NCBI GenBank assembly: GCA_036496425.1
Contig: DASXLG010000202.1
Coordinates: 69 to 64,068, forward strand
Source: Terriglobia bacterium
GTDB lineage: Bacteria > Acidobacteriota > Terriglobia > 20CM-2-55-15
DNA: 64,000 bases
Direction of reading: 5' to 3'
The notes beneath the pieces were generated by a model. That model was given only the letters and a program-made list of their open reading frames with translations, did no database searches and was not told the DNA's origin. This document shows positions 1 to 64,000 of the stretch, piece after piece. Position numbers and translations under genes: made by a program. The stretch's first letter is position 1; the number at the start of each line of letters is the position of its first letter.

Positions 1-51
1 AAAGCAATAAAGAAACCTTCAATGATGCAATGATCCAATTCATGTTTACAC

Positions 52-870
52 TCAGCTCTGCACCCACTTCACCGGTTTGCCGGTTCCGTCGTCCGATCCG
101 TTGATGAACCAGTCCTTGCCTTCGGGGTCATTGTCCATCGTACTGGAGAAGTCGAAGGGGCCTTGAAATTCCATGTACCGCAAACCGGTCTTGTCCGCGA
201 CAAGTTGATGCCATTCGCCTGCCGGGATCAGTACGAGATCTCCTGGTCCAAGCGGCGTTGTGCCGGTGTCCTCGATCACTTTGCCTGTCCCTTCGAAAAT
301 CATATAGAAGTGGACGGCGCCACCGGGATTGGTCGGGGTGCCTTCGTGTTTGTGCCGAGGTGAAAAACCGTTGGGTGCGTAGCGCATCAATCCGGCCTGC
401 ATGTCCCACGCACCGGAAAGACCTGTTTCCTTATTGACCCAGAAACTGCGTATTCGCGTCTTCCCGGCAGAGATCAGCGATTGCAACCTGTCTTCGTCAA
501 AGTAGTAGCTGCTTGGCGATGTGTTGGAGGGCTTCGCGGCCTGTTTGGGTACATGGAGATGCAACAGACTGAGCGGATGCGCACCCGCCGAAACCGTGGC
601 CTTCTCTTGCGGCTCCAGGTACAGTCCGGTTCCCTTTTTCGCGCTGTGGTTCTGCCCTTTGAATGAGAACTGGCCTCCCTCGCCTTCGAGGACATACAGC
701 AGATGACTTCGGCTTTCCGAATTGAATTCCTGCGACTTGCCGGGGGCGATATCGTGAATCGCCGCGCGCAGCTCCTTCGCTCTATCGTCCGAAGTGACGA
801 TCTGGCGAACCGTCCCCGCCGGGCTGGGTTCTCTCCGGCGGTTATTTGTGTCTATTACCGTGATGCTCAT
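52..870 (-). CDS. cupin domain protein
   Basis: 272-aa ORF. The C-terminal half has a cupin beta-barrel pattern (G-x-W-H...VLIPAGEWH). GGAGG Shine-Dalgarno sits 7 nt upstream of the ATG at 870. Confidence 0.7.
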   Translation of the reverse strand: MSITVIDTNNRRREPSPAGTVRQIVTSDDRAKELRAAIHDIAPGKSQEFNSESRSHLLYVLEGEGGQFSFKGQNHSAKKGTGLYLEPQEKATVSAGAHPLSLLHLHVPKQAAKPSNTSPSSYYFDEDRLQSLISAGKTRIRSFWVNKETGLSGAWDMQAGLMRYAPNGFSPRHKHEGTPTNPGGAVHFYMIFEGTGKVIEDTGTTPLGPGDLVLIPAGEWHQLVADKTGLRYMEFQGPFDFSSTMDNDPEGKDWFINGSDDGTGKPVKWVQS

Positions 871-906
871 CTCTATTCCTCCGGTCTCATTCCAATGTCC
901 AGTCGA

Positions 907-2280
907 TCAGTGGGGCCGGTACGCGGTGCGCGCAACTTCGGCGAACGGAGCGGGCGCCGTTTTCGCGCGAATCTCGATCTGCGCATGGCGCTCAACCGTC
1001 GGTTTGGTGGATCCTCCATCCTCTTCGCCCCACACCAGCGTGAGTTCGCTGCCGGGCTCGCTGTGCTCGACATTGACCATTGCCAGCGAAATCATCGCTC
1101 GCTCATTGTATGTATAGCCGGTGTAAGTCGACAGGCCGACAATTTTGCCACCCTTCAAGACCTTGTCATACGGCAGCGTCGAATAATTCGCGAGGGGCAA
1201 ATCGACGTACTTCGTAATGTCGGATCCCGGCTGACACATCGAACGGAACCCGCGAGCCAGATCATCACCGTTCCATACCAGCGTGACCTTCTTGCGGCTT
1301 GGATTCCCGGCGATCTTTTCGAGCGCCGGACGCCCGACGAAGTCGTGGTCGAATTTAACGAATGGTCCGTATCCCAGGTCGTAAGGCGTGAGGTAATAGT
1401 CTGCGATGTTGTCGGAATAAAAGCTCCCCCCGAGCGAAGCCATCGCTTCATAGCTCTGGCCGGTGAGCCATTGCCGGTACGGCTTCATTTTTTCACCGGT
1501 ATAGATCGCGGGCATCGGAGAGGGAATCCAGCCGGATTCGAGACAACTGGTCGGATATGTCCTCGCGCCCACCTGGCGGATGCCGTATTCCAGGCCGGCT
1601 TCGACGATAGCATTCCGCACTTCATCGGCATATTCCCAGGGGCCGAAGAGCTCCCAGCCCGGCTGTCCCACCATTCCGTGACGCAAGGCATGGACGTCCC
1701 GCCCTGCAATTTTGAAAACATCCATGTTGAAGAACTTGATGTCCGGTGCGGCCTTGCCGGTCACCTTCTCCATCGTCTTTACGGCGTTCGGACCTTGAAC
1801 CTGAAAACGGAAAACCTTGCGGCGGCCTTGATTGACGGCGGATCTTTCATCCCGTTCGACCTTGGCGTTGTACTTTCCCGCTCCCACGTTGTACTGGACC
1901 CAGCTGGCAGCCGGCGGCCGGCCGACCAGGTTGAACTTGTTTTCGCCAAGGTAAAAGAGGATGGCGTCGCCGATAACGAATCCGTCGTGATTGCAGGCGA
2001 CAAACTGCTTCGCCTGGTTGACTCTGAAATTCTTGAAAGTGTTGACGCCGAGATCCGAAAACACTTTGAGAGCGTCCGGTCCCTCGACATAGAGATCCGT
2101 CATGTGATGCGACTGATCGAAGAGAGCGCAGGTCTCGCGCCAGGAGCGCTGCTCATCTCGCCAATTGGTAAATTCCGAACGCACGACCGGAAAGGCATAT
2201 GGACCGATCTGCGAATTTCGCAGCATGTGAACCGGATTCCCCGCCGCGTGTAACGCGTCCTCCAGGGTTTTGTAACTCAT
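907..2280 (-). CDS. aminomethyltransferase family protein (GcvT / THF-dependent demethylase-like)
   Basis: 457-aa ORF with GcvT-type folate-binding aminomethyltransferase architecture (N-terminal aminomethyltransferase domain plus C-terminal barrel). An SD lies before the ATG at 2280. Confidence 0.75.
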   Translation of the reverse strand: MSYKTLEDALHAAGNPVHMLRNSQIGPYAFPVVRSEFTNWRDEQRSWRETCALFDQSHHMTDLYVEGPDALKVFSDLGVNTFKNFRVNQAKQFVACNHDGFVIGDAILFYLGENKFNLVGRPPAASWVQYNVGAGKYNAKVERDERSAVNQGRRKVFRFQVQGPNAVKTMEKVTGKAAPDIKFFNMDVFKIAGRDVHALRHGMVGQPGWELFGPWEYADEVRNAIVEAGLEYGIRQVGARTYPTSCLESGWIPSPMPAIYTGEKMKPYRQWLTGQSYEAMASLGGSFYSDNIADYYLTPYDLGYGPFVKFDHDFVGRPALEKIAGNPSRKKVTLVWNGDDLARGFRSMCQPGSDITKYVDLPLANYSTLPYDKVLKGGKIVGLSTYTGYTYNERAMISLAMVNVEHSEPGSELTLVWGEEDGGSTKPTVERHAQIEIRAKTAPAPFAEVARTAYRPH

Positions 2281-2299
2281 AAGTGCTCCGTGCCGTTAA

Positions 2300-3751
2300 A
2301 TGTTAGCCCGCGTTCAGGAGCGTATTCAGCCCATCCTGAGAAAGCAACAGGAACTTGATACAATCCCGCCCGTGAAGACCGAAGAGAAAGCAGCCGGGTC
2401 GTGGCTTGCAGCCGTCGGGCTGAATCTTTCGGAATGGTTTGAGCGGTGGTTTCCGGATGCATTCGCGCTGGCAATTGTCGCTGTGATCATCGTGTTTCTG
2501 GCTTGCGTGGGCATCGGCAATTCTCCGGTCCAGACGGCGCAGTGGTTCGGCGCCGGGTTCTGGGACCTCGTGACATTCACGATGCAGATGACGATGATCA
2601 TCATCAGCGGCTATGCGCTCGCGACGGCGCCGCCCGTTTATGCGGTGATTCTTCGAATCGCCCGTATTCCGGCGAACGGCAGAAGTGCCGCGGCGTTTGT
2701 CGGACTATTTTCGATGCTGGCATCGCTGCCGTCCTGGAGCTTCAGCCTCATTTTCAGCGGTTTGCTGGCGCGCGAAGTGGCGTATCGCGTTCGCGGCGCG
2801 GACTATCGCGCGATCGGAGCCGCCGGTTACCTTGGCGTCGGCAGCGTCTGGGCGCTGGGGCTATCATCCTCGGCGGCGCTGATCATGGCTGCTCCCTCAT
2901 CGCTTCCCCAATCCATTCTGCAAATCAGCGGCGTCATCCCACTGTCGCAAACTCTTGGTTTATGGCAAAGCATCGCCATTGCTTGTGTTTTGATTGCGGT
3001 GTCGATGACGATTGCGTTTTACTCTCATCCCTCCCACGGCCGGGCGCGGGACATGGAAGCGATGGGAGTCCGATATGAACGCGTGATGCCGCCGGCCGGC
3101 AAGGCGGAAAGGCCCGGCGAGCTGCTGGAATACAGCCCGGTCCTGACGTTAGTGATCGGCTTTTTCGGCATCGCCTACATGGTTCGAGAGGTCGGCGACA
3201 AAGGCTTCAGCGTTATCCTCGAGCTCAATCACTACATCTTTCTGTTTCTGATCGCCGGCCTTCTGCTTCACTGGCGGCCGCGGTTTTTCGTAGACGCCGT
3301 GACAGCGGCCGTGCCTTCAGTGGCCGGGGTGCTGATCCAATATCCGTTGTATGGCGGAATCGTGAAGATGATGACCGAGTCCGGACTGGCGAAACGGCTC
3401 GCTCACTTTTTCGTAGCCGTATCCACGCAACATACCTTTCCCGTGCTCGTGGGCATCTATTCGGCATTTCTCGGCTTGTTTGTGCCCTCGGCGGGCGGAA
3501 AATGGCTGATCGAAGCGCCATATATATTGGATGCGGCAAAGTCATTGCATGTTCATCCCGGCTGGACGGTTCAAACCTACAATGCGACGGAGGCTTTGGC
3601 CAATCTCATCCATCCGTTCTGGATGCTGCCGCTGCTGGGAATTCTCGGTTTGAAAGCCCGCGACATCGTCGGCTATTCCATGCTGCAATTCGCCGTTCAC
3701 GTGCCGCTGGTACTCGCGCTGGTCTGGCTGCTCAACTACACATTGCGGTGA
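2300..3751 (+). CDS. short-chain fatty acid transporter, AtoE family
   Basis: 483-aa polytopic membrane protein with AtoE-type motifs (ERWFPD..., [16 protein letters not shown]). The true start may instead be the GTG at 2372, about 25 aa before the RWFPD motif. Confidence 0.7.
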
Positions 3752-3755
3752 TGAA

Positions 3756-4754
3756 ATGATTCCGTTGTCAGTCTTGGACCTTTGTCCGGTTCCGCGGAAT
3801 TCGACCGCGGCCGACGCGTTCCATAATTCTCTGGATCTCGCTCAGCATGCCGAGCAGTGGGGTTATCGGCGCTACTGGCTGGCGGAGCATCACAACATGC
3901 CCGGCATCGCAAGCGCCGCGACATCCATTCTCATAGGACACATTGCCGGCGGCACGAAAACGATCCGGGTGGGCTCCGGCGGAGTGATGCTGCCGAATCA
4001 CTCCCCCCTTGTGATTGCCGAGCAATTCGGCACTCTGGCGTCGCTCTACCCGGACCGCATCGATCTTGGACTGGGGCGGGCGCCGGGCACCGATGGGCTG
4101 ACGGCTCGAGCGCTGCGCCGAAGTCATATCGAGAGCGTCGAGGAGTTTCCGCGCGATGTGCAGGAATTGCTCGCTTATTTCAGCCCGGCTGAGCCGGCAC
4201 AGAGAATCCGTGCCGTACCCGGTTCGGGAATGGCTGTTCCGATCTGGCTCCTCGGATCAAGCCTCTTCAGCGCGCAACTGGCCGCGAAGCTCGGATTGCC
4301 GTTCGCCTTTGCCTCACACTTTGCGCCCGCGGAATTGGCACACGCACTGCGCCTTTATCGCGGCGAATTCCAGCCATCGCGGCAGCTGGAGCGGCCCCAT
4401 GTCATGTGCGGATTGACTGTCATAGCCGCCGACACGGATGCGGAAGCGCGACGTCATTTCACGTCGATACAGCAGTCGTTCATCAACCTCCGGCGGGGGA
4501 TGCCGGGCCAGATCCCTCCGCCGATCGACGATATCGACGCGTTTTGTCCGCCCGAGGAACGCGCCGGAGTCGACTATGCGCTTTCGTGCTCTGTCGTCGG
4601 CGGTCCGGATACCGTCGAGCGAGGCCTTGCTTCGTTCATCGAATTCACTGCCGCCGATGAACTGATGATTACGGCGAACCTGTACTCCCACACAGCGCGT
4701 CTGCGCTCATTCGAAATCGCCGCGGAAATCAATCGTGCGATGGACGCCCGCTGA
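3756..4754 (+). CDS. LLM-class flavin-dependent oxidoreductase (luciferase-like monooxygenase)
   Basis: 332 aa. N-terminus [12 protein letters not shown]...[11 protein letters not shown]...LPNHSP is a typical LLM/MsnO8-family signature. Starts 5 nt after the AtoE stop. Confidence 0.8.
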
Positions 4755-4977
4755 TAGCCGCGATTGTCGTATGCCGCCATCTTTTCAGGCACAACCGCGC
4801 TGAGGCGGTTCCGCATGCTGGTCCGCCAGGATCCTTATATATAAGGACGCCAAGATCGGCACGACTCCATCGGGCTGGGCCGAAGCCGGCGGGCACATGG
4901 GAATCAGCGAGTACCTGAAGCAGTTGTAGGCGCAGCCCGAGAAGCGCAAGTGCGATAGTGCGCAGCCGTAAACTCAT

Positions 4978-5877
4978 TTACTTCGGCTTCTTCACCTCGT
5001 AGTTCCAACCGGAAGGAGTGTTCGCGGGCATGATCCGGATAAACGCTTCGACGGCGTGGATTTGTCCGCCATAGACCTTGAATGCCTCAAAACAGGTCAG
5101 GGCATTGCCGGGACCGTAGCTGTTCGTATCGCCGAAATCGAGGTACATGAGAACGATTCCCATTTCCTCATCGACGGCGGCAATCCGATAGCTCACGTCC
5201 GGATGAGCGATCACCCGCTGCGTGAGGATATTTTCGCTGCCCGCCCGCGCCCCCGGCCCGGCCATGATATTTCCGTTCTCGATCCGATAAGCATCGGGAG
5301 CGAACGGCGCATGGACGGCCTCGAAGCTGCCGCCGGCTTTCAGTCCGGCCGGATAGAACTCCGCAATACGGATCAGATCGGCACGCGGCATCTTCTGCGA
5401 AGCATCGGGAACGACGTTCATGCCCGGATGAGATTTGGTGAGCGCCTCGATCGCGAATAGCGCGCCCTCGGTCCGGTTGCGCGTCACCATTGTTTCGATC
5501 TCTGCGATCTTTCTGTCGGCGATCTTCAACCGCAATGCCAGCATGACGGGATTACCGCCTTCTTCGACGATGGCATGCGACGCCGCCTGGCCGTCGCGTA
5601 CATCGAGGAAGTCCTGCCGGTAGGAGCGGAGGCCCGATGCGCCTTTCCAGAGCCCCTCGCCCAGAGTCAAAGTCCTGGTGTCTTCGGTAAAGCGCACGCC
5701 GGACGCAAGCGGAAGCGATTTCGGATCGTGAGCGGCCATCGCGTTCAAATATTGCGTAATGAACCCGCGAAGGCATTCCCGGTCGCAGGTAGTTTGAGGG
5801 GCCGCTGGAGAAGACGCCCCGATCCATGCAAAAGGCGCCAAAAGGGCGAACAGGCAGAGCGCAATAGCGCGTTTCAT
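4978..5877 (-). CDS. secreted hypothetical protein (NTF2/SnoaL-like?)
   Basis: Long ORF trimmed to the internal ATG at 5877, which gives MKRAIALCLFALLAPFAWIGA... with a clear signal peptide. 299 aa. No confident family assignment. Confidence 0.55.
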   Translation of the reverse strand: MKRAIALCLFALLAPFAWIGASSPAAPQTTCDRECLRGFITQYLNAMAAHDPKSLPLASGVRFTEDTRTLTLGEGLWKGASGLRSYRQDFLDVRDGQAASHAIVEEGGNPVMLALRLKIADRKIAEIETMVTRNRTEGALFAIEALTKSHPGMNVVPDASQKMPRADLIRIAEFYPAGLKAGGSFEAVHAPFAPDAYRIENGNIMAGPGARAGSENILTQRVIAHPDVSYRIAAVDEEMGIVLMYLDFGDTNSYGPGNALTCFEAFKVYGGQIHAVEAFIRIMPANTPSGWNYEVKKPK

Positions 5878-5901
5878 AGGGTCCTCCGGTAGAATAGTCT
5901 C

Positions 5902-6519
5902 ATGAGCAAACCGGTAATGCTTGAAGTCTTCACAGACTTTGTCTGACCCTGGTGCTATCTCAGTACCGGGCGTATTGAAAAGCTGAAACAGAATTTCGCA
6001 ATCCACGTGCAATGGGTGTATTTCCCTCTGCACCCCGATACGCCACCCCAGGGACTCCTGCTGAAAGATCTGTTCGCGGGGCGCAATTTCGATCTGGAAG
6101 CCATGCATGCACGGATGAAAAGTCTGATGGATGGCGAAGGCCTGCCGTATGAACGGCGGTCCCACACGTACAACAGCAGGCTGGCGCAGGAATTGGCGAA
6201 GTGGGCGGACTCGAAACCAGGCTTCGAAGCCATCCATCAGGCACTCTACCGGGCGTATTTTGTGGAAGGGCGCAACATTGGCGATATTGACGTGCTCATC
6301 GACATTGCTAAAAAAGTGGGATTGCCGGAAGACGAAGCGAGGACCGTCCTCGTCGAGCGGACGTTCAAAGACCTCATCGATCTGGACTGGCAGAAAGCCG
6401 GCCGGTACGGCATCAGCGGTGTGCCGAGCTTTGTCGCAGGAGGCACGAAAGTCATTGGCGCACAGCCGTACGAAGTTCTTGCCCAGCAGTTGCGCGCTGC
6501 GGGCGCGGCCCCGAAGTAA
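5902..6519 (+). CDS. DsbA/FrnE-like thiol-disulfide oxidoreductase with in-frame TGA (5944-5946) at the first Cys of CxxC: candidate selenoprotein, or recent pseudogene
   Basis: The ATG at 5902 reads MSKPVMLEVFTDFV-TGA-PWCYLSTGRIEKLKQNFAIHVQWVYFPLH... in the same frame as tool ORF 6007..6519 (offsets 105 and 42 are both multiples of 3). The TGA aligns exactly with the first Cys of the canonical DsbA/FrnE N-terminal motif (...SDxxCPWCYxG). The downstream 190 aa are a complete DsbA_FrnE-like domain. Confidence 0.6.
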
Positions 6520-7004
6520 TGGATACGCCGGGTGCGAACGCCTTGAAGTACGGCCGCGTCGAGCGCGAGCGCCGTTTCCTGCTGCGCGCTGTTCCGGAGG
6601 GCAAGTTCATCCGCAGCCGCCGCATCACCGATCGTTATCTACGCGGCACGCGCCTCCGCCTGCGGGAAATCGTCGACCCGGCAACCACCGGCACCGTGTA
6701 CAAGCTGACGCAAAAGATCCCGGCAACAGCCGCCACGCCGCCTCTTGTTACGACGATCTATCTGACGCGCGCGGAGTACGACGCGCTGGCCGCACTGCCG
6801 GCCGACCTCCTGACGAAGACGCGCCACAGCCTGCCGCCGTTCGGTATCGACGTGTTCGATCCGCCTCACGCCGGTCTCGTGCTCGCCGAAGCCGAGTTCG
6901 ATGACGATGCGGCGATGCGTGCGTTGTCGGTGCCGAGCGGCTGGATAGAGGTGACCGACGACGCTCGCTATGCCGGTGCAACCCTCGCGTCCGGCCAGAT
7001 CTGA
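6519..7004 (+). CDS. CYTH domain protein (triphosphate tunnel metalloenzyme-like)
   Basis: 161 aa. The N-terminal VERERRFLL matches the CYTH ExExK-type beta-strand motif with K replaced by R. The ATG overlaps the preceding TAA by 1 nt (TAATG). Confidence 0.55.
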   Translation: MDTPGANALKYGRVERERRFLLRAVPEGKFIRSRRITDRYLRGTRLRLREIVDPATTGTVYKLTQKIPATAATPPLVTTIYLTRAEYDALAALPADLLTKTRHSLPPFGIDVFDPPHAGLVLAEAEFDDDAAMRALSVPSGWIEVTDDARYAGATLASGQI

Positions 7005-7380
7005 TCCTGCGTCTGCTTGTAAAGTACGGGACCGAGGAATCTAGCGGCTCTGGCGAGTTGAGAAAACGGGAGAGACCGTGCGCCTCAAGGGCGCTGTTGG
7101 CCAGTGGGGAAAGGACCCACCCTGAGAAAACCGGTTTCAGGTAGCTGATGAGCGGCGGAAAAGGAATGGCGCCGAAGGCTCATGACAAAGTCCGCGAAAG
7201 GCGTGTCAGCCCATCGATGGCGTGGAGGCCTTTAAGACCGTTCGCTCGTGATCACGTCCCGATCGATAGGCGCTGGCGCCGCTCTGCGGCGCTTTCGGAC
7301 GTGGCACTCCAGTTCCGCCGGTCAGGCAATGAGAATGCGTTATTCATAGAGGGCGGTGAGTTTGCCATCCTTAATAATTC

Positions 7381-7998
7381 GTGTTGTATCGAATGCGATT
7401 CACCACCTGTGCTCTTCTTATGATTCTGGCCGGCCCTCTTTTCGCAGCCGCCCAGCGTCCCGTGGAAATCGAATTCGGTGTTCGGACCGGAACGACTTTT
7501 ACGCTTCCGCTGGAATCGCAACTGACCGGGCCCGCCGCCCTTTTCTCCACTCAGGCGTTTTCAAGACCTTCGATTTCGGTGGGACCCGTAGTCGCGGTTG
7601 TTGTTCAGGATCGAATCTCTATTCAATTCGATGCCTTATATAAGAGGATCCGGTACAACTTCTCTTCCACGGCCGGTAATCCGGTGATTTCCTCGTCGAC
7701 CGAGCTATCGTCATGGGAATTTCCTCTGCTCGCCGATTACATCGTCTTGCATAGGTCCATCCGGCCTTTTGGTGGCGGCGGCATGATCCTGGCTGAAAGT
7801 CTGTCCGGGACGTTTTTGAGCCAGACGCCGGCTTATGTGATCAACGGTGGCCTGGAGTTGCGCATGTCGCGGGTTGTGATCCGCCCGGAATTGCGGTACA
7901 CGCACTGGTCTAGCGTTCTTCAGGAGGTTGACGTTGCGCGGCGTGAAAACCAATTCGAATTTCTGGTTGGATTTTTATTTCGTGGCTTGAAACGTTAA
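7381..7998 (+). CDS. secreted beta-strand-rich protein, paralog 1 (putative OM beta-barrel family)
   Basis: 205 aa with a signal peptide (MLYRMRFTTCALLMILAGPLFAAAQ). Alternating hydrophobic beta-strand pattern. Shares WEFPL..DY and IRPELRYT(H/R)W blocks with the next gene. Confidence 0.6.
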   Translation: MLYRMRFTTCALLMILAGPLFAAAQRPVEIEFGVRTGTTFTLPLESQLTGPAALFSTQAFSRPSISVGPVVAVVVQDRISIQFDALYKRIRYNFSSTAGNPVISSSTELSSWEFPLLADYIVLHRSIRPFGGGGMILAESLSGTFLSQTPAYVINGGLELRMSRVVIRPELRYTHWSSVLQEVDVARRENQFEFLVGFLFRGLKR

Positions 7999-8657
7999 TG
8001 CGCAAAGCCGCCCTGTTTATTATTGCCGGGATTTTCATCTCGCCTGAGATCGCCTTCGGTCAACAACGGGTCGTATTCGAGTTGGGATTCCGCGCCGGAG
8101 TGCCAACCACCAAAGGCCTCGAATCCAGCTTTACGGGAATGCCCGGTGTATTTACGGTTCAACCGTCTTTCGAAAGACCGTCTTTCACGGCGGGTCCATC
8201 ATTTGGGGCTATTTTGTATGATCGGGTTATGGTCCAGCTCGATGCCCTGTACAAGCCGGTCCGTTTCGCGAATAATCAGACGTTTCAATCGGGCACGAGC
8301 AGCACCGTCACAAGAGGCGGTTCCTGGGAGTTTCCGCTCGTATTCGATTACCGTTTCCTCCAGGGCCGTATCCGTCCCTATGCTGGAGGGGGCAGCGTTG
8401 TCGGTCAAACCCTGTGGGGTACCTCCGATTCCTGGACGTACTTCGATTCGGGAGCTGTGGAACATTTCCGCACACAATTTCAAAACTTCGATAATCAGTT
8501 TCCCGCTTACGTGGCCAACGCCGGCCTCGAGTGGGACCGCTCTCGTCTCGCGATTCGCCCGGAACTGCGGTATACGCGTTGGGACAGTAAAACCTTTGAT
8601 GACCCGAAAAGACGTTCGGATCAATTCGAGATCCTGATCGGCCTCTCGGTCCGATGA
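7998..8657 (+). CDS. secreted beta-strand-rich protein, paralog 2
   Basis: 219 aa with a signal peptide. Clear paralog of 7381..7998. Start overlaps the upstream stop by 1 nt (TAATG), indicating a tandem duplication that is co-transcribed. Confidence 0.65.
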   Translation: MRKAALFIIAGIFISPEIAFGQQRVVFELGFRAGVPTTKGLESSFTGMPGVFTVQPSFERPSFTAGPSFGAILYDRVMVQLDALYKPVRFANNQTFQSGTSSTVTRGGSWEFPLVFDYRFLQGRIRPYAGGGSVVGQTLWGTSDSWTYFDSGAVEHFRTQFQNFDNQFPAYVANAGLEWDRSRLAIRPELRYTRWDSKTFDDPKRRSDQFEILIGLSVR

Positions 8658-8724
8658 ACAGGTTCGCGCCGAGTTCTCAAAGCCAAGCATTTCGGGGTTT
8701 AAGTGCAGGAAAAGCAAGCTGCGT

Positions 8725-9300
8725 GGCGGGCGCCACTTATAGAAAACGTTGGCCGCCCGCCATGCTTAAGCCGAAGGCTTAAGCATGCCTGCGCGATATC
8801 GGAATCAACGTGCGCGATCCGGTTCTTTTGGTAGGTGGCATGTTGAATCCGGCATGCGCCCCCTGACTTCAATATGCAGCCCGTTGCCTTAAGTCTGGCG
8901 GATGTTCGATCGCGTATGGCACTCCTTAGCTGCTGACGTCGACCGTCCGATTGTGGTCTGCCACACTTTGAATCCGTGTTCGCGACGTTAGATCGGGCGA
9001 GCGGCCCGTTAGATTACGTATGCGATGCGTTGGACAAGGATGGCAAACGAAGGCTGAGGTATGCGGGGCATTGATTCGATGTGGTGCGTATTGCCTTAAC
9101 GGCCGGACCATCGATTTCATGTGTGGCATGCGTTGAATGGAGACCGCTAACACCAAGCGTGGTTGTGACCCATGCTGCCTTGGGCGTACAGGGCATTAGA
9201 TTCCGTATGGCATTCCCAAGCTTAAGGGTGGCAGGCGTTAGATTAGGGATCCAGGGCGCTGGATCAGGTCTGCCACCCGTTGAATTACGCCTGCAACCGA
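8725..9300. repeat. non-coding region with degenerate repeats and strong hairpins
   Basis: Hairpins at 8725-8761 (GGCGGGCG/CGCCCGCC) and 8761-8787 (12-bp perfect stem CATGCTTAAGCC-gaa-GGCTTAAGCATG). Reshuffled motifs recur: GTTGAAT(CC), CGTTAGAT x3, CTTAAG, TCTGCCAC...TTGAAT, CGTATGGCA(C/T)TCC. Two diverged ~200-bp copies lie at about 8820-9040 and 9120-9300. Confidence 0.5.
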
Positions 9301-9504
9301 TCGATTCACGCATTAAACCCTTACTGCAGATTTGACCCGAAAAAAATTTAACCCGTTTGCTTTGTTTGAGTGAAGTGATTTCTTGCCAGAAATGGTGCAT
9401 TTAGGATGACAGCTTTTTGAGGGTCCCATCGTTGTATATAGTAGGGCTCGCAACCGAGAGCCTGCAGCGATTCCAATAAAAACTCAAAAGAAAGGAGGAC
9501 AAGG

Positions 9505-10155
9505 ATGTCCAAAAGTAACACTGTCCAGCTCATCAAGCCATTGGATGGCTTCGGCAACGTCGCGGACGTGGATGTGATTATACGTGCAACTGCGATCCAG
9601 ACGGCCATGACCGGCAACGCGAACTACCCCGCTCCACCGGTCGATCTGGCGGCCCTGAAGACGAACATCGACGCTTTCGTGGCGCTCGTCGCGCAAGCGG
9701 CCGATGGAAGTAAGAAGGTCATTGCCGAAAAAAACAAGCAACGCGCAACCGTCGTGGAGATGGTGCGGATGCTTGGCCGCTACGTGGAAGGCGCATCGAA
9801 AGGTGATATGTCGATCTTCCAGACGAGCGGCTTCCAGTCTGCTTCAACGACAAAGACGAAATCACCGCCGTTGTCGGAGACGATCCGCAAAATCGCCCAT
9901 GGCCCCAACAGCGGACAGGCCACTATCTGGCTGCGTTCGCTGAAGGACGCGTTGAGCTACACCGTCCGTTATGCGCCCATGGTGAATGGCGCGGCGCCCA
10001 CAACGTGGACCGAGCAACCTATCGGTCTGCTGACGGCGCCCGTGCTGCTCACGGGTCTGACACCGGTCACTACCTATGCGTTTCAAACACGTGCCACGTT
10101 GAAGAACCACACGTACACGGACTGGAGCGACTCGGTAACGTTCATCGTGACGTAG
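9505..10155 (+). CDS. hypothetical protein with C-terminal fibronectin-III-like domain
   Basis: 216 aa with a very strong SD (AAAGGAGGA) 7 nt upstream and an AT-rich promoter-like tract at 9340-9480. The C-terminal ~90 aa show an FN3-like pattern (TVRYAP...W...LTGLTPVTTYAFQTRA). No signal peptide. Confidence 0.65.
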   Translation: MSKSNTVQLIKPLDGFGNVADVDVIIRATAIQTAMTGNANYPAPPVDLAALKTNIDAFVALVAQAADGSKKVIAEKNKQRATVVEMVRMLGRYVEGASKGDMSIFQTSGFQSASTTKTKSPPLSETIRKIAHGPNSGQATIWLRSLKDALSYTVRYAPMVNGAAPTTWTEQPIGLLTAPVLLTGLTPVTTYAFQTRATLKNHTYTDWSDSVTFIVT

Positions 10156-10158
10156 CCG

Positions 10159-10762
10159 TTAGGGGGCGCACACCCGGATTCCCGAATTAATTCGGGAATT
10201 CGGGTCCACCGGGATGTCACCTTTATATGTGGACACGGCGCCGGTCCACCTTCCCAGGAGCACCGGAGATGGTTGGAACGCGGGCGGCCGCGGAGCAGGG
10301 TTGGTTGATGCGGGAGCTGCGCGCCACTTGGGCAAAAGCGTGACCAGGATCTTGTCAACAACCTCTCCTGGCCCGCAATCGATGGAGTTACACAGCACCA
10401 CGACGGCGATTTTCTCTGAAGGGACCAGCCGCAGGAACGAGGCGACTCCTGCCATGCTCCCATCGTGTGCAACGCTGCGATAACCATAGAAAGAATCGTT
10501 GATGAGCCACCCGATTCCATAGCCCGTACCGGCTTCCGGATTGGACGGCGCCGGTTGGCTTTTGCATCTCGTCGATCGAAGCATCCGAAAGGACCGGCGT
10601 CTGGTCGGCAAGATCTGCCTTCAGGTGGTACATCCCGAAGCGCACAAGATCATGCGCACTGGAGAAGATGGCGGATGCGCCGCGATGATCAAAATCGTAA
10701 AGGCGAGCGCGAAGAGGATGGGCATGAGCCATTCTGCCCGGACGCATTCTAAGATGCAACAT
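10159..10762 (-). pseudogene. beta-lactamase/serine-hydrolase family pseudogene (C-terminal fragment, frameshifted)
   Basis: Two overlapping ORFs in different frames (10388..10762 and 10159..10611). Together they cover the C-terminal part of a class-C beta-lactamase-like fold (...ASAIFSSAHDLVRFG..., then GYGIGWLINDSFYGYRSVAHDGSMAGVASFLRLVPSEKIAVVVLCN). The N-terminal S-x-x-K region is missing. Confidence 0.6.
10172..10205. repeat. 34-bp palindrome (ACCCGGATTCCCGAATT|AATTCGGGAATTCGGGT), member of the GC-rich palindromic element family
   Basis: 17-bp arms with one G-U wobble, located in the 10156-10160 gap region after the FN3-like gene. The core CCCGAATT..AATTCGGG also appears inside the elements at 24477 and 34806. 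Confidence 0.6.
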
Positions 10763-10970
10763 CCGGAATGAGTGCCGCGGTATCCAAAGTTATCCCGGGC
10801 GCCGTTGTGAGAGTACGCGCTTTGCCCACTGGATATCCTTTCGTTTGGGCGCGCCGTGTTGTTCGATCAAATCGCGAAGAAGCGCTCGGAGCGATTCGCG
10901 CCGTCCCTGTTCCATACTGCACGCTTGGATTTGGTGGGTTACCGAGGACCGCCGGTGGCGTGTCTGCGAA

Positions 10971-11714
10971 TCAGGCGGCTTTTCGCGCGATCACCTGCAG
11001 TCGCACATAGTCTGCCGTCCATCGTCCCTGTTCGTCGCACAGCGACGGCCGCAGCAGCTCGACGATCTCCCTGACGATCCGCTGGCGCAGATCGCTGCCA
11101 ACGTTCGCCAGCACGGCGCCGCCGAAGGTCTCCAGCCAACCCTCCATGCCGGTGGGCAGCGGCGTCGGCCGCGGGAATAGCCGGATGTCGTCGACGGCGA
11201 GACCGCGCGACTCTAGCACGCGGCGGTAGTCCCCGGGCGCGGGGTAATACCACGGCCAGTCGATGTCGATGTGATACCGCGCGAGCACCGCGCGGATGGC
11301 GACGGAAATCGCCGCGACGTTGGTGTGGCCGCCGAGCTCGGCGACGAAGCGGCCGACCGGTTTCAGCGCGCGAACGATGCCGGCGGCCGCCGCATCGGCG
11401 TTCCGCACCCAGTGCAGCACGGCGTTGGAAAAAACGGCGTCGAACTCCCCGTCAAAGCTCAAGGCGGCGGCGTCCATCACGCGGGCATCGATGCCGAGAC
11501 CGCGCGCGGCGGCGACCATCTCGGCCGATGAATCGACGCCGACGACGGTCGCTCCCGACGCGATGATGTCGCGCGTGAGTGTGCCGTTGCCGCAGCCGAG
11601 ATCCAGGATGCGCTCACCCGCACGCGGCGCGAGTCGCGCCAGGATGTTCGCGCCGAGCGCAGGGACGAAGCCGGCGTTCTCCGCGTACTGTGATGGATTC
11701 CAGGGCTGAGACAT
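10971..11714 (-). CDS. class I SAM-dependent methyltransferase (trans-aconitate methyltransferase Tam-like)
   Basis: ORF trimmed to the internal ATG (11714), giving MSQPWNPSQYAENAGF..., which is the characteristic Tam N-terminus (M-x-W-N-P-x-x-Y). Carries SAM motif I (LDLGCGNG). Confidence 0.75.
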   Translation of the reverse strand: MSQPWNPSQYAENAGFVPALGANILARLAPRAGERILDLGCGNGTLTRDIIASGATVVGVDSSAEMVAAARGLGIDARVMDAAALSFDGEFDAVFSNAVLHWVRNADAAAAGIVRALKPVGRFVAELGGHTNVAAISVAIRAVLARYHIDIDWPWYYPAPGDYRRVLESRGLAVDDIRLFPRPTPLPTGMEGWLETFGGAVLANVGSDLRQRIVREIVELLRPSLCDEQGRWTADYVRLQVIARKAA

Positions 11715-11719
11715 AACGG

Positions 11720-12004
11720 TCAGGCCAGTAACCGCTGCGCGCCGTCCCAGATCTGCGCCACAAGGTCGCCGGCCTTTACCGCTTCCGCGCGCATCGCGGC
11801 ACACTGGGCATCGAAATCAGGCGGGGTCGCATCGGCGGCGGCAGGAACCGCCGCGCCCCAGTTGGCGAGAAAGTCGCGCACTCGCGTTTCGTGTCCGCGG
11901 TCGCGCACGGCCGCCGGATCGCGAGCGCCCCGGTTAACGCTGGGCCGGGCGTTCAACAGCCCCTGAATTCTCTCGACGACTTCATCGCGATGAGCCAGGA
12001 ACAT
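11720..12004 (-). CDS. hypothetical protein
   Basis: 94-aa ORF in the same orientation, packed between the Tam-like and Wzz-like genes. GC3-rich but with no recognisable domain. Confidence 0.35.
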   Translation of the reverse strand: MFLAHRDEVVERIQGLLNARPSVNRGARDPAAVRDRGHETRVRDFLANWGAAVPAAADATPPDFDAQCAAMRAEAVKAGDLVAQIWDGAQRLLA

Positions 12005-12007
12005 ATT

Positions 12008-13135
12008 CTAGGCGAGGGCTCTGCGTCTTCGCCGCGAAAGACCGGCGATCGCGATCAGACCGAAGAGACAACCTCCCGCGCCACCGATACCAGCAATCGC
12101 CATCCGGTCAGGACCGATCGGGGCATCTGGTAAAAAAGGCGGATCCACTATGACAAATTGCGCACCCTTTTGCCGGGTCTCCAGGTATTCGGTCATGCGC
12201 GCTTCTTCTAACCTGGCAAAAACCGACTTATACGTAGATTGAAGCATTTCGTAATCGAGAGCATGAACAATTGCGTCTCCTTTTCCGGTTCTTTCGGGCG
12301 AAAGGAGTTTGCTTTTTTCGGTGAGGCGTTTGCCCAGCTCGTCGAGTTGGACCTGAAGGAACAACACGCTGCCGTACACCTCCTGTTCGCGACTCTGGCT
12401 ACTCTGTTCCAAGAACAGCGTAACCAATTTGCTCGCGATCTTCTGAACCGTTTTAGGATCCCGTCCCACGAAGCGCAATGTGAATGCGATATTCCCGCTC
12501 TTTTCATATCCAGGATCGACGGTGATACTGATGCTATCCCGTATCTGCTGAACGCGTTGGTCGAGTGTTAGCCGGTCTTTCCCGGAATCGACGAGTGAGA
12601 ATTCCCGGATCAAGTTTACAAGGTTGGTGCGGCTCAGTAAGAGCTGCCTTGTCCCATCGAGCTGCTGAATGATGTGTGAACTTGTTGTCAGGCCAGGGGC
12701 GACAACAGCGGGTACATCCGCCGGTTTTGTGATTATCAACGCTTCCGATGCATAACGTACCGGCAAGAAAAAGGACAAACCGTATGCCGCCAACGCAAAG
12801 AGCGTGGTTGTCATAGTCAGCAGGGATTTCCAACCGCTGAACAGTGTGAAGAAGTTGCTCGGATGATCGTGCAATTCGGACATGCTGTCCTCATTAACCG
12901 CGCCAAAGGCGCTTCGGCGCGTAAAAGTTAAAGCAATCGCAAAGGCGAGTTTGCTTGGGCGGCTATGAATGGCCTTCAGTTCTGCCAGCCATTCTTCTTC
13001 CATGCGAAGCACCAGTGCCGGGGGCAGGCGGCGCGCGCGTGCCCGCACCAGCAATTCAGAAATAGCCGTCGCAGCAGCAAGGAGTGCGGCGCCAATAACC
13101 GTGAGTAGAACGATGACGATGACGATATCACTCAT
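12008..13135 (-). CDS. membrane protein with Wzz/PCP (polysaccharide chain-length determinant)-like periplasmic domain
   Basis: 375 aa: an N-terminal TM plus ~80-aa segment, then a Wzz-like domain (...LDQRVQQIRDSISITVDPGYEKSGNIAFTLRFVGRDPKTVQKIASKL...), a coiled region and a C-terminal TM (AIAGIGGAGGCLFGLIAIAGL). ATG at 13135 overlaps the PadR stop (ATGA). Confidence 0.65.
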   Translation of the reverse strand: MSDIVIVIVLLTVIGAALLAAATAISELLVRARARRLPPALVLRMEEEWLAELKAIHSRPSKLAFAIALTFTRRSAFGAVNEDSMSELHDHPSNFFTLFSGWKSLLTMTTTLFALAAYGLSFFLPVRYASEALIITKPADVPAVVAPGLTTSSHIIQQLDGTRQLLLSRTNLVNLIREFSLVDSGKDRLTLDQRVQQIRDSISITVDPGYEKSGNIAFTLRFVGRDPKTVQKIASKLVTLFLEQSSQSREQEVYGSVLFLQVQLDELGKRLTEKSKLLSPERTGKGDAIVHALDYEMLQSTYKSVFARLEEARMTEYLETRQKGAQFVIVDPPFLPDAPIGPDRMAIAGIGGAGGCLFGLIAIAGLSRRRRRALA

Positions 13136-13464
13136 GCGAGGCCCAGCTTGGCCGCAGGATTGACGCGCGGCAAAGAGAGGTCAAGCAAGGCTTCGCGTGC
13201 AACGCGAGCTCCTTCCTGCGTCATTCTGTAAAATCGCCGCCTGGGCCGTCCAAGCGATTCCGGCCTTTCCCTTTCCCAGCGGCTCTCAAGCAGACCGGCC
13301 TGTTCAAATCGGAGCAGAATCGGATACAGCGTGCCCGAAGAAATATGCGCCGCGGCCAGCAGGTCCGTTCCTGCAAGTTCGACACGAACATCTTCCGTGA
13401 ACGCGTCCAGAAAGACTCGAAGCACACGTAAACCTTGCTGTGAGAGACGAAGGGTGGATGGCAT
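13132..13464 (-). CDS. PadR family transcriptional regulator
   Basis: Trimmed to the ATG at 13464, giving MPSTLRLSQQGLRVLRVFLD...GTLYPILLRFEQAGLLESRWE...RRFYRMTQEG, a canonical PadR winged helix. 110 aa. Confidence 0.8.
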   Translation of the reverse strand: MPSTLRLSQQGLRVLRVFLDAFTEDVRVELAGTDLLAAAHISSGTLYPILLRFEQAGLLESRWERERPESLGRPRRRFYRMTQEGARVAREALLDLSLPRVNPAAKLGLA

Positions 13465-13517
13465 GGTCGTAACTCTACATAGGGGTGGCCGGAATGTCAA
13501 ATCACCCGTCTTCTGCG

Positions 13518-14570
13518 CTATTTCGCCGGACGGCGCGACTCCCCGGGTACACGGGACGCCGTATAAGCGGCGATATCCAGCATGTCTTCCGCGCTCAGTT
13601 TCGCGACGACGGGTTTCATAAGGTCTGTCCACACACCTTTGCGGGTGCCGAGCTGCATATCGTGCAACTCACGCACGACATAACTTGGAGAGCGGCCTGC
13701 AATTCCGGGCACCGGGCCGAGGCCTTCGAGATCCGGGCCGTGGCAGACGCCGCACTGCGTTGTCTTGCCGGCTCCGGTTGTGACCAGCGCTTCACCTTTC
13801 TTGATGCTGCCCGGGGGAGCGTACGCGATGAAGCCGGAGCGGGGATTCCGCAGGCTCTCGGTGTCTTCTGTTTTCTCCGGCACTTCGATAATGCGCATGC
13901 CGATCGGCTCCTTGCCCGCCTGGTCGCCTTCGAGCATGAGGAACAGGCCGCCGGCGATGCGCGTTTTCGGCACGGTGTCGGCTTCGACGACGCGTATCCA
14001 TGGCGTCCACTTCATCGATGAGAAATAGGCCGCCGCGGCTTTGATTTCGTCATCCGTCATGGCTTTGGCAAAGGCGATCATCCGATTCGTGTTCGCCTTC
14101 CGAGTGTCGGCGCTCTTACGCAGGTCGTTCTTGAAATCCATCATCGTCTGCACGAAATACGAGTACGGTAAACCGGAGACACCCGCGTTTTCGGCGCGGC
14201 CTTTTCCATTCGGATAGTGGCAAAGGCTGCAGGCGTTGATCTGCGCGTCGCGCCTGCCGTGCGCGACGATGTCGGGCATTGGAGGATGGTCGCCAGGGAA
14301 CCAGTCGGCCGGGCCAAAACCATCGCGGATCTGAGCAAGCGTGAACGATCCTGTGCTCCCCGGGAGCTGATGGAGCGTTGTGTCGGGCGCCGGCGCGGCG
14401 CCGCTGCCACGGCCGCCCTGTCCGCCTCGTCCGCCCGGAGGTACGGCCGGAGCAGCGGTTGCCGCTGCAGGTCCGTCAAAACCGTAAGCCCACGGTGATG
14501 GCGCAGCGGGTTGTTGAGCAGCGAACGTCACTGCCACCAGAACGGACGTCAGAGCGACAAACTTCCACAT
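13518..14570 (-). CDS. di-haem c-type cytochrome
   Basis: 350 aa with a signal peptide and two CxxCH motifs (CSLCHY, CGVCHG). Confidence 0.8.
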   Translation of the reverse strand: MWKFVALTSVLVAVTFAAQQPAAPSPWAYGFDGPAAATAAPAVPPGGRGGQGGRGSGAAPAPDTTLHQLPGSTGSFTLAQIRDGFGPADWFPGDHPPMPDIVAHGRRDAQINACSLCHYPNGKGRAENAGVSGLPYSYFVQTMMDFKNDLRKSADTRKANTNRMIAFAKAMTDDEIKAAAAYFSSMKWTPWIRVVEADTVPKTRIAGGLFLMLEGDQAGKEPIGMRIIEVPEKTEDTESLRNPRSGFIAYAPPGSIKKGEALVTTGAGKTTQCGVCHGPDLEGLGPVPGIAGRSPSYVVRELHDMQLGTRKGVWTDLMKPVVAKLSAEDMLDIAAYTASRVPGESRRPAK

Positions 14571-14627
14571 AGGTTCCTCCCTTGAAACGATGTGGAAGAA
14601 GAAACCACAAAAGGCACAAAAAGCACA

Positions 14628-16412
14628 CTAATTTCGTGTTCCGGACAGACCGAGATAACCGAACCAGAAAACAATCGATGTTGCAAGCACGGCAATGCGT
14701 GCTCCATACCCGATACTGCTCGGGGAGACGAATCCTTCAATCAGACCGGCGAATATGAGCATGACCATCACTCCCAGCTCGATCGTCAGCGCGGAAACGG
14801 CCACGCGTCGCAGAGCCACGGCGCGGCGTACCTCCCCCGGAGCTATCACGGCGCGCGCCAGCATCAAACCGGCAGCGCCCGCAAGGGTGATGGCGAGCAG
14901 CTCTGTTCCGCCGTGCGGCATGATCCAGCCCCACAGCGACGAGCTATTGCCTTTCGACGTCATCCATCCGGCGACTGCTCCGAGTTGAATTCCGTTGGTA
15001 ATCAATACAAACGCCGTGCCGACACCAGCCGTCAATCCGAAAGCAAAAGAAAGCAGAGTGACCTGAATGTTATTCGTAAGAATTGTGGAAGCGACTACCG
15101 GCCGGGCAAGGGTCGGGATGTCATGCATCGATTCGCGGCGCGCGGGTTGAAAATCCAGGAACCCGGCGGGTACAAGGTCGTACCCGAGCTCCGGATGTAC
15201 CTGGACAGCGAAGAAGCTTACGAACGAAGGTCCGAACAGCAATAGGGCCGAAAGACCGACGGATCCAAGATGGCTCCGGACCGCGATCGGAAAGGCTTTC
15301 AGCCAAGAGCTTTTCGGGACCGGCTTGACGTCCAGCATTTTGCGATACAGAACCCCATGGGCCCGGACTGCAATGTTGTTGAGGTGGCGGACAACCGCCG
15401 AACTGCGTCCCATGGAACGCGCGCGCGAAAGGTCGCATCCCAGCGTCCGGTACTCCTCGATAATGCCTGCCAGTTCATCCGGTCTGAGACGCCAAAGGTC
15501 TCGCTTGCCTGCCCCTTCGAATCGCTGTATCCGTTGATTGAATTGCCGCCACTGCCGGCGTTTTGCATCCGCTGCGTCTTCAGTAACACCATCCGATGAA
15601 GCCTTCGGCGCGGAATCCGCAAGTTTCATGATTGTCTGCAGCGCCTGTTCGCAAATGTGAAACCGCTCCGGCCGCTTTTCGATTTCCTTCGGGTCCTCGC
15701 CGACTGCGGAAAGTAACGGGGACGCGATCCTCCATGCGAGCGCCTCGCGCTGCGCAACCGGCAAAGACTCGCGGCGAGCGAGAAACCGTTCAATAACCTG
15801 CATCGAGTTTGCCTCGATCCGCAGGCCGCCGGCCATGATTCCCGTCCGGACCCTGCCGCGCTCTGCTTTCAGAATCCATGTCGTACCCCAGCGCGATACA
15901 CGTTCAGTGGGTTCAAGCCTCGCAATGTCCACAACGACAATTGTTCCGGCCAGCAGGTCGCCAAGCCGCTTCCCCCTCTTCGAAATCAGGATCGCGAGCG
16001 CGCCCACCACGCATGCCGGGGGAGGAAGAGTATCTGCCACTCGAACCAGATTACGCAGAGCCGACTCGCGCCAGCCGACGGGCAGCCCGTCGTCTTTGAC
16101 GACGCGGATCCCGGCCCACTTCTTTCCGGGCGTTTGGCCGTTATTCAAAGCTTCAAAGAAGAGGAAATATCCCCATGTGACGATGAAGTAGGCGATCACA
16201 GCCACTGCAAGAACCCAGGAGCCTGTCGCTTGAGAACGGACGGTCAAGAGACCCGCAATTCCCATGACGACGGCAGCCAAAATCAAGACAATGACGATTC
16301 CCCCAATCAGCATCGAGTCTGCAAGCAGCGCCAAGAACCGTGAGCCGACGCCTGCGATGTCAAAATCGAGTTCAAAGTGATCGGGCGTAACGACAGAGAT
16401 ATGCTCATCCAT
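14628..16412 (-). CDS. RDD domain / stage II sporulation protein M (SpoIIM, DUF95)-like fusion membrane protein
   Basis: 594 aa. The N-terminus is RDD-like (..TPGKKWAGIRVV..) and the C-terminal ~200 aa are a SpoIIM-like multi-TM domain. Start overlaps the DUF58 stop by 1 nt. Confidence 0.7.
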   Translation of the reverse strand: MDEHISVVTPDHFELDFDIAGVGSRFLALLADSMLIGGIVIVLILAAVVMGIAGLLTVRSQATGSWVLAVAVIAYFIVTWGYFLFFEALNNGQTPGKKWAGIRVVKDDGLPVGWRESALRNLVRVADTLPPPACVVGALAILISKRGKRLGDLLAGTIVVVDIARLEPTERVSRWGTTWILKAERGRVRTGIMAGGLRIEANSMQVIERFLARRESLPVAQREALAWRIASPLLSAVGEDPKEIEKRPERFHICEQALQTIMKLADSAPKASSDGVTEDAADAKRRQWRQFNQRIQRFEGAGKRDLWRLRPDELAGIIEEYRTLGCDLSRARSMGRSSAVVRHLNNIAVRAHGVLYRKMLDVKPVPKSSWLKAFPIAVRSHLGSVGLSALLLFGPSFVSFFAVQVHPELGYDLVPAGFLDFQPARRESMHDIPTLARPVVASTILTNNIQVTLLSFAFGLTAGVGTAFVLITNGIQLGAVAGWMTSKGNSSSLWGWIMPHGGTELLAITLAGAAGLMLARAVIAPGEVRRAVALRRVAVSALTIELGVMVMLIFAGLIEGFVSPSSIGYGARIAVLATSIVFWFGYLGLSGTRN

Positions 16413-17719
16413 TACTGTAGATTCGCCTTTCGGATTTCCAGGTAGCGCCGGATCAATTGGACCGTGAGAGCTTCCGGTGCGGCTTCGAGAGTAAGTATTC
16501 CCTTGTTGCGCATCTTTTCGAGCGCGATTTGACGCTGCAACTTCAGGCTGGCAGCGGCGGCCTTGAGATATGTCTCATCCACTGTTCCGGGAGCGGACTC
16601 CGCAATTGCTCCGATCGCCGGCTCGGTCAACACAACGCACAAAACCAGGTGCCGCGAAGTTGCCCGGGTGAGATTCAGGAGAAGACCGGCACTGCCGGCG
16701 GCATCGAGAACATCGGTCATCATAATGAGCAGGCTTCGCCGTTTCAGTTTATCCATCATTTGAGCGACCACCTGCCAGTAGTCGGATTCGACCTGTTTGA
16801 CTTCCACGACTGAGAGCGAATCGAGAACACGCGGCATGATCGATGTACCGCGGCTGGGCGGGACAAAAGACTCGATGCGGTCCGAAAATGTGGATACGGC
16901 GATCGCATCACCGCGCTTCTGAGCAACATAACTGAGCATGACGGTGGCGCTGAGGGCATGCTCGAATCTCGAACGGTCTCCAATTCTGGATGCCATCAAG
17001 CGTCCCGCATCGATCATGACCGAGATCTGCTGGCCGCGCTCGGTCTGCAGGTTTCGCGTGATGAGATAGCCGCGCTTTGCGCTGATCTTCCAGTCGATCA
17101 TTCGGGGATCATCGCCCGAATAGTAAGTGGACAGGCTCTCGAAGTCTGTACCATGGCCGCGCACGCGGCGAGGCCGCCGGACATCGTCATCCAGCCGGCT
17201 GATGCGCGCGATCAGATGAGATTCCCCGGTCGTCGAAAATCGTGGATAGACTCGGACTTCAGCGGCGCTCGCTATCCGCACCTGCTTCTCCATTAGAGCG
17301 CCGCGCCGGCCGATGCGCGCGGCCAGGCTGCTGAGCTGATACCGGCCGCGTTTAAGCGCTTTGATCTGATACGCAAATTCACACTCTGTATTTCCCGCGA
17401 GCTGCAACTCCGGAATGGCAGTGAGCTGCTCCAACCCCGGCGGCAGTTCATCCCGCATGACTACGCGGAGAGAAGCCTTCGAGCGGTTCCGCAGCAGAAT
17501 GCGAACGTCCGTTGCCGCCCCTAAGGAAAAACGGCCGAAGTCCCGGTCGATTTCGAACGCTCCGCCATCCGGAACCGACCGGTAGTCCATGAGAGATACG
17601 ACAGCGAGGGACACTAAATACAATGCTCCGACGACCCATCCCGCCGGAAAAAGAAAGGACAGCAGCCACAGCGGAGATCCGAAAACAACAAGGCGTAGGA
17701 GACGGGTAGTGGGAACCAT
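16412..17719 (-). CDS. DUF58 domain protein (MoxR partner)
   Basis: 435 aa with DUF58 motifs (HGTDFESLSTYYSGDDPRMIDWKISAKRGYLITRNLQTERG). Overlaps the MoxR stop by 1 nt. Confidence 0.85.
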   Translation of the reverse strand: MVPTTRLLRLVVFGSPLWLLSFLFPAGWVVGALYLVSLAVVSLMDYRSVPDGGAFEIDRDFGRFSLGAATDVRILLRNRSKASLRVVMRDELPPGLEQLTAIPELQLAGNTECEFAYQIKALKRGRYQLSSLAARIGRRGALMEKQVRIASAAEVRVYPRFSTTGESHLIARISRLDDDVRRPRRVRGHGTDFESLSTYYSGDDPRMIDWKISAKRGYLITRNLQTERGQQISVMIDAGRLMASRIGDRSRFEHALSATVMLSYVAQKRGDAIAVSTFSDRIESFVPPSRGTSIMPRVLDSLSVVEVKQVESDYWQVVAQMMDKLKRRSLLIMMTDVLDAAGSAGLLLNLTRATSRHLVLCVVLTEPAIGAIAESAPGTVDETYLKAAAASLKLQRQIALEKMRNKGILTLEAAPEALTVQLIRRYLEIRKANLQ

Positions 17720-18681
17720 CAGCGCGGTATCGGGACACGCTTCGTCAGCTCATCCAGACAGGAATCGGCGGTCAACCCTTCGATTTCGGCTTCGGGTGTA
17801 AGCCTTACGCGATGCCGGAGCACGGACAAAACAACATCCCGAACTTCGTCGGGTGTGACGTATGAATTACCGCGCACCAAGGCGCGCGATTTTGCGGCGC
17901 GAAGAAGCATGACGCCGGCTCGCGGGCTGGCGCCGAGCCCGAGGCTCGAAGCCGATCGGGAGTTCCGGATAAGGTCGACAATGTAGTTGACGATCGATTC
18001 GTCGACCTCGACCCGGTTCGATGCGAGGCGGATCTGCAGCAACGTTGCCGGGTCGAGAACCGGTTCCACAGAGGCCTCCGGATGCTGAATGCCTTCGCCA
18101 AGACTGTGCATCCGCGCGATCATCCGGCGCTCCGCTTCGAGAGTGGGATAGTCCACGATGATTTTCATCATGAAGCGGTCCAGCTGAGCTTCGGGCAGCG
18201 GATAGGTTCCTTCATATTCAATCGGATTCTGTGTCGCAAGCACCGTCAGAAGGGGCGATAAACCGTGCGTCACGCCGTCGATGGTAATCTGACCTTCCTG
18301 CATCGCTTCCAGCAGCGCCGCCTGGGTTTTGGCAGGAGCGCGATTGATTTCATCGGCGAGGACAACATCAGCAAACAATGGGCCGGGACGGAAATGAAAC
18401 TCCGACGATCTCGGCTCGAACACGTTAACGCCCGAGACATCCGCCGGCATTAGATCCGGAGTGAATTGGATGCGTGAAAACTTTGCATTGATCGACGCCG
18501 CAAGACAACGCGCAAGAAGCGTTTTTGCGACGCCGGGAACACCTTCAATCAGCGCGTGGCCGCCGGCGACCACAACGACGATCAGGTCATCGATTACAGA
18601 TTCCTGACCTTCAATCAAATTCGCCAGATTTTGTCTGAGCTTAGCCAGCAGTGCCTGAACGTCTGCCCCGGGCAAGTCCAT
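17719..18681 (-). CDS. MoxR-family AAA+ ATPase
   Basis: Trimmed to the ATG at 18681 (MDLPGADVQALLAKL...). Carries Walker A (GVPGVAKT) and MoxR signature blocks. 320 aa. Confidence 0.9.
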   Translation of the reverse strand: MDLPGADVQALLAKLRQNLANLIEGQESVIDDLIVVVVAGGHALIEGVPGVAKTLLARCLAASINAKFSRIQFTPDLMPADVSGVNVFEPRSSEFHFRPGPLFADVVLADEINRAPAKTQAALLEAMQEGQITIDGVTHGLSPLLTVLATQNPIEYEGTYPLPEAQLDRFMMKIIVDYPTLEAERRMIARMHSLGEGIQHPEASVEPVLDPATLLQIRLASNRVEVDESIVNYIVDLIRNSRSASSLGLGASPRAGVMLLRAAKSRALVRGNSYVTPDEVRDVVLSVLRHRVRLTPEAEIEGLTADSCLDELTKRVPIPR

Positions 18682-19753
18682 CAGTGAAGCTCCTCGCGAT
18701 CGTTGCCGCCTTTTGTCCGAACTGAACGAAATCAGTGTCGGATAACACCTGCGTCGAAGCCGCAGCTTTTGCAGCCTGCGCATAGGAATCCAGATCCGCT
18801 CGTTCAATCCCCAGAGGACCCGCTAACCGTTCGCGGACAGCTGCGTCCATCAGATCAATGCGCTGGCGCAGAATCGTTGAAACATGCGCATTCAGATACT
18901 GTTGCATGATTGTCGCAGCCAGGATCCGCGCGCGCGCCGCACTGAATAAGCCGCCGAGAGCCTGTACGGTATCCACGGGATTGGTTCGTTCAACCGGCAA
19001 TTCATCAATCGGTGCTCCGAACCTGCGCCGGCAGCCGAAAATGTAAATCAGACCCGCCAATGAAAGCTGCGCGCACATCAACCCCCATGGGGTGGCGCTG
19101 AACATCGCCATAAGCGAAATCAGGCCACGCTGGGAAGCGAATCCAAGATGATATTCATCGAATAATGCGCCGCCGCCCCATTCCGAGCATCGTTGGGCAA
19201 GCCAGACTGCATTGTCGGTCTTACTCAGACTCGAATTTGAAAACGCATGATCATCCGCCACAAAAACGATTCTGCCCTTACCAACTGAAGTGATGGCCGC
19301 AGACTCCGTACCGCGGCCGGCGCCAGGACCGGCATGTATGGCATGCCGGTCGAGGAAATTCGGTACGGGACTCTTCGCGGAACTCTGGATGATCCAATCC
19401 GTATTGGACGCGAGTATCAATTGGCCGCCGGATCTGATCCATTCATCGAGTGCCCTGGCCTCATCCTGGCCCATGGTGTCGGGATGCATGACAATCAGCG
19501 AAGCGAAACCGGTGCGAGAGGGACGCTTCAGTTCTGTGAGTGGAAGACGCCACTGGCCGACGGAAGGCAATGCCCGCTGGAGGACAAGATAGATGGCCCG
19601 TCCGCCGCTGGCATCGGTGAAGAAAGTCGATGGTCTCCGCAAAACAGTATCGGTGGACGGATTCGCAGAAAGGGCGGAGATCGCCAGAATCAATATGAAA
19701 CAGATACCCGCGGCCAGCACTGCCGTCCATAGGTTCGACCGCGCTTCTTTCAC
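18641..19753 (-). CDS. DUF4350 domain protein
   Basis: A GTG start at 19753 forms a GTGA overlap with the upstream stop. Single N-terminal TM followed by a DUF4350-like periplasmic domain. Choice of start is uncertain. Confidence 0.55.
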   Translation of the reverse strand: MKEARSNLWTAVLAAGICFILILAISALSANPSTDTVLRRPSTFFTDASGGRAIYLVLQRALPSVGQWRLPLTELKRPSRTGFASLIVMHPDTMGQDEARALDEWIRSGGQLILASNTDWIIQSSAKSPVPNFLDRHAIHAGPGAGRGTESAAITSVGKGRIVFVADDHAFSNSSLSKTDNAVWLAQRCSEWGGGALFDEYHLGFASQRGLISLMAMFSATPWGLMCAQLSLAGLIYIFGCRRRFGAPIDELPVERTNPVDTVQALGGLFSAARARILAATIMQQYLNAHVSTILRQRIDLMDAAVRERLAGPLGIERADLDSYAQAAKAAASTQVLSDTDFVQFGQKAATIARSFTDGLARGRRSGTAG

Positions 19754-20370
19754 GAGCCCGCCTTTACCGCAAGCTGCCGGACCTGTGCCAGAAGTTCGCC
19801 GGCGTGGGCACAATCGAAATCACCGTGGGCATAAATGACGCGTTCGTAGGCGTTGGTCAGCTCGCGCAGGGCGGCAGCTCCGTCGGCGCCAATGGCGCAT
19901 TCGCGAATGTAGTCGCTGTTGGTTTTCCACCGCACAAATCGGATCTGGCCTGCTCGATCCAGAATGGATAGGAGAATGCGATGCGTTATCCAGATGGCTC
20001 TGTAGATATCGCCTTTGTTCAGAGCCTCGCCCGCCAGCCTGAAGGCGTCATTCCAACTTTCCGCAATGCCTTCGAGAGCACGAAGGCTCTGGTCACGCCG
20101 CCTGCCGTCATCTTCCTTTCGCAGCGACGCGAATTCTCGAGCGCCCGTAAGCACGATATGCACGATCAATAAAACGAGGATGACGGACAGTATTGCAATG
20201 AGCAGTTTCGATAATTGGGGGTTCCGGCCTGACCAATTCGCTACTTCGCGCAGCCATTGAAGCGCCCGATCCAGCAGGAGTTGAGTCCAGGTGGGTGTAG
20301 AAAGAAACTCCGGCCGTGCCAGAACGTCCTTTGTAATCTGCCGAACCTCTTCCGGAGTCGGAGCAATCAT
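19750..20370 (-). CDS. DUF4129 domain protein
   Basis: 206 aa with one TM. DUF4129-like. ATGA overlap with the upstream gene. Confidence 0.55.
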   Translation of the reverse strand: MIAPTPEEVRQITKDVLARPEFLSTPTWTQLLLDRALQWLREVANWSGRNPQLSKLLIAILSVILVLLIVHIVLTGAREFASLRKEDDGRRRDQSLRALEGIAESWNDAFRLAGEALNKGDIYRAIWITHRILLSILDRAGQIRFVRWKTNSDYIRECAIGADGAAALRELTNAYERVIYAHGDFDCAHAGELLAQVRQLAVKAGS

Positions 20371-21251
20371 GCTTGAACCGATGGGCTGCCGATGGCCTGA
20401 CTCAACATTTCAAGGTCGAATCCCTCCTTACGAATGCGAAAGTCGTAATAGAGCAGAGTGATTGCAATTGTCTGAAGCGGAGAAATCAGAATGCTGACGA
20501 AACTCGCGACAACACTCTGAACCAACGCGTTCAGACTCGATGCGGCATCGAAAACCAGAGATGTAACCCAATTGCCGCCGCTCTGGAGCAGGAGAGTCAT
20601 TACAAAGAACAGGGCGACGACGATGAAAACCTTGCCGCGATTTCCCTTAACCAGGTTCCAGCTGCGGCGGCGAATTTCCGCGCTGTCCATTGTTACAGGC
20701 GCCGTCTTTGGTTCGCCCGTCAGTGAGTAAACCCGGCGGGTTTTTCGATCGGCCGCTTCGACCATCACCACCGGCGCTATAAGTGAATACGAGAGGGCCC
20801 AGAGAATGCCGGGTACGATCAAGAGCATGAAGCCCCCGATAATAATCAGTCCGGCGACAACCTGCGTTACTACGAGAGTACCGACGCTTCCCCATGCCTC
20901 GGCTAATGCGCCTGCCGTCGTCACGGGGTTTCCCAGGTACTTGTCACTTACCGCCTTCGTTATGGCGCCGGTTACAAGCGGATAAACGACCATCAGGGTC
21001 AGCAACGAAATGAGCCCTGATACAAGCACCGCAACGAGAGGGACCGGCGAACCTCTGCGGTTAATCAAAAGCGTCGGTATCGCCTGAATTACAATCAGCG
21101 GCAAGTTAAAGACGGCCGTAATGCCGAACATGAGAGAAAAGTTTTCGGTATAGAGCCGGAATGCCCTGTCTAAAATCATCCCCACAGTCATCGGTTCGAA
21201 GTGATGTTCGCCACTGCCCACGGGGTTTACCTCCGTCATAACCGCTCGCAC
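20367..21251 (-). CDS. integral membrane protein (GPDPase-membrane-domain-like), first gene of the MoxR operon
   Basis: 294 aa with about 6 TM segments. Translationally coupled to the DUF4129 gene. Confidence 0.55.
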   Translation of the reverse strand: MRAVMTEVNPVGSGEHHFEPMTVGMILDRAFRLYTENFSLMFGITAVFNLPLIVIQAIPTLLINRRGSPVPLVAVLVSGLISLLTLMVVYPLVTGAITKAVSDKYLGNPVTTAGALAEAWGSVGTLVVTQVVAGLIIIGGFMLLIVPGILWALSYSLIAPVVMVEAADRKTRRVYSLTGEPKTAPVTMDSAEIRRRSWNLVKGNRGKVFIVVALFFVMTLLLQSGGNWVTSLVFDAASSLNALVQSVVASFVSILISPLQTIAITLLYYDFRIRKEGFDLEMLSQAIGSPSVQA

Positions 21252-21340
21252 GTGAGGCCGGTACTGTAACTGACGCGTCGAGCAGGGTCAATTGTACGAT
21301 TCGCGGCCGTGGTAGACTCGTCCCAAAAAAGGGAGGCCAC

Positions 21341-22210
21341 TTGGCGCAATTATTCAAAGCAGCAGCGGGACTCGTGTTCGCCATTGTCATCGCTGGAACG
21401 TCCGTGGCGGCAGGTGCCCAGTGGTTCAAGTATCCGAGTCCGGGAGCGCCGCGGACGGCGAACGGAGAGGTCGATCTTTCGGCAGCGGCTCCGCGGCTGG
21501 CGAATGGCAAGCCGGATTTGTCGGGTGTCTGGATGACCGGAGATCCGTCCTGCGGAGTTGGAGGTCCGGCGAACCTCAGCGATCTGATCAAGCTGGCTCC
21601 TCCGTCACGCAAGTGTCCGCCTCGTGGGGCAGCGATGTCGCGCGAAGGTATCAACATGGGTGTCGACCTGCCCGGCGGGTTACCTTACCAACCCTGGCTC
21701 GCGGATCTCGTTCAAAAACGCACGGCGAGCCTGGCGATCGACGATCCCCATATCCGGTGCCTGCCCGACACGTTTCTGCGCGCATATGGGCTCCCCCATT
21801 ATCTGAAGTTTATTCAAACGCCGAATATTCTCGCGGTGCTCAATGAAATGAACGGTGTTTACCGCCAGGTGTTCACGGACGGGCGGCCCCTGCCGGACGA
21901 CCCGAATCCGTCCTGGCAAGGATATTCGTCGGCCACCTGGTCCGGCGATACTCTCGTCGTGGAGACGATCGGATTTCGCGACGACCTATGGATCGACTGG
22001 GACGGCAGCGTCATCACACAATCCGCAAAGGTTCGCGAGCGAATCCGGCGGCCGGATTTCGGACACCTCGAAATCGAAGTAACGGTGGATGATCCGAAAG
22101 CATATACGAAGCCATGGAGCGTGACGTTGCACCAGCAGTTCGCACCTGATACGGAGTTGATCGATGAAATCTGCGCCGAGAATGAGAAGTTCTCACGGCA
22201 GCTGAAGTAG
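21341..22210 (+). CDS. secreted hypothetical protein
   Basis: TTG start 6 nt after a GGGAGG SD. Signal peptide MAQLFKAAAGLVFAIVIAGTSVAAGAQ. 289 aa. Confidence 0.6.
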   Translation: MAQLFKAAAGLVFAIVIAGTSVAAGAQWFKYPSPGAPRTANGEVDLSAAAPRLANGKPDLSGVWMTGDPSCGVGGPANLSDLIKLAPPSRKCPPRGAAMSREGINMGVDLPGGLPYQPWLADLVQKRTASLAIDDPHIRCLPDTFLRAYGLPHYLKFIQTPNILAVLNEMNGVYRQVFTDGRPLPDDPNPSWQGYSSATWSGDTLVVETIGFRDDLWIDWDGSVITQSAKVRERIRRPDFGHLEIEVTVDDPKAYTKPWSVTLHQQFAPDTELIDEICAENEKFSRQLK

Positions 22211-22231
22211 GCGCGCGTAATTCGGCATCGT

Positions 22232-22380
22232 GTGTGAGCGACCCCCTGCCCGCGCTTGCGCGGGCTGTCCCCCTGTGTCAGGGGGACAGTCAACAGTCAA
22301 ACCCCAGCAACTATCCTCCTGATGCAGGCCTGATACAGGGGGATAGCCGGCCGCCAGGCCGGCAGGGGGTCGCTCACAAG
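22232..22380. repeat. nested palindromic element (CAGGGGG/CCCCCTG heptamers) filling a convergent intergenic gap
   Basis: Perfect 18-bp terminal inverted repeat (TGTGAGCGACCCCCTGCC ... GGCAGGGGGTCGCTCACA). Internal hairpins CCCGCGC-ttg-GCGCGGG and CTGTCCCCCTG-tgt-CAGGGGGACAG are also present. Confidence 0.6.
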
Positions 22381-22385
22381 GACTG

Positions 22386-23690
22386 TCAGTAGCGGTTCGC
22401 GACGGGGAGTTCTTTAGCCGGATATAACGAAATGATCTTTGCGCCTTCCGGCGTGAGCACGACCATTTCTTCGATGCGCGCGGCGGAGACTCCGTCCGTT
22501 GCGGGACAGAATGTTTCGACGGCGAACACCATACCGGCCTTCAGCTCGTAGGGCTCGACGAAGGAATTCAGCCGCGAAATCAATGGACGCTCGTGCAAGC
22601 CCAATCCCAGACCGTGGCAGAAATTCAGGCCGAACGCGGCCATTTCGGTTTCGAAACCGATGTCCGAAGCCTTGGGTAGCTGCTCGGCGGCTTTGTCCGT
22701 CGTAACGCCCGGCTTGAGCATTTCGATAGTGTCGTCCATCCACTGCCGTGCGCGTTTGTAGGCATCGCGCTGCGGGGCGGTCGAGCTGCCGACCGAAAAG
22801 GTGCGGTAGTAGCAGGTTCGATAGCCGATAAACGAATGGATGATGTCGAAATATGCCTGATCGCCGGGGCGGATCAGACGATCCGTGAAATTGTGCGGGT
22901 GCGGACTGCAGCGTTCTCCGGCAATCGAGTTGATGCCTTCCACGCAATCCGATCCCATTTCATATAGCCGCTTCGAGGCCAGCGCCACGATCTGGCTTTC
23001 CTTCACGCCGGGTTTCAATGCGTCGGCGATGTCGTGATACACGCCGTCGACCATGCTGGACGCGATATTCAAAAGCGTGATTTCGTCGTGGCTCTTCACT
23101 TCGCGCGCATACAGCATCATCTGCTGTCCGTCGCGGACTTCGATTCCTTCTTCCTGAAGCGCGAAGAGCATCGGTGGCTCGCACACGTCCAGACCGAGCG
23201 GCATGTCCGCGACGCCTTCCTTCTTGAGAATCTCTTTGATCTCCTTCGCGGCCGCCTTGAACAGACCCACTTCGGGACCGATCGCGCCTCGCATGCCCGG
23301 ATTTCCCGCACGGACATGGTCCTCGTGCAGCCACGGACAGTAAATACGGTGATGGCGGGCCGCCGAACCGAAATCCCAGACCCACGGATCACCGGTTCCC
23401 GTCAGCAGGCAATAGCGGATCAGCTTGTCGCGAGCCCACTCACCAATAACGGTGCTCGAGATGTATCGGATGTTGTGCTGATCGAAGCAAAGCATGGCGC
23501 CGAGATCGGACTTCCCGAGCGATTCGCGCGTGCGCGCGAGGCGGTATCGATGAAGGCGGCGGAACTCCACCCGCTCTTCAAAATCCACCTGAGTAATTCC
23601 GGGCGCCTGCAGCGGGCGGTGCCAGCGATGCGCGGGCTTGAGATCGTCTTCATTAACGGGCAGAAATTCCGGTCTGTTCGACTTCTTCAT
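22386..23690 (-). CDS. M24 family metallopeptidase (Xaa-Pro peptidase / creatinase-like)
   Basis: 434 aa: a creatinase/prolidase-like N-terminal domain plus a pita-bread M24 C-terminal domain. SD before the ATG. Confidence 0.75.
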   Translation of the reverse strand: MKKSNRPEFLPVNEDDLKPAHRWHRPLQAPGITQVDFEERVEFRRLHRYRLARTRESLGKSDLGAMLCFDQHNIRYISSTVIGEWARDKLIRYCLLTGTGDPWVWDFGSAARHHRIYCPWLHEDHVRAGNPGMRGAIGPEVGLFKAAAKEIKEILKKEGVADMPLGLDVCEPPMLFALQEEGIEVRDGQQMMLYAREVKSHDEITLLNIASSMVDGVYHDIADALKPGVKESQIVALASKRLYEMGSDCVEGINSIAGERCSPHPHNFTDRLIRPGDQAYFDIIHSFIGYRTCYYRTFSVGSSTAPQRDAYKRARQWMDDTIEMLKPGVTTDKAAEQLPKASDIGFETEMAAFGLNFCHGLGLGLHERPLISRLNSFVEPYELKAGMVFAVETFCPATDGVSAARIEEMVVLTPEGAKIISLYPAKELPVANRY

Positions 23691-24853
23691 TAGAGCAACT
23701 CCGCTGGCTTGCGAATCGCTTCGGCCAGATCGTTCAGAAACATTGCGCCTTGAGCGCCATCGATCACACGATGGTCGCCGGATAATGTCAGCGTCATCAT
23801 CGGCCGCACAGCGGGCTTTCCATCCACGGCGACGACGCGGTCGGCGATGCGGCCAACCGCGAGGATTGCCGCCTGGGGCGGCAGAATGATCGCGCTGAAC
23901 GCATCGACGTTATACATGCCGAGATTCGTAATCGTGAACGTTCCGTTCGCCACATCCGAAGGCTTCAGACGGCCGCCGCGCGCTCGCTCGGTGAGATCTT
24001 TCCGCTGCTGCGCGATGCCCGGGAGCGAAGCCGCGTCGGCGTTGGGAATGACTGCTCCGACCACACCGTCCGTCACCGCCATGGCAAGACTGATGTTGAT
24101 GTTCGGGTTGAGGTGGATGCCGTTCCGGACCCAGCTCGCGTTGACCTTGGGATGCTTCTTCAACACGCGCGCGGTGAGTGAAACAAGGAGATCCGTAATG
24201 GTGACTTTATCGCGGCCCTGTTTTTCACGGGTTTCGAGCAGCGCTGTGGCATCGAGATCGCGAACAAGGAAGAAATGAGGAACCTGAGTCCAGCTCTGCG
24301 TCGTGCGCTCGGCCATGAGACGCGCGACGGCGCTGAGCGTGGCGGAGGCTGAAGTGGCGCCCGCGAGGACGTCGTCACTGATAATCGTGCCGGCGGGACC
24401 GGAGCCTTTCAGCGACCCGAGATCGACACCCTGCTCTTTAGCAAGCCGCCGCGCCTTCGGAGAAATCTGGGCGCGCGGGGACGAATCAGGGGTCGCACCC
24501 CCAATTCCTAGGTTTCGGAATTCGGGGTGCGACCCCTGATTCGTCCCCGATTTCGGGCCGGTAATTTTTCTGGCGGAAGGAGCCGCAGTGCCGGAGTCGG
24601 CCGGGGGCGTCTCGCCGGGAGCGACGATCCAGGCGATCGTCACGCCGACCGGAACGACATCACCCTCCTGAGACTTGACGCCGGCGAGCACACCGTCCGC
24701 CGCCGCTTCCACTTCCACGACGGCTTTGTCCGTCTCGATCTCGAGAATCGGCTCGCCCTTACTGATGGCATCGCCTTCTTTCTTGAGCCACGAAACGATC
24801 TTTCCCGTTTCCTGCGCCATTTCCAGCGCAGGCATCACTATGCTGGTTGCCAT
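23690..24853 (-). CDS. 2-oxoacid dehydrogenase complex E2 (dihydrolipoamide acyltransferase)
   Basis: Lipoyl domain (EIETDKAVVEVEA), PSBD (ISPKARRLAKEQGVDLGSLKGSGPAG) and a catalytic domain ending DHRVIDGAQGAMFLNDL. Confidence 0.9.
   Translation of the reverse strand: MATSIVMPALEMAQETGKIVSWLKKEGDAISKGEPILEIETDKAVVEVEAAADGVLAGVKSQEGDVVPVGVTIAWIVAPGETPPADSGTAAPSARKITGPKSGTNQGSHPEFRNLGIGGATPDSSPRAQISPKARRLAKEQGVDLGSLKGSGPAGTIISDDVLAGATSASATLSAVARLMAERTTQSWTQVPHFFLVRDLDATALLETREKQGRDKVTITDLLVSLTARVLKKHPKVNASWVRNGIHLNPNINISLAMAVTDGVVGAVIPNADAASLPGIAQQRKDLTERARGGRLKPSDVANGTFTITNLGMYNVDAFSAIILPPQAAILAVGRIADRVVAVDGKPAVRPMMTLTLSGDHRVIDGAQGAMFLNDLAEAIRKPAELL
24477..24548. repeat. 72-nt perfect palindromic element lying in-frame inside the E2 linker
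   Basis: 25-bp perfect stem (GGGGACGAATCAGGGGTCGCACCCC / GGGGTGCGACCCCTGATTCGTCCCC), a 6-bp inner stem (AATTCC/GGAATT) and an 8-nt loop. Length is 72 nt (24 codons). It encodes the linker segment between the lipoyl domain and the PSBD. Confidence 0.7.
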
Positions 24854-24868
24854 AATCGGTTCAAATGT

Positions 24869-25873
24869 CTACTCGAACATGTTCCGGGCCGCGTCGAAGA
24901 CCATTTGCTCGGTGGGAACCGTCGCATCTTCCAGCGGCGGTGAAAATGGAATCGGAACGTGCATCGCTCCAATACGTTTGACCGGCCAATCCAGATCGAA
25001 GAAACACTTTTCGGCAATCACCGAAGCGATCTCGGCGGTAGCGCCGTACCGGAAGTAGCCTTCGTCGACCACGATCGCACGCGCCGTTTTCTTCACAGAT
25101 TCGAGGATCGTTTCCTCATCGAGCGGCCATAACGTGCGCGGATCGATCACTTCAGCGCTGATGCCCTGGGCATCCAGCATTGTGGCAGCGCCCAAAGCAA
25201 CCTGAACCATGCTGCTTGTAGCAACGATCGTGACATCGTCGCCCTTGCGTTTGACGTCGGCCAGGCCGAGTGGAATCGTGTAATCTTCCGGCGGCACCGG
25301 GCCTTTCAACTTGTACATCATCTTGTCTTCAAAGAAGACGACGGGGTTTTCGTCGCGAATCGCGGTCTTCATCAGACCTTTCGCATCATAAGGCGTCGAA
25401 GGAAGCACGACTTTCAAGCCCGGAATGTGACAGAACCACGCGTGCAACGACTGCGAATGCTGAGCAGCCGAACGGCGGCTGGCGCCGAGCGTGGCGCGCA
25501 TGACCATCGGGACTTTCCATTTTCCGCCGGACATGTAGTGAACCTTCGCAGCCTGATTCACCATCTGGTCCATGACCAGCGTCGAAAAGTCGCCGAACAT
25601 GATGTCCACGACCGGCCGCATGCCGGTCATGGCCGCGCCGACCGCCATTCCGGTAAAGCCGGGTTCTGAGATCGGCGTGTCCAGGACGCGTTCGGGACCG
25701 AATTCATCGACCAGTCCACTGAGGACTTTGAAAACAGTTCCGGCTTCCGCGATGTCCTCTCCGCAGATGAACACCGTGGAATCACGGCGCATCTCTTCGG
25801 CGAGCGCCTCGCGGACCGCTTCTCCTAATGTCAGTTCGCGTGTCTCAGGCATAAATATCGTCATGCACCTCAT
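24869..25873 (-). CDS. 2-oxoacid dehydrogenase E1 component beta subunit
   Basis: Transketolase-like pyrimidine-binding plus C-terminal domains. An alternative start is the ATG at 25852 (MPETRELTLGEA...). Confidence 0.9.
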   Translation of the reverse strand: MRCMTIFMPETRELTLGEAVREALAEEMRRDSTVFICGEDIAEAGTVFKVLSGLVDEFGPERVLDTPISEPGFTGMAVGAAMTGMRPVVDIMFGDFSTLVMDQMVNQAAKVHYMSGGKWKVPMVMRATLGASRRSAAQHSQSLHAWFCHIPGLKVVLPSTPYDAKGLMKTAIRDENPVVFFEDKMMYKLKGPVPPEDYTIPLGLADVKRKGDDVTIVATSSMVQVALGAATMLDAQGISAEVIDPRTLWPLDEETILESVKKTARAIVVDEGYFRYGATAEIASVIAEKCFFDLDWPVKRIGAMHVPIPFSPPLEDATVPTEQMVFDAARNMFE

Positions 25874-26843
25874 CGACGCCGGGATATGGCGCGTCGATCG
25901 CGAATTTCACCGCTTTCTTAACCTCCGCTTCCACCTCGGCATGCATCTTGTCGAGCGCCGCCCGATCCGCCAGTTTTTCCGAGATCAACCAGTCCGCGAG
26001 CATCTTCACCGGATCACGCTGCGTCTTCCACATCGTCTCTTCTTCTTTCGAACGGTAGTAATCGCGCTTGACGTCACCGACGTGATGGCCATGGAACCGG
26101 TATGTATTGCACACCAGAAATGCAGGGCCCGCGCCGCCGCGCACCCGGTTCACGATCTCCTTCGCGGTCGCGTACACCTTGCGCACATCCTGTCCGTCGA
26201 TGGCTTCGCCCGGAATGCCGAAACCGGCAGCCCGGGTGACCATATCGCCGGCCAGCGTTTCTGAATTGTGGGTGTATTCGTTGTAGAGGTTGTTTTCGCA
26301 GACGTAGATGACCGGCAGCTTCCACAGTGCCGCCATGTTCATGACTTCATAGAGCAAGCCCTGTCCCATCGCGCCGTCGCCAAAGAAGCAGACGGCAACC
26401 TGATTCGTCTTCAAACGCTTCGCCGAAAGAGCGGCTCCGGTGGCGATACCGGCGCTTCCGCCCACGATGGCGTTCGCGCCCAGGTTTCCGGTTTCCGGAT
26501 CCGCGATGTGCATCGAACCGCCCTTGCCTTTGCAGTACCCGGCCTTTTTACCGAGCAGCTCGGCGAACATCCGATCGAGTTCCGCTCCCTTGGCCAGGCA
26601 GTGGCCGTGACCGCGGTGCGTGCTCGTGATGTAGTCATTGGGGTTCAGCGACTGGCAGACACCCACAGCGATGGCTTCTTCGCCAATGTAGAGGTGCGCG
26701 AGACCGGGCATGAGAGCGCGCGTGTAAAGGTCATTCGCGCTCTCTTCAAACGATCGGATCATCAGCATTTGGCGGTACATCCGGAGCCACTGTTCAGCTT
26801 CGGCCTGTGCCTGTGTTTTTGAAGGATCAACAGCCGTTGTCAT
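25845..26843 (-). CDS. 2-oxoacid dehydrogenase E1 component alpha subunit (TPP-dependent)
   Basis: TPP-binding motif GDGAMGQGLLYEVMNMAALWKLPVIYVCENN. 332 aa. Confidence 0.9.
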   Translation of the reverse strand: MTTAVDPSKTQAQAEAEQWLRMYRQMLMIRSFEESANDLYTRALMPGLAHLYIGEEAIAVGVCQSLNPNDYITSTHRGHGHCLAKGAELDRMFAELLGKKAGYCKGKGGSMHIADPETGNLGANAIVGGSAGIATGAALSAKRLKTNQVAVCFFGDGAMGQGLLYEVMNMAALWKLPVIYVCENNLYNEYTHNSETLAGDMVTRAAGFGIPGEAIDGQDVRKVYATAKEIVNRVRGGAGPAFLVCNTYRFHGHHVGDVKRDYYRSKEEETMWKTQRDPVKMLADWLISEKLADRAALDKMHAEVEAEVKKAVKFAIDAPYPGVDEVHDDIYA

Positions 26844-27721
26844 TTTGAAACTCCTGAGAGCTTTTCAAGAACTTTGAAAATGATCGCGAAGTCTTTTTCG
26901 GCGAGCCCCATTGCGCGTGCGGCGGTGAGGTATTCATTAGCAAGAGAAGTCGTCGGCAAAGGCACGTCGACCTGGCGGCCCAGTTCGAGCGCCAGCTGCA
27001 TATCTTTCTGCATCATGTTGACGTTGAACCAGGCTTCGTCGGGCATGTTCAGAACGAACGGTCCGCGGTACTGCAACATGGGAGATGCGACAACGCTGTG
27101 GAGAAGGACGTCCACGGCGATGTCGCGCGAAATGCCGGCCTTTTCCGCAAGCAATACGCCTTCGGCGAAAGCGAGAATCTGCGTCGGCAGGCAAAGGTTG
27201 ATGGCGATTTTCATCGAAAGCGCGAGGCCGTTATCGCCGACGTGCGTCGCCTTGGGTCCGAGATCAAGCAGGATCGGCTTGACCCGCTCGAAGGTCTCAG
27301 CGCGGCCGCCGACCATGACCGTAATTTTCCCCTGTTGAACTGTGATCACGCTTCCCGAAACAGGCGCATCCACCATGTCCGCGCCTTTTTCGCGAGCTAG
27401 TGCAGCGTGCTTGCGGCTGGTGGCCGGGCTCACGGTGCTCATATCGACCCAGACTTTTCCGGAGCTGAGGCCCGCAAGGATCCCATTGGGACCTTCCGCC
27501 AGCTCCGAAATGGCCGCGGAATTGGTAACCATCGAAAAGATGATATCGGCGGCGGCACACACCGCTTTGGGAGAGCCGGCCCACTTCATGCCCTTGTCGA
27601 GGAGCCATTGTGCCTTTGATTTCGTGCGGTTATAGCCAGTGACCGTATGTCCCTTTTCGAGGAACTTTTCGACCATATGGCTGCCCATCACACCAAGCCC
27701 GACGTACCCTAAATTCGCCAT
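26840..27721 (-). CDS. NAD(P)-dependent 3-hydroxyisobutyrate dehydrogenase family oxidoreductase
   Basis: MANLGYVGLGVMGSHM... Rossmann fold plus the HIBADH/6PGDH-like C-terminal domain. 4-nt overlap with the E1alpha start. Confidence 0.85.
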   Translation of the reverse strand: MANLGYVGLGVMGSHMVEKFLEKGHTVTGYNRTKSKAQWLLDKGMKWAGSPKAVCAAADIIFSMVTNSAAISELAEGPNGILAGLSSGKVWVDMSTVSPATSRKHAALAREKGADMVDAPVSGSVITVQQGKITVMVGGRAETFERVKPILLDLGPKATHVGDNGLALSMKIAINLCLPTQILAFAEGVLLAEKAGISRDIAVDVLLHSVVASPMLQYRGPFVLNMPDEAWFNVNMMQKDMQLALELGRQVDVPLPTTSLANEYLTAARAMGLAEKDFAIIFKVLEKLSGVSK

Positions 27722-27764
27722 GGACGAAAGATTCTACCGTATTATGTCGAGCCGGGAGGCACAA

Positions 27765-28712
27765 ATGAGCAACTCCAATGACATAGGGGAGCGGAGCGAC
27801 CGTGAGCCCGGCAGGGCGAAACAAGGAATTAACGTCGGATTCATCGGGCTCGGCCGGATGGGCCGGGGAATGGCAGGCCGCATCCTCGACGGAGGCCACG
27901 ATCTGGCCGTCTATGACGTGATGCGCGAACAGACCACCGAACTCGAAAAGGCCGGCGCACGAGTGGCTTCGTCCATCACGGATCTCTGCACAGGACGCGA
28001 CGTCGTCGTCACGATGCTGGTCGAGGACTCGACTGTCCGGGATGTGGTTCTGTCGACGAACGGCATGCGCGACTCGCTCAGCCCGGGAGCGATCCACCTG
28101 GCGATGGGAACGTATGGTGTTGCAACGATTCGGAAGCTGGCTTCCGCGCACGCCGAAGCGAAACAGATTCTGGTCGCGGCCCCGGTTCTGGGAAGGCCGG
28201 ATCTTGCCGCCTCCGGACAACTTGGCATCGTCTCCGCCGGACCCGCTGACGCCGTGGAGCGCTGCGCTCCTTTGTTCAAAGTGATGGGCCGCAGGACCTT
28301 CCATGCCGGCGCGCCGCCCGACGCCGCCACCGCGATCAAACTCGCGAATAACGGCGTTCTCGGCGCGGCCATGATCGCAATGGCTGAAGCATTTTCGCTG
28401 ATACGCAAATATAATGTGGCGCCACAGGTTCTTTACGACGTCATGACGGAAGGCCTGTTCGCCGGCGCTCCCGCTTATACGGGCTACGGCAAAACGATGG
28501 TCGATGAAACATATGACCGCGTCGGGTCGCCCGTTACCGTCGGATTGAAGGACGCCAATCTGATCCTCGCCGCCGCCGACATCGCGCGCGTTCCCATGCC
28601 GAGCCTGAATGTCTACCGCGACCGGCTGCTCGGCGCGATCGCGCACGGCGACGGAGACAGGGATCAGGCGGTGCTGGCGAGAGAGCAGGCAAGAGCGAGT
28701 GGGTTGGAATAA
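27765..28712 (+). CDS. NAD(P)-dependent HIBADH-family dehydrogenase (second, divergent copy)
   Basis: Trimmed to the ATG at 27765, which is preceded by GGGAGG. INVGFIGLGRMGRGMA... Rossmann motif. Confidence 0.8.
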   Translation: MSNSNDIGERSDREPGRAKQGINVGFIGLGRMGRGMAGRILDGGHDLAVYDVMREQTTELEKAGARVASSITDLCTGRDVVVTMLVEDSTVRDVVLSTNGMRDSLSPGAIHLAMGTYGVATIRKLASAHAEAKQILVAAPVLGRPDLAASGQLGIVSAGPADAVERCAPLFKVMGRRTFHAGAPPDAATAIKLANNGVLGAAMIAMAEAFSLIRKYNVAPQVLYDVMTEGLFAGAPAYTGYGKTMVDETYDRVGSPVTVGLKDANLILAAADIARVPMPSLNVYRDRLLGAIAHGDGDRDQAVLAREQARASGLE

Positions 28713-28719
28713 AACCTTT

Positions 28720-28807
28720 ATTGGAGATTCGAGATTGGAGGTTGGAAATTAGAAATTTGCGGCACCGAAAATTTCCAATTTCCAACCTCCAATCTCGAAT
28801 TTCCAAT
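28720..28807. repeat. AT-rich palindromic element, copy 1 (TTGGAAATT family)
   Basis: 38-nt arms with 2 mismatches (ATTGGAGATTCGAGATTGGAGGTTGGAAATTAGAAATT ... AATTTCCAATTTCCAACCTCCAATCTCGAATTTCCAAT) and a 12-nt loop. GC about 33% in a ~60% GC background. Sits between the stop at 28712 and the ATG at 28828. Confidence 0.7.
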
Positions 28808-28827
28808 AAGTTTATAGGAGTTAAAAC

Positions 28828-30024
28828 ATGGATCTAGGTAATGGTCTCGGTCATCTGACGTATTCAACGCTGGTCCACCCGGGCGACACGTGGGAGGACA
28901 TGTGGCACAGCCTGATAACGTATGTGCCAAAGGTGAAGGAACGGATTTCTCCGAAGGAGCCGTTCGGCATTTCCCTTCGCCTTGCAAACGCATCCGCCGA
29001 GCGTCTCGTCAATGACAAGAAGGAACGGGACAAGCTGAAGAAGTTTCTCGCCGACAATGACATGTATCTTTACACGGTGAACGCGTTCCCGTATGGGCCG
29101 TTCAAGGGACGCGTCGTCAAGGAACAGGTTTATGAACCGGATTGGCGGAGCGATGAGCGAACGCAGTACACCATCAATGTCGCCGAAATCCTGGGCGATG
29201 TCGCTCCGGAAGGAAGCTCGCCCTCGATCCAGAGCGCTCCACTTGGTTTCAAGCCCCGCGTGACCGGACCGGACGTAGTCGCAAGCTATACCGAGCACGT
29301 CCTGCGCGTTGCCGCCCGCCTGGTCGATATCCATGCCCGCACCGGCCGCATGGTTGGCCTGGCGCTCGAACCCGAGCCGTTCTGCTTCCTGGAAACCACG
29401 GACGAAGCCGTGGACTACTTCACGAATCATCTGTACTCCGGCGCCGCCGCCGCGCGGGTGGCAAAGCTGGCCGGCATTCCGATCTCCGAAGCGCACATCG
29501 CATTGCGCCGGCACGTGGGTGTCGTGTTCGACATCTGCCATCAGGCGGTCGAATACGAGAACATTTCGGAATCGCTCCAGAAGCTGGTGAACGCCGGCAT
29601 CCCGATTTTCAAACTTCAGGAGGCCGCAGCGCTCTACATGCCGGAAGTGAACCCGGGCGTCATCGATGTGCTGACGCGCTTCGCGGACACGATCTACCTG
29701 ACACAGACGATGGAAAAGAAGGAAGGCCGGTTCAATCGATTCCTCAACCTCGAAGACGCCTTCGCAGCGTGGAAACAGAGTTCGGGTCCGCGGGAGTGGC
29801 GGACCCACATTCACGTGCCGGTTTTTCTCGACGACCTCGGGATGTTCCGGACCACGCGTTTCGCGATCGAAGACGCCTTGCGCTATCACAAGGCGAATCC
29901 GCTCTCACGGCAACTCGAAATCGAGACGTATACGTGGGATGTGCTGCCCGCAAGCTTGAAGACCGGCGATGTGGTGGATTACGTCTGCCGTGAACTGGAG
30001 TGGGTCAAGAGCCAGCTTTTGTAA
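28828..30024 (+). CDS. xylose-isomerase-like TIM-barrel protein (sugar phosphate isomerase/epimerase; EboE-like?)
   Basis: 398 aa. AGGAG SD. Conserved His/Glu-containing blocks of AP-endonuclease-2 / xylose-isomerase-like TIM barrels (HIHVPVF...). The EboE assignment is tentative. Confidence 0.65.
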   Translation: MDLGNGLGHLTYSTLVHPGDTWEDMWHSLITYVPKVKERISPKEPFGISLRLANASAERLVNDKKERDKLKKFLADNDMYLYTVNAFPYGPFKGRVVKEQVYEPDWRSDERTQYTINVAEILGDVAPEGSSPSIQSAPLGFKPRVTGPDVVASYTEHVLRVAARLVDIHARTGRMVGLALEPEPFCFLETTDEAVDYFTNHLYSGAAAARVAKLAGIPISEAHIALRRHVGVVFDICHQAVEYENISESLQKLVNAGIPIFKLQEAAALYMPEVNPGVIDVLTRFADTIYLTQTMEKKEGRFNRFLNLEDAFAAWKQSSGPREWRTHIHVPVFLDDLGMFRTTRFAIEDALRYHKANPLSRQLEIETYTWDVLPASLKTGDVVDYVCRELEWVKSQLL

Positions 30025-30027
30025 CTA

Positions 30028-30104
30028 CTGGAAATTCGAAATTGGAAGTTGGAAATTTCTTATATAAGAAATGAAGCAACCTCCAATTTCGAATTTCCAA
30101 TAAG
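30028..30104. repeat. AT-rich palindromic element, copy 2 (TTGGAAATT family)
   Basis: CTGGAAATTCGAAATTGGAAGTTGGAAATTTC ... GAAATGAAGCAACCTCCAATTTCGAATTTCCAATAAGTT. Shares the arm sequence and the 3' end (CGAATTTCCAATAAGTT) with copy 1, in the same orientation. Confidence 0.7.
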
Positions 30105-30108
30105 TTCT

Positions 30109-31287
30109 TTACGACCGAATAAGCGAATACCTGGGGTCCGCCGCCAGACACTCTGCTTCCGGCAGTCCAAGTTCCTTCTTCACGATATTGGTGCCGCGCA
30201 CCAACGCCACCGTCTTGTAATACGCATGGCGGCGGCTCATACCTTCACGTCCCATGCCGCAGTCCGTCGTTACAGCGAGGCGGTCGGGTGAAATAAACTT
30301 CAACGACTGACGCAGCAGGTCGGCCACTTCTTCGGGACTTTCCACCTGGAGCGTGTGGTGGTCGATGACGCCGATGGCGATTTTCTTTCCCGTGATCCCT
30401 TTGCACACGGCCTCGAGGTCCAGCGCATTCGAGCTCTTCATTTCGAACGTGATGAGATCCGCATCGACTTGATTGAGAACTTCAAGGGCCGGTTTGTAAG
30501 ACTGCACGTGCGCGAACATGCGCTGCTGAGACGGATTGCCCCAGCAGGTATGACACCAGACTTCCGTCTTCGCCCGCAGTCCTTTGACGGTGTTGTTGAA
30601 CACCTTCAACATGAAATCCAGCGTGATGTCCTTGTTTGGAACCGGGCGCGCAGCGAGTAAATGGAGCTGCGGATCCTCGATCTGAATCACCTGGCATCCG
30701 GCGTCCGCGACATCGTGCAATTCCTTATTGAATGCGTCGCTCAAAGCCATGATGCGCGACGGCAGATCCTTATAGTGCTCGTCCTGGACGGCATATGCGA
30801 CCAGCTCCGGCGCCACCGTGCCGAACTTCACCGGACGGTTCGTCAGGCGCTGCGCGGCTTTCCAGACTTCGGGGTACTGCATTTCTCCGGGCGCGACAGG
30901 GCCGACGATCTTCGGCATGACGCGGGCTTCAAGATAGTCATGCAGGATGTGGCCGCGCGGGAATCCGATGCCACCGGCGCCGGCGCGGGCGAGTTGCGGA
31001 TGGCTGGCTTCGAATCCGGCCATGTGGCGCGGAGGATAGCTGGTCCACGTCTGTCCGCCGACGTCCTGATCGAACCGGCAGTCGCCATCCGTAACGATGT
31101 CCAGGCCCGCATTCTCCTGGTCGCGGAGATAGCAGGCCAGCGCATCCGTATATTGTTCGCGGAACTTGTTGTTCGTCATCGCATCAACAAATGATTTCGT
31201 GCCCAGGTTCTCCTGGTACCAGCTCGGACGCGGAAGCGAACCGATGATGGATGTGGGCAAAACCTTACCTGCAGTCGCTTTCAGCAT
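30109..31287 (-). CDS. cobalamin-independent methionine synthase (MetE C-terminal domain)-like protein
   Basis: 392 aa. IGSLPRP N-terminal motif and C-terminal CGMG... blocks typical of the MetE/UroD-like methyltransferase fold. Confidence 0.75.
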   Translation of the reverse strand: MLKATAGKVLPTSIIGSLPRPSWYQENLGTKSFVDAMTNNKFREQYTDALACYLRDQENAGLDIVTDGDCRFDQDVGGQTWTSYPPRHMAGFEASHPQLARAGAGGIGFPRGHILHDYLEARVMPKIVGPVAPGEMQYPEVWKAAQRLTNRPVKFGTVAPELVAYAVQDEHYKDLPSRIMALSDAFNKELHDVADAGCQVIQIEDPQLHLLAARPVPNKDITLDFMLKVFNNTVKGLRAKTEVWCHTCWGNPSQQRMFAHVQSYKPALEVLNQVDADLITFEMKSSNALDLEAVCKGITGKKIAIGVIDHHTLQVESPEEVADLLRQSLKFISPDRLAVTTDCGMGREGMSRRHAYYKTVALVRGTNIVKKELGLPEAECLAADPRYSLIRS

Positions 31288-31299
31288 GATGGCTCCCGA

Positions 31300-32322
31300 T
31301 TACTTTATTTTTTCAACTATGCCGGATGCCGCCGATTTCACGATCGCTTCGGTGACGGCGGCCCCGTGGATCATTTCTTCAACTGGGATAGGAAACGCCG
31401 GACCGCCGCTTGCCGCCTTGCCGAAGGCATCGAGGCATTCGCGGCCGGCGTCCAGCGTGGCGGCCTGCCATATTTCCGGCTCTCCCTTGGCGGGCTGGAA
31501 TTTGCACGTGCCGAACAGACGCGTTCGCCGCTCTTCGGAAGACGCGCCGGCCACGTGGGTCATGCCTTCGAGGCGGACGGACCCTTTGGAACCGAACACC
31601 TGAAAGCTGAATCCCGGGCCTGTAGCCGTCAATGTACCGAGATATCCGGACATTCCATCCTTCATGCGGAACAGTATCGACGTGGTGTCGTCGCTGTCGA
31701 CTTCAACGACCCGCCTGAAGCTCTGACAGTATACGTGGTCGATCGAACCGCACAAATCGATCATTCCGTCGATCGCGTGAACGCCCATCGGCGTCAGGCC
31801 GCCGCACGGCGTTTCATCACGATGAGCGCGCCATTGGGTCGGCTTGAGCAGCAGAGCGTTTGCAAACGTCATGTTCGCTTCGACGTGCATGATGGTACCG
31901 AGACCTCCCGAGCGTATGCGGTCGCGAAGTTTGGTCATTTCCGGATGGAACCGGCGGTTGTAGCCGAGACCCAGCGTAACGCCCGCCTTACGGGTGGCGT
32001 TTACCGCGGCTTCGGCATCACTGGTGGTCAGTGCGAAGGGTTTCTCGCAAAAGACATGCATGCCTGCCTGCGCGGCGGCAACCACCTGCCGCGAGTGCAG
32101 GGAGTGCGGTGTGCAAAGCACCACCGCCTGAACATTCGAATTTTTCAGAAGGGCGTCGTAGTTTTCCGCAAGCTGCAGCTTGTGACTGTCCGCGAACGTT
32201 TTGATTTCCGGAGATATCGTCCGCGTCGTGCCGGCAACGAACCGGATGAAATCACTGCCCTGCGCAGACTCGACGATCGTCTTGCCCCACCAGCCTAATC
32301 CGACAATAGCCGCATTAATCAT
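31300..32322 (-). CDS. Gfo/Idh/MocA family oxidoreductase
   Basis: MINAAIVGLGWWG... Rossmann fold plus EKP motif (VFCEKP). Confidence 0.85.
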   Translation of the reverse strand: MINAAIVGLGWWGKTIVESAQGSDFIRFVAGTTRTISPEIKTFADSHKLQLAENYDALLKNSNVQAVVLCTPHSLHSRQVVAAAQAGMHVFCEKPFALTTSDAEAAVNATRKAGVTLGLGYNRRFHPEMTKLRDRIRSGGLGTIMHVEANMTFANALLLKPTQWRAHRDETPCGGLTPMGVHAIDGMIDLCGSIDHVYCQSFRRVVEVDSDDTTSILFRMKDGMSGYLGTLTATGPGFSFQVFGSKGSVRLEGMTHVAGASSEERRTRLFGTCKFQPAKGEPEIWQAATLDAGRECLDAFGKAASGGPAFPIPVEEMIHGAAVTEAIVKSAASGIVEKIK

Positions 32323-32390
32323 AAGACTCCTCTTGCGATTTGCGGCTATGAACTTACCACAACTGAGCGGCTGCAGGTTTACAGACAGCG

Positions 32391-33476
32391 TTAAGGAAAA
32401 CTTACTCGGATCTCCGACTCTCTGCCGGTCACCCGGTAGGTTTTGCTCGGATAATTCGGATTTTCGAAAAGGAGCATGCTGCCGATCGGAACCTTGACTT
32501 CACCCAACGGAGTCTGCCCCAGCGGCTGGCGCTGCGATCCGTCGATCGAAACCTGGGCCCACGGCTTGGCGTTGATCTGAACCGGGATATCGAACGTGAC
32601 CATTGCAGTCGTTGTCTCGTTCGGTTTGATCACATGGGTGACGACCTTGCGCAGCCCCTGGTGCCGGTATTCCAGGCTCTGATTTCCGGCAGGCAGTGTG
32701 AGAGTCGTGGGGGCGGATCCGACCAGCTGATCGCCGAGATAGATGTCTACAGTTGTAGGAGAGCTGATAGCCAGCGTTCCGGTCTGAATGGGCACAGCAA
32801 CAGGAGAAGCCGATCTGACAATGGTCTGGGGCGGCGGCGGAACAGCAGCCGTCGCAAGTGAAACGTCCGTTGGCGCAGGCAACTCCACGGCTGCCGCGGC
32901 CGTGGGCGGCGGCGGTTGGGATTCAGGTTGAGGACTGAAGGAAACCGGCTCCGTCGCGACGGCCGCGGCCGCGGTCTGAGGAACGTTGCCGCTTTTGGAC
33001 CGCCCGGAAAGAGCCAGAAACCCAACCACTCCGGCAATGGCCACAATCAGGGTAATACCGGCCAAACCTCCTACAGAATTTTTCCGCACCGGGGCGGGCG
33101 GCGGCACGGGCCGTCGCTTGGGAACTTGCGCGACAAATGCCAGGTCCTGGCGCGCCGCGCGCGCCGGCTTGACGACAGGCGCCGGGGCAGGCGATGGAAC
33201 CGGCGGGGACGGTAGCGGCGAAGCTTGAGGCGCCGCGGGTTGAAGCGGCAGCAGCGACGCTGCCTCGGTCATCGGAGCCCGTGCTTTCTCTAGAAGCGCC
33301 TTTGCAGCTTTGTTTTCAGGATCGACAGCCAGAAACCGCAGAATGATTCCCTCCGCGGTCTTCCGGTATTTTTCTGGACTGTCGCACCAGGGTTTTTCTT
33401 CGAGCAAAACCCGCGCATTTTCCAAATCTCGATCTAATCCTTCAATGGACATCGCCTGACTCACTTCCTTGCGCAT
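32391..33476 (-). CDS. proline-rich single-pass membrane protein with C-terminal PEGA domain
   Basis: 361 aa. Central P/A-rich low-complexity region, one TM (LAGITLIVAIAGVVGFLAL) and a PEGA-like C-terminus (VDIYLGDQLVGSAPTTLTLPAGNQSLEYRHQGL). Confidence 0.55.
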   Translation of the reverse strand: MRKEVSQAMSIEGLDRDLENARVLLEEKPWCDSPEKYRKTAEGIILRFLAVDPENKAAKALLEKARAPMTEAASLLPLQPAAPQASPLPSPPVPSPAPAPVVKPARAARQDLAFVAQVPKRRPVPPPAPVRKNSVGGLAGITLIVAIAGVVGFLALSGRSKSGNVPQTAAAAVATEPVSFSPQPESQPPPPTAAAAVELPAPTDVSLATAAVPPPPQTIVRSASPVAVPIQTGTLAISSPTTVDIYLGDQLVGSAPTTLTLPAGNQSLEYRHQGLRKVVTHVIKPNETTTAMVTFDIPVQINAKPWAQVSIDGSQRQPLGQTPLGEVKVPIGSMLLFENPNYPSKTYRVTGRESEIRVSFP

Positions 33477-33623
33477 CCTGCCATGTTCATACGGCCAGTC
33501 CGTGGTCGTGGGAAACCGAAGTCTTATCGGTCTTTACAGCCTACGGAGCTCGCACGTTATCGTGGGGTCATAGCCACGTCTATTTCTTTTGTAATCGAGT
33601 ACGACGAAATCAGGCCTGATTTT

Positions 33624-34793
33624 TCAGCTATTTGGAGAGGACCAGAGACGACGGGAGACAATATCCGCCCCTTCGCGGAGCGCTTTGAGTTTCAACCAGA
33701 CGGCTGGTTCGATGACCCATTCGCGCCCGGTGAACGTCCCAAAACCGCAGTCGGCGCTGGCAATCACCCGTTCGCGGTCACCGACCGCAGTCACGGCTTC
33801 CTCAATGCGGCGAGCGACGACTTCAGGATGCTCGACGATATTACTGGTGGTCTCGACGCATCCCGGAACCAGGACCATCTCCACCGGAAGAGGGTGACGG
33901 CGGAAGGCGGAATACTCATGCTGATGACGCGGGTTGGCGAACTCAATACTCAACGCGCCGACCCTGGCCTGGTAAAGCACAGGCAGCACCAGATCGAGCG
34001 GCACATCGAAAACATGTGGACCGTCCCAATTTCCCCAGCAGCAGTGCAGTCTCACCCGATCGCGCGGAATTCCTTCGATCGCTTTGTTGATGGCGGCGAC
34101 ATGCTTTTCAATTCCCGCGACGAATTGCGCGTCGGTTGCATCGCGGTAGAACATGGACCGATCCATTGCCAGGTCGGGCGAATCGATCTGCACGATAAAG
34201 CCGGCCTCATGAATCGCGCGGTATTCATTGCTTAACTCGCGCGCGAGCGCCATGAGGTACGCCTCGTGCGAATCGTAGTAGGCGTTGAGCATGGTAGTTG
34301 AAACAATGCCGGGCGAAGGCGCAGTGATGAAACAGTCTGAAAATGCCGGCGCCGCCTGAAGGGCCCGCTTGAGCCGGGCAAGTTCCTCGCGGATGGCGCC
34401 CGTTCCCAGATAGTGCAGTTCTTTTTGTGCCTCGGGCGCATTTTGCATGCGGCTGCGCTTCGGGAAGCGCTGTTTCAGAACCTCGATCAGCTCCGGGAAT
34501 TCTTCATAATCGCGGCCGCGGCGGCGCTTCGATTCTCCCGCAAATCCGGACATCCGCTGCGCCACATAGGTCTGAAACCCGACGCGCTGCTGTTCGCCGT
34601 CATTGCCGATATCGACACCGGCCGCCGCCTGCTTTTCGACTACATGTTGCACGGCACGACCCATGGCACGCGCGAGCGCGTCTTTATCGACAGCGGCTCC
34701 CTCTTCGCGGCGGACCAGTAGGTCAGAAAGTTCGTCGTTGCGCGGCAAGCTTCCGACATGAGTTACGAGAATGCGATCGCGGCTGCTGTTCAT
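33624..34793 (-). CDS. MetE-like (cobalamin-independent methionine synthase family) protein, second copy
   Basis: Tool ORF trimmed to the internal ATG (MNSSRDRILVTHVGSLPRNDEL...). The start coordinate is +/-1 nt because the printed text and ORF-track coordinates disagree by one base in this region. Confidence 0.7.
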   Translation of the reverse strand: MNSSRDRILVTHVGSLPRNDELSDLLVRREEGAAVDKDALARAMGRAVQHVVEKQAAAGVDIGNDGEQQRVGFQTYVAQRMSGFAGESKRRRGRDYEEFPELIEVLKQRFPKRSRMQNAPEAQKELHYLGTGAIREELARLKRALQAAPAFSDCFITAPSPGIVSTTMLNAYYDSHEAYLMALARELSNEYRAIHEAGFIVQIDSPDLAMDRSMFYRDATDAQFVAGIEKHVAAINKAIEGIPRDRVRLHCCWGNWDGPHVFDVPLDLVLPVLYQARVGALSIEFANPRHQHEYSAFRRHPLPVEMVLVPGCVETTSNIVEHPEVVARRIEEAVTAVGDRERVIASADCGFGTFTGREWVIEPAVWLKLKALREGADIVSRRLWSSPNS

Positions 34794-34805
34794 CGTCCAC
34801 AGTAT

Positions 34806-34859
34806 AGGGTCGCACACCTGAATTCCCGAATTCGAATTCGGGAGTTCAGGTGTGCGACC
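34806..34859. repeat. 54-bp near-perfect palindrome (GGGTCGCACACCTGAATTCCCGAATTC|GAATTCGGGAGTTCAGGTGTGCGACCC)
   Basis: 27-bp arms with a single G-U wobble and no loop. It overlaps the last codons and stop of the GT2 gene, and ends about 10 nt before the MetE-like start. Coordinates are +/-1. Confidence 0.65.
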
Positions 34860-36279
34860 CCCTCCGCCCCATGCGCCCCACATTCCGCGCGAAGCGGTCC
34901 CAACTCCTATCGCCGCGGAGAAATTGCACGACGCCTTTTGCGTTCGCATACACGAGGATCGGCCGATAAAGCAGCAGATCCAGCGGCGCAATCAGCGCCA
35001 TTCGTGTCAGCGCGCTCACCCGGTAATAGTGGAAGGCCGATTCGTTCAACCACAAACTGATCTCCGACATGATTCCGAGCGCAAGCACCTGAATCCCGAG
35101 CAGGGAAAAGAACTCTTTGAGATCCACCAATCGCAGCCAAAGCCCAAGACCCAGGGAAGCCAGGACGATCAACTGTACGAATGGCCCGAAACACTCGGAA
35201 ATAATCAAATACGGTAACCCGACAAACCCGAGCGCGCCGTAACGTGGCCGGAATAGAACTCTTCGGTAGTGCCACACCGTCTCCAGGATCACGCGCTGCC
35301 AGCGCGCCCGCTGGCTGATAAGCGCTGTAAGCCGCTCAGGGCCTTCGGTCGCCCCCACGATATCGGGAAGCGACAGGACGCGGCCGGGCCTCTTGTCGCG
35401 CTTGTACCTCTCCAGAACCCGGACTGTCATTTCGAGGTCTTCGCAGGTGAAAGCGGGCGAGAAGCCTCCAACCTCGAGCACGACGTCACGGCGCCAGATG
35501 GCAAAAGCCCCGCTGGCGCACAGCATGATGTTCATGCGGCTCCATGCCAGGCGATTGTTGAGAAATGACCGAAGAATCTCCAGGTGCTGGAAGTTGATCC
35601 AGAGATGCCGATCGATGTTCTTGTTTCCGATTTCGCCGGCCTCCTCCTGAAGTTCATGCCGGACGGCAACAATGCTGGTAATACCCAGCACTCCGGCCGG
35701 ATCTTTAATCGCCGGGCGCATCGCAACCAGCAGCGCATCGGGTTCGTATGCCGCATCGCCGTCGACGCAGCAGATATAACGGTCGCGCGCGAAGTTTACT
35801 CCGCAGTTCAACGCGTCGGCTTTGCCGCCGTTGCATTTATCGATGACGATCAGCCGTGGATCGGTCCGGCTGCGATAAATAGCACGCACGGGGCTGGTTT
35901 GCAGGAGCCGCCGCGCTGTCACACTGACCGACTGCAAGACGAATTCCCGGCGAAGTGCTCCAAGCGTTTCGTCTTTTGATCCGTCGTTAACGACGACAAT
36001 TTCAAATTCCGGATACTCAAAGGCCAGGAGCCGGCGCACCACCGCTCCAATCATGCCCTGCTCGTTGTAGACCGGGACAATGACGGAGACGGGGATGGTG
36101 AAGCGCGAATCCGACAACGCATCATAATCGTCCGTATGCGACTCGGCCGTACGTCTCCGGTTTTCCAACATGGCGACAATGGCCATGAACAGAGTGAAGG
36201 CGTAAAGCAGCATCAGGTATGCAAAACTGAGCAGAAAGGTCCAATCGAAGAATGGTCTTAGCGCGAGCCCTGAAATCAT
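34846..36279 (-). CDS. family 2 glycosyltransferase, processive synthase type (PgaC/IcaA/BcsA-like)
   Basis: 477 aa with N- and C-terminal TM segments. Carries the GT2 DxD and QxxRW-type blocks (...VNDGSKDET..., ...QRARWQRV...). Confidence 0.85.
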   Translation of the reverse strand: MISGLALRPFFDWTFLLSFAYLMLLYAFTLFMAIVAMLENRRRTAESHTDDYDALSDSRFTIPVSVIVPVYNEQGMIGAVVRRLLAFEYPEFEIVVVNDGSKDETLGALRREFVLQSVSVTARRLLQTSPVRAIYRSRTDPRLIVIDKCNGGKADALNCGVNFARDRYICCVDGDAAYEPDALLVAMRPAIKDPAGVLGITSIVAVRHELQEEAGEIGNKNIDRHLWINFQHLEILRSFLNNRLAWSRMNIMLCASGAFAIWRRDVVLEVGGFSPAFTCEDLEMTVRVLERYKRDKRPGRVLSLPDIVGATEGPERLTALISQRARWQRVILETVWHYRRVLFRPRYGALGFVGLPYLIISECFGPFVQLIVLASLGLGLWLRLVDLKEFFSLLGIQVLALGIMSEISLWLNESAFHYYRVSALTRMALIAPLDLLLYRPILVYANAKGVVQFLRGDRSWDRFARNVGRMGRRGSHT

Positions 36280-36285
36280 GGCTGT

Positions 36286-37515
36286 TCACGCCGCCTGAAC
36301 GCCGGCTCGCTTCAAGACCCGAAGTAAGCGGGGTTTCATTGCTGGTTCGGCTCGGCCGATGGCCGCCTGGACGAATCCCTCCGCGGCGGCCGTCATTATC
36401 TTTCGTATGAGAAGCATTTCGTCTTTCCTGTCGTTTCGTACCGCTTCCGCGAGCATCTCGTCGAGCACACCGAGATCCTGAAGAATTTCAGCGGCCCCGT
36501 TGCGAGCGAACATATCCCTGGAATCCAGATATGGAATGACGTCGGGCGCAACGGGCGGCCCCATCGCGCGCAGCGCCTGTTTGGCGGCGGCGCGAACCCA
36601 CCATTCTTTGTCGCCCAGTAAGGGCACGACACCGGGGGCAAAGTCGAGTCGTCTTAAATCTCCAAGCGCCTTGACAGCATGAGCGCGGACATACCAAACG
36701 GGATCGTCCAGACGCCGCAAGGCCGACTCCGCAGCCTGCGGACCGCCCGCCTTGCCGAGAGTTTCGATCGCTGCTTTCCGGACTTCCGGATCGCTGTCGT
36801 CCGACGCCAACGCCAGCAAGCGGTTGATTTTCGCGGACCCTGCGTATCGCTGAAGTAGTGTCGCGGCCCAAAACCTTACTTTCGGGTGGCGGTCGGCCAA
36901 TAAGCCCGTCAGAAGGTGGGGTATTGGAATGGAAAGTCGATCGATTTGTGTCGCCGTGCGAGATCGCGAATAGGAGCCAAGCCGAAGGGCCGTGACGAGC
37001 AGACGGGCGCTTCGAAGATCGTTCCTGTGGCCGAGCAGGCTCACTGCTGCACCAACCAGATCATCATCATTCGCAAAGACCGCTTTCTCCAGCAGCTGCT
37101 CTGACGCGGGATGCTCGGCCAGTGCGAGGATCCGCAGCGCTTCGATTCTCAGCCACTTCCCCCCGAGCAACGGCCGCGAGGCTGCTCTTACCAGGCCGCC
37201 TGCGCCCCAGTGTTGCACGACATACATCGCAAAAATGCGAGCCTGCCACGGCAGCGTTCTGCTTTCCACAGCGATTGCTTCGATGGTTTTTCTGGGAAGC
37301 CGCTGCAGAACCGGCAGAATTTCTTCGTGCGTGGCAAGCCTCGACACGAGCTCATGCGTTTCGTTCAGCTGCCGGCGGATGCGCTGCGCCAGGCGTCTCT
37401 GACGGTCGTAGATCAGACGGTTCACAACGAGCGCAAGAGAGATCGCTAACCATATGAGGAACAAAACACCGCATATCCATAGGAAGTAAGGTTCCCAGGC
37501 AGCATAGCGAATCAT
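36286..37515 (-). CDS. HEAT-repeat (PBS-lyase-type) protein with N-terminal TM
   Basis: 409 aa. One N-terminal TM followed by multiple HEAT-like repeats (..DPEVRKAAIETLGKAG.., ..DPVWYVRAHAVKALGDL.., ..KEWWVRAAAKQALRAMG..). ATGA overlap with the YaiO-like gene. Confidence 0.7.
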   Translation of the reverse strand: MIRYAAWEPYFLWICGVLFLIWLAISLALVVNRLIYDRQRRLAQRIRRQLNETHELVSRLATHEEILPVLQRLPRKTIEAIAVESRTLPWQARIFAMYVVQHWGAGGLVRAASRPLLGGKWLRIEALRILALAEHPASEQLLEKAVFANDDDLVGAAVSLLGHRNDLRSARLLVTALRLGSYSRSRTATQIDRLSIPIPHLLTGLLADRHPKVRFWAATLLQRYAGSAKINRLLALASDDSDPEVRKAAIETLGKAGGPQAAESALRRLDDPVWYVRAHAVKALGDLRRLDFAPGVVPLLGDKEWWVRAAAKQALRAMGPPVAPDVIPYLDSRDMFARNGAAEILQDLGVLDEMLAEAVRNDRKDEMLLIRKIMTAAAEGFVQAAIGRAEPAMKPRLLRVLKRAGVQAA

Positions 37516-38294
37516 AGCTTGCGGCGTAGTCCGATGGAGAAACCACGACGGTTATAGAAACGTCCTTCATTCTCTCCCGAAACCGAGAACGATACGGCCC
37601 ATGCCGGCGCAAACCAATGTGTACCGTTGAGATTCATCAGCTTCACGGGAGTCTGCACGACGCCCGCAGGAAAGATGTTATCCAGTTCGCTGCCGGCTGC
37701 GGCATTGAGGCTGATCGAATTGCGGCCGTAGTAGTAGTCTGCCTCCACCCGTGATGTCGAAGAGGCGCCCGCACCTTTGAGGTAGCTCTCGTACAAGGTG
37801 TAAGCCAGGTGGAACGATCGAATGTACTTTTCCACTCCTGCATTCGTGATGTAAACCGACGCACCTTCGTATTTCCGATGCCGGACTCCAGCGTCAGCGC
37901 CCCAGCCGTTGCGAAAGCTGCGGTCGATTTGCCCGAACCCTGACCAGGCAGGCAGGATGTTATGGGTAGGACTGATATCTCCCTCGAAGACTCCGGTCCA
38001 CGAGCGGCCGAGCGGGTAATACAAACCGGCGGTGGCCTGACTATCGAGCATTGAAAAACGGCTCGTCTCGTCAATCGCGCCGTAAAGGACCTTGCGCTCG
38101 CTGAAGTGATGGATGCCCGACACATATGCGTCCCGCCAGGGCGCAAATCCGTTGCTTAGCGTTTCGTAACGGATGCCTGCCTCTGCATCCGTGGTCTGCT
38201 GGAAAGCGGGTGTAGAATCCTGGCCTTCCACCAGGGGCACGGCTGCTAAAAGAGCTGATGCGGCGAGCGGTATAAAGAGCCTAAGCGGAATCAT
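37512..38294 (-). CDS. YaiO-family-like outer-membrane beta-barrel protein
   Basis: 260 aa with a signal peptide. Beta-strand-rich with aromatic girdle residues. Size and pattern are consistent with YaiO-type OMPs. Tentative. Confidence 0.55.
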   Translation of the reverse strand: MIPLRLFIPLAASALLAAVPLVEGQDSTPAFQQTTDAEAGIRYETLSNGFAPWRDAYVSGIHHFSERKVLYGAIDETSRFSMLDSQATAGLYYPLGRSWTGVFEGDISPTHNILPAWSGFGQIDRSFRNGWGADAGVRHRKYEGASVYITNAGVEKYIRSFHLAYTLYESYLKGAGASSTSRVEADYYYGRNSISLNAAAGSELDNIFPAGVVQTPVKLMNLNGTHWFAPAWAVSFSVSGENEGRFYNRRGFSIGLRRKL

Positions 38295-38297
38295 GGT

Positions 38298-39281
38298 TCA
38301 TGCCGCCGGCGTTTGCTCCAACCGGTGCGCCATATCGTTTGCCACTGAACGGATGATCGCGTCGATCGAAGTGGTTGGCCTGTAGCCGGTGATCCGTTCC
38401 AGCTTCTCGAGTGACGGAACACGGCGAAACACGTCTTCGAATCCGGGACCGTAGACCTCTTCGTAAGGAATGTGCGTGATTTCGGACGATGAATTCGTGA
38501 TCTGCTTCACCGCGGCGGCAAGATCATTGATGCTGATTTCCTGATCGTTCCCGATATTGACGACATCACCGACCATTTCGGTGGACCTGGCAACGCGGAC
38601 TAATGCTTCGACGATATCCGCAACGTAGCCGAAACACCGCCGTTGCTCGCCGGATCCATATACCGTCAAGGGATCGCCCAGGAGTGCCTCCCGGACGAGA
38701 TTGGGTACGACCATTCCGTAACGAGCGGTCTGGCGCGGCCCAACCGTGTTAAAGAATCGGACGACGGTCACAGGTACGTTGCGCTCGGTCCAGTAAGCGA
38801 ATCCGAGAAACTCATCCAGCATTTTGGAGCAGGCATAACTCCACCGTCCGTTGTGCGTTTCGCCCATGATGAGGTTCTGGTCTTCACGGAACGGAACCGC
38901 TTCGCTCTTGCCGTAGACCTCTGAAGATGAAGCGATCACCACGCGCTTCTGTTTTTTCGCGGCAGCCCGCAGGACGGTCTCGGTTCCGCCGAAATTCGTT
39001 TCGATCGTCCGGATCAGATTATGGACCACCAGACGCACACCGACGGCAGCCGCGAGATGAAAAATGACGTCCGCGCTATCCACCAGCTCGGCGACGAGTG
39101 GAGCATTGAAAACGGAATCAATATGATAGGAAAAGGATCCGCACGATCGAAGTGAAGCGATGTTCTCAAAAGCTCCCGTCGAAAGGTCATCGATGACAGC
39201 TACGTTCCACCCCTGCTTGACACAACGTTCAGACAGATGTGAGCCAATAAAACCTGCGCCGCCCGTAATCAGTATATTCAC
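38298..39281 (-). CDS. SDR-family NAD-dependent epimerase/dehydratase (nucleotide-sugar)
   Basis: MNILITGGAGFIGSHL... Carries the YxxxK catalytic motif (YACSK). Confidence 0.9.
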   Translation of the reverse strand: MNILITGGAGFIGSHLSERCVKQGWNVAVIDDLSTGAFENIASLRSCGSFSYHIDSVFNAPLVAELVDSADVIFHLAAAVGVRLVVHNLIRTIETNFGGTETVLRAAAKKQKRVVIASSSEVYGKSEAVPFREDQNLIMGETHNGRWSYACSKMLDEFLGFAYWTERNVPVTVVRFFNTVGPRQTARYGMVVPNLVREALLGDPLTVYGSGEQRRCFGYVADIVEALVRVARSTEMVGDVVNIGNDQEISINDLAAAVKQITNSSSEITHIPYEEVYGPGFEDVFRRVPSLEKLERITGYRPTTSIDAIIRSVANDMAHRLEQTPAA

Positions 39282-39339
39282 GGCTCCGTTCCTTGGAATG
39301 GCATCCTGCCGTTGGTAATGTCATTAAAAATGAAGCATG

Positions 39340-39381
39340 TTGCGTTCCACGGGTCACCCGCAGTTATAATGCGCCCGCAGC
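39340..39381 (+). promoter_or_regulatory. candidate sigma70-type promoter for the STAS/Mla-like operon (near-leaderless)
   Basis: TTGCGT - 18/19 nt - TATAAT, with the -10 element only 11 nt upstream of the ATG at 39382. No SD is present. Confidence 0.35.
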
Positions 39382-39732
39382 ATGAGTTCAACACGAACAC
39401 TGAACTTCGTCATCCGCGTTCTGAATCCGCAGACCACTGTTATCGATCTTGAAGGTGGAATCGATCTCCGGAACTCGCACGGTTTGCGGACCACGCTGTT
39501 CGAAAAACTCTCAACCACCTCACGGCTCGCGTTGAATATGTCGGGTATCGGGTACATCGATAGTTCGGGCATCGCAACACTGGTCGAAACGCTGAAAAAA
39601 GCCCAAGGCCTCCAAAAGGATTTCGTCCTGTTCGGATTGGGTCAGCGTGTTTACGATGTCCTGAAACTGACAAACCTTCTTGGAGTCTTCCAGGTTTTCG
39701 ACACCGAAGAACACGCTTTGCAGGGCAAATAG
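39382..39732 (+). CDS. STAS domain protein (anti-sigma-antagonist / MlaB-like)
   Basis: 116 aa. STAS fold pattern (...LNMSGIGYIDSSGIATLVETLKKAQ...). Confidence 0.7.
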   Translation: MSSTRTLNFVIRVLNPQTTVIDLEGGIDLRNSHGLRTTLFEKLSTTSRLALNMSGIGYIDSSGIATLVETLKKAQGLQKDFVLFGLGQRVYDVLKLTNLLGVFQVFDTEEHALQGK

Positions 39733-39736
39733 CCGA

Positions 39737-40531
39737 ATGGAACTTCTGCTGAACCTCGGCGCCGCCACGGAAAGAGCTCTGGCTTATATCGGCGGGCTGG
39801 CCCAACTGCTGGGCCGGGCATTCGCCCATGCTGTCGTTTCGCCGCTGAAACGCAGCATGAGTCTTCGGCGCGCGAACCATCAGGCGATGGCCGTTGGAGT
39901 GAGCGCTATTCCAGTCATTTCCTTCATAGCATTTTTCATCGGCGTCATCATGGCGTTGCAGGGCGCGTACGAGTTAAAGAGGTTCGGGGCCATCCATCTC
40001 ATCGCGGACATGGTTGCGATTTCGATCACCCGCGAACTTGGACCTCTGGTAACCGCTATCGTAGTGGTCGGCCGCTCCGGGTCGGCTTTTGCGGCCGAGA
40101 TCGGCACCATGAAAGTGACCGAAGAACTGGACGCGATCGAAACAATGGCGCTGCATCCGATAGCATTTCTTGTCACGCCCAAGTTGCTTGCCATGCTGGT
40201 CATGATGCCGTGTCTGACGATATGGGCAGATCTTATGGGCGTTCTGGGCGGGAGCGCTTTTGGAATGATCGGGGCGAACTACACGTTCGGAACCTATCTG
40301 GCCGCGACGCGTGATGCCCTATTCATGCGCGACGTCATCACCGGACTGATTAAGAGCGTCGTATTTGGACTTGTCATTACTGGAGTCGGCTGCCAGGAAG
40401 GTTTCTCGACCGGTGCAGGCTCGGAGCAGGTCGGCCGCTCGACGACCTCGGCGGTGGTGACATCCATTTTTCTGGTGGTTTTCGTCGACCTGATCTTCAC
40501 CACAATCTTCTACATCACGAGCGGGACGTAA
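39737..40531 (+). CDS. MlaE-family ABC transporter permease
   Basis: Trimmed to the ATG at 39737, 5 nt after the STAS stop. Conserved MlaE/YrbE blocks (GPLVTAIVVVGRSGSAFAAEIGTMKVTEELDA). Confidence 0.85.
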   Translation: MELLLNLGAATERALAYIGGLAQLLGRAFAHAVVSPLKRSMSLRRANHQAMAVGVSAIPVISFIAFFIGVIMALQGAYELKRFGAIHLIADMVAISITRELGPLVTAIVVVGRSGSAFAAEIGTMKVTEELDAIETMALHPIAFLVTPKLLAMLVMMPCLTIWADLMGVLGGSAFGMIGANYTFGTYLAATRDALFMRDVITGLIKSVVFGLVITGVGCQEGFSTGAGSEQVGRSTTSAVVTSIFLVVFVDLIFTTIFYITSGT

Positions 40532-41328
40532 TGTCATCGAATGAGGAACCGGTCATCTCCGGTCGAGATCTGCGCGTTCAGTACGGCGACCGCGAGATTC
40601 TGCACGGCGTCAATTTCGACGTGAATGCGCGCGAGACAATCGTGATCCTGGGAGGATCGGGGTCGGGCAAAAGCACGCTGCTGAGAACGATGGTGGGGCT
40701 GGAAAGACCCACGTCGGGCAGCGTTTGGGTTCAGGGTACGAATCTCGCCACCGCTTCAGCTGACGAAATGGATGAAGTACGAAAAAAGATCGGACTTTCC
40801 TTTCAGGGAGGCGCCCTCATCGGGTCGATGACGGTGGGGGAAAACGTGGCCCTGCCGCTGCGGGAACATACGGACCTGGAGGAATCCACCATCGAAGTGA
40901 TGGTTCGCATCAAACTTCAGCAGGTCGGCTTGATCAAGTTTCAGCATTTCATGCCATCGCAGCTCAGCGGCGGAATGAAAAAAAGAGCGGCGGTCGCGCG
41001 GGCGATGGCGATGGATCCGGAGATTCTGTTTTTCGATGAGCCCTCGGCCGGCCTGGATCCGGTCATTGCCGCCGGCATCGATCAACTTATTCTGAATTTG
41101 AAGCAGGCCCTCGCTGTTACGATTGTCGTGGTCACTCATGAACTGGCGAGCGCTTTTCTGATCGCGGATCGGATCATTGTCCTGGATGCCGGCCATATTA
41201 TCGCCGCCGTGCCGCCGGATGATCTGAAAAAGAGCAGCCACCCGCGGATTCAGCAGTTTCTGAACCGCGTCGCGGATACGGAGGCGGGAGACGACGTCGA
41301 TCATCTGCGGCAATTGTTTACGGATTAA
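40531..41328 (+). CDS. ABC transporter ATP-binding protein (MlaF-like)
   Basis: Walker A (GGSGSGKST), ABC signature (LSGGMKKR) and Walker B. 1-nt overlap with MlaE. Confidence 0.9.
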   Translation: MSSNEEPVISGRDLRVQYGDREILHGVNFDVNARETIVILGGSGSGKSTLLRTMVGLERPTSGSVWVQGTNLATASADEMDEVRKKIGLSFQGGALIGSMTVGENVALPLREHTDLEESTIEVMVRIKLQQVGLIKFQHFMPSQLSGGMKKRAAVARAMAMDPEILFFDEPSAGLDPVIAAGIDQLILNLKQALAVTIVVVTHELASAFLIADRIIVLDAGHIIAAVPPDDLKKSSHPRIQQFLNRVADTEAGDDVDHLRQLFTD

Positions 41329-41346
41329 TCGGAGTCTGGAGCGAAG

Positions 41347-42372
41347 ATGAGGCCTGAGCGCGAACGTGTACTGGTCGGACTTTTTGTGGTGGTAGCCGCC
41401 GGTGTGCTCGCCGGCACGGCGATTGCGGTCTGGGGCGGAATAGGAGGTTCGCAGGTTTCTCACCGGATGTACCTGAAATTCAGCGGCGGCGTGCAATCGG
41501 GAACACCTGTTCGTTACGGCGGCCTGAAGGTCGGAACCGTTGAACGTGTACAGGTCGATCCCGGCGACTCGACCCGAATCGAGCTTGATCTCAATGTCGA
41601 TCCGAATGCCCCGATCAAGACAGATAGCGTCGCGCGCTTATCCGCGCTCGGCCTGCTGAGTGATTACTACGTTGAAATTTCCACCGGAACGCCGCAGGCG
41701 GGAAGGGCTGCTCCCGGCAGCGTGCTCCGTTCAGTGGAAGCCACGGGAATGGCCAATATCGGGGATACCATCGACAGTCTGGCTCCCCAGATCCACGACG
41801 CGCTGGATAAGTTGACGCGCAATCTCGACGGCCTGCAGACCACGGTCGCGAGTGCGAACGATCTGCTCAATGAGCGCAATCGCGCGAATATCGGACAGGC
41901 CCTCGCACGCACAAACGATTTGCTGAACGACAGTAATCGGGCACACATTGCGGACTCACTCAACAACTTCAATCAACTTCTGGCCGAGACGCGGCCGAAG
42001 ATCTCCGCCAGCCTGGACAATATCAACAGCACGATGGAACACCTGACGCCCTTACTCGAAGATGCGCAGAAAACCTCGGCGCGTGTGGATCAAACACTTT
42101 CGAACGTCAACTCAATGCTGACCGAGGATCGTCCGGACTTGAAGGCTTCGCTCTCGGAGATGCGTGAAGTGCTGGAAACGGCGAAAACGACGGTTGATCA
42201 ACTACAAGGCATTTTGAATCAAAACGACGCCAATATTTACGAAATCCTGGAGAACATGCGTTCGTCGGCAGGAAATATCCGGAGTCTGACCGAAACGATC
42301 AAGACCAGCCCTGCAAGTCTGATTCGCGGAGTTAAAGTGGATGACCGGAAACCAGGGGGAGCCCGCAAATGA
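41347..42372 (+). CDS. MCE-domain protein (MlaD-like) with long C-terminal helical extension
   Basis: N-terminal TM, an MCE domain and then a long repetitive helical region (NDLLNERNRANIGQAL / NDLLNDSNRAHIADSL repeats). Confidence 0.85.
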   Translation: MRPERERVLVGLFVVVAAGVLAGTAIAVWGGIGGSQVSHRMYLKFSGGVQSGTPVRYGGLKVGTVERVQVDPGDSTRIELDLNVDPNAPIKTDSVARLSALGLLSDYYVEISTGTPQAGRAAPGSVLRSVEATGMANIGDTIDSLAPQIHDALDKLTRNLDGLQTTVASANDLLNERNRANIGQALARTNDLLNDSNRAHIADSLNNFNQLLAETRPKISASLDNINSTMEHLTPLLEDAQKTSARVDQTLSNVNSMLTEDRPDLKASLSEMREVLETAKTTVDQLQGILNQNDANIYEILENMRSSAGNIRSLTETIKTSPASLIRGVKVDDRKPGGARK

Positions 42373-42971
42373 GAGCGTCCCGCGTCCTGATGACCGCAAT
42401 CCTGTCTGTTATCGTCACAGCCTGCGGCGCCATGCGGCCGATCAAGTATTATCAGCTCGAAATGCCGCCGCCATCTTCCGCTTCCACGGTTCCGGAATTC
42501 AACGTTGCGCTGCAAGTCGGGAGTATTGATTCTCCCCCGATCATGCGGGATGGCCGGATTCTTTATCAGGTTGGCACTCACGAAGTGGGTACGTACGAAT
42601 ATCATCGCTGGGTGGAGACGCCGGACCGCGTGGTTCAGGATTCACTCGTCCGGCTCCTGCGTTCATCCGGGAAATTCCAGTCGGTGGATACGGCGCGCAA
42701 CAACGTTAAGCCCGACTATGTGGTCCAGGGAAAGATCTACGAATTCTCTGAAATGGATAAACCGCAGGTCTTCGCCCGGGTGTCTCTCGAAATCGAACTC
42801 CATGATGCAAAAACCGGGCGAACGGTCTGGTCCCGGCTTTACACGAACGAAGAATCCGTCGACGGGAAGGAAGTGACGGACGTTGTCCACGCTCTGGATC
42901 AGAACCTTGGCCGCGGACTCTCGGGGATCGTTACAGGGCTGAATCAGTACTTCGCCGGCCGCGCTCGATAA
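42369..42971 (+). CDS. ABC-type transport auxiliary lipoprotein (PqiC/DUF330-like)
   Basis: Lipobox VTAC. 200 aa. 4-nt overlap with the MCE gene. Confidence 0.7.
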   Translation: MRASRVLMTAILSVIVTACGAMRPIKYYQLEMPPPSSASTVPEFNVALQVGSIDSPPIMRDGRILYQVGTHEVGTYEYHRWVETPDRVVQDSLVRLLRSSGKFQSVDTARNNVKPDYVVQGKIYEFSEMDKPQVFARVSLEIELHDAKTGRTVWSRLYTNEESVDGKEVTDVVHALDQNLGRGLSGIVTGLNQYFAGRAR

Positions 42972-43187
42972 GCACGCGAGGGACGTTATGGACTCTGACG
43001 AGAAACCGAACGCGGGAGAAACATCGTCCGCAGACGACGCAACGCTCCAGCTGACGCGCGAGATCAAGCAACAAGCGGATGCCACCATCGTCACAAACGC
43101 TACTTCCATACGCACACCCACCGAAGACCGCCGATCCGTACTCGCAGCGGTTCAATTCTCAGTTAAGAGCTAAAGTTCTTCAGAGAT

Positions 43188-43541
43188 TTGTCGATATCAA
43201 GGTGCATGAGTATCCAGGCACTTTGCGGACTGTCATTGTTAATCGCTTCAATCCTTCCCGTATTTTTGATCGGCATTGCGATACCGCCGCTAAGGGACCG
43301 TAAAGCCTCTGTATTAAGTAAGATTGGCGGATGGGCCTTGATGGCTGCCGGCGTCAGCTGGGCGATAATCGACGGTTTGATCGCGAACCTCTTCTGGGCC
43401 TACAGCCCTCAATATCTGGTGATGACACTCTTTGCGGTCGGCGGATTCATGGTATTTGCCGGCGTGCTCTACCGGCTGATCCACAGAAGCTGGAGCCTGC
43501 CTCAGGCTGAAGTTCGCCACGAGAAAGCTCTGCACATCTGA
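43188..43541 (+). CDS. small membrane protein (hypothetical)
   Basis: 117 aa with 3-4 predicted TM segments. GC is about 48%, lower than the surrounding DNA. Confidence 0.4.
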   Translation: MSISRCMSIQALCGLSLLIASILPVFLIGIAIPPLRDRKASVLSKIGGWALMAAGVSWAIIDGLIANLFWAYSPQYLVMTLFAVGGFMVFAGVLYRLIHRSWSLPQAEVRHEKALHI

Positions 43542-43571
43542 TTGCCCTTAGCGGCATTCGACCGAATGGGA

Positions 43572-43663
43572 TCTGTAGTCGCGGACTTTAGCCCGCGTTC
43601 CGCCCTCGCCCGGCAACATAGTGGTCGAGACTGGAACGCGGGCTGAAGCCCGCGACTACATCT
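43572..43663. repeat. ~92-nt inverted-repeat element (TGTAGTCGCGG...CCGCGACTACA arms)
   Basis: ~29-nt arms with 3 mismatches, separated by ~30 nt. Each arm also contains an internal GCGGGCT..AGCCCGC hairpin. Confidence 0.55.
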
Positions 43664-43723
43664 TTGGCGCGCTGCTCATTCGTATCGGGACTATAAAGGT
43701 CCGCTCCAGAGCGGACGATATGA

Positions 43724-44971
43724 GTGGGCATGGTGGTTTCAACGGGAAAGTTTATCAGGACCCTCGGAGATACGAAGCGAATTCTGTTTGTCGATGATGA
43801 ACCAGCTGTGCTGGATGGTCAGCGGAAAGCTTTCGAACCGTATCATGGCCAGGTGGAGTGCCTGTTCGCTCTGGGCGCGGCTGCCGCTCTCAAGACGCTT
43901 CAGCAGACGCATGTAGACGTCGTCGTCGCCGACATGCACATGCCGGAGATCGACGGTCCCGAACTCCTCCGGATCGTAAAGGCCGAATATCCGGAAATTG
44001 TCCGCTGCATGGCATGTCCGCGCCATGAGATGCACTCCACATATTTCGCTCTCATGACGGTACAGCAGATTCTCGCGAAACCATTGGATCCCGCGGCAGT
44101 CATGGATATGGTCGAACGCGCCTGCCGCCTGCGTGAGCTGATGACGGATTCGCTGCGCAAAAAGATAGGCGGTGTTGGACAACTTCCGCCCATACCGGCA
44201 GTGTATTCGGAATTGTCAGCCGCAATGGCCGGGCCCGAAGTATCGAGTGGGAAAATCGCCGCGATTCTTGAAAAGGACCCGGCGATGGCCGCCAAAGTTC
44301 TCCAGTTGGTCAACTCCGCCTGTTTCGGTACGTTGAAGCACATCGGAAAGCTGGAACATGCCGTCGCGTATCTGGGAATGGATCTCATCAGAGATCTCTC
44401 GCTTACAGCCCAGCTATTCGTGGATCTTCAAACAATCGCCAGACAATCCGGTTTTTCATTCGAGGGTGAACAACAGCACTCTTTGCTTGTTGCGCGCGTG
44501 GCCAAACGACTCCTGACCCGTCCCGCGCAGGCACGAGAGGCGTTCACCGCCGGTTTGCTGCACGATATCGGAAAGCTCGTCCTGGCGGTATGTATACCAA
44601 AGGATTATTCGGAAGCGCACCGCGCGTGGAAGACAACCGGGCGCGCGCTGCACGAAGTGGAATATGAGGTGTTGGGCTTTACTCATTCCGAAGCAGGCGC
44701 TTACCTATTAGGGTTATGGGGACTGCCGGCCGCGATCGTTGAGGCGGTTGCCTTTCATCACAATCCCGGCGCGGCGCTTGAGCAGAGCTTCGGTGTTTCC
44801 AGCGCGGTGAGCCTGGCGAACAGCCTCGTCGACGAAACGGCAATAAACAGTTCTGCCGGCATTATGGAACACTTGCAAGCGCTCGGAGTGGCCGATAATC
44901 TTCCGGTTTGGACGGATGTGGCGCAGGAGGAAGTGCAACAGGTCCGGCCGGAAAGAGTGTTCGTCCAATAA
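43724..44971 (+). CDS. response-regulator receiver + HDOD domain protein
   Basis: REC domain (ILFVDDEPAVLD...VVVADMHMPEIDGPELL) followed by an HDOD domain (GLLHDIGKLVLAV). Confidence 0.8.
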   Translation: MGMVVSTGKFIRTLGDTKRILFVDDEPAVLDGQRKAFEPYHGQVECLFALGAAAALKTLQQTHVDVVVADMHMPEIDGPELLRIVKAEYPEIVRCMACPRHEMHSTYFALMTVQQILAKPLDPAAVMDMVERACRLRELMTDSLRKKIGGVGQLPPIPAVYSELSAAMAGPEVSSGKIAAILEKDPAMAAKVLQLVNSACFGTLKHIGKLEHAVAYLGMDLIRDLSLTAQLFVDLQTIARQSGFSFEGEQQHSLLVARVAKRLLTRPAQAREAFTAGLLHDIGKLVLAVCIPKDYSEAHRAWKTTGRALHEVEYEVLGFTHSEAGAYLLGLWGLPAAIVEAVAFHHNPGAALEQSFGVSSAVSLANSLVDETAINSSAGIMEHLQALGVADNLPVWTDVAQEEVQQVRPERVFVQ

Positions 44972-45078
44972 GCGCGGCAGAACAATACAGTCGATCCCAA
45001 GCTCCGCGAATCGTGGGCGCCGGAGGTCGCGAACTGCGGAAACATGGTGGCATTCGGGCCTCCGATCAATCCATTGCG

Positions 45079-45498
45079 TCAGGAAGTTTTCGATTTCACC
45101 AGCTGCGTCCAATTGAGAGTCTGAAGGGGCGAATGTTCGGCAATGGCCTCGAAATCCGTGTCGCAGTGGACGAGGGTGGCATGATGGGCGATAGCCATGG
45201 TCGCGATGAGACAGTCGGTGGCGGTAGGCGTGACGCCGGCTTTTCGCAATTTAGCGGCGAGTATCCAAGCCTCATGCCACTGCCCATCGCTAAAGCCCGG
45301 CCGCTCCAACGCTTCGAATCGGCGAAGCAGAGTATCCGCCCTTTCGGTCTTTCGAATCCCGCACATTAACTCGAGGATGATCAACTCGGTAATCATGACT
45401 TGACCTGCGAGAATCAGAGGCCGCAGCGCCGCCTGGATGGCAGGCGCTCCGGGCCGCCGCAGCGTTTGAATCCAAACGGAAGTATCAACGAGATGCAT
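45079..45498 (-). CDS. vapC: type II toxin VapC (PIN domain)
   Basis: 139 aa. PIN acidic residues (MHLVDTSVWI..., ...HCDTDF...). Overlaps the antitoxin by 14 nt. Confidence 0.85.
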   Translation of the reverse strand: MHLVDTSVWIQTLRRPGAPAIQAALRPLILAGQVMITELIILELMCGIRKTERADTLLRRFEALERPGFSDGQWHEAWILAAKLRKAGVTPTATDCLIATMAIAHHATLVHCDTDFEAIAEHSPLQTLNWTQLVKSKTS

Positions 45499-45706
45499 TG
45501 TGAGTCCGTTTACGCCGCATCCGCTTGAGTTTTTCTGGAGTCAGATCAAGATCGACTTTTCCGAAGGAATCGACGAGATCCTGCAGCGCCTGCTGACGAA
45601 CAACGCGACGCAGGCTCTCTTCAACCGTATCTTTTATTGTCTCCTTGCCAAGGATGCGTCGCGCTTTGTCGAGCAAGCGCTCGTCCATCTCGACAGTCGT
45701 TTTCAA
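45485..45706 (-). CDS. vapB: type II antitoxin VapB
   Basis: TTG start 6 nt after AGGAGGA, giving (M)KTTVEMDERLLDKARRILGKETIKDTVEESLRRVV..., the classic VapB N-terminus. About 73 aa. Confidence 0.7.
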   Translation of the reverse strand: MKTTVEMDERLLDKARRILGKETIKDTVEESLRRVVRQQALQDLVDSFGKVDLDLTPEKLKRMRRKRTHNASR

Positions 45707-45904
45707 TATATCCTCCTGAACCTGATTATATATCTGGATCATGTAAATTGAGATATACGCCTGAGAACGGTAATCTACAAAGTGTGCTTCGCATTTCCAG
45801 CGGAGGTCCACGCGTTCCTGAAGAGCTAATCATGTCCGCTTGCTCTCTCTCACCGATTTCGTGAAATAATCACAACATCCGATGTCAGGTGCGATATTTC
45901 GAAA

Positions 45905-46363
45905 ATGACAAACCCGTTTCTGGTTTCAGCGCGGTTCAGAGTCCTGGGGCTGCTGCTCGCAATGTTTTCAGGCTGCGCAAATAAAGAATACCGAGTCGAA
46001 CGAATCGATAACGGGCAGGTCGTTCGTATTCCGCTGAAGTTCGAGTCAATGAGTGGAATGCGTGATGGTGAACTGGTCAGAGCTGTCCCGGTATTTACGG
46101 ATGGCATGGATGAAATACGTCTCGACATCCATGTGCGTCTTGGACCGCCGATCTTATTTGCAACGGGTGCTTATAACGCAAAAATCGGGAACCAAACGAG
46201 CGAAGGACCGATTGTCTGCGATTCGTTCTCGTTTCAGGGTGGCCAGGATGCGCTGCCGAGCGTTGGCGGAACCTTCCGGCTCCAGGACAATGCAACCGGC
46301 CGTACGATATTCCGGGTTACGATGCCGGCGACTCCGATCACTCCAAAAAGAATTCCCGAATAG
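45905..46363 (+). CDS. lipoprotein (hypothetical)
   Basis: Lipobox LAMFSGC. 152 aa. Lies in a lower-GC neighbourhood shared with vapBC. Confidence 0.5.
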   Translation: MTNPFLVSARFRVLGLLLAMFSGCANKEYRVERIDNGQVVRIPLKFESMSGMRDGELVRAVPVFTDGMDEIRLDIHVRLGPPILFATGAYNAKIGNQTSEGPIVCDSFSFQGGQDALPSVGGTFRLQDNATGRTIFRVTMPATPITPKRIPE

Positions 46364-46533
46364 ATGTTTAACATGTGGGCTCGATACCACACTGGCCGAG
46401 GCCCGCCGAACACGGAGATCGGAATCCGGATCGCTCTCGTTCGGACTCGTGCCGTTGGACCGGAACGTTCGCTGCAGTGCGGGCCGCATTCGCCGGCGTC
46501 GGTCCGCTGGTGGCGCTGCATTATGAATAGCGG

Positions 46534-46992
46534 CTACGGCCGCTGAAGCATCTCGATACGGTTGCCCGCCGGGTCGATCGCGATGCCGATCACGATACCG
46601 GTGTTCTGGAATGGCCGCGGTTCGCCTGCCATCGAACCGCCGGCGGCTTTGATGGCGGCGACCGTCGCCGCCATATTCTTCACATTGAAAATAATGTGCG
46701 GGATCGGATCCTTGATGTCGTCGGCATCGCGGTGCATGAGCACGACCGGTTCAGCCTTGTTGGCTTTCGCGGCCTCGACCGTCGGGCCGAAGTTCACGAA
46801 AATCTCGGGGCCAGCCTGTCCACCGATTCGATTGACCTCCTGCATTCCGAAGGCGGCCTGATAAAACTTCGCGAGCGCGACAGTGTCTTTCGCGCCGACT
46901 CGCACCGAATTCAGCGAAACTTGGGCATTTGCTGCGCCCGCGAGGAGCAGCGCGGCGAGGACGGATATTGCGGCCGTGTAGATTCTCTTCAT
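46534..46992 (-). CDS. secreted VOC-family (glyoxalase/bleomycin-resistance fold) protein
   Basis: Trimmed to the ATG at 46992 (MKRIYTAAISVLAALLLAGAANAQ, a signal peptide). Glyoxalase-like fold in the remainder. Confidence 0.7.
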   Translation of the reverse strand: MKRIYTAAISVLAALLLAGAANAQVSLNSVRVGAKDTVALAKFYQAAFGMQEVNRIGGQAGPEIFVNFGPTVEAAKANKAEPVVLMHRDADDIKDPIPHIIFNVKNMAATVAAIKAAGGSMAGEPRPFQNTGIVIGIAIDPAGNRIEMLQRP

Positions 46993-47083
46993 TGAAGTCT
47001 CCAGTAGTTTGTTGTGCACTCGTGAATATAAAGCACGCGCCGACTTTGCGCAAAGCGGACACCCCGAAAGAATTACCGGCTTT

Positions 47084-50000
47084 TTATGCTTCCTGTTCTT
47101 GAGACCAGTCCTCACGGGCTGGGGACCTGCGGGTGCTTTCCCACCAGACGCGGAGCCGGTCGAAGTAGAGGTAGACGACGGGAGTGGTGAAGAGCGTCAG
47201 CATCTGGCTGACAATCAGACCGCCGATGATCGTGATGCCGAGCGGACGGCGGAGTTCCGAGCCGGTGCCGGTTCCGAGAGCCAGCGGCAAGGCTCCGAGC
47301 AAGGCCGCCATGGTTGTCATGACGATTGGACGGAAGCGCAGAATGCAGGCCTCGAAGATGGCGTCGCGGGAATTCATGCCTTCGTTTCGTTCGGCGGCAA
47401 TGGCGAAGTCGATCATCATGATCGCGTTTTTCTTGACCAGGCCGATCAGCAGGATGATTCCGATCATGGCAATGACGCTCAAATCCGTGTGCGTGACCAT
47501 CAATGCCAGCAGCGCCCCGCCTCCGGCGGACGGCAGCGTCGACAAAATCGTAATCGGGTGAATGTAGCTCTCGTAGAGCATTCCAAGCACGAGAAACACC
47601 GTAACCAGAGCCGCGGCAATGAGCAGCGGCTCGCTGTTCAGCGAGGATTGGTAGGCCTGAGCCGTCCCGGTGAACGACGTTTGTACGGTGCGCGGCAGTC
47701 CGACTTTCGACGCTGCGGCGCCGATCGCAGCGACCGCGTCACCCAGAGCGACCCCCGGCTGCAGATTGAATGACAACGTCACTGCCGGAAACAGTCCCTG
47801 GTGTGAGATCGTCAACGGCGCCGTGGCGGGAGCGAAGCGAGCAAATGCAGCCAGCGGTACCTGTTGCTTGTTGGAGGAATTGACGTAGAGCTGTTTGAGA
47901 AACTGCGGATCCTGCCAGTATTGCGGCGCCACTTCCATCACGACGAAATATTGATTCAGCGACGTATACATCGTCGAAACCGGGCGCTGGCCGAAAGCAT
48001 CGTAGAGGGTGTTGTCGATCAACTGGGACGAAATGCCGAATCGCGCCGCCGTTTTCCGGTCGTAGGTCACCATGCTCTGCAGCCCGCGATCCTGCTGGTC
48101 GCTGCTCACGTCCGCGATAATCGGAATCTTGAACAGTTCTTCCAGCATCTTCGGAGCGACTTCATCCAGATCCGCCAGGTTGTCGCCTTGAAGCGTGTAT
48201 TGATATTGCGCATTGCTCTGACGGCCGCCGATGCGTAAATCTTGAAATGCCTGCAGATAGAGCGTCGCGCCGGGTATCGCGGCCAGCTTCGGGCGCAGCC
48301 GCTTTATGACGCCATCGACGTTTAATTTCCGCTCTGCAAGCGGCTTGAGCATGATCAGCATGCGCCCGCTATTGACCGTCGAATTGCCGCCGCCGCCGCT
48401 GAACGCCTGCACGGTTTCCACTCCGGGATCGGCAGACACCACGGCCACCATCTTTCGCAGAATCCCGTCCATTGCCTGAAAGGATGTGTCCTGATCCCCG
48501 ACAACGTTGCCGTTCATACGTCCGGTGTCCTGCTGTGGAAAGAAGCCCTTCGGAATCTGAACGAACAGGTACACATTCAAAGCAATCGTTGCAAACAACA
48601 CCATCAGCGTGACAAACGAGTGGCGAAGTACAACGTTGAGAGCACGGCCGTATCCATTCACGATCGAGTTGAAAACGTTCTCGCTGGCCCGATAGAACCT
48701 GCCATGCGCCGCGTGCTCCTTCAGAAAATGCGCGCACATCATGGGCGTCGTCGTCAGAGAGACGACCATCGATACGGCGATAGCAATGGAAAGCGTGATG
48801 GAGAATTCCCGCAACAGCCGCCCGACGATTCCCCCCATAAGCAGCAGGGGAATGAATACCGCGATCAACGAAATACTGATGGTGAGAACAGTGGATCCGA
48901 TTTCGCTCGCTCCCTTCAGGGCGGCATCGAACGGGCGCATTCCCTGCTCCAGATAACGCGAAACGTTCTCGATCACGACGATGGCGTCGTCCACGACGAA
49001 GCCGGTCGAGATCGTGAGCGCCATGAGCGACAGATTGTCCAGACTGAAATGCAGGAGATACATCGCCCCGAACGTGCCCACGAGGGATATCGGGACCGCC
49101 ACGGAGGGAATAAGCGTCGTCCGCCAGTCGCGCAGAAAAATAAAGACGACCAGGATCACCAGCAGCACGGAGAGCGAGAGCGTGCGCTCGACCTCATGGA
49201 CAGAGGCCCGGATCGTCACGGTCTGATCGATCGCGATCCGCATCTGGATGGACTTGGGAATGGAAGCCTGAATCTCGGGCAGCGCGGCGCGAATTCGATC
49301 GACGGTATCAATGATGTTGGCGCCGGGCTGACGGTAAATGATCACCAGAACCGACGGCTTGCCGTTGGCATATCCGCTGTTACGCAGATCCTGCACGGAA
49401 TCGATCACTTCGGCGACGTCGCTGAGCCGCACCGCGGTGCCGTGGCTGTATGTGATGAGAAGCGGCTTGTAATCGATCGCTTTAAACATCTGATCGTTCG
49501 CGCCGATTTCCCACTGCTGCAGGTCGTTCGTGAAGTGACCTTTAGGAGTGTTGGCGTTCGCGCTGGCCAGCGCGGTCCGGACCTGTTCGAGACCGATTCC
49601 ATATTTGCTCAGGACGTTGGGGTTGAGTTCCACGCGGACGGCAGGGAGAGAGCTGCCGCCCACCTGGACCTGGCCGACTCCCTGCATTTGCGACAGCCGC
49701 TGGGCCATGATCGTCGAAGCGGCATCGTAAATCCGGCCTTTGTCCAGGACATCGGACGTCAGGGCCAGCAGCAGAATCGGAGAATCGGCCGGATTCACTT
49801 TCCGGTATGTCGGATTGCTTGGAAGGTTCGCAGGCAGATAGCCGCGGGCCGCGGCAATCGCAGCCTGTACATCTCTTGCGGCCGCGTCGATATTGCGGTC
49901 GAGGTCGAACTGCAGCGTGATTCTGGTGGAGCCGAGCGTGCTCGTAGACGTCATTTCCGTCACCGCCGCGACACGGCCGAATTGCCGCTCCAGCGGCGTC

Positions 50001-50191
50001 GCGACGGAGGAAGCCATCGTTTCCGGACTTGCTCCGGGCAGGCCGGCCTGCACCGAAATCGTCGGAAAATCGACTTGAGGAAGCGGCGATACGGGCAGCA
50101 GCAGGAAGGCGACAGCGCCGGCCAGCGCCACTGCCGCAGACAGCAGCGTTGTTGCAACCGGTCTTCGAACAAATGGCTCGGAAAGATTCAT
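47084..50191 (-). CDS. efflux RND transporter permease (MdtC-like, second of tandem pair)
   Basis: Trimmed to the ATG at 50191 (MNLSEPFVRRPVATTLL...), giving 1035 aa with AcrB/MdtB/MdtC family architecture. Confidence 0.9.
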   Translation of the reverse strand: MNLSEPFVRRPVATTLLSAAVALAGAVAFLLLPVSPLPQVDFPTISVQAGLPGASPETMASSVATPLERQFGRVAAVTEMTSTSTLGSTRITLQFDLDRNIDAAARDVQAAIAAARGYLPANLPSNPTYRKVNPADSPILLLALTSDVLDKGRIYDAASTIMAQRLSQMQGVGQVQVGGSSLPAVRVELNPNVLSKYGIGLEQVRTALASANANTPKGHFTNDLQQWEIGANDQMFKAIDYKPLLITYSHGTAVRLSDVAEVIDSVQDLRNSGYANGKPSVLVIIYRQPGANIIDTVDRIRAALPEIQASIPKSIQMRIAIDQTVTIRASVHEVERTLSLSVLLVILVVFIFLRDWRTTLIPSVAVPISLVGTFGAMYLLHFSLDNLSLMALTISTGFVVDDAIVVIENVSRYLEQGMRPFDAALKGASEIGSTVLTISISLIAVFIPLLLMGGIVGRLLREFSITLSIAIAVSMVVSLTTTPMMCAHFLKEHAAHGRFYRASENVFNSIVNGYGRALNVVLRHSFVTLMVLFATIALNVYLFVQIPKGFFPQQDTGRMNGNVVGDQDTSFQAMDGILRKMVAVVSADPGVETVQAFSGGGGNSTVNSGRMLIMLKPLAERKLNVDGVIKRLRPKLAAIPGATLYLQAFQDLRIGGRQSNAQYQYTLQGDNLADLDEVAPKMLEELFKIPIIADVSSDQQDRGLQSMVTYDRKTAARFGISSQLIDNTLYDAFGQRPVSTMYTSLNQYFVVMEVAPQYWQDPQFLKQLYVNSSNKQQVPLAAFARFAPATAPLTISHQGLFPAVTLSFNLQPGVALGDAVAAIGAAASKVGLPRTVQTSFTGTAQAYQSSLNSEPLLIAAALVTVFLVLGMLYESYIHPITILSTLPSAGGGALLALMVTHTDLSVIAMIGIILLIGLVKKNAIMMIDFAIAAERNEGMNSRDAIFEACILRFRPIVMTTMAALLGALPLALGTGTGSELRRPLGITIIGGLIVSQMLTLFTTPVVYLYFDRLRVWWESTRRSPAREDWSQEQEA

Positions 50192-50196
50192 GATTC

Positions 50197-53100
50197 CTAG
50201 CGGGCCGGCTCCGCGGCCTGCCCGAACGTTTCCATTTCCACGCTTTTGCCCGAGAGGCGGCGCGCCAGCCGCCCGAACCAGAGATAGATCACAGGAGTCG
50301 TGTAGAGCGTCAGCATCTGGCTGAAGATCAGGCCGCCAATGATCGTGATCCCGAGAGGCCGCCGGAGTTCCGCTCCGGTTCCCGTTCCCAGAGCAAGCGG
50401 GACTCCGCCGATCAAAGCGGCAACAGTGGTCATCAGAATCGGGCGGAAGCGCAACAAACATGCCTGATAAATCGCGTCGAGCGGCGCCATGCCCTGCTTT
50501 CTCTCGGCTTCGAGCGCAAAGTCGATCATCATGATCGCGTTTTTCTGCACGATTCCAATCAGCAGCACGATTCCAATCAAGGCGATAACACTGAAATCGT
50601 TGCGCGTGATCATCAGCGCCAGCAGCGCTCCGACGCCCGCGGACGGCAGCGTCGAGAGAATCGTGAGCGGGTGAATGTAGCTTTCGTAAAGAACGCCCAG
50701 CACGATGTATACGGTCACCAGCGCGGCCAGAATGAGGATGGGTTCGTTCGCCAGCGACGCCAGAAATGCCTGGGCCGTTCCCTGAAAGGCGGTCTGCATG
50801 CTCTGCGGCACGCCGATCTGCGCCTTGACTTCATCCACGGCCTTCACGGCATCGCCCAGCGACGCGTTGGGAGCCAGATTGAAAGAGAAAGTCACCACCG
50901 GGAACTGGCCCTGATGGTTGACGGTGATTGGAGACGATGTCAACTCCACGCGGGAAAACGCGCTGAGTGGAACCTGTCCCCCGTTCGGAAAAACAGCTGA
51001 AGCCGCCGAAGTGCTGTTGCCGAACACGGCGCCCGACGCCTGTGACCCGGATGCCGGCGACGTCGCCCCTGTCAGAATGGCGGCCGTCGATGTCGCCGCG
51101 GCATTTTTCGGACCTGTCGAAATACTGGTCGACGATGAGCCGCCTGAAACGATGCCGCTCGAATTGCCTGAGATTCCGGTACGGATGAAAAGCCTGTTCA
51201 GGTCAAGCGGGCTCTGCTGGAACTCCGGTTTCACCTCGAGCACGACGTGATACTGGTTCAACTGCGTGAACATCGTCGAAACCTGGCGCTGCCCGTAGGC
51301 GTCATACAGCGTCTGATCGATCGCCGAGGTTGTTATGCCGAAACGATCGGCGGTGTCGCGGTCATAAACGATGGTTGCCCGCAAGCCCTGCACCTGTTGG
51401 TCCGATGCGACGTCGCGAAGCTCCGGCCGCGATTGCAGCCCTTTCAGCATCTTCGGCACATATGAATTCAGCTCTGTGGCGCTCGGGTCTTCGAGGGTGT
51501 ATTGGAACTGTGTGCGGCTGACGCGGTCCTCGACGCTCAGATCCTGGACCGGCTGCATGAAAAGCGTGATCCCGGAGACCTCCGCCAGCTGAGGCTGAAG
51601 CCGCCGGATGATGCTGGTAGCGCTTATCTTGCGGTCTTCAAGAGGCTTCAGGTTGATCTGAATGCGCCCGCTGTTCATCGTGGTATTTGTACCGTCGATG
51701 CCGATGAACGACGAAAGGCTTTCCACCGCAGGATCTTTCATGATTACTTGCGCCAGCACCTGCTGCTGCCGCGACATCTGCGCAAACGATACGGTCTGGG
51801 CCCCTTCCGAAATACCCTGAATCACGCCGGTGTCCTGAATGGGAAAGAAGCCCTTGGGAATCACGTTGAAGAGGTAAAACGTGAACCCGAGAGTTGCTGC
51901 CGCGACCAGAAGCGTGGTGGTTCGAAAACGGAGCACAACCTGCAGCGTCCGGCCATACAAAGCGATGATGCCGTTAAACACGCGCTCCGATACATGGTAG
52001 AAGCGGCTCTGTTCCTCTTCTCTCTTATAGCGCAGCAGTTTTGAACACATCATCGGCGTCAGCGTCAGCGACACCACGGCGGAGACCAGAATCGTCACGG
52101 CGAGCGTGACGGCGAACTCGCGGAAAAGACGGCCGACGATGTCGCCCATGAACAGCAGGGGGATGAGCACCGCGATCAGCGAGATCGTCAACGAGACGAT
52201 CGTGAACCCGATCTGCTCCGAGCCCTTCAGCGCAGCCTGCATCGGAGTCTCGCCTTCTTCAATGTAGCGGCTGATGTTTTCGATCATCACGATCGCGTCA
52301 TCGACGACGAAACCTGTCGAGATCGTCAGCGCCATCAAGGTCAGGTTGTTCAGGCTGTAGCCCAGCAGGTACATCACGCCGAACGTTCCGACCAGCGAAA
52401 GCGGGACGGCGATACTCGGTATCACCGTGGCAGCAACATTGCGAAGAAACAGAAAAATCACCAATACCACCAGCGCCACCGTGAGCATGAGCTCGAACTG
52501 GACGTCGGAGACCGAGGCGCGGATAGTGTTGGTCCGGTCGGTGAGGATGCTGACCTGCACGGTTTTCGGGAGCGTGTTCGTCAATTGCGGCAGCAACTGC
52601 TTCACACGATCGACGACTGCAATAATATTGGCCGCCGGCTGACGTTGAATATTGACGATGACGGCGGGAGTGCTGTTCATCCACGCGGCCTGCCGCAGGT
52701 TTTCCGTATCGTCTTTGACGGTTGCAACGTTGGACAGCTTGACGGGAGCTCCGTTCCGGTAGGCAACCACCAGACCGGTATAGTCTGCGCTGGAGAGCAA
52801 CTGGTCATTCGAACCGATCTGGAAATCCTGCTGAGAACCGTCGAAGTTTCCTTTAGCCTGATTCACGTTCGCGGCGGCGATGGCGCTGCGCACATCCTCG
52901 AGGTTGATGCCGTACGACGCCAGCATTGTCGGATTCGCCTGAATCCGGACAGCCGGTTTCTGCCCGCCGCTGATGCTCACCAGACCGACGCCCGGGAGTT
53001 GCGAGATTTTCGGAGCAAGACGCGTATCCGCAAGGTCTTCGACGTTCGAGAGCGGAATATCGGCAGAACTCATCGCCAGTGTCAGAATCGGCGTGTCCGC

Positions 53101-53502
53101 AGGGTTGGTCTTGCTGTAGACGGGGGGCGCCGGGAGATCCGGCGGCAGGTACGTTCCGGCGGCGTTGATGGACTGCTGAACCTCCTGCTCCGCCACGTCG
53201 ATGTTCAAACTGAGACTGAATTGAAGGGTGATAACCGAACTGCCGTCGGAACTGGTCGACGTCATCTGCTGCAACCCCGGCACCTGCCCGAACTGGCGCT
53301 CCAGAGGAGCCGTGACCGACGAGGCCATGACATCGGGACTTGCTCCCGGATAGAACGTCACAACCTGGATGATCGGATAATCGACTTCCGGCAATGCCGA
53401 AACCGGAAGCTCTTCGTAGGCGACGGCGCCGGCGAGTAGAATGCCCGCCATCAACAACGACGTTGCAACCGGGCGCAGGATGAACGTCCGGGACGGGCTC
53501 AT
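50197..53502 (-). CDS. efflux RND transporter permease (MdtB-like) with low-complexity periplasmic insert
   Basis: 1101 aa. About 70 aa of S/G/T/A-rich low-complexity sequence (...[61 protein letters not shown]...) is inserted in the periplasmic domain. Confidence 0.9.
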
Positions 53503-54803
53503 GAATTTCCACCCTGCTTGTCTTTCGGGTTTTCTCCCTGGATCTGCGCACGAACCGCGCTGCCTTCGATCAACTTGTCCACACCGGTCAAGACGACGGT
53601 GTCATCCGCATCCAGGCCGGTTGTGATTTCGCTTTGATCGCCCTCGGTCGTTCCGATCGTGACGTTGCGGAGCGTCACCGTTGAATCCGGCTTTACAAGG
53701 AAGACATAGGTGTTCGTTCCGGACCGCTGAATTCCTGCCGAGTTCACCAGCACCACGTTCTGTTTTTGCTGCACCAGCAGCCGGATGTTGACGAACTGGC
53801 TGGGGAACAAGGCGTCGTCCTTGTTGTCGAACGTTGCGCGCAGGCGCAGGGTGCCGGTGGTCTGGTCGATGACGTTGTCCAGAGTCGTCAGGGTCCCCTG
53901 GGCAATCTTCTTTGCCATGTCGTGGGAGAAGGCATCAACTTGAAGCGTCTGTCCGGCGCGCATCCGATTGCGTATATCGGGAAGCTGATCTTCCGGAATC
54001 GTAAAAATCACGCTGATCGGTTGAAACTGAGTGATGACAACCAGTCCATTCGTGTCCGACGCGTGCACGATGTTTCCCGGATCCACCAGGCGAAGTCCGA
54101 CACGGCCGGTGATCGGCGCCGTGATCTTGGAGTAGAGAAGATTCAACTTGGCGCTGTCGATCATGCCCTGATCGGCTTTCACTACGCCTTCGTTCTGGGC
54201 CACCACAGCCCGCTGGGTCGCCAGCTGCTGTTCCGGAATCGCGTTCTGCTGAAGAAGCATTTGATAACGGGTCAGATCCACTCTCGCGTTGTTGAGGATG
54301 GCCTGATCGCGACCCAGTTGCCCTTCATATTGATCCAGCTGTGCCTGATACGGACGCGGGTCCACCTCCATCAGAAGCTGGCCTTTCTGAACGAGATCGC
54401 CTTCATGGTAGAGAATGTTGATCAGTTCCCCATCCACCCGCGTCTTTATCGTGTCGGTGTAGATCGGTGTCACCGCGCCAAGCCCCGTCAGGTATACGCC
54501 GATATTGCCGCGTTTCGCGCGAGTGGCCACCACCGGCACCGCATTGGAATTCGCCTTCTGGTCGGCCGAAGCTTTGTTCGCCGCCTGCGTGCCCTGGGGA
54601 CTGCCGCCTCTGAACCAGTAGAGCCAGGCGCCAACGCCCAGCAAAACGAGGACAAGCAGCCAGCCCCATCGGCCCTTGCCCCCGCTTTTGGGAGGCGGCT
54701 GTGGCGGTAGCGTCGTGTGCCCGGGCGACGGCATCTCCCGGATCGTGGGTTCTTTGATTTCAATAGAAGATTGTTTGATTTCGTTTAATGATTCTGGCGT
54801 CAT
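53499..54803 (-). CDS. efflux RND periplasmic adaptor (membrane fusion protein, MdtA-like)
   Basis: 434 aa. N-terminal TM followed by HlyD-family lipoyl, beta-barrel and MP domains. ATGA overlap with the first RND gene. Confidence 0.85.
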
Positions 54804-54860
54804 CGAGACTCAAGTGTGGGCTCTGTTTGCGGTTAGCGCTACTGCAAAATGACAGATCGG

Positions 54861-54884
54861 TGTATATGTCAAATGACATATACA
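54861..54884. promoter_or_regulatory. 24-bp dyad operator candidate TGTATATGTCA-aa-TGACATATACA upstream of the efflux operon
   Basis: Perfect 11-bp inverted repeat with a 2-nt spacer. AT-rich. Located in the 110-bp gap between the response-regulator stop and the MFP start. Confidence 0.45.
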
Positions 54885-54912
54885 AAGGGCCGTGTTTCCA
54901 GCGCAGCCGCTC

Positions 54913-55548
54913 TTACCCGTCAACCCGGAGGATGCCGCGCTGGAGCGCGATGGAAACGGCGTGCGTCCGGTCGGAGGCCCCGAGTTTGGCCAGGATGTGC
55001 TGGACGTGGATCCGGACGGTGCCGTCCGAGGTGCCGAGTTGATCCGCGACCTCTTTATTGCCGAGGCCCTTGGCAATCAAGGAAAGCACTTCCTCTTCGC
55101 GGGGAGTCAGCGCGGGCTGCGGCAGATATGCCGCGAGGCGTTCGCTGACTTCAGCGGGCATCAGCCGCTTGCCGGAATGGACGGTCCGTATCGCGCGAAC
55201 CACCTCTGTGTGAACCATTTCCTTCAGGAGGTAACCCTGCACGCCGGCCTTCAGCGTCCGGTAGATTTCCTGATCGCCGGCATAGCTGGTGAGCGCGATG
55301 ATTTTCGCATCGGGAAATTCACGAAGGATGGCTTCGGTGGCGGCGATACCGTCCATACCCGGCATCCGCAGATCAATAAGGGTCACATCGGGCACATGGA
55401 TCCGGAAGAGTTCCAGCGCTTCCTGGCCGGTGCCGGCTTCGGCAACCAGATGGATATCGGACTCCGCGGCGAGAATCCAGGCGATTCCCTTGCGAACCAG
55501 CGGATGATCGTCCGCGCACAAAACGTCGATGCGTCCGTCGGCGCCCAT
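54913..55548 (-). CDS. LuxR/NarL-family response regulator
   Basis: REC domain plus a C-terminal LuxR-type HTH (LTPREEEVLSLIAKGLGNKEVADQLGTSDGTVRIHVQHILAKLG). Confidence 0.9.
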   Translation of the reverse strand: MGADGRIDVLCADDHPLVRKGIAWILAAESDIHLVAEAGTGQEALELFRIHVPDVTLIDLRMPGMDGIAATEAILREFPDAKIIALTSYAGDQEIYRTLKAGVQGYLLKEMVHTEVVRAIRTVHSGKRLMPAEVSERLAAYLPQPALTPREEEVLSLIAKGLGNKEVADQLGTSDGTVRIHVQHILAKLGASDRTHAVSIALQRGILRVDG

Positions 55549-55556
55549 AAATAGGT

Positions 55557-58502
55557 TTACGGCGCCGGCACGAGCACGCGAACCGTCGTTCCCTGGACCG
55601 GACCGGTGAGAAGCTCGAACTGTGCTCCGATCTGGCTGGCACGCTCGCGCATGCCTGTCAGACCGTAATGCCCGGCCGCGGGGCCGGCGGCATCGGCCAG
55701 GCCCTTGCCGTCGTCCTGCACCGTTAAGCAGATGGAGTTCTTTGCGAAGCGCAAGCCCACTTCAATCGTGGTGGCGTCCGCGTGCCTGGTGGAATTGGCG
55801 ATCGCTTCCTGAGCAATCCGGAGCAGATGTCCTTCGACACTCGCCGGCAGGTGAGAGGGACCGCGATCGAGCTTGAGTTTGAGCTGAATATCTTTGCTCT
55901 TCGTGATCTGACGGGCAGTCTCCGCGATTGCGGCTTGAAGCTCCGCGTCTCCGCCTTTGACGGCGCGCAGGCCGGCAATGGATTGCCGCGCTTCTCTCAT
56001 GCATTGCGCGGCGTCCCGGATCAACTCATTCAATCGGCTTTGGCCCTGGCCGGCAGACAGACCTGTAGAGATCGCCTGCATTCCCATCGTGATGCCGGAA
56101 AAGCCTTGCAGCAATGTATCGTGAAGCTCTCGGGCAATGCGGCCGCGTTCAGCCAGTACGATCTCGAACTGCTGCCGCAGGCTCCGGACACGCATGTGCC
56201 AGACAAGCCAGGCAACAAATAAGAGGCCGGCGCCGCAAAGTGGAAAGAACCAGGCGCGCTGATAGTAATAAGGAGCGAGGCTGAACGCGACCGCGCTCCC
56301 GGATTCATTGCACAACCCATCGACGTTGCACGCGATCACACGGAACTGGAATTTGCCCGGAGGCAGATTCGTGTAGTAAGCGTCGCGCCGCGTGGAAGCG
56401 TCGGTCCAGTTTGTATCGTATCCTTCGAGCTTGTAGCGGAAGCGGATTCCGGCAGGCGCGAGGAAACTCAACGCCGTGTAGCGAAACTCCAGATCCTTGC
56501 GGCCCGCCGGTGCCGATCCAATAGCAGCCGGGGCTTCCTTCCGGCTATTCACGATGACGTCCTCGATAACGACCGGCGGGGCCGGCGCGTTGCGCTGCAG
56601 CTTCGCCGGATCGAGCACGAGCAGACCGCGAATGGTCGCAAACCAAAGCGTTCCATCCTTCATCTTCCACACGGCAGGCTGCACTCCGGATCTGCTTTCA
56701 ATGGTTCTCAGACCGTCCAGCGGGCTGTACGGCGTGCTGACGAATTTCTGAATTTCGCCCTCGGCAAACTTCCGCAGATCCGATCGATTCACTGAAAAGA
56801 TGCCTTTGCTCGATGCCATCCAGAGCCGGTCCTGGCTGTCCTCCGCAATGCCGTAGATTTCGTTGTCGAACAGGCCGTCCCGCATGAAATAGCTGGAGAC
56901 TTTTCCATCCTTCAACAGGCGCAGGCCGGCGCCCAGCGTTCCCATCCACAGCAGGCCCTCCTGGTCGACGAAGAACGTATCGACCTCGCGCAACGGTATA
57001 TCGGATGGAGCAAACTCGCGGAAGGCGTGGTCCTGATAAATCTTCAGGCCGGCTTCGGTCGCTGCCAGAAAATGTCCGGCCTTGTCCTCGCCTCCCGCCA
57101 CGGCGGACAGCCGTGAAGCATCTTTCGGCTGGATGAATCTGCCGTTCACGAACATGCTGAGGCCTGAAGGCGTTCCAATCCAGAGAGCGCCGGCGTGATC
57201 GTGGAAGAGAAACCGGATGTGATTGTCCGCGAGTCCCTGGTCGCGCGTGTAAGTTTCGACGACGCTGCCGTGTCTGAGCAGATTGAGCCCAGCGTTGGTT
57301 CCGACCCAGAGGTCTCCGGCGGGATCTTCCGCAAGGGCATAGATTTCATTTCCAGCCAAGCCCTGCTTCGTCGTGAGCACGGTGAGGTGCCGGGCATCGT
57401 CAAACCGGCAGAGGCCGGCGCCGATCGTACCGACCCAGACGGTGCCGTCGCGGTCTTGAAGGACCGGACCGACGTCGTTCGTCGGCAGGCCTTCGCTGAC
57501 GGTATAAGGAATGGTCCGGCCCTCAAGAAACTGATTCAGTCCGTGCTTCGTTCCAGCCCAAAGGCTGCCTTCGCGGTCTTCGTACAGCGAATAAACCGTG
57601 CTCTGGGACAGGCCGTCTTCGGTCCGATAACTTTCGAACTTCCCGTTGCGGAACCGGCTGAAGCCGCTTTTGGTGCCAATCCACAGCGTCCCGTCGCGGC
57701 CTTCGATCAGGGAGTAGATCCAGTTATCGGGGAGGCCGTCCTTCACGGTCATCAGATGTTCACGTCCGCCGGCGAAGCGGATCAAGCCGTTCGTGGTGCC
57801 GGCCCACACGGCGCCGTCATCGGAACACAGGAGGGCGCGAATATCCCCATATTCGGGCATCGACGTCAGCGGGTGATTAATAAAGGAGGAACCGTTCCAG
57901 GAACTCAGACGATTGCCGTCTCCGCCCACCCACAATGTGCCGTCCGGAGCCTCACATGCCGAGCGGACATTATTTGAGGGCAACCCTTGAGGCATGCCGT
58001 ACATCGTCAGTTTCCCTTGATTCAAACGAGCGAGGCCGGTAGACGTACAGGCCCAGATGTTTTCATTGCGGTCCTGCAACAAACACTGCACGGTCGAACG
58101 CTGCGGTTCGTCCTTCTGCAGGTATTGCGTCGCCACACCGTTTTCCAGCCGGATGAGGCCGGCCTCGTTTGTGCCGACCCAGAGGTTGTGGTGCTTGTCT
58201 TCCAGAATGTTCCGGACCCATGCGCCTTTCAGCGGCGGCTGGGCCGCCGGCGACGTGCTGGCCATTTCCGAGAAACGGACGCCGTCGAAACGGACAAGGC
58301 CCGCTTCGGTTCCAAGCCACAAATAACCGTCGTGGGTTTGCAGGATCGATGTGATCGTGGCGTCGGGCAACCCCTGCGGCGCCTGCCAGATACGATGCAC
58401 ATATTGCGTCAGTGCGCGGTTGGGATCGAGCGCGAAGGCCGGGATGCAGAGAAAGAGCAACAGCAGGACACCGGCCAGCGAAAGGCATTTTGGACGCAGC
58501 AT
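55557..58502 (-). CDS. sensor histidine kinase with periplasmic two-component-regulator beta-propeller + Y_Y_Y domains
   Basis: Trimmed to the ATG at 58502 (signal/TM MLRPKCLSLAGVLLLLFLCIPAFA). Multiple Reg_prop repeats (..GLW[VI]GT..), then a TM, HisKA_3 and HATPase_c. Confidence 0.85.
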   Translation of the reverse strand: MLRPKCLSLAGVLLLLFLCIPAFALDPNRALTQYVHRIWQAPQGLPDATITSILQTHDGYLWLGTEAGLVRFDGVRFSEMASTSPAAQPPLKGAWVRNILEDKHHNLWVGTNEAGLIRLENGVATQYLQKDEPQRSTVQCLLQDRNENIWACTSTGLARLNQGKLTMYGMPQGLPSNNVRSACEAPDGTLWVGGDGNRLSSWNGSSFINHPLTSMPEYGDIRALLCSDDGAVWAGTTNGLIRFAGGREHLMTVKDGLPDNWIYSLIEGRDGTLWIGTKSGFSRFRNGKFESYRTEDGLSQSTVYSLYEDREGSLWAGTKHGLNQFLEGRTIPYTVSEGLPTNDVGPVLQDRDGTVWVGTIGAGLCRFDDARHLTVLTTKQGLAGNEIYALAEDPAGDLWVGTNAGLNLLRHGSVVETYTRDQGLADNHIRFLFHDHAGALWIGTPSGLSMFVNGRFIQPKDASRLSAVAGGEDKAGHFLAATEAGLKIYQDHAFREFAPSDIPLREVDTFFVDQEGLLWMGTLGAGLRLLKDGKVSSYFMRDGLFDNEIYGIAEDSQDRLWMASSKGIFSVNRSDLRKFAEGEIQKFVSTPYSPLDGLRTIESRSGVQPAVWKMKDGTLWFATIRGLLVLDPAKLQRNAPAPPVVIEDVIVNSRKEAPAAIGSAPAGRKDLEFRYTALSFLAPAGIRFRYKLEGYDTNWTDASTRRDAYYTNLPPGKFQFRVIACNVDGLCNESGSAVAFSLAPYYYQRAWFFPLCGAGLLFVAWLVWHMRVRSLRQQFEIVLAERGRIARELHDTLLQGFSGITMGMQAISTGLSAGQGQSRLNELIRDAAQCMREARQSIAGLRAVKGGDAELQAAIAETARQITKSKDIQLKLKLDRGPSHLPASVEGHLLRIAQEAIANSTRHADATTIEVGLRFAKNSICLTVQDDGKGLADAAGPAAGHYGLTGMRERASQIGAQFELLTGPVQGTTVRVLVPAP

Positions 58503-58538
58503 ATTACGATTCGATCTTACTGCCGTTCGCGAAACACG

Positions 58539-58628
58539 AAAAGGGGAAGGAACGCAAGAAGCACAAAAGGCACAAGAAGGGCGGGTCTTTCTTGTGCCTT
58601 TTGTGCTTCTTGCGTTCCTTCCCCTTTT
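58539..58628. terminator. perfect 40-bp-stem hairpin (purine-rich / pyrimidine-rich arms) immediately after the GspS-like stop codon
   Basis: 58539-58578 (GAAAAGGGGAAGGAACGCAAGAAGCACAAAAGGCACAAGAA region) pairs perfectly with 58589-58628, with a 10-nt loop. On the minus-strand transcript it is followed by CCUUUUCGUGUUUCG. The hairpin ends 36 nt before the HK start codon. Confidence 0.5.
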
Positions 58629-59760
58629 ACCGAAACAAGTGCGGGACAAACCGGCTGAGGTTCGTGGTGATCGGGCCGTCGGACTCGCGAATTCCCATAC
58701 CGCAGGCGCCTTGATCGATCACGTACCAGCTTCCGACAACCGGATAATTCCCCTCAAACGCCGGAATATGTGCAGCGGCCTGATACACGAACGCGCCGTC
58801 GCCGTAGTTCCCGGGCGTGTTCACGCGCGGGCCCGAACTGCCGACGAGCGTGACGTTCGCGCCTTCACGCGAATAGAGCGGCTTGCGGATGTAGTCGACC
58901 ATCAATCCGGGATTGTCGATGTGCGCTTCGAGCAGCAGCGGATGCTGGGGAAACAGTTCCCAGAGAATCGCGAGGATGCCTTTGTTCGACGCAACCATTT
59001 TCCAGATGGGCTCGATCCACTGCATCGCGGAATGCGTGTCGATCAGATGCTGCGCGAAGGCTTCGCCGAGAAGCCACTCCCATGGATACAGCTTGTAAAT
59101 GCTGTGAATGCGATTGCCGGCAAGATCTACGAAACACTCGCCGTTCCATCCGATCTCGGCAACGGTCAGCGCCTCGGTTTTGTAGCCCGATTGCTGAGCG
59201 AGGTCGCGGAGATATGTCACCGTCATCATGTCTTCCGTATCCGCGGCATGCGTGAAATATAGAGGCGAGCCGTCGATGTAGTTCACCAGCTCCGTGAACT
59301 TCGCCAGAAGCTTTTCGTGGATGGAATTGAACTGATCGCAATTCTTGTGCGTGTCCTGCAGCCAATACCATTGAATGATCGAAGCTTCCAGCAGAGCCGT
59401 CGGCGTGTCGGCATTGAATTCGAGCGCTTTGATGGCGCCCTTGCCATCGTAAGCAAGGTCAAAGCGCCCATGCAGCGCCGGAGGCTCCTGGTTCCACGCC
59501 GATATGATGAGCGGCACAGCGGCCGCCGGAATGCGCAGCTCGGCGAAACGGTTTTGATCGATCACGCGCTGAATCGCCGCAAGCCACATGTTCCATAGCT
59601 CATTCGTCGCCGCTTCGAGCGCATCGACTTCTTTCGCAGTGAACTCATAGAACACGGACTCGTCCCAATAGCGCTGGCCGTCAGGCGTGTGATAGATCAG
59701 CCCCTGAGATTCGACGGCGGATCTCCACGACGCGCGCTCGGGTTGTTGTTTCCGGATCAT
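58627..59760 (-). CDS. glutathionylspermidine synthase family protein (YjfC-like ATP-grasp amidoligase)
   Basis: Trimmed to the ATG at 59760 (MIRKQQPERASW...). GspS pre-ATP-grasp and ATP-grasp blocks are present and there is no CHAP amidase domain. 377 aa. Confidence 0.8.
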   Translation of the reverse strand: MIRKQQPERASWRSAVESQGLIYHTPDGQRYWDESVFYEFTAKEVDALEAATNELWNMWLAAIQRVIDQNRFAELRIPAAAVPLIISAWNQEPPALHGRFDLAYDGKGAIKALEFNADTPTALLEASIIQWYWLQDTHKNCDQFNSIHEKLLAKFTELVNYIDGSPLYFTHAADTEDMMTVTYLRDLAQQSGYKTEALTVAEIGWNGECFVDLAGNRIHSIYKLYPWEWLLGEAFAQHLIDTHSAMQWIEPIWKMVASNKGILAILWELFPQHPLLLEAHIDNPGLMVDYIRKPLYSREGANVTLVGSSGPRVNTPGNYGDGAFVYQAAAHIPAFEGNYPVVGSWYVIDQGACGMGIRESDGPITTNLSRFVPHLFR

Positions 59761-60065
59761 TCGCCGCCTCCTCCACCGTGCGCGCTCGCTCCGAATCCGC
59801 CGCGGCTGATGCCGGAGGACGGCGTGGCATGGCCCTCGATCACGGTCTCGCCCGGAGCAAAGGCCCGTGACGAATACCACCAGTGATAGTAGCCACCCGG
59901 ATAGTGCGCTACGTCGTGGCAATACCGCTGGTCGACGACGACATTACTTTGATTCACGCATTGCTGCCAGTCCTGATGGTAGGCGTCACGCGCATTGAAG
60001 CGCGCGAGCGCCGCGGCGGCAACGGCGGAAACAAATGCAATGCGAACGGTCGTCGATTGCTTCAT
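59757..60065 (-). CDS. small secreted protein (hypothetical; YjfM/DUF1190-position)
   Basis: 102 aa with a signal peptide (MKQSTTVRIAFVSAVAAAALA) and a Gly-rich C-terminus. ATGA overlap with the downstream GspS-like gene. Confidence 0.5.
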   Translation of the reverse strand: MKQSTTVRIAFVSAVAAAALARFNARDAYHQDWQQCVNQSNVVVDQRYCHDVAHYPGGYYHWWYSSRAFAPGETVIEGHATPSSGISRGGFGASAHGGGGGE

Positions 60066-60281
60066 TTATCGGATGGCGGTGACGATGATGGCAGCGATTC
60101 CAAGAAGGACGGCCGAAAGCTTCAAAGCAGCGGCCATGTTTCCGTTCTCAATCTGCATTTTGTAATCGATGGGGTCCAATTTGTCGAACAACCACGAGCC
60201 GGCAAAAAAACTGAAAACGCCGACCAATGTCCACCACAGGACATTCAACGTCTCCGCCGGGTAGTGTGCGAGTACTTCCAT
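60066..60281 (-). CDS. DUF350 small membrane protein (YjfL-like)
   Basis: 71 aa with two TM segments and a DUF350 pattern (...ENGNMAAALKLSAVLLGIAAIIVTA...). Its stop abuts the next gene's start. Confidence 0.65.
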   Translation of the reverse strand: MEVLAHYPAETLNVLWWTLVGVFSFFAGSWLFDKLDPIDYKMQIENGNMAAALKLSAVLLGIAAIIVTAIR

Positions 60282-60297
60282 AGTTTGCCCTCCAGGG

Positions 60298-62553
60298 TTG
60301 AGTTTCAGGATGTTCGCTTATTTCTGGATGCCGTACAAGGAAAGAGGAGACAGAATACTGGCGATGACTACGCGTATTTTCGCTCCAACGATCTTTCTGA
60401 GCGCCTTTCTGCTGTTCTGTTTCGAGCCGATGATCGGCAAAATGATGCTGCCACTGCTCGGCGGCGCGGCGGCCGTCTGGATCACGTGCCTTCTGTTTTT
60501 TCAATTGATGCTGCTGGCGGGGTACGGGTACGCGCTGGTGCTGGAGCGTTACCTGCCGGCGCGCGCGCAGATCATCGTGCATGCGGTGATGATGGTCGCG
60601 GTGCTTTTCTTTCTTCCGATCCATTTCGTGACTCGGCCGGACGAAGCGGCCTCCATCAATCCTTCGGGCTGGCTTCTCTGGCAGCTGGTGAAGTCCGCGG
60701 GCATTCCGTTCGGCATCGTATCGACGACGGCGCCGCTGCTTCAGGCCTGGCTCACGAAGACGAAGGCGGCTGCGGCGCGCGACCCTTACTTCCTCTACGC
60801 GATCAGCAACGCGGGAAGCCTGATCGCACTGGTCGCCTATCCGCTCTTGATAGAACCGCGCATCGGCGTGCGGGAACAGACATGGTTGTGGTCGACGGCG
60901 TACGCGCTGCTGGGCGCAATGCTGATTGCGGCGGCAGCGGTCGTCTGGAAGACCGTTTCAAGCCCTTCCCAGGAAGCGACCCCATCGGTGACGGCGGAGA
61001 TACCGTCCTGGCGGCAGCGATTGTTCTGGCTGGCGGCGGCGTTCGTGCCGTCGGGTTTGATGCTGGCCGTAACGAATCACATTCTGCTGAACCTGGCGTC
61101 CGTGCCGTTTCTATGGATTCTTCCGCTTGCCGTTTACCTGATGACGTTCATGGCCGCCTTCGGACGAAAGATCCACATTTCCTCGAAGGCTGTTTCCGCC
61201 GCAGTGCCTGTCGTTCTGCTCCTTCTGTTTCCCTTCGCCGCCACCAGCCGCGCTGTCGACGTTAAATTCCTGCTGCCGCTCATTGCGGTGCACATGTTGA
61301 TTCTGGCCGCAGGCGCGCTGCTGTGTCATACGGCGCTTGCGGCGCGGCGGCCGGATCCGCAGCACTTGACGGAATTCTATTTCTGGATCGCGCTGGGAGG
61401 CGTGCTGGGCGGCGTCTTCACGGCAGTCCTGGCGCCATTCATGTTTCGGACGGTGATCGAATACCCGCTGCTTGTGGCGGCGATCGCATTTTTCCGCGAA
61501 CCGGGGGAACCGAAAACAGAGATCAACGGCGGTGATTTGATTTTTCCCGCGGTGCTGGGCTTCGCGGTGATCGGTGCTTCGAAGCTGTTGCGGTCGCATG
61601 GCGTGAACTTCACCTCGGATCTCTGGACAAGCATCGGCCTGGACATCGTCATCATCCTCTTTGCCTACCTGCTGCGGCATCGGGTGTTCCGCTTCGGCGT
61701 GGCAATGGCGATTCTGATTTTCGCTTACCAGCGTCTGCTGCCTCAGTTCTTCGGAGGATCGGAGTTCATCTACATGGCCCGGGATTTCTTCGGCGTGAAA
61801 GGCGTGAAGTACGACTTCAACACCAACTCACGCCGGTTGCTGCACGGCGACACGCTGCACGGCATCGAGAGCCAGGATCCGGATTTCATCGGGCACCCCG
61901 TCGCTTATTACGATCCGACCGGACCTGTCGGCGATGTCATGGACATGTTGAGCGAGCGTGGGGGTAACCAGCACGTCGGCGTGGTGGGATTGGGAACCGG
62001 CAGCATGGCAGGATGGACCGCTCCCTCGCGCCACATCACGTTCTTCGATATCGACCGGCAGATGATCGACATCGCGATGAACTACTTCACCTTCCTGCCG
62101 AGCTGCGGGAAGAACTGCGATGTGATTGTCGGCGACGGCCGCCTGTCCATCGAGAAAGCCAATGCCGGAGAATTCGATCTCCTGATGCTGGACGCGTTCA
62201 ATTCCGATTCGATTCCCGCGCACCTGGTCTCGCGCGAGGCGATCCGGATGTATCTGACGAAACTCAAGCCGGACGGGTTCCTGTTGTTTCACGTCTCAAA
62301 CCGGTACATGGACGTCGAGGCGCTCATCTCTGCCGTGGTGACGGATGCGAACCTGGAGGCCCTCGTCCGCCACGACGATGAACAGCAAAATGACCTCAAA
62401 GCCAGGTCACACTATATCGTTGCGGGCCGGAATGCCGCGGCTCTCGGCGCCTTGGAGCATGACGCCAACTGGATGAAAGTCAAGAAACCGGACAACGTCG
62501 CCGCCTGGACCGACGACTATTCCAACATGCTGGCCATTCTGCGCTGGCATTGA
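60298..62553 (+). CDS. polytopic membrane protein fused to spermidine-synthase-like (PABS) domain
   Basis: 751 aa. About 450 aa of TM helices, then an aminopropyltransferase-like domain (GVVGLGTGSMAG...DVIVGDGRL...DLLMLDAFNSDSIPAHL). Confidence 0.8.
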   Translation: MSFRMFAYFWMPYKERGDRILAMTTRIFAPTIFLSAFLLFCFEPMIGKMMLPLLGGAAAVWITCLLFFQLMLLAGYGYALVLERYLPARAQIIVHAVMMVAVLFFLPIHFVTRPDEAASINPSGWLLWQLVKSAGIPFGIVSTTAPLLQAWLTKTKAAAARDPYFLYAISNAGSLIALVAYPLLIEPRIGVREQTWLWSTAYALLGAMLIAAAAVVWKTVSSPSQEATPSVTAEIPSWRQRLFWLAAAFVPSGLMLAVTNHILLNLASVPFLWILPLAVYLMTFMAAFGRKIHISSKAVSAAVPVVLLLLFPFAATSRAVDVKFLLPLIAVHMLILAAGALLCHTALAARRPDPQHLTEFYFWIALGGVLGGVFTAVLAPFMFRTVIEYPLLVAAIAFFREPGEPKTEINGGDLIFPAVLGFAVIGASKLLRSHGVNFTSDLWTSIGLDIVIILFAYLLRHRVFRFGVAMAILIFAYQRLLPQFFGGSEFIYMARDFFGVKGVKYDFNTNSRRLLHGDTLHGIESQDPDFIGHPVAYYDPTGPVGDVMDMLSERGGNQHVGVVGLGTGSMAGWTAPSRHITFFDIDRQMIDIAMNYFTFLPSCGKNCDVIVGDGRLSIEKANAGEFDLLMLDAFNSDSIPAHLVSREAIRMYLTKLKPDGFLLFHVSNRYMDVEALISAVVTDANLEALVRHDDEQQNDLKARSHYIVAGRNAAALGALEHDANWMKVKKPDNVAAWTDDYSNMLAILRWH

Positions 62554-62982
62554 CGGGCCGCGCAACGCAGGCTAAAATGTCTTCATCATGACTAGACGTG
62601 CGGAGCAGATCACAACTCTACAGCGCAACGGCAGTCGTGTGCTTTCTCTGCTTCCTGGATCGTTTGGCGATCTAGTTCTAGATCGCCTGGCCCTTGCGGC
62701 TCCGCCCCCGCGGCTACGGGCCTGATCCACCAAGGCCGGCCAGCCGCGAAAAATCTCGAAGCTTCCACATAAAGTGAGCGATGATGAACCCGATGAGAAC
62801 GTTAATCGGCATTCTGTGAATCGAGCGAAGGACGCACGGCGTGCGCCCCTTTGCCGATAAAACGCGCCGGATTCTGCTCGCCTGACTTTGCTGCCGGACG
62901 AGCAATCCCAGCCGTCCGAGCGAGTCCTCAAAAGCCCGCCGTCACGGGGCGCACATAACACTTTATAGAGGAGACGACTGCT

Positions 62983-64000
62983 ATGAATCTCGAGGAAGTC
63001 TGTGCCGTTGCGCGGGAAAACGCTGCGCTCACGGATTCTGAAGCGCGCTGGCCGGAGAAGTCCATAACGGCATTGAGCAGCGCCGGGTTGTTGGGATTAA
63101 CCATCCCCAAAGAGTTCGGCGGCGCCGGAGCCGGAATGCGGGAGTTTGCCCGCGTCACCGAAGAACTCGCAACCGTTTGCGGCTCGACTGCGATGATTTA
63201 CCTGATGCACGTTTGCGGCGCTCAGGTTATAGCCGGCGCCCGCCAGAGATCCGCCCTCGACGGCATTGTGACCGGAAAACTCCTGACCACGCTGGCCTTC
63301 AGCGAGAAAGGCAGCCGCAGTCATTTCTGGGCCCCTGTCAGTCGAGCCGAGCAAAATGGCGGCGGAATCCGGATCCGGGCGGACAAATCTTTCGTCACGA
63401 GCGCCGGACACGCGCAGACGTATGTCGTGGCTTCAGGATCCGTGGGCGGGAGCGCGGCAACGGAATCCACTCTATATCTTGTGGGAGGAAGCAGTGCGGG
63501 TGTCCGGACGCTCGGACCCTGGACGGGCATGGGACTGCGCGGAAATTCCAGCGCTCCCATGGTCTTCGATTGCGTGGTGGGCGAGGACGCCAGGCTGACC
63601 GCCGAAGGTGGCGGCTTCCAGGCGATGATGCAGATCGTCCTGCCCTGGTTTCAAGTCGGCTCCGCCGCCGTCTCACTTGGCATTGCCAAGGCGGCTTTAG
63701 CCGATGCGACGCGTCACGTCTCCTCTGCGCGCCTGGAACACCTCGGGGAAAGCCTGGCCGCGGCGGTTCCGGGAGTACGCGCGAGGATCGCGAAGATGCA
63801 ACTCACGCTCGATGCGGCGCGTGCTTACCTGAATGAGGCCCTGAGCAAAATTGAAAATCAGGCCCCGGATGCGATGCTGGCAGTGCTCGGCGTGAAAGCT
63901 ACAGCGGCCGAAGCCGTCGTATCAGTCACCGATGAAGCCATGCGCGCCTGCGGCGGAGCCGCCTTCAGCCGCCATCTCTCGATCGAACGCAATTTTCGTG
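62983..64000 (+). CDS. acyl-CoA dehydrogenase family protein (3'-truncated by window end)
   Basis: The ATG at 62983 follows AGAGGAG. MNLEEVCAVARENAAL...LTIPKEFGGAGAGMREFARVTEELATVCGSTAMIYLMH... is an ACAD N-terminal/middle-domain pattern. The ORF runs off the window end, so it is absent from the ORF track. Confidence 0.8.
   Translation, partial: MNLEEVCAVARENAALTDSEARWPEKSITALSSAGLLGLTIPKEFGGAGAGMREFARVTEELATVCGSTAMIYLMHVCGAQVIAGARQRSALDGIVTGKLLTTLAFSEKGSRSHFWAPVSRAEQNGGGIRIRADKSFVTSAGHAQTYVVASGSVGGSAATESTLYLVGGSSAGVRTLGPWTGMGLRGNSSAPMVFDCVVGEDARLTAEGGGFQAMMQIVLPWFQVGSAAVSLGIAKAALADATRHVSSARLEHLGESLAAAVPGVRARIAKMQLTLDAARAYLNEALSKIENQAPDAMLAVLGVKATAAEAVVSVTDEAMRACGGAAFSRHLSIERNFR

Follow-up and report, generated by a model that had tools for sequence, protein, structure and literature searches.

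The locus described here lies in a stretch of 64,000 nucleotides from a soil acidobacterium (Terriglobia bacterium, GCA_036496425.1, DASXLG010000202.1:69-64068), which is referred to as the window and whose positions are counted from its first letter. The genes and features of the locus are as follows.

34846..39281, minus strand: putative four-gene polysaccharide operon, in the order SDR, YaiO barrel, HEAT, GT2
38298..39281, minus strand: extended SDR, UXS/ArnA-like (327 aa, GTG start), first gene of the operon
37512..38294, minus strand: YaiO-family outer-membrane beta-barrel with signal peptide and without TPR (260 aa; TIGR04390, PF19413)
36286..37515, minus strand: membrane-anchored HEAT-repeat protein (409 aa; HEAT_2, AF2 model), invariant partner of the GT2
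37423..37479, minus strand: codes for the one TM helix of the HEAT protein, at its N-terminus (residues 13-31; Kyte-Doolittle 19-residue mean 2.68)
34846..36279, minus strand: membrane-embedded, processive-type GT2 synthase/translocase (477 aa; Pfam GT2 families, motifs, AF2 fold)
34806..34861, minus strand: long GC-rich palindromic hairpin overlapping the GT2 stop codon, without a U tract
39282..39381, no strand assigned: divergent intergenic region of 100 nt between the operon and the STAS-domain gene
39382..39732, plus strand: STAS-domain gene, divergent neighbour of the operon

A sequence-only reading of the window had described four co-directional and tightly packed genes at this position, and an ORF check placed all four on the minus strand at exactly the coordinates claimed. 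Reading the DNA directly, the SDR and barrel genes are separated by 3 nt, the barrel and HEAT genes share a 4-nt ATGA overlap and the HEAT and GT2 genes are separated by 6 nt. The family assignments of that reading (an NAD-dependent epimerase/dehydratase, a YaiO-like outer-membrane protein, a TM-anchored HEAT-repeat protein and a multi-TM processive GT2) were also borne out by the profile searches and structural models given below, the first of them being refined to a UXS/ArnA-like SDR. An independent metagenome contig (L084), whose proteins are only 51-66% identical to those here, has exactly the same gene order, and because of this recurrence the arrangement is not a chance juxtaposition. 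That the four genes are chance neighbours without a functional module might be argued from the absence of the SDR and the barrel from most related loci, but the recurrence in L084, the close junctions and the reciprocal synteny set out below all speak against it, and the synteny effectively refutes this explanation, to which we attach next to no probability.

The last gene of the operon encodes a protein matching the Pfam families Glycos_transf_2, Glyco_tranf_2_3 and Glyco_trans_2_3, with TM1 at the N-terminus, then a GT-A domain in the cytoplasm, a further four TM helices towards the C-terminus (1+4) and a basic cytoplasmic tail of only 32 residues after the last of them. The DxD, ED and QxxRW motifs are present as DGD173, CED279 and QRARW323, and residues D173, D175, E280, D281, Q323, R324 and W327 are invariant in 36 homologues. 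Foldseek searches with the AF2 model (pLDDT 86.2, pTM 0.88) gave full-length alignments with synthases of hyaluronan, cellulose and chitin, the top matches being Chlorella virus HAS (TMq up to 0.64), Xenopus HAS1, BcsA and Chs1. With these motifs, five TM helices and this fold, the protein fits the membrane-embedded processive GT2 that characterizes the synthase-dependent EPS class. The matches also included the archaeal mannosyltransferase 6yv7 (TMt 0.76), a non-secreting enzyme with a minimal cellulose-synthase-like fold, and the fold alone is therefore no proof of polymer secretion.

The class I HAS enzymes (Chlorella virus HAS and Xenopus HAS1; PDB 7SP6-7SP9, 8SMM), although the best structural matches of the window GT2, share only 14-16% identity with it. 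In these enzymes a single polypeptide both polymerises and translocates, and HAS is not known to work with a dedicated protein partner or outer-membrane component. Against the PgaC_IcaA model (TIGR03937) the window GT2 scored 94.6 bits in three stretches, compared with a curated cut-off of 422.3, so it is not a PgaC_IcaA equivalog; its 25% identity to Escherichia coli PgaC is confined to the GT-A core. The JGI auto-annotation labels this GT2 family 'PgaC'. Cellulose synthase BcsA (TIGR03030) was also considered and rejected, with a score of 31.3 bits against a cut-off of 699, no BcsB and a 32-residue tail without PilZ.

The gene preceding the GT2 encodes a member of the HEAT-repeat family (PF13646 HEAT_2 / PF02985, alpha-solenoid), matched by HEAT_2 in four stretches (107 bits, 5.8e-31). 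Among the curated subfamilies of NCBIfam no specific match was obtained, with NblB, CpcE and PRK13800 all scoring far under their cut-offs, and no catalytic or ligand-binding domain was found with Pfam or NCBIfam. The AF2 model (pLDDT 92.3, pTM 0.83) consists of a helix at residues 8-60 followed by a solenoid of approximately 22 helices at residues 63-403, for which Foldseek returned only generic matches to alphaRep, importin-alpha, beta-catenin and PP2A-A. The N-terminal helix and residue W22 are conserved among homologues. The NCBI gene call for this protein (P0001, 379 aa) begins past the TM helix and appears to be too short, since homologues cover 97-100% of the long form.

Directly after its TM helix the HEAT protein carries an arginine-rich flank (NRLIYDRQRRLAQRIRRQL), which was read as cytoplasmic. 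The same bias is seen throughout the family, with a mean K+R content of 0.18 on the N side of the helix versus 3.64 on the C side, the C side being favored in 89 of 94 homologues. By the positive-inside rule, a strong heuristic rather than a measurement, the protein is predicted to begin with a short tail in the periplasm and to cross the membrane by a single TM helix, followed by a stalk helix and a cytoplasmic solenoid.

The association of the HEAT protein with the synthase was found to be highly conserved. At 78 of 80 species-level genome loci a GT2 gene lies directly downstream of the HEAT gene on the same strand, the two exceptions being contig ends, and these loci span the Acidobacteriota, Actinomycetota (including Thermoleophilia/Gaiellaceae), Gemmatimonadota and some Proteobacteria. 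In seven of nine loci the gene calls overlap, by 1-4 nt, and the pairwise identities of the two proteins co-vary (r = 0.70, Mantel p <= 0.001, 69 loci), a mirror-tree correlation that is also expected from shared vertical descent. HEAT-GT2 is the conserved unit; barrel and SDR are accessories confined to particular lineages. In the synteny check on the sequence-only reading, only the HEAT-GT2 pair is invariant; the full order recurs in L084, but conservation does not extend to all four genes together. Other accessory neighbours at these loci vary and include a DUF5658 membrane protein and an NT5C/HAD-like protein. No description of the HEAT-GT2 pairing was found in the literature, and the pairing is apparently undescribed.

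Invariant adjacency, translational coupling and co-divergence make the HEAT protein a candidate inner-membrane co-subunit of the GT2, and one that has no homology to the known co-subunits BcsB, PgaD, Alg44 and PelD/E/G. It could alternatively be a co-transcribed cytoplasmic adaptor or regulator acting elsewhere, recruiting precursor enzymes or positioning the machinery, with no direct effect on catalysis. The generic protein-binding solenoids returned by Foldseek and the lack of a catalytic or ligand domain would suit such a role, as would the ARM and Sel1 solenoid partners of eukaryotic synthases, which serve in trafficking and positioning. However, near-universal adjacency, start/stop overlaps and co-divergence point to a stoichiometric complex, and the protein, being TM-anchored itself, shares a membrane with the synthase; a purely adaptor role is accordingly judged improbable. 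In eukaryotes, yeast Chs3 pairs with the Sel1-repeat activator Chs4/Skt5 and plant CesA with the armadillo-repeat protein CSI1, and such alpha-solenoid partners of GT2 synthases provide trafficking, activation or cytoskeletal guidance. The likeness of these pairs to HEAT-GT2, a cytoplasmic helical-repeat protein with a membrane-embedded processive GT2, is a functional analogy for what the HEAT protein may do; Chs4/Skt5 and CSI1 belong to other repeat families, with no homology implied, whereas the window HEAT protein is itself anchored by a TM helix and shares an operon with its synthase.

The barrel protein belongs to the YaiO family, scoring 111.7 bits against TIGR04390 (cut-off 32; positions 3-228 of 230) and 64 bits against PF19413 (cut-off 23.9). 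Its N-terminus is hydrophobic at residues 4-22, the mature protein has approximately 235 residues, and a crude estimate gives it some 12-14 strands versus the 16-18 of known EPS porins. The relation to E. coli YaiO is found at profile level only, with no BLAST similarity between the two, and its profile showed no detectable similarity to PgaA (hhalign probability 0.4%). An exhaustive HMMER search with the barrel gave 1044 cluster representatives; N-terminal extensions occur in about one third of the best 150 of these, and eight of ten that were scanned proved to be TPR fusions, an architecture shared with PgaA, BcsC and PelB.

Barrels of this family were found to be linked to HEAT-GT2 across three gene orders, namely YaiO-HEAT-GT2 (L081/82, L085, L004, L007, L034, L067 and L077), TPR-YaiO-HEAT-GT2, with the TPR-YaiO gene directly upstream of the pair (L089 and L090), and HEAT-GT2-YaiO (L038 and L099). 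Barrels of the window subfamily adjoin HEAT-GT2 in L081/82, L084, L089, L090, L093-95, L097 and L098, and when the search was started from the barrel, five of six sufficiently long metagenome loci had the order barrel-HEAT-GT2. Searches started from the barrel and from HEAT-GT2 each lead to the other, which strengthens the synthase-plus-porin logic. The search of 32 Actinomycetota HEAT-GT2 loci turned up no barrel. Approximately 40 of the 48 diderm loci sampled are without an adjoining one, so the barrel is dispensable or encoded elsewhere.

These gene orders also bear on the function first proposed for the HEAT protein. The cellulose, PNAG and alginate systems use TPR scaffolds, and the sequence-only reading had suggested that a TM-anchored periplasmic alpha-solenoid replaces such a scaffold here; on this model it would lead the polymer on its way between synthase and YaiO porin. 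In its favor, the HEAT protein has a single N-terminal TM anchor and a TPR-like alpha-solenoid fold, its gene lies between those of the barrel and the synthase, and the barrel itself lacks TPR. The topology check nevertheless predicts a cytoplasmic and not a periplasmic solenoid, with the charge bias pointing the same way in 89 of 94 homologues. In addition, TPR-YaiO genes adjoin HEAT-GT2 in L089 and L090, so that TPR and HEAT coexist, and the pair is kept in barrel-free Actinomycetota loci and in most diderm loci without an adjoining barrel. A periplasmic scaffold is therefore very improbable. From the logic of synthase, outer-membrane protein and periplasmic solenoid put forward in that reading, what stands is a synthase-type GT2 with a YaiO barrel and an SDR, while the periplasmic solenoid does not.

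The SDR matches the Pfam families Epimerase (PF01370, 6.9e-48) and GDP_Man_Dehyd (1.1e-49), while its best NCBIfam matches (LegB, UDP-4-keto-pentose/UDP-xylose synthase and ArnA) all fell under their cut-offs, with 153 bits for NF008872 (cut-off 294) and 139 for ArnA (cut-off 777). Its best PDB relative is human UXS1 (4.5e-49), followed by ArnA decarboxylase domains, and the SSE, YxxxK and NTVGPR motifs are aligned. It is probably of the UDP-glucuronate decarboxylase type. The only loci with an SDR directly upstream of the module are L001, L024, L038, L083 and L084.

Comparison with known systems shows partial likeness to several of them. Like the window GT2, the synthase of the E. coli PNAG system (PgaABCD) has an N-terminal TM, a GT-A domain, DxD/ED/QxxRW motifs and C-terminal TMs, and it works with an obligate inner-membrane partner, PgaD, and a TPR-bearing outer-membrane porin. 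Here, however, the partner is a 409-aa HEAT solenoid rather than a small two-TM PgaD, the mature barrel is small and TPR-less, and no c-di-GMP link is evident. PgaD, the PgaB deacetylase/hydrolase and the PgaA TPR-porin are all missing from the operon, which falls outside the Pga systems. BcsA-BcsB-BcsC likewise combines a processive GT2 channel (BcsA structures 4P00 and 4HG6 being among the top matches) with a single-TM-anchored partner and a TPR-plus-barrel porin. The present operon differs in having neither PilZ nor BcsB, and the large domain of BcsB is periplasmic whereas that of the HEAT protein is predicted to be cytoplasmic.

The sequence-only reading had also pointed to a link between yaiO and a GT2 gene in E. 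coli, and yaiO does indeed sit with yaiP. In the uncharacterised yaiS-yaiP-yaiX-yaiO cluster of E. coli K-12, in which yaiX is disrupted by IS2, a YaiO barrel is co-directional with a GT2 of 1+4 TM carrying DxD/ED, which lends support to a general role of YaiO barrels in small GT2 systems of the synthase type. Unlike the present operon, that cluster has no HEAT protein and includes an acyltransferase and a deacetylase, and YaiP, 23% identical to the window GT2, has a degenerate QxxRW motif (EEWRRW).

In silico support was obtained for the gene structure, the protein families, the fold and motifs of the synthase, the HEAT-GT2 adjacency and the reciprocal association of the barrel. On this basis we favor, with moderate confidence, the reading of the locus as a minimal synthase-dependent polysaccharide secretion operon consisting of a HEAT-GT2 engine with SDR and barrel accessories. 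The GT2, of HAS/PgaC/BcsA fold, would polymerise a nucleotide-sugar and thread the chain across the inner membrane. The HEAT protein would most likely bind it as an obligate co-subunit, its TM helix packing against the five TM helices of the GT2 and its solenoid contacting either the GT domain or the basic C-tail, which is conserved. It may thereby stabilise the synthase, activate it or regulate it, by a logic resembling that of PgaD with PgaC or of the alpha-solenoid proteins that activate chitin and cellulose synthases in eukaryotes. The SDR may supply or modify the donor sugar, possibly a UDP-GlcA-derived pentose, and in this lineage the small TPR-less YaiO barrel would provide the exit of the polymer through the outer membrane.

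Some components common in synthase-dependent systems were not seen. The window has no periplasmic TPR protein or other scaffold that would span the periplasm. No c-di-GMP receptor domain (PilZ, GGDEF or MshEN) was found in the four proteins with Pfam and NCBIfam, an unrecognised site being possible, and no polymer-modifying enzyme or hydrolase typical of such systems was found with Pfam, with NCBIfam or among the neighbour genes. The missing receptor, hydrolase and deacetylase would be in keeping with a cell-associated product of HEAT-GT2. This might be a membrane glycolipid, a glycosylated carrier, a glycan in the periplasm or linked to the wall, or a short oligosaccharide of the NodC kind, and any YaiO barrel would then be ancillary to it (in anchoring, uptake or recycling) and not a conduit. 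Most loci lack an adjoining porin, the barrel is small, the non-secreting 6yv7 is a good structural match, and the DUF5658 and NT5C/HAD-like neighbours are unlike export parts. On the other side, QxxRW is invariant, and the structures that align over the full length are those of polymer-translocating synthases; the barrel, linked in its three gene orders, is TPR-fused in the manner of PgaA, BcsC and PelB, and its absence from Actinomycetota loci fits an outer-membrane role. We consider a cell-associated product unlikely, though deserving of more weight than the other alternatives, and regard the making and export of a surface polysaccharide as the probable function of the window operon.

It may further be proposed, more tentatively and at somewhat less than even chance, that HEAT-GT2 represents an unrecognised, phylum-spanning family of synthases in which a cytoplasmic HEAT protein forms a class of obligate co-subunit or regulator and YaiO barrels, with or without TPR, act as dedicated, unusually small outer-membrane exits. 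If this is true, the HEAT solenoid takes the place of c-di-GMP receptors or of partners of the PgaD/BcsB type, and a function would for the first time be assigned to the orphan YaiO family, with E. coli yaiO-yaiP included. Lineages bearing the SDR could then have a polymer made of a pentose derived from UDP-GlcA, which for bacteria would be an unusual homopolymer.

The promoter of the operon presumably lies in the divergent intergenic region (39282..39381). A sigma-70 promoter scan of 34600-39700 gave no matches, and a sigma-54-like GG-N10-GC at 39334-39349 is not above chance (10 matches versus 11.6 expected) and is not kept in eight relatives. At the other end, the hairpin at 34806..34861 has an MFE of -50.5 kcal/mol (z = -9.0 versus shuffles), and its palindrome occurs only once within the window. 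It was not called by a simple terminator scan because it has no T run, and it is probably the operon end or an RNA-stabilising structure. The next gene past the operon is a MetE-like ORF, probably with its start ATG at 34793.

The polysaccharide module proved to consist of four real minus-strand ORFs, exactly at the coordinates assigned to them in the sequence-only reading:

38298..39281, minus strand: SDR gene, 327 aa ORF
37512..38294, minus strand: YaiO-family barrel gene, 260 aa ORF
36286..37515, minus strand: HEAT-repeat protein gene, 409 aa ORF
34846..36279, minus strand: GT2 synthase gene, 477 aa ORF

In the DNA, the SDR and barrel genes are 3 nt apart, the barrel stop and HEAT start share 4 nt (ATGA), and 6 nt separate the HEAT and GT2 genes; such packing is expected of a single translationally coupled operon. 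From sequence, predicted structure and synteny, we infer that the module represents a novel form of synthase-dependent polysaccharide secretion, defined by what would be an invariant, membrane-anchored cytoplasmic HEAT partner of the synthase. This feature is apparently undescribed, and full-text literature searches returned no paper on a HEAT-repeat partner of a synthase-type GT2.

The description of the synthase as a multi-TM, processive-type GT2 was borne out. One N-terminal and four C-terminal TM helices are followed by a basic tail of 32 residues with conserved positions W460, R465 and N466, and the motifs DGD, CED and QRARW are invariant in 36 homologues. PDB sequence searches were insufficient, matching only the generic GT-A N-terminus of the GT2 (and nothing for the barrel), and relatives of the GT2 fold were obtained by fold search instead. 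Using this approach, the AF2 model (pLDDT 86.2, pTM 0.88) was found by Foldseek to align full-length to the Chlorella virus hyaluronan synthase (TMq up to 0.64), Xenopus HAS1, BcsA and yeast Chs1, so that the predicted fold is one matched by membrane-embedded synthase-translocases. A JGI auto-annotation as a PgaC orthologue was rejected, the protein scoring 94.6 bits with TIGR03937 against a cut-off of 422 and sharing 25% identity with E. coli PgaC in the GT-A core only. Downstream of HEAT at one related locus, that of an Acidobacteriota MAG (L002/L087, 9225-10548), the GT2 is split in two and the gene caller finds no intact copy; this is probably a pseudogene or an assembly frameshift.

The HEAT protein contains four HEAT_2 stretches, and in its AF2 model (pLDDT 92.3) residues 8-60 form one long helix at the N-terminus, after which ~22 helices build an unbroken solenoid. 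Foldseek matched this model only to generic protein-binding solenoids (alphaRep, importin-alpha, beta-catenin, PP2A-A), which give no functional clue. The N-terminal helix is present in 94 of the 120 closest homologues, and mean K+R counts in the 15-residue stretches flanking it are 0.18 (N side) and 3.64 (C side), the bias being towards the C side in 89 of the 94. As the positive charges come after the helix and not before it, the helix is not a signal peptide, and by the positive-inside rule the N-tail is predicted to be periplasmic and the entire solenoid cytoplasmic. The earlier proposal that a periplasmic HEAT solenoid replaces the TPR scaffold of other systems is contradicted by this predicted topology, and also by the co-occurrence of a TPR-YaiO protein and HEAT at two loci (L089, L090) and by the retention of the HEAT-GT2 pair in Actinomycetota loci lacking any barrel, amid housekeeping genes (L086). 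At the protein level the window is 100% identical to a Terriglobia (Acidobacteriota) MAG. In the public annotation of this MAG, the NCBI gene call of the HEAT protein (P0001, 379 aa; ~36286-37425) begins at an internal GTG (V31), losing the conserved N-terminal TM helix, and its start is probably mis-called.

To follow the conservation of these genes, 185,579 species-representative genomes were scanned with an alignment of the HEAT family, giving 347 loci of which the best 80 were examined. Loci were read from pre-called genes and HMM-anchored ORFs; longest-ORF calling gives spurious antisense ORFs in high-GC loci. The best 80 belong to Acidobacteriota (Vicinamibacteria, Solibacteraceae, Marinacidobacterales), Actinomycetota (Thermoleophilia/Gaiellaceae and others) and Gemmatimonadota, and include a Burkholderiales MAG and the cultured Vulcaniibacterium gelatinicum R-5-52-3 (L062). 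A GT2 homologue lies immediately downstream of HEAT on the same strand in 78 of the 80, the two exceptions being contigs that end before that point, and the HEAT stop and GT2 start overlap by 1-4 nt in seven of the nine loci with pre-called genes. Pairwise identities of the two proteins also co-vary (r = 0.70, Mantel p <= 0.001, 69 loci), a correlation to which shared vertical descent would contribute as well. Synteny of the full module is more limited. The exact SDR-YaiO-HEAT-GT2 order was found again in L084, at a protein identity of only 51-66%; however, the SDR occurs in few loci and the barrel is missing from most, and the invariant unit is therefore the HEAT-GT2 pair and not the four-gene set that had been proposed.

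The gene directly upstream of HEAT varies by lineage, encoding a DUF5658 secreted/membrane protein in 15 loci, an NT5C/HAD-like protein in 13, a second YaiO subfamily in six and an SDR in three. The DUF5658 neighbour (~190 aa), which begins with a signal peptide and ends in a DUF5658 membrane domain, is found in 15 Vicinamibacteria-type loci (L013, L014, L018, L019, L032, L036, L040 and others); it and the NT5C/HAD-like protein are alternative, lineage-specific partners. No gene recurs downstream of GT2 across the loci. Four MAGs labelled 'uncultured Bifidobacterium/Bifidobacteriaceae' (L023, L025, L026, L045) carry Vicinamibacteria-type HEAT-GT2 loci with neighbours as in acidobacterial MAGs; the taxonomy assigned to these TPA assemblies seems unreliable.

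The SDR, found upstream of the pair in L001, L024, L038, L083 and L084, is an extended short-chain dehydrogenase. Its description as an epimerase is upheld by Pfam (Epimerase, 7e-48) but not by its nearest solved structures, which are human UDP-glucuronate decarboxylase UXS1 (4.5e-49) and then the ArnA decarboxylase domains. It reaches no NCBIfam equivalog cut-off (top models LegB, UDP-4-keto-pentose/UDP-xylose synthase and ArnA), and its S/T-E, YxxxK and NTxGPR motifs align with the UXS1/ArnA relatives. These similarities point to an enzyme of the UDP-GlcA decarboxylase type more than to a simple epimerase.

The assignment of the barrel to the YaiO family was confirmed with both TIGR04390 (111.7 bits, cut-off 32) and PF19413 (64 bits, cut-off 23.9), and its N-terminus is hydrophobic and signal-like. 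It is related to E. coli YaiO at the profile level only, pairwise BLAST finding no similarity. An initial count of barrels in none of the 80 loci by tblastn was a sensitivity artefact, as a custom iterated HMM together with Pfam identified them in L004, L007, L034, L038, L067 and L077, and tentatively in L062. The order YaiO-HEAT-GT2 is seen in L081/L082, L085 (the same locus as L004), L007, L034, L067 and L077, and the barrel follows GT2 in the Gemmatimonadota-type loci L038 (3924-6253; Pfam 1.7e-23) and L099. In the latter, GT2 and barrel form one 719-aa ORF (P0232, 2889-5048), in which a signal-peptide-like segment connects the cytoplasmic tail of the synthase to the barrel; the ORF is either a true fusion requiring internal cleavage or the result of a lost stop codon or assembly error.

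A reciprocal, exhaustive HMMER search with the barrel profile against 1.84 billion cluster representatives gave 1044 relatives, as opposed to only four from a word-indexed homology search. About one third of the best 150 of these 1044 have an N-terminal extension of 150-390 residues, which is TPR in eight of the ten scanned, and a TPR-YaiO gene lies directly upstream of HEAT-GT2 in both neighbourhoods viewed (L089, L090). Eight metagenome loci were anchored on the barrel, and five of the six that were long enough read barrel, HEAT-family ORF, GT2. The barrel is a lineage-restricted accessory of the system, found in none of the 32 Actinomycetota loci against seven of ~44 other loci with adequate flanks (one-sided hypergeometric p ~0.02, uncorrected for phylogeny). 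In L089 (6609-12990) the TPR-YaiO-HEAT-GT2 genes lie between two genes of the same orientation, one upstream for a response regulator and one downstream for a CHASE/PAS histidine kinase, an arrangement that suggests two-component control of that module, transcriptional or post-translational. Another locus, L091 (1833-4416), has a window-type barrel directly followed by a 485-aa ORF whose match to the GT2 profile is confined to the C-terminal TM part, with no HEAT gene and no GT-A domain match; this ORF could be a degenerate or different partner.

A substantial rival reading is that the product is cell-associated rather than a free exopolysaccharide. The barrel appears small, at 12-14 strands by a crude and noisy guess from period-2 hydrophobicity (the barrels of PgaA, BcsC and AlgE have 16-18), no component encoded in the window bridges the periplasm, and most diderm loci have no barrel adjoining the pair. 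A non-secreting archaeal mannosyltransferase (6yv7), itself a fold-search match to the GT2, likewise has a minimal cellulose-synthase-like fold.

In the secretion model proposed here, the fold and motifs of the GT2 suggest that it would polymerise a UDP-sugar at the cytoplasmic face and move the chain through its own TM channel. From their invariant adjacency, translational coupling, co-divergence and shared membrane, we infer that HEAT would be anchored next to the GT2 and, as its obligate cytoplasmic co-subunit, would stabilise, activate or regulate it. As Pfam and NCBIfam detected no PilZ, GGDEF or MshEN domains in the four proteins, HEAT may plausibly fill the niche of PgaD, the BcsB TM anchor or c-di-GMP receptors; more speculatively, its TM helix could be a sixth helix beside the five of the synthase. 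Both the YaiO-type barrels in the outer membrane, TPR-fused or TPR-less, and the UXS-like SDR as precursor enzyme are optional. In the Terriglobia lineage this SDR would probably supply the donor or one of the donors, and the TPR-less barrel would provide the route out through the outer membrane.

Among known systems, Pga and Bcs are closest to the module in the logic of synthase-dependent secretion, although by their membership tests it falls outside both, while class I hyaluronan synthases are structurally closest to the GT2 and the TPR-fused YaiO barrels mimic the form of PgaA, BcsC and PelB. The linkage of E. coli yaiO with the GT2 gene yaiP, noted in the sequence-only reading, is correct: in K-12 (L088, 380069-384616) yaiO shares its orientation with yaiS (deacetylase), yaiP (GT) and yaiX (acyltransferase, disrupted by IS2). 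YaiP has the layout of the window synthase, a GT-A domain between one N-terminal and four C-terminal TM helices, and keeps DxD and ED motifs, but its QxxRW is degenerate (EEWRRW), and the cluster, which is uncharacterised, has no HEAT gene. The yaiX disruption fits a polysaccharide system that is cryptic in K-12. YaiO itself appeared in the literature searches only as list entries and in a remark describing its models as 'deformed or broken barrels'.

Cellulose, PNAG, alginate and Pel exemplify synthase-dependent secretion, the paradigm of biofilm matrix polymer assembly by bacteria. In each known system the synthase has a characteristic partner in the inner membrane, usually together with a c-di-GMP switch. 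If the present reading is true, a cytoplasmic HEAT solenoid as invariant synthase partner in several phyla, some with an outer membrane and some lacking one, would be a new partner type, probably bringing a new mode of control, and the YaiO family, orphan even in E. coli, would gain a testable function. The carriers are abundant, little-studied soil lineages (Terriglobia, Vicinamibacteria, Gaiellaceae, Gemmatimonadota), whose extracellular polymers matter for soil aggregation and carbon retention, which gives knowledge of the machinery ecological value. The finding is computational, and its worth lies in a clean two- to four-gene system suited to expression and testing; demonstration of a HEAT-synthase complex and a YaiO conduit would raise its interest.

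The end of the operon is probably marked by an imperfect palindrome of ~25 bp (34806-34861) that overlaps the GT2 stop codon and occurs once in the window. The predicted hairpin (-50.5 kcal/mol, z = -9.0) lacks a U tract; it may end transcription as a Rho-independent-like terminator variant, stabilise the RNA or bind a protein. On the 5' side, a 100-nt divergent intergenic region separates the operon from a STAS gene and then Mla-like ABC transporter genes on the opposite strand. A sigma-54-like element, TGGAACG-N4-ATGCT (39334-39349, minus strand), 54 nt 5' of the SDR start codon, was dropped as the SDR promoter; such elements are no more frequent in the window than by chance and it is absent from eight relatives, and it is probably meaningless. 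A sigma-70 scan for an operon promoter found none.

Two genes downstream of the operon (32391-33476, minus strand) is a 361-aa protein with a proline-rich low-complexity linker, a TM segment and a C-terminal PEGA domain. Elsewhere in the window, two tandem AcrB-family RND transporter genes (47084-54803, minus strand; ORFs of 1125 and 1101 aa, overlapping by ~265 nt as listed) have an HlyD-type membrane-fusion gene upstream and a large Reg_prop/Y_Y_Y histidine kinase beside them (55557-58649), and these genes appear unrelated to the polysaccharide operon. Also unrelated to it is a MoxR-type chaperone cluster (14628-18807, minus strand), comprising in succession a MoxR AAA+ ATPase, a DUF58 protein and an RDD/SpoIIM-domain membrane protein.

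Follow-up and report, generated by a model that had tools for sequence, protein, structure and literature searches.

The closest described counterparts of the hairpin reported here are extragenic palindromes. REP and BIME elements of Enterobacteria and Pseudomonas, together with the GTAG/CGTC REP super-families (Di Nocera et al. 2013, PMC3733652), lie outside genes, often at 3′ ends or between cistrons, and occur singly or as inverted dimers. Their unit is an imperfect palindrome of 20-40 bp, they reach tens to hundreds of copies, and they come with a cognate RAYT. REP/BIME elements can stabilise the upstream mRNA, and they turn over between relatives. A second set is found in the Acidobacteria, where the TIR repeats of Koribacter, Terriglobus and Acidobacterium are paired with TIRYT Y1 transposases (PMC3733652). 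These inverted-repeat units are single, dimeric or grouped, are not necessarily self-complementary, and share a GGGGWSAS motif. Intergenic arrays of 7-10-nt units with skewed composition are represented by the STRR heptamers of heterocystous cyanobacteria and by the TAACTGA repeats of Beggiatoaceae (PMC4679880). Intrinsic terminators, including bidirectional ones, sit just past a stop codon and combine a stem of about 5-14 bp and a loop of 3-8 nt with a G/C-rich base, a U-rich tail and a 5′ A-tract. Finally, template switching during replication can give rise to a perfect stem, or mend one, in a single event (PMC8794818); the documented stems are mostly of a few to ~20 bp and lie in RNA genes (Monttinen and Loytynoja 2022, PMC8794818).

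The locus described here draws on several of these systems. It lies in a 64-kb stretch of DNA from an uncultured Terriglobia bacterium of soil type (64,000 nucleotides, hereafter the window), and we file it as an extragenic palindrome/terminator built from a tandem-repeat array. The hairpin is unusual in size and most likely ordinary in kind, probably a member of a clade-specific palindrome family that evolves fast and here marks the end of an operon. The fuller form of this reading, to which we assign a probability of roughly 0.55, is that of a real, lineage-specific extragenic palindrome, a ‘dimer’ of a low-copy 9-nt-repeat family, that acts as the terminator and insulator at the end of an operon. 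The features of the locus are as follows.

58589 to 58628, minus strand: 5′ arm of the transcript, purine-rich and T-free, AAAAGGGGAAGGAACGCAAGAAGCACAAAAGGCACAAGAA; begins with the AA of the GspS TAA stop
58579 to 58588, minus strand: 10-nt loop, AGACCCGCCC on the transcript; RNAfold adds one or two pairs
58539 to 58578, minus strand: 3′ arm of the transcript, pyrimidine-rich and A-free, UUCUUGUGCCUUUUGUGCUUCUUGCGUUCCUUCCCCUUUU
58555 to 58580, plus strand: degenerate 9-nt tandem repeat in the arm, ~2.8 copies, lag-9 autocorrelation 19/31, holding the 14-nt core CACAAAAGGCACAA
58528 to 58542, minus strand: U-rich tail, made of the UUUU of the terminal stem and CGUGUUUCGCG, with 7 U in the 11 nt past CCCC
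58530 to 58536, plus strand: left copy of the 7-nt direct repeat CGAAACA, 2 nt from the arm
58631 to 58637, plus strand: right copy of CGAAACA, 2 nt from the arm and within the last GspS codons
60281 to 60066, minus strand: DUF350 gene, first gene of the operon
60065 to 59757, minus strand: 102-aa ORF, second gene of the operon
58627 to 59760, minus strand: GspS-like gene (PF03738, E 1e-137, 377 aa), last gene of the operon
55557 to 58502, minus strand: downstream sensor kinase gene (Y_Y_Y / HisKA_3), with its ATG at 58502, 36 nt past the hairpin

The two arms (58539-58578 and 58589-58628, 40 nt each) are 100% complementary across a 10-nt spacer that reads GGGCGGGTCT in one orientation and AGACCCGCCC in the other, which reproduces exactly the 40/40 pairing, loop and coordinates of a preliminary description of this DNA. 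That description had called one arm about 85% purine, and counting bears it out: the 5′ arm on the plus strand contains A22 G12 C6 T0. Both TRF and autocorrelation resolve the arm into a degenerate 9-nt tandem repeat with the unit GCACAAAAG, which has no T, and the purine/pyrimidine asymmetry of the arms follows from this unit. On the minus strand, a 108-nt stretch has a predicted RNA folding energy of −77.2 kcal/mol, against −28.0 +/- 3.1 kcal/mol for shuffled sequences (z = −15.8); the corresponding values are −78.6 kcal/mol for plus-strand RNA and −51.5 kcal/mol for single-stranded DNA. In a 191-nt context the stem remains dominant, and no alternative fold competes with it, which speaks against the attenuator that had been among the earlier candidates. 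When the 3′ regions of 47 genes in the window were folded, none proved as stable as that of GspS (−77 kcal/mol versus −37 +/- 8 kcal/mol for a coding control). No other match to an arm with up to 3 mismatches occurs in the 64-kb window, where 0 are expected, and this is the longest perfect hairpin among 1.63 Mb of non-redundant loci examined. The match count, the fold z-score and this length rank together exclude a chance origin, as had been supposed. Its 40/40 pairing also exceeds that of every other palindrome examined here, which reach 84-97%. A search of the whole window against Rfam 15 gave 0 matches at the gathering score; the sub-threshold matches were eukaryotic miRNA precursors, that is, generic long hairpins. 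BLAST of the hairpin against phages and plasmids returned no match.

The hairpin stands between two blocks of genes on the same strand. Upstream, the ATG of GspS overlaps the TGA of the preceding ORF (ATGA), and the DUF350/102-aa ORF/GspS block is kept in three relatives (L084, L085 and L094). The GspS TAA stop (58629-58627, minus strand) overlaps the outer two bases of the arm, so that the palindrome does begin at the stop codon, as first described. Downstream, the kinase is followed by a response regulator and then by an RND efflux system. Neither a consensus scan nor reading by eye found a sigma-70-like promoter in the 36-nt gap between hairpin and kinase. At the far end of the operon, the orthologue of a 728-aa gene found in the relatives (60298-62553, spermine-synthase-like) lies 16 nt from the divergent DUF350 start (gap 60282-60297). 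In two relatives (L094 7985-9423; L091 3185-5224) the local order is the 728-aa gene, a hairpin, a metallophosphoesterase gene, and then DUF350/x/GspS or the kinase; the window's counterpart of this neighbourhood lacks the metallophosphoesterase gene. Gene order around the locus is fluid among relatives.

This fluidity extends to the hairpin site itself. Among GTDB species genomes scanned with GspS, the best match is only 57% identical and provides no orthologous intergenic region; metagenomes hold GspS proteins with 93-79% identity to that of the window, and three further relatives (P0002, P0006 and P0010) were compared by gene tables. The gene after GspS differs in every relative, placing a synteny break at the operon end. 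Comparing the intergenic region across relatives had been proposed as a check on the hairpin, and it finds the element absent from all four sites. In L086 (GspS 93% identical) 64 nt of unrelated sequence follow the stop; in L094 (89%) other genes come after GspS; in L084 (84%) a convergent gene begins 20 nt after GspS; and in L085 (81%) the position is taken by a different palindromic repeat (GCTGGTAACCACC...) that recurs at four other intergenic sites on the same contig. Orthologues of the kinase, for their part, have different upstream neighbours (L091, 85% identical; L092 and L093, 80%). In L092 and L093 the kinase orthologue begins 11 nt after the upstream gene, a spacing that implies expression by read-through. 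The junction at which the hairpin sits is thus particular to this lineage, and the element shows no conservation at that place. The GspS stop is in the same position as in close homologues, all of which end in PHLF plus 0-1 residue. An insertion history in which the ancestral GspS ended in HLFRERQ* was considered and set aside as uneconomical for that reason. The resemblance (GGAAGG..CG) between the first arm bases and the 3′ UTR found in the 93% relative is not long enough to be informative.

Elsewhere in the clade, the sequence of the arm does recur. The preliminary description had proposed a search for similar purine-rich perfect hairpins in the genome, and within the 64-kb window this was half successful: the core is found again, in a single arm without an inverted partner.

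14598 to 14630, plus strand: single-arm relative of the hairpin, GAAGAAGAAACCACAAAAGGCACAAAAAGCACAC, with the 14-nt core and period 9, between two minus-strand genes

The core CACAAAAGGCACAA lies here at 14606-14619, in a period-9 run (CCACAAAAG GCACAAAAA GCACAC). A 15-bp hairpin on the minus strand (14562-14598) comes directly after this single-arm copy; its loop displays an SD-like AAGGGAG, its 3′ arm includes the ATG of gene 13518-14570, and it may be a translation-masking structure. In a relative (L094/L095, 8007-8067), the 14-nt core is present in both arms of a hairpin with 27-bp arms, GGAATTAGCCACAAAAGGCACATAAGG / CCTTTTGTGCCTTTTGTGGCTAATTCC, and at the orthologous site in L091 a near-identical core with one extra A is present in a single arm only. 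The outer ends of the arms also agree (GGGGAA...), with the copies differing between outer end and inner core, and the resemblance of the window hairpin to that of L094 therefore spans the whole arm. The L094 hairpin adjoins the 728-aa gene, whose 75% identical orthologue in the window (60298-62553) is beside the DUF350 gene; the two hairpins accordingly occupy one neighbourhood, and they may conceivably descend from one ancestral element by local rearrangement. The 64-kb window contains 2 loci of the family and relatives have 1-2, and copy number appears low as judged from these sequences; no parent element was seen. An nhmmer profile of the family found no members in ~160 kb of clade loci beyond those used to build it, and a 20-nt segment of the arm, scanned against metagenomes, gave two unrelated single matches only, a weak negative given that the collection does not hold the source contig.

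The position and the borders of the hairpin suggest what it may do. The stem base GGGGAAGG/CCUUCCCC (GGGG/CCCC) has AAAA as its 5′ flank and UUUU as its 3′ flank; past the stem, the minus-strand transcript reads UUUUCGUGUUUCGCG. The hairpin is thus on the coding strand just past the last gene of an operon, and UUUUCGUGUUU follows the CCCC of the stem base as a U-tract; the 7 U in 11 nt correspond to the moderately U-rich tail noted earlier, and the hyper-stable terminator, one of the candidates named at that stage, gains from all three features. It does not have the dimensions of a short-stem terminator. At 40 bp, the stem is three- to fourfold longer than is typical, it has 45% G+C and a 10-nt loop, and only its basal 8 bp are G-rich. 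A simple terminator consensus scan, which has a loop limit of 8, did not call it. In the mechanism we propose, RNA polymerase would transcribe the DUF350/102-aa/GspS operon and the 40-bp stem would form immediately after the stop codon. The G/C-rich base (GGGGAAGG/CCUUCCCC) followed by UUUUCGUGUUU would then serve as a Rho-independent terminator. With termination at this point, the GspS operon would be insulated from the operon of kinase, response regulator and RND system that starts 36 nt downstream, and its transcript would keep a 3′ end protected by the stem. In transcripts that read through, the 40-bp perfect duplex would be a substrate for RNase III, and cleavage would part the two blocks of cistrons. 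RNase III needs roughly 20 bp of dsRNA, and the predicted helix, perfect over 40 bp where at least ~20 bp of regular duplex are called for, makes such a site structurally plausible. Both termination and cleavage are inferred here from position and fold.

The proposed terminator role belongs to this copy alone, which has the A4/U4 frame, and does not extend to the family as a whole. In L094, the related hairpin (8007-8067) lies between divergent gene starts and has no U-tract, which argues that the family is not a terminator by nature. Insulation by the window copy is also likely to be leaky. Some read-through is to be expected from a kinase that has no visible promoter and starts 36 nt away, and whose orthologue in L092 is expressed by read-through; the promoter gap argues either for substantial read-through or for a promoter type that is invisible to the scan.

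The perfection of the stem bears on its origin. The 40/40 match and the absence from the 93% relative indicate that the stem is young or is kept uniform. Such pairing would result from a recent inverted copy of one arm, or from homogenisation of one arm by the other, through template switching during replication, and we consider this origin most likely and selection base by base less so. Single-arm copies exist, 14.6 kb into the window and in L091, and the contrast at an orthologous intergenic site between L091, with one arm, and L094, with both, fits an origin by inverted copying. The flanking CGAAACA repeat could be a target duplication, a footprint of template switching or chance; a flanking repeat of this kind occurs at 0.39% of random positions (p about 0.004), and it was noticed after the fact.

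Four other explanations compete with an operon-end terminator of a low-copy repeat family. The preliminary description had itself raised a palindromic chimera of the assembly. Palindromes are a known failure mode of assemblers, and short-read contigs do break at the hairpin. Yet the same hairpin lies within a 78.6-kb JGI contig (L001; 3300036801, Ga0376675_0000196) with unique sequence on either side, and proteins 100% identical to the flanking GspS and kinase are encoded on a 614-kb contig of a Terriglobia MAG at NCBI, whose bin includes protein HEY2382423.1. The breaks are themselves informative. A de Bruijn graph with k = 31, which we take to be the value used for the Logan contigs, must break k−1 = 30 nt into the arms of an inverted repeat of at least 31 bp. 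Exactly this is seen in independent runs: contigs L002 and L003 (SRR11833919 and SRR11835574) stop 30 nt into the 5′ arm, and L090 (SRR11833919) opens with the last 30 nt of the 3′ arm. Both arms, with the same outer borders, must therefore be present in the reads of SRR11833919; in SRR11835574 the break is seen at the 5′ arm only. The 78.6-kb contig and these breakpoints in another sample make an artefact very unlikely, and we give it almost no weight. Also improbable is an element that works as DNA, whether a cruciform or recombination site, a protein-binding palindrome such as a kinase operator, or a triplex-forming purine/pyrimidine tract. A perfect inverted repeat can extrude as a cruciform, the hairpin sits at a synteny breakpoint, and every copy places the pyrimidine-rich form of the core 30-75 nt upstream of a gene start, an argument from orientation that rests on two single-arm cases only. 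Arms of 40 bp, though, far exceed those of any operator. Pfam scans of 15 ORFs in the window and precomputed Pfam assignments for the genes of L001 revealed no recombinase or transposase around the hairpin, against the recombination site once suggested. The idea of H-DNA or of a purine/pyrimidine-specific protein fares no better: the symmetry is inverted and not mirror, six C interrupt the purine arm, its longest pure purine run is 14 nt, and the T-free 9-nt unit is a simpler cause of the asymmetry.

The remaining two alternatives carry more weight. If both operons were co-transcribed, the hairpin could be a processing or dosage element, in which an RNase III cut or a block to 3′-5′ exonucleases sets separate stabilities for the two cistron blocks, much as REP elements between malE and malF set differing mRNA stabilities. 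The duplex is far longer than RNase III needs, only 36 nt with no recognisable promoter precede the kinase start, and in L092 and L093 the kinase orthologue is expressed by read-through. The U-tract, by contrast, argues that many transcripts end at the hairpin, and the GspS-kinase junction is lineage-specific, which would make any coupling recent; we regard this role as unlikely. A stronger competitor, if still on the unlikely side, is a selfish or neutral mobile palindrome without a selected role, such as a miniature transposon or a TIR/REP-like dimer moved by a Y1 transposase of RAYT/TIRYT type or by another transposase. CGAAACA stands at the same 2-nt offset on both sides, as a target duplication would, members of the family are scattered over unrelated loci, some with one arm and some in dimeric form, and the site lacks the element in close relatives. 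Acidobacteria are reported to have TIRYT transposases whose TIR repeats are single, dimeric or grouped (PMC3733652), and another palindrome of this genome lies in frame within a gene, which is typical of mobile palindromes. Against mobility, a total of ~160 kb from four related genomes yielded no more than three loci. No copy has the outer ends of the window hairpin, and the L094 copy has no flanking duplication. The arm carries neither a GTAG/CGTC tag nor a GGGGWSAS motif, and no transposase is present among the neighbouring genes tested. As the stop position matches that of relatives, an insertion of 101 nt into the end of the gene is also not the most economical history. Absence from the 93% relative fits a neutral or selfish element and a recently gained terminator equally well. 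What favours the operon-end terminator is its placement on the coding strand after the last gene, its framed G/C-rich base and its U-rich tail.

Long palindromes are common in this genome and its relatives, and three sets of them were catalogued in the window.

28718 to 28809 (41-45-nt arms) and 30026 to 30102: heptamer-armed hairpins, with arms of (GGAGATT)n
24476 to 24549, 34807 to 34860 and 10172 to 10205: palindromes of the GGGTCGCACCCC/GAATTC family
43574 to 43660: GTAG-tagged REP-like pair, starting TGTAG

The hairpins at 28718, 30026, 34807, 43574 and 10172 are just past stop codons, and most of the palindromes in these three sets lie directly after stops or between convergent genes. 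The mismatches of the 28718 hairpin, one G-U and one A-C, are uninformative as to which strand is selected. In related Terriglobia, heptamer-armed hairpins of the form (AGAATTG)n...CATCCGAGGG are present in L091 (3199-3321), L092 (4595-4657 and 677-724) and L094 (9320-9374). With arms of up to 50 nt, and placed at gene ends or between genes, the heptamer-armed hairpins form a dispersed family across these genomes. The palindrome at 24476-24549 is a 74-nt member of the GGGGTCGCACCCC/GAATTC family with 33-nt arms that are 97% complementary. It lies in frame within a 2-oxoacid dehydrogenase E2 gene (23690-24853, minus strand), at a position within the linker that joins the lipoyl domain (residues 5-75) to the E3-binding domain (130-163), and its translation there is ...GTNQGSHPEFRNLGIGGATPDSSP...; in this it resembles the in-frame palindromic RPE insertions of Rickettsia and intragenic REPs. 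Pairs that start with (T)GTAGTCGCGG...CCGCGACTACA occur in the window (43574-43660), in L094 (1436-1504) and in L091 (4900-5020), and they are consistent with the GTAG-tagged REP super-family (PMC3733652). The ORFs that neighbour the window pair have no Pfam match, and no RAYT gene was seen beside it. The palindromic repeat of L085 is a composite of GCTGGTAACCACCGTT..GGTGGTTACCAGC and CGTAGCTCGA/TCGAGCT, present at five intergenic sites in 21 kb (1296-1413, 2695-2799, 6065-6115, 11150-11250 and 13049-13134), one of them just past its GspS. A short palindrome, CTGTCCCCCTG..CAGGGGGACAG, is found at gene ends in the window (22265-22289) and in L092 (18343-18404 and 21659-21714), and makes up another small conserved hairpin family.

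A more distant case shows how such stems can be maintained. A contig of a Gemmataceae-type MAG (L011, 6911-6996) carries a 39-bp near-perfect hairpin with arms of 10-nt repeats, (CACGGATGAA/CACAGATAAA)n, at the 3′ end of a metallophosphoesterase-like gene. Compared with its orthologue in L013 (1-78), whose flanking genes are 80% identical, 7 arm positions differ, and 5/6 of the scorable differences are double and preserve the pair, which argues that pairing in this kind of element is actively kept. The outer end TTAGCCAC / GTGGCTAA(TTC) is the same as that of the Terriglobia hairpin in L094 (8007-8067), a likeness that could reflect chance or a wider family. A link between TTAGCCAC-ended hairpins and adjoining metallophosphoesterase genes was considered and rejected, the L011 and L094 proteins not being orthologous (E = 0.1).

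Taken further, these cases allow a tentative generalisation that we hold to be possible, on balance doubtful: Terriglobia and, independently, Gemmataceae may carry an undescribed ‘inverted short-tandem-repeat’ class of hairpins, with skewed 7-10-nt units and a complementarity that arises by template-switch copying from arm to arm and not by point compensation. Such elements would arise, disappear and give way to others at a fast pace, whether at operon ends, in 5′ regions or inside protein linkers, and the 40-bp hairpin would be the cleanest and youngest example of the arm-copying process. The narrower reading of an operon-end terminator has consequences of its own. If it is true, a very strong operon insulator was gained in one mutational step at a fresh gene junction, which would be a small, concrete case of template switching creating a functional RNA stem. 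The locus also points to families of palindromic repeats that have yet to be charted in Acidobacteriota, for which hardly any transcript-level data exist. Such repeats bear on gene calling, as the in-frame palindrome of the E2 gene illustrates, on assembly, where contigs break at them, and on the prediction of transcription units. The hairpin alone overturns nothing known about terminators or repeats.

Set against the described systems, the hairpin shares some traits with each, and in its proposed action it resembles an intrinsic terminator or a 3′ stabiliser of REP type. Like REP and BIME elements, it is an extragenic palindrome at a 3′ end, and its two arms recall their inverted dimers. It differs in its apparently very low copy number, in having no known RAYT, in an arm that, being T-free, cannot pair with itself as a REP unit does, and in arm ends, AAAAGGGG and ...CAAGAA, without GTAG or CGTC. 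The TIR families come from the same phylum and have units that likewise need not be self-complementary, whereas their shared motif is unmatched by the arm end found here (GGGGAAGG) and no transposase accompanies the hairpin among the window genes tested. With STRR and TAACTGA repeats it has in common an intergenic array of short, skewed units; those arrays are mostly direct, whereas the array here has an inverted copy of itself as its pairing partner, and the two form a long perfect stem. It matches intrinsic terminators in its place just past a stop, its G/C-rich base, its U-rich tail and its 5′ A-tract, and departs from them in a 40-bp stem, a 10-nt loop, 45% G+C and an arm sequence from a repeat family that also occupies non-terminator positions. 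In its proposed mode of origin it parallels template-switch hairpins, with which it shares a perfect stem confined to one lineage, a single-arm state among relatives (L091 vs L094) and a direct repeat at its border, on a stem longer than most of those documented and placed at the end of a protein-coding operon.
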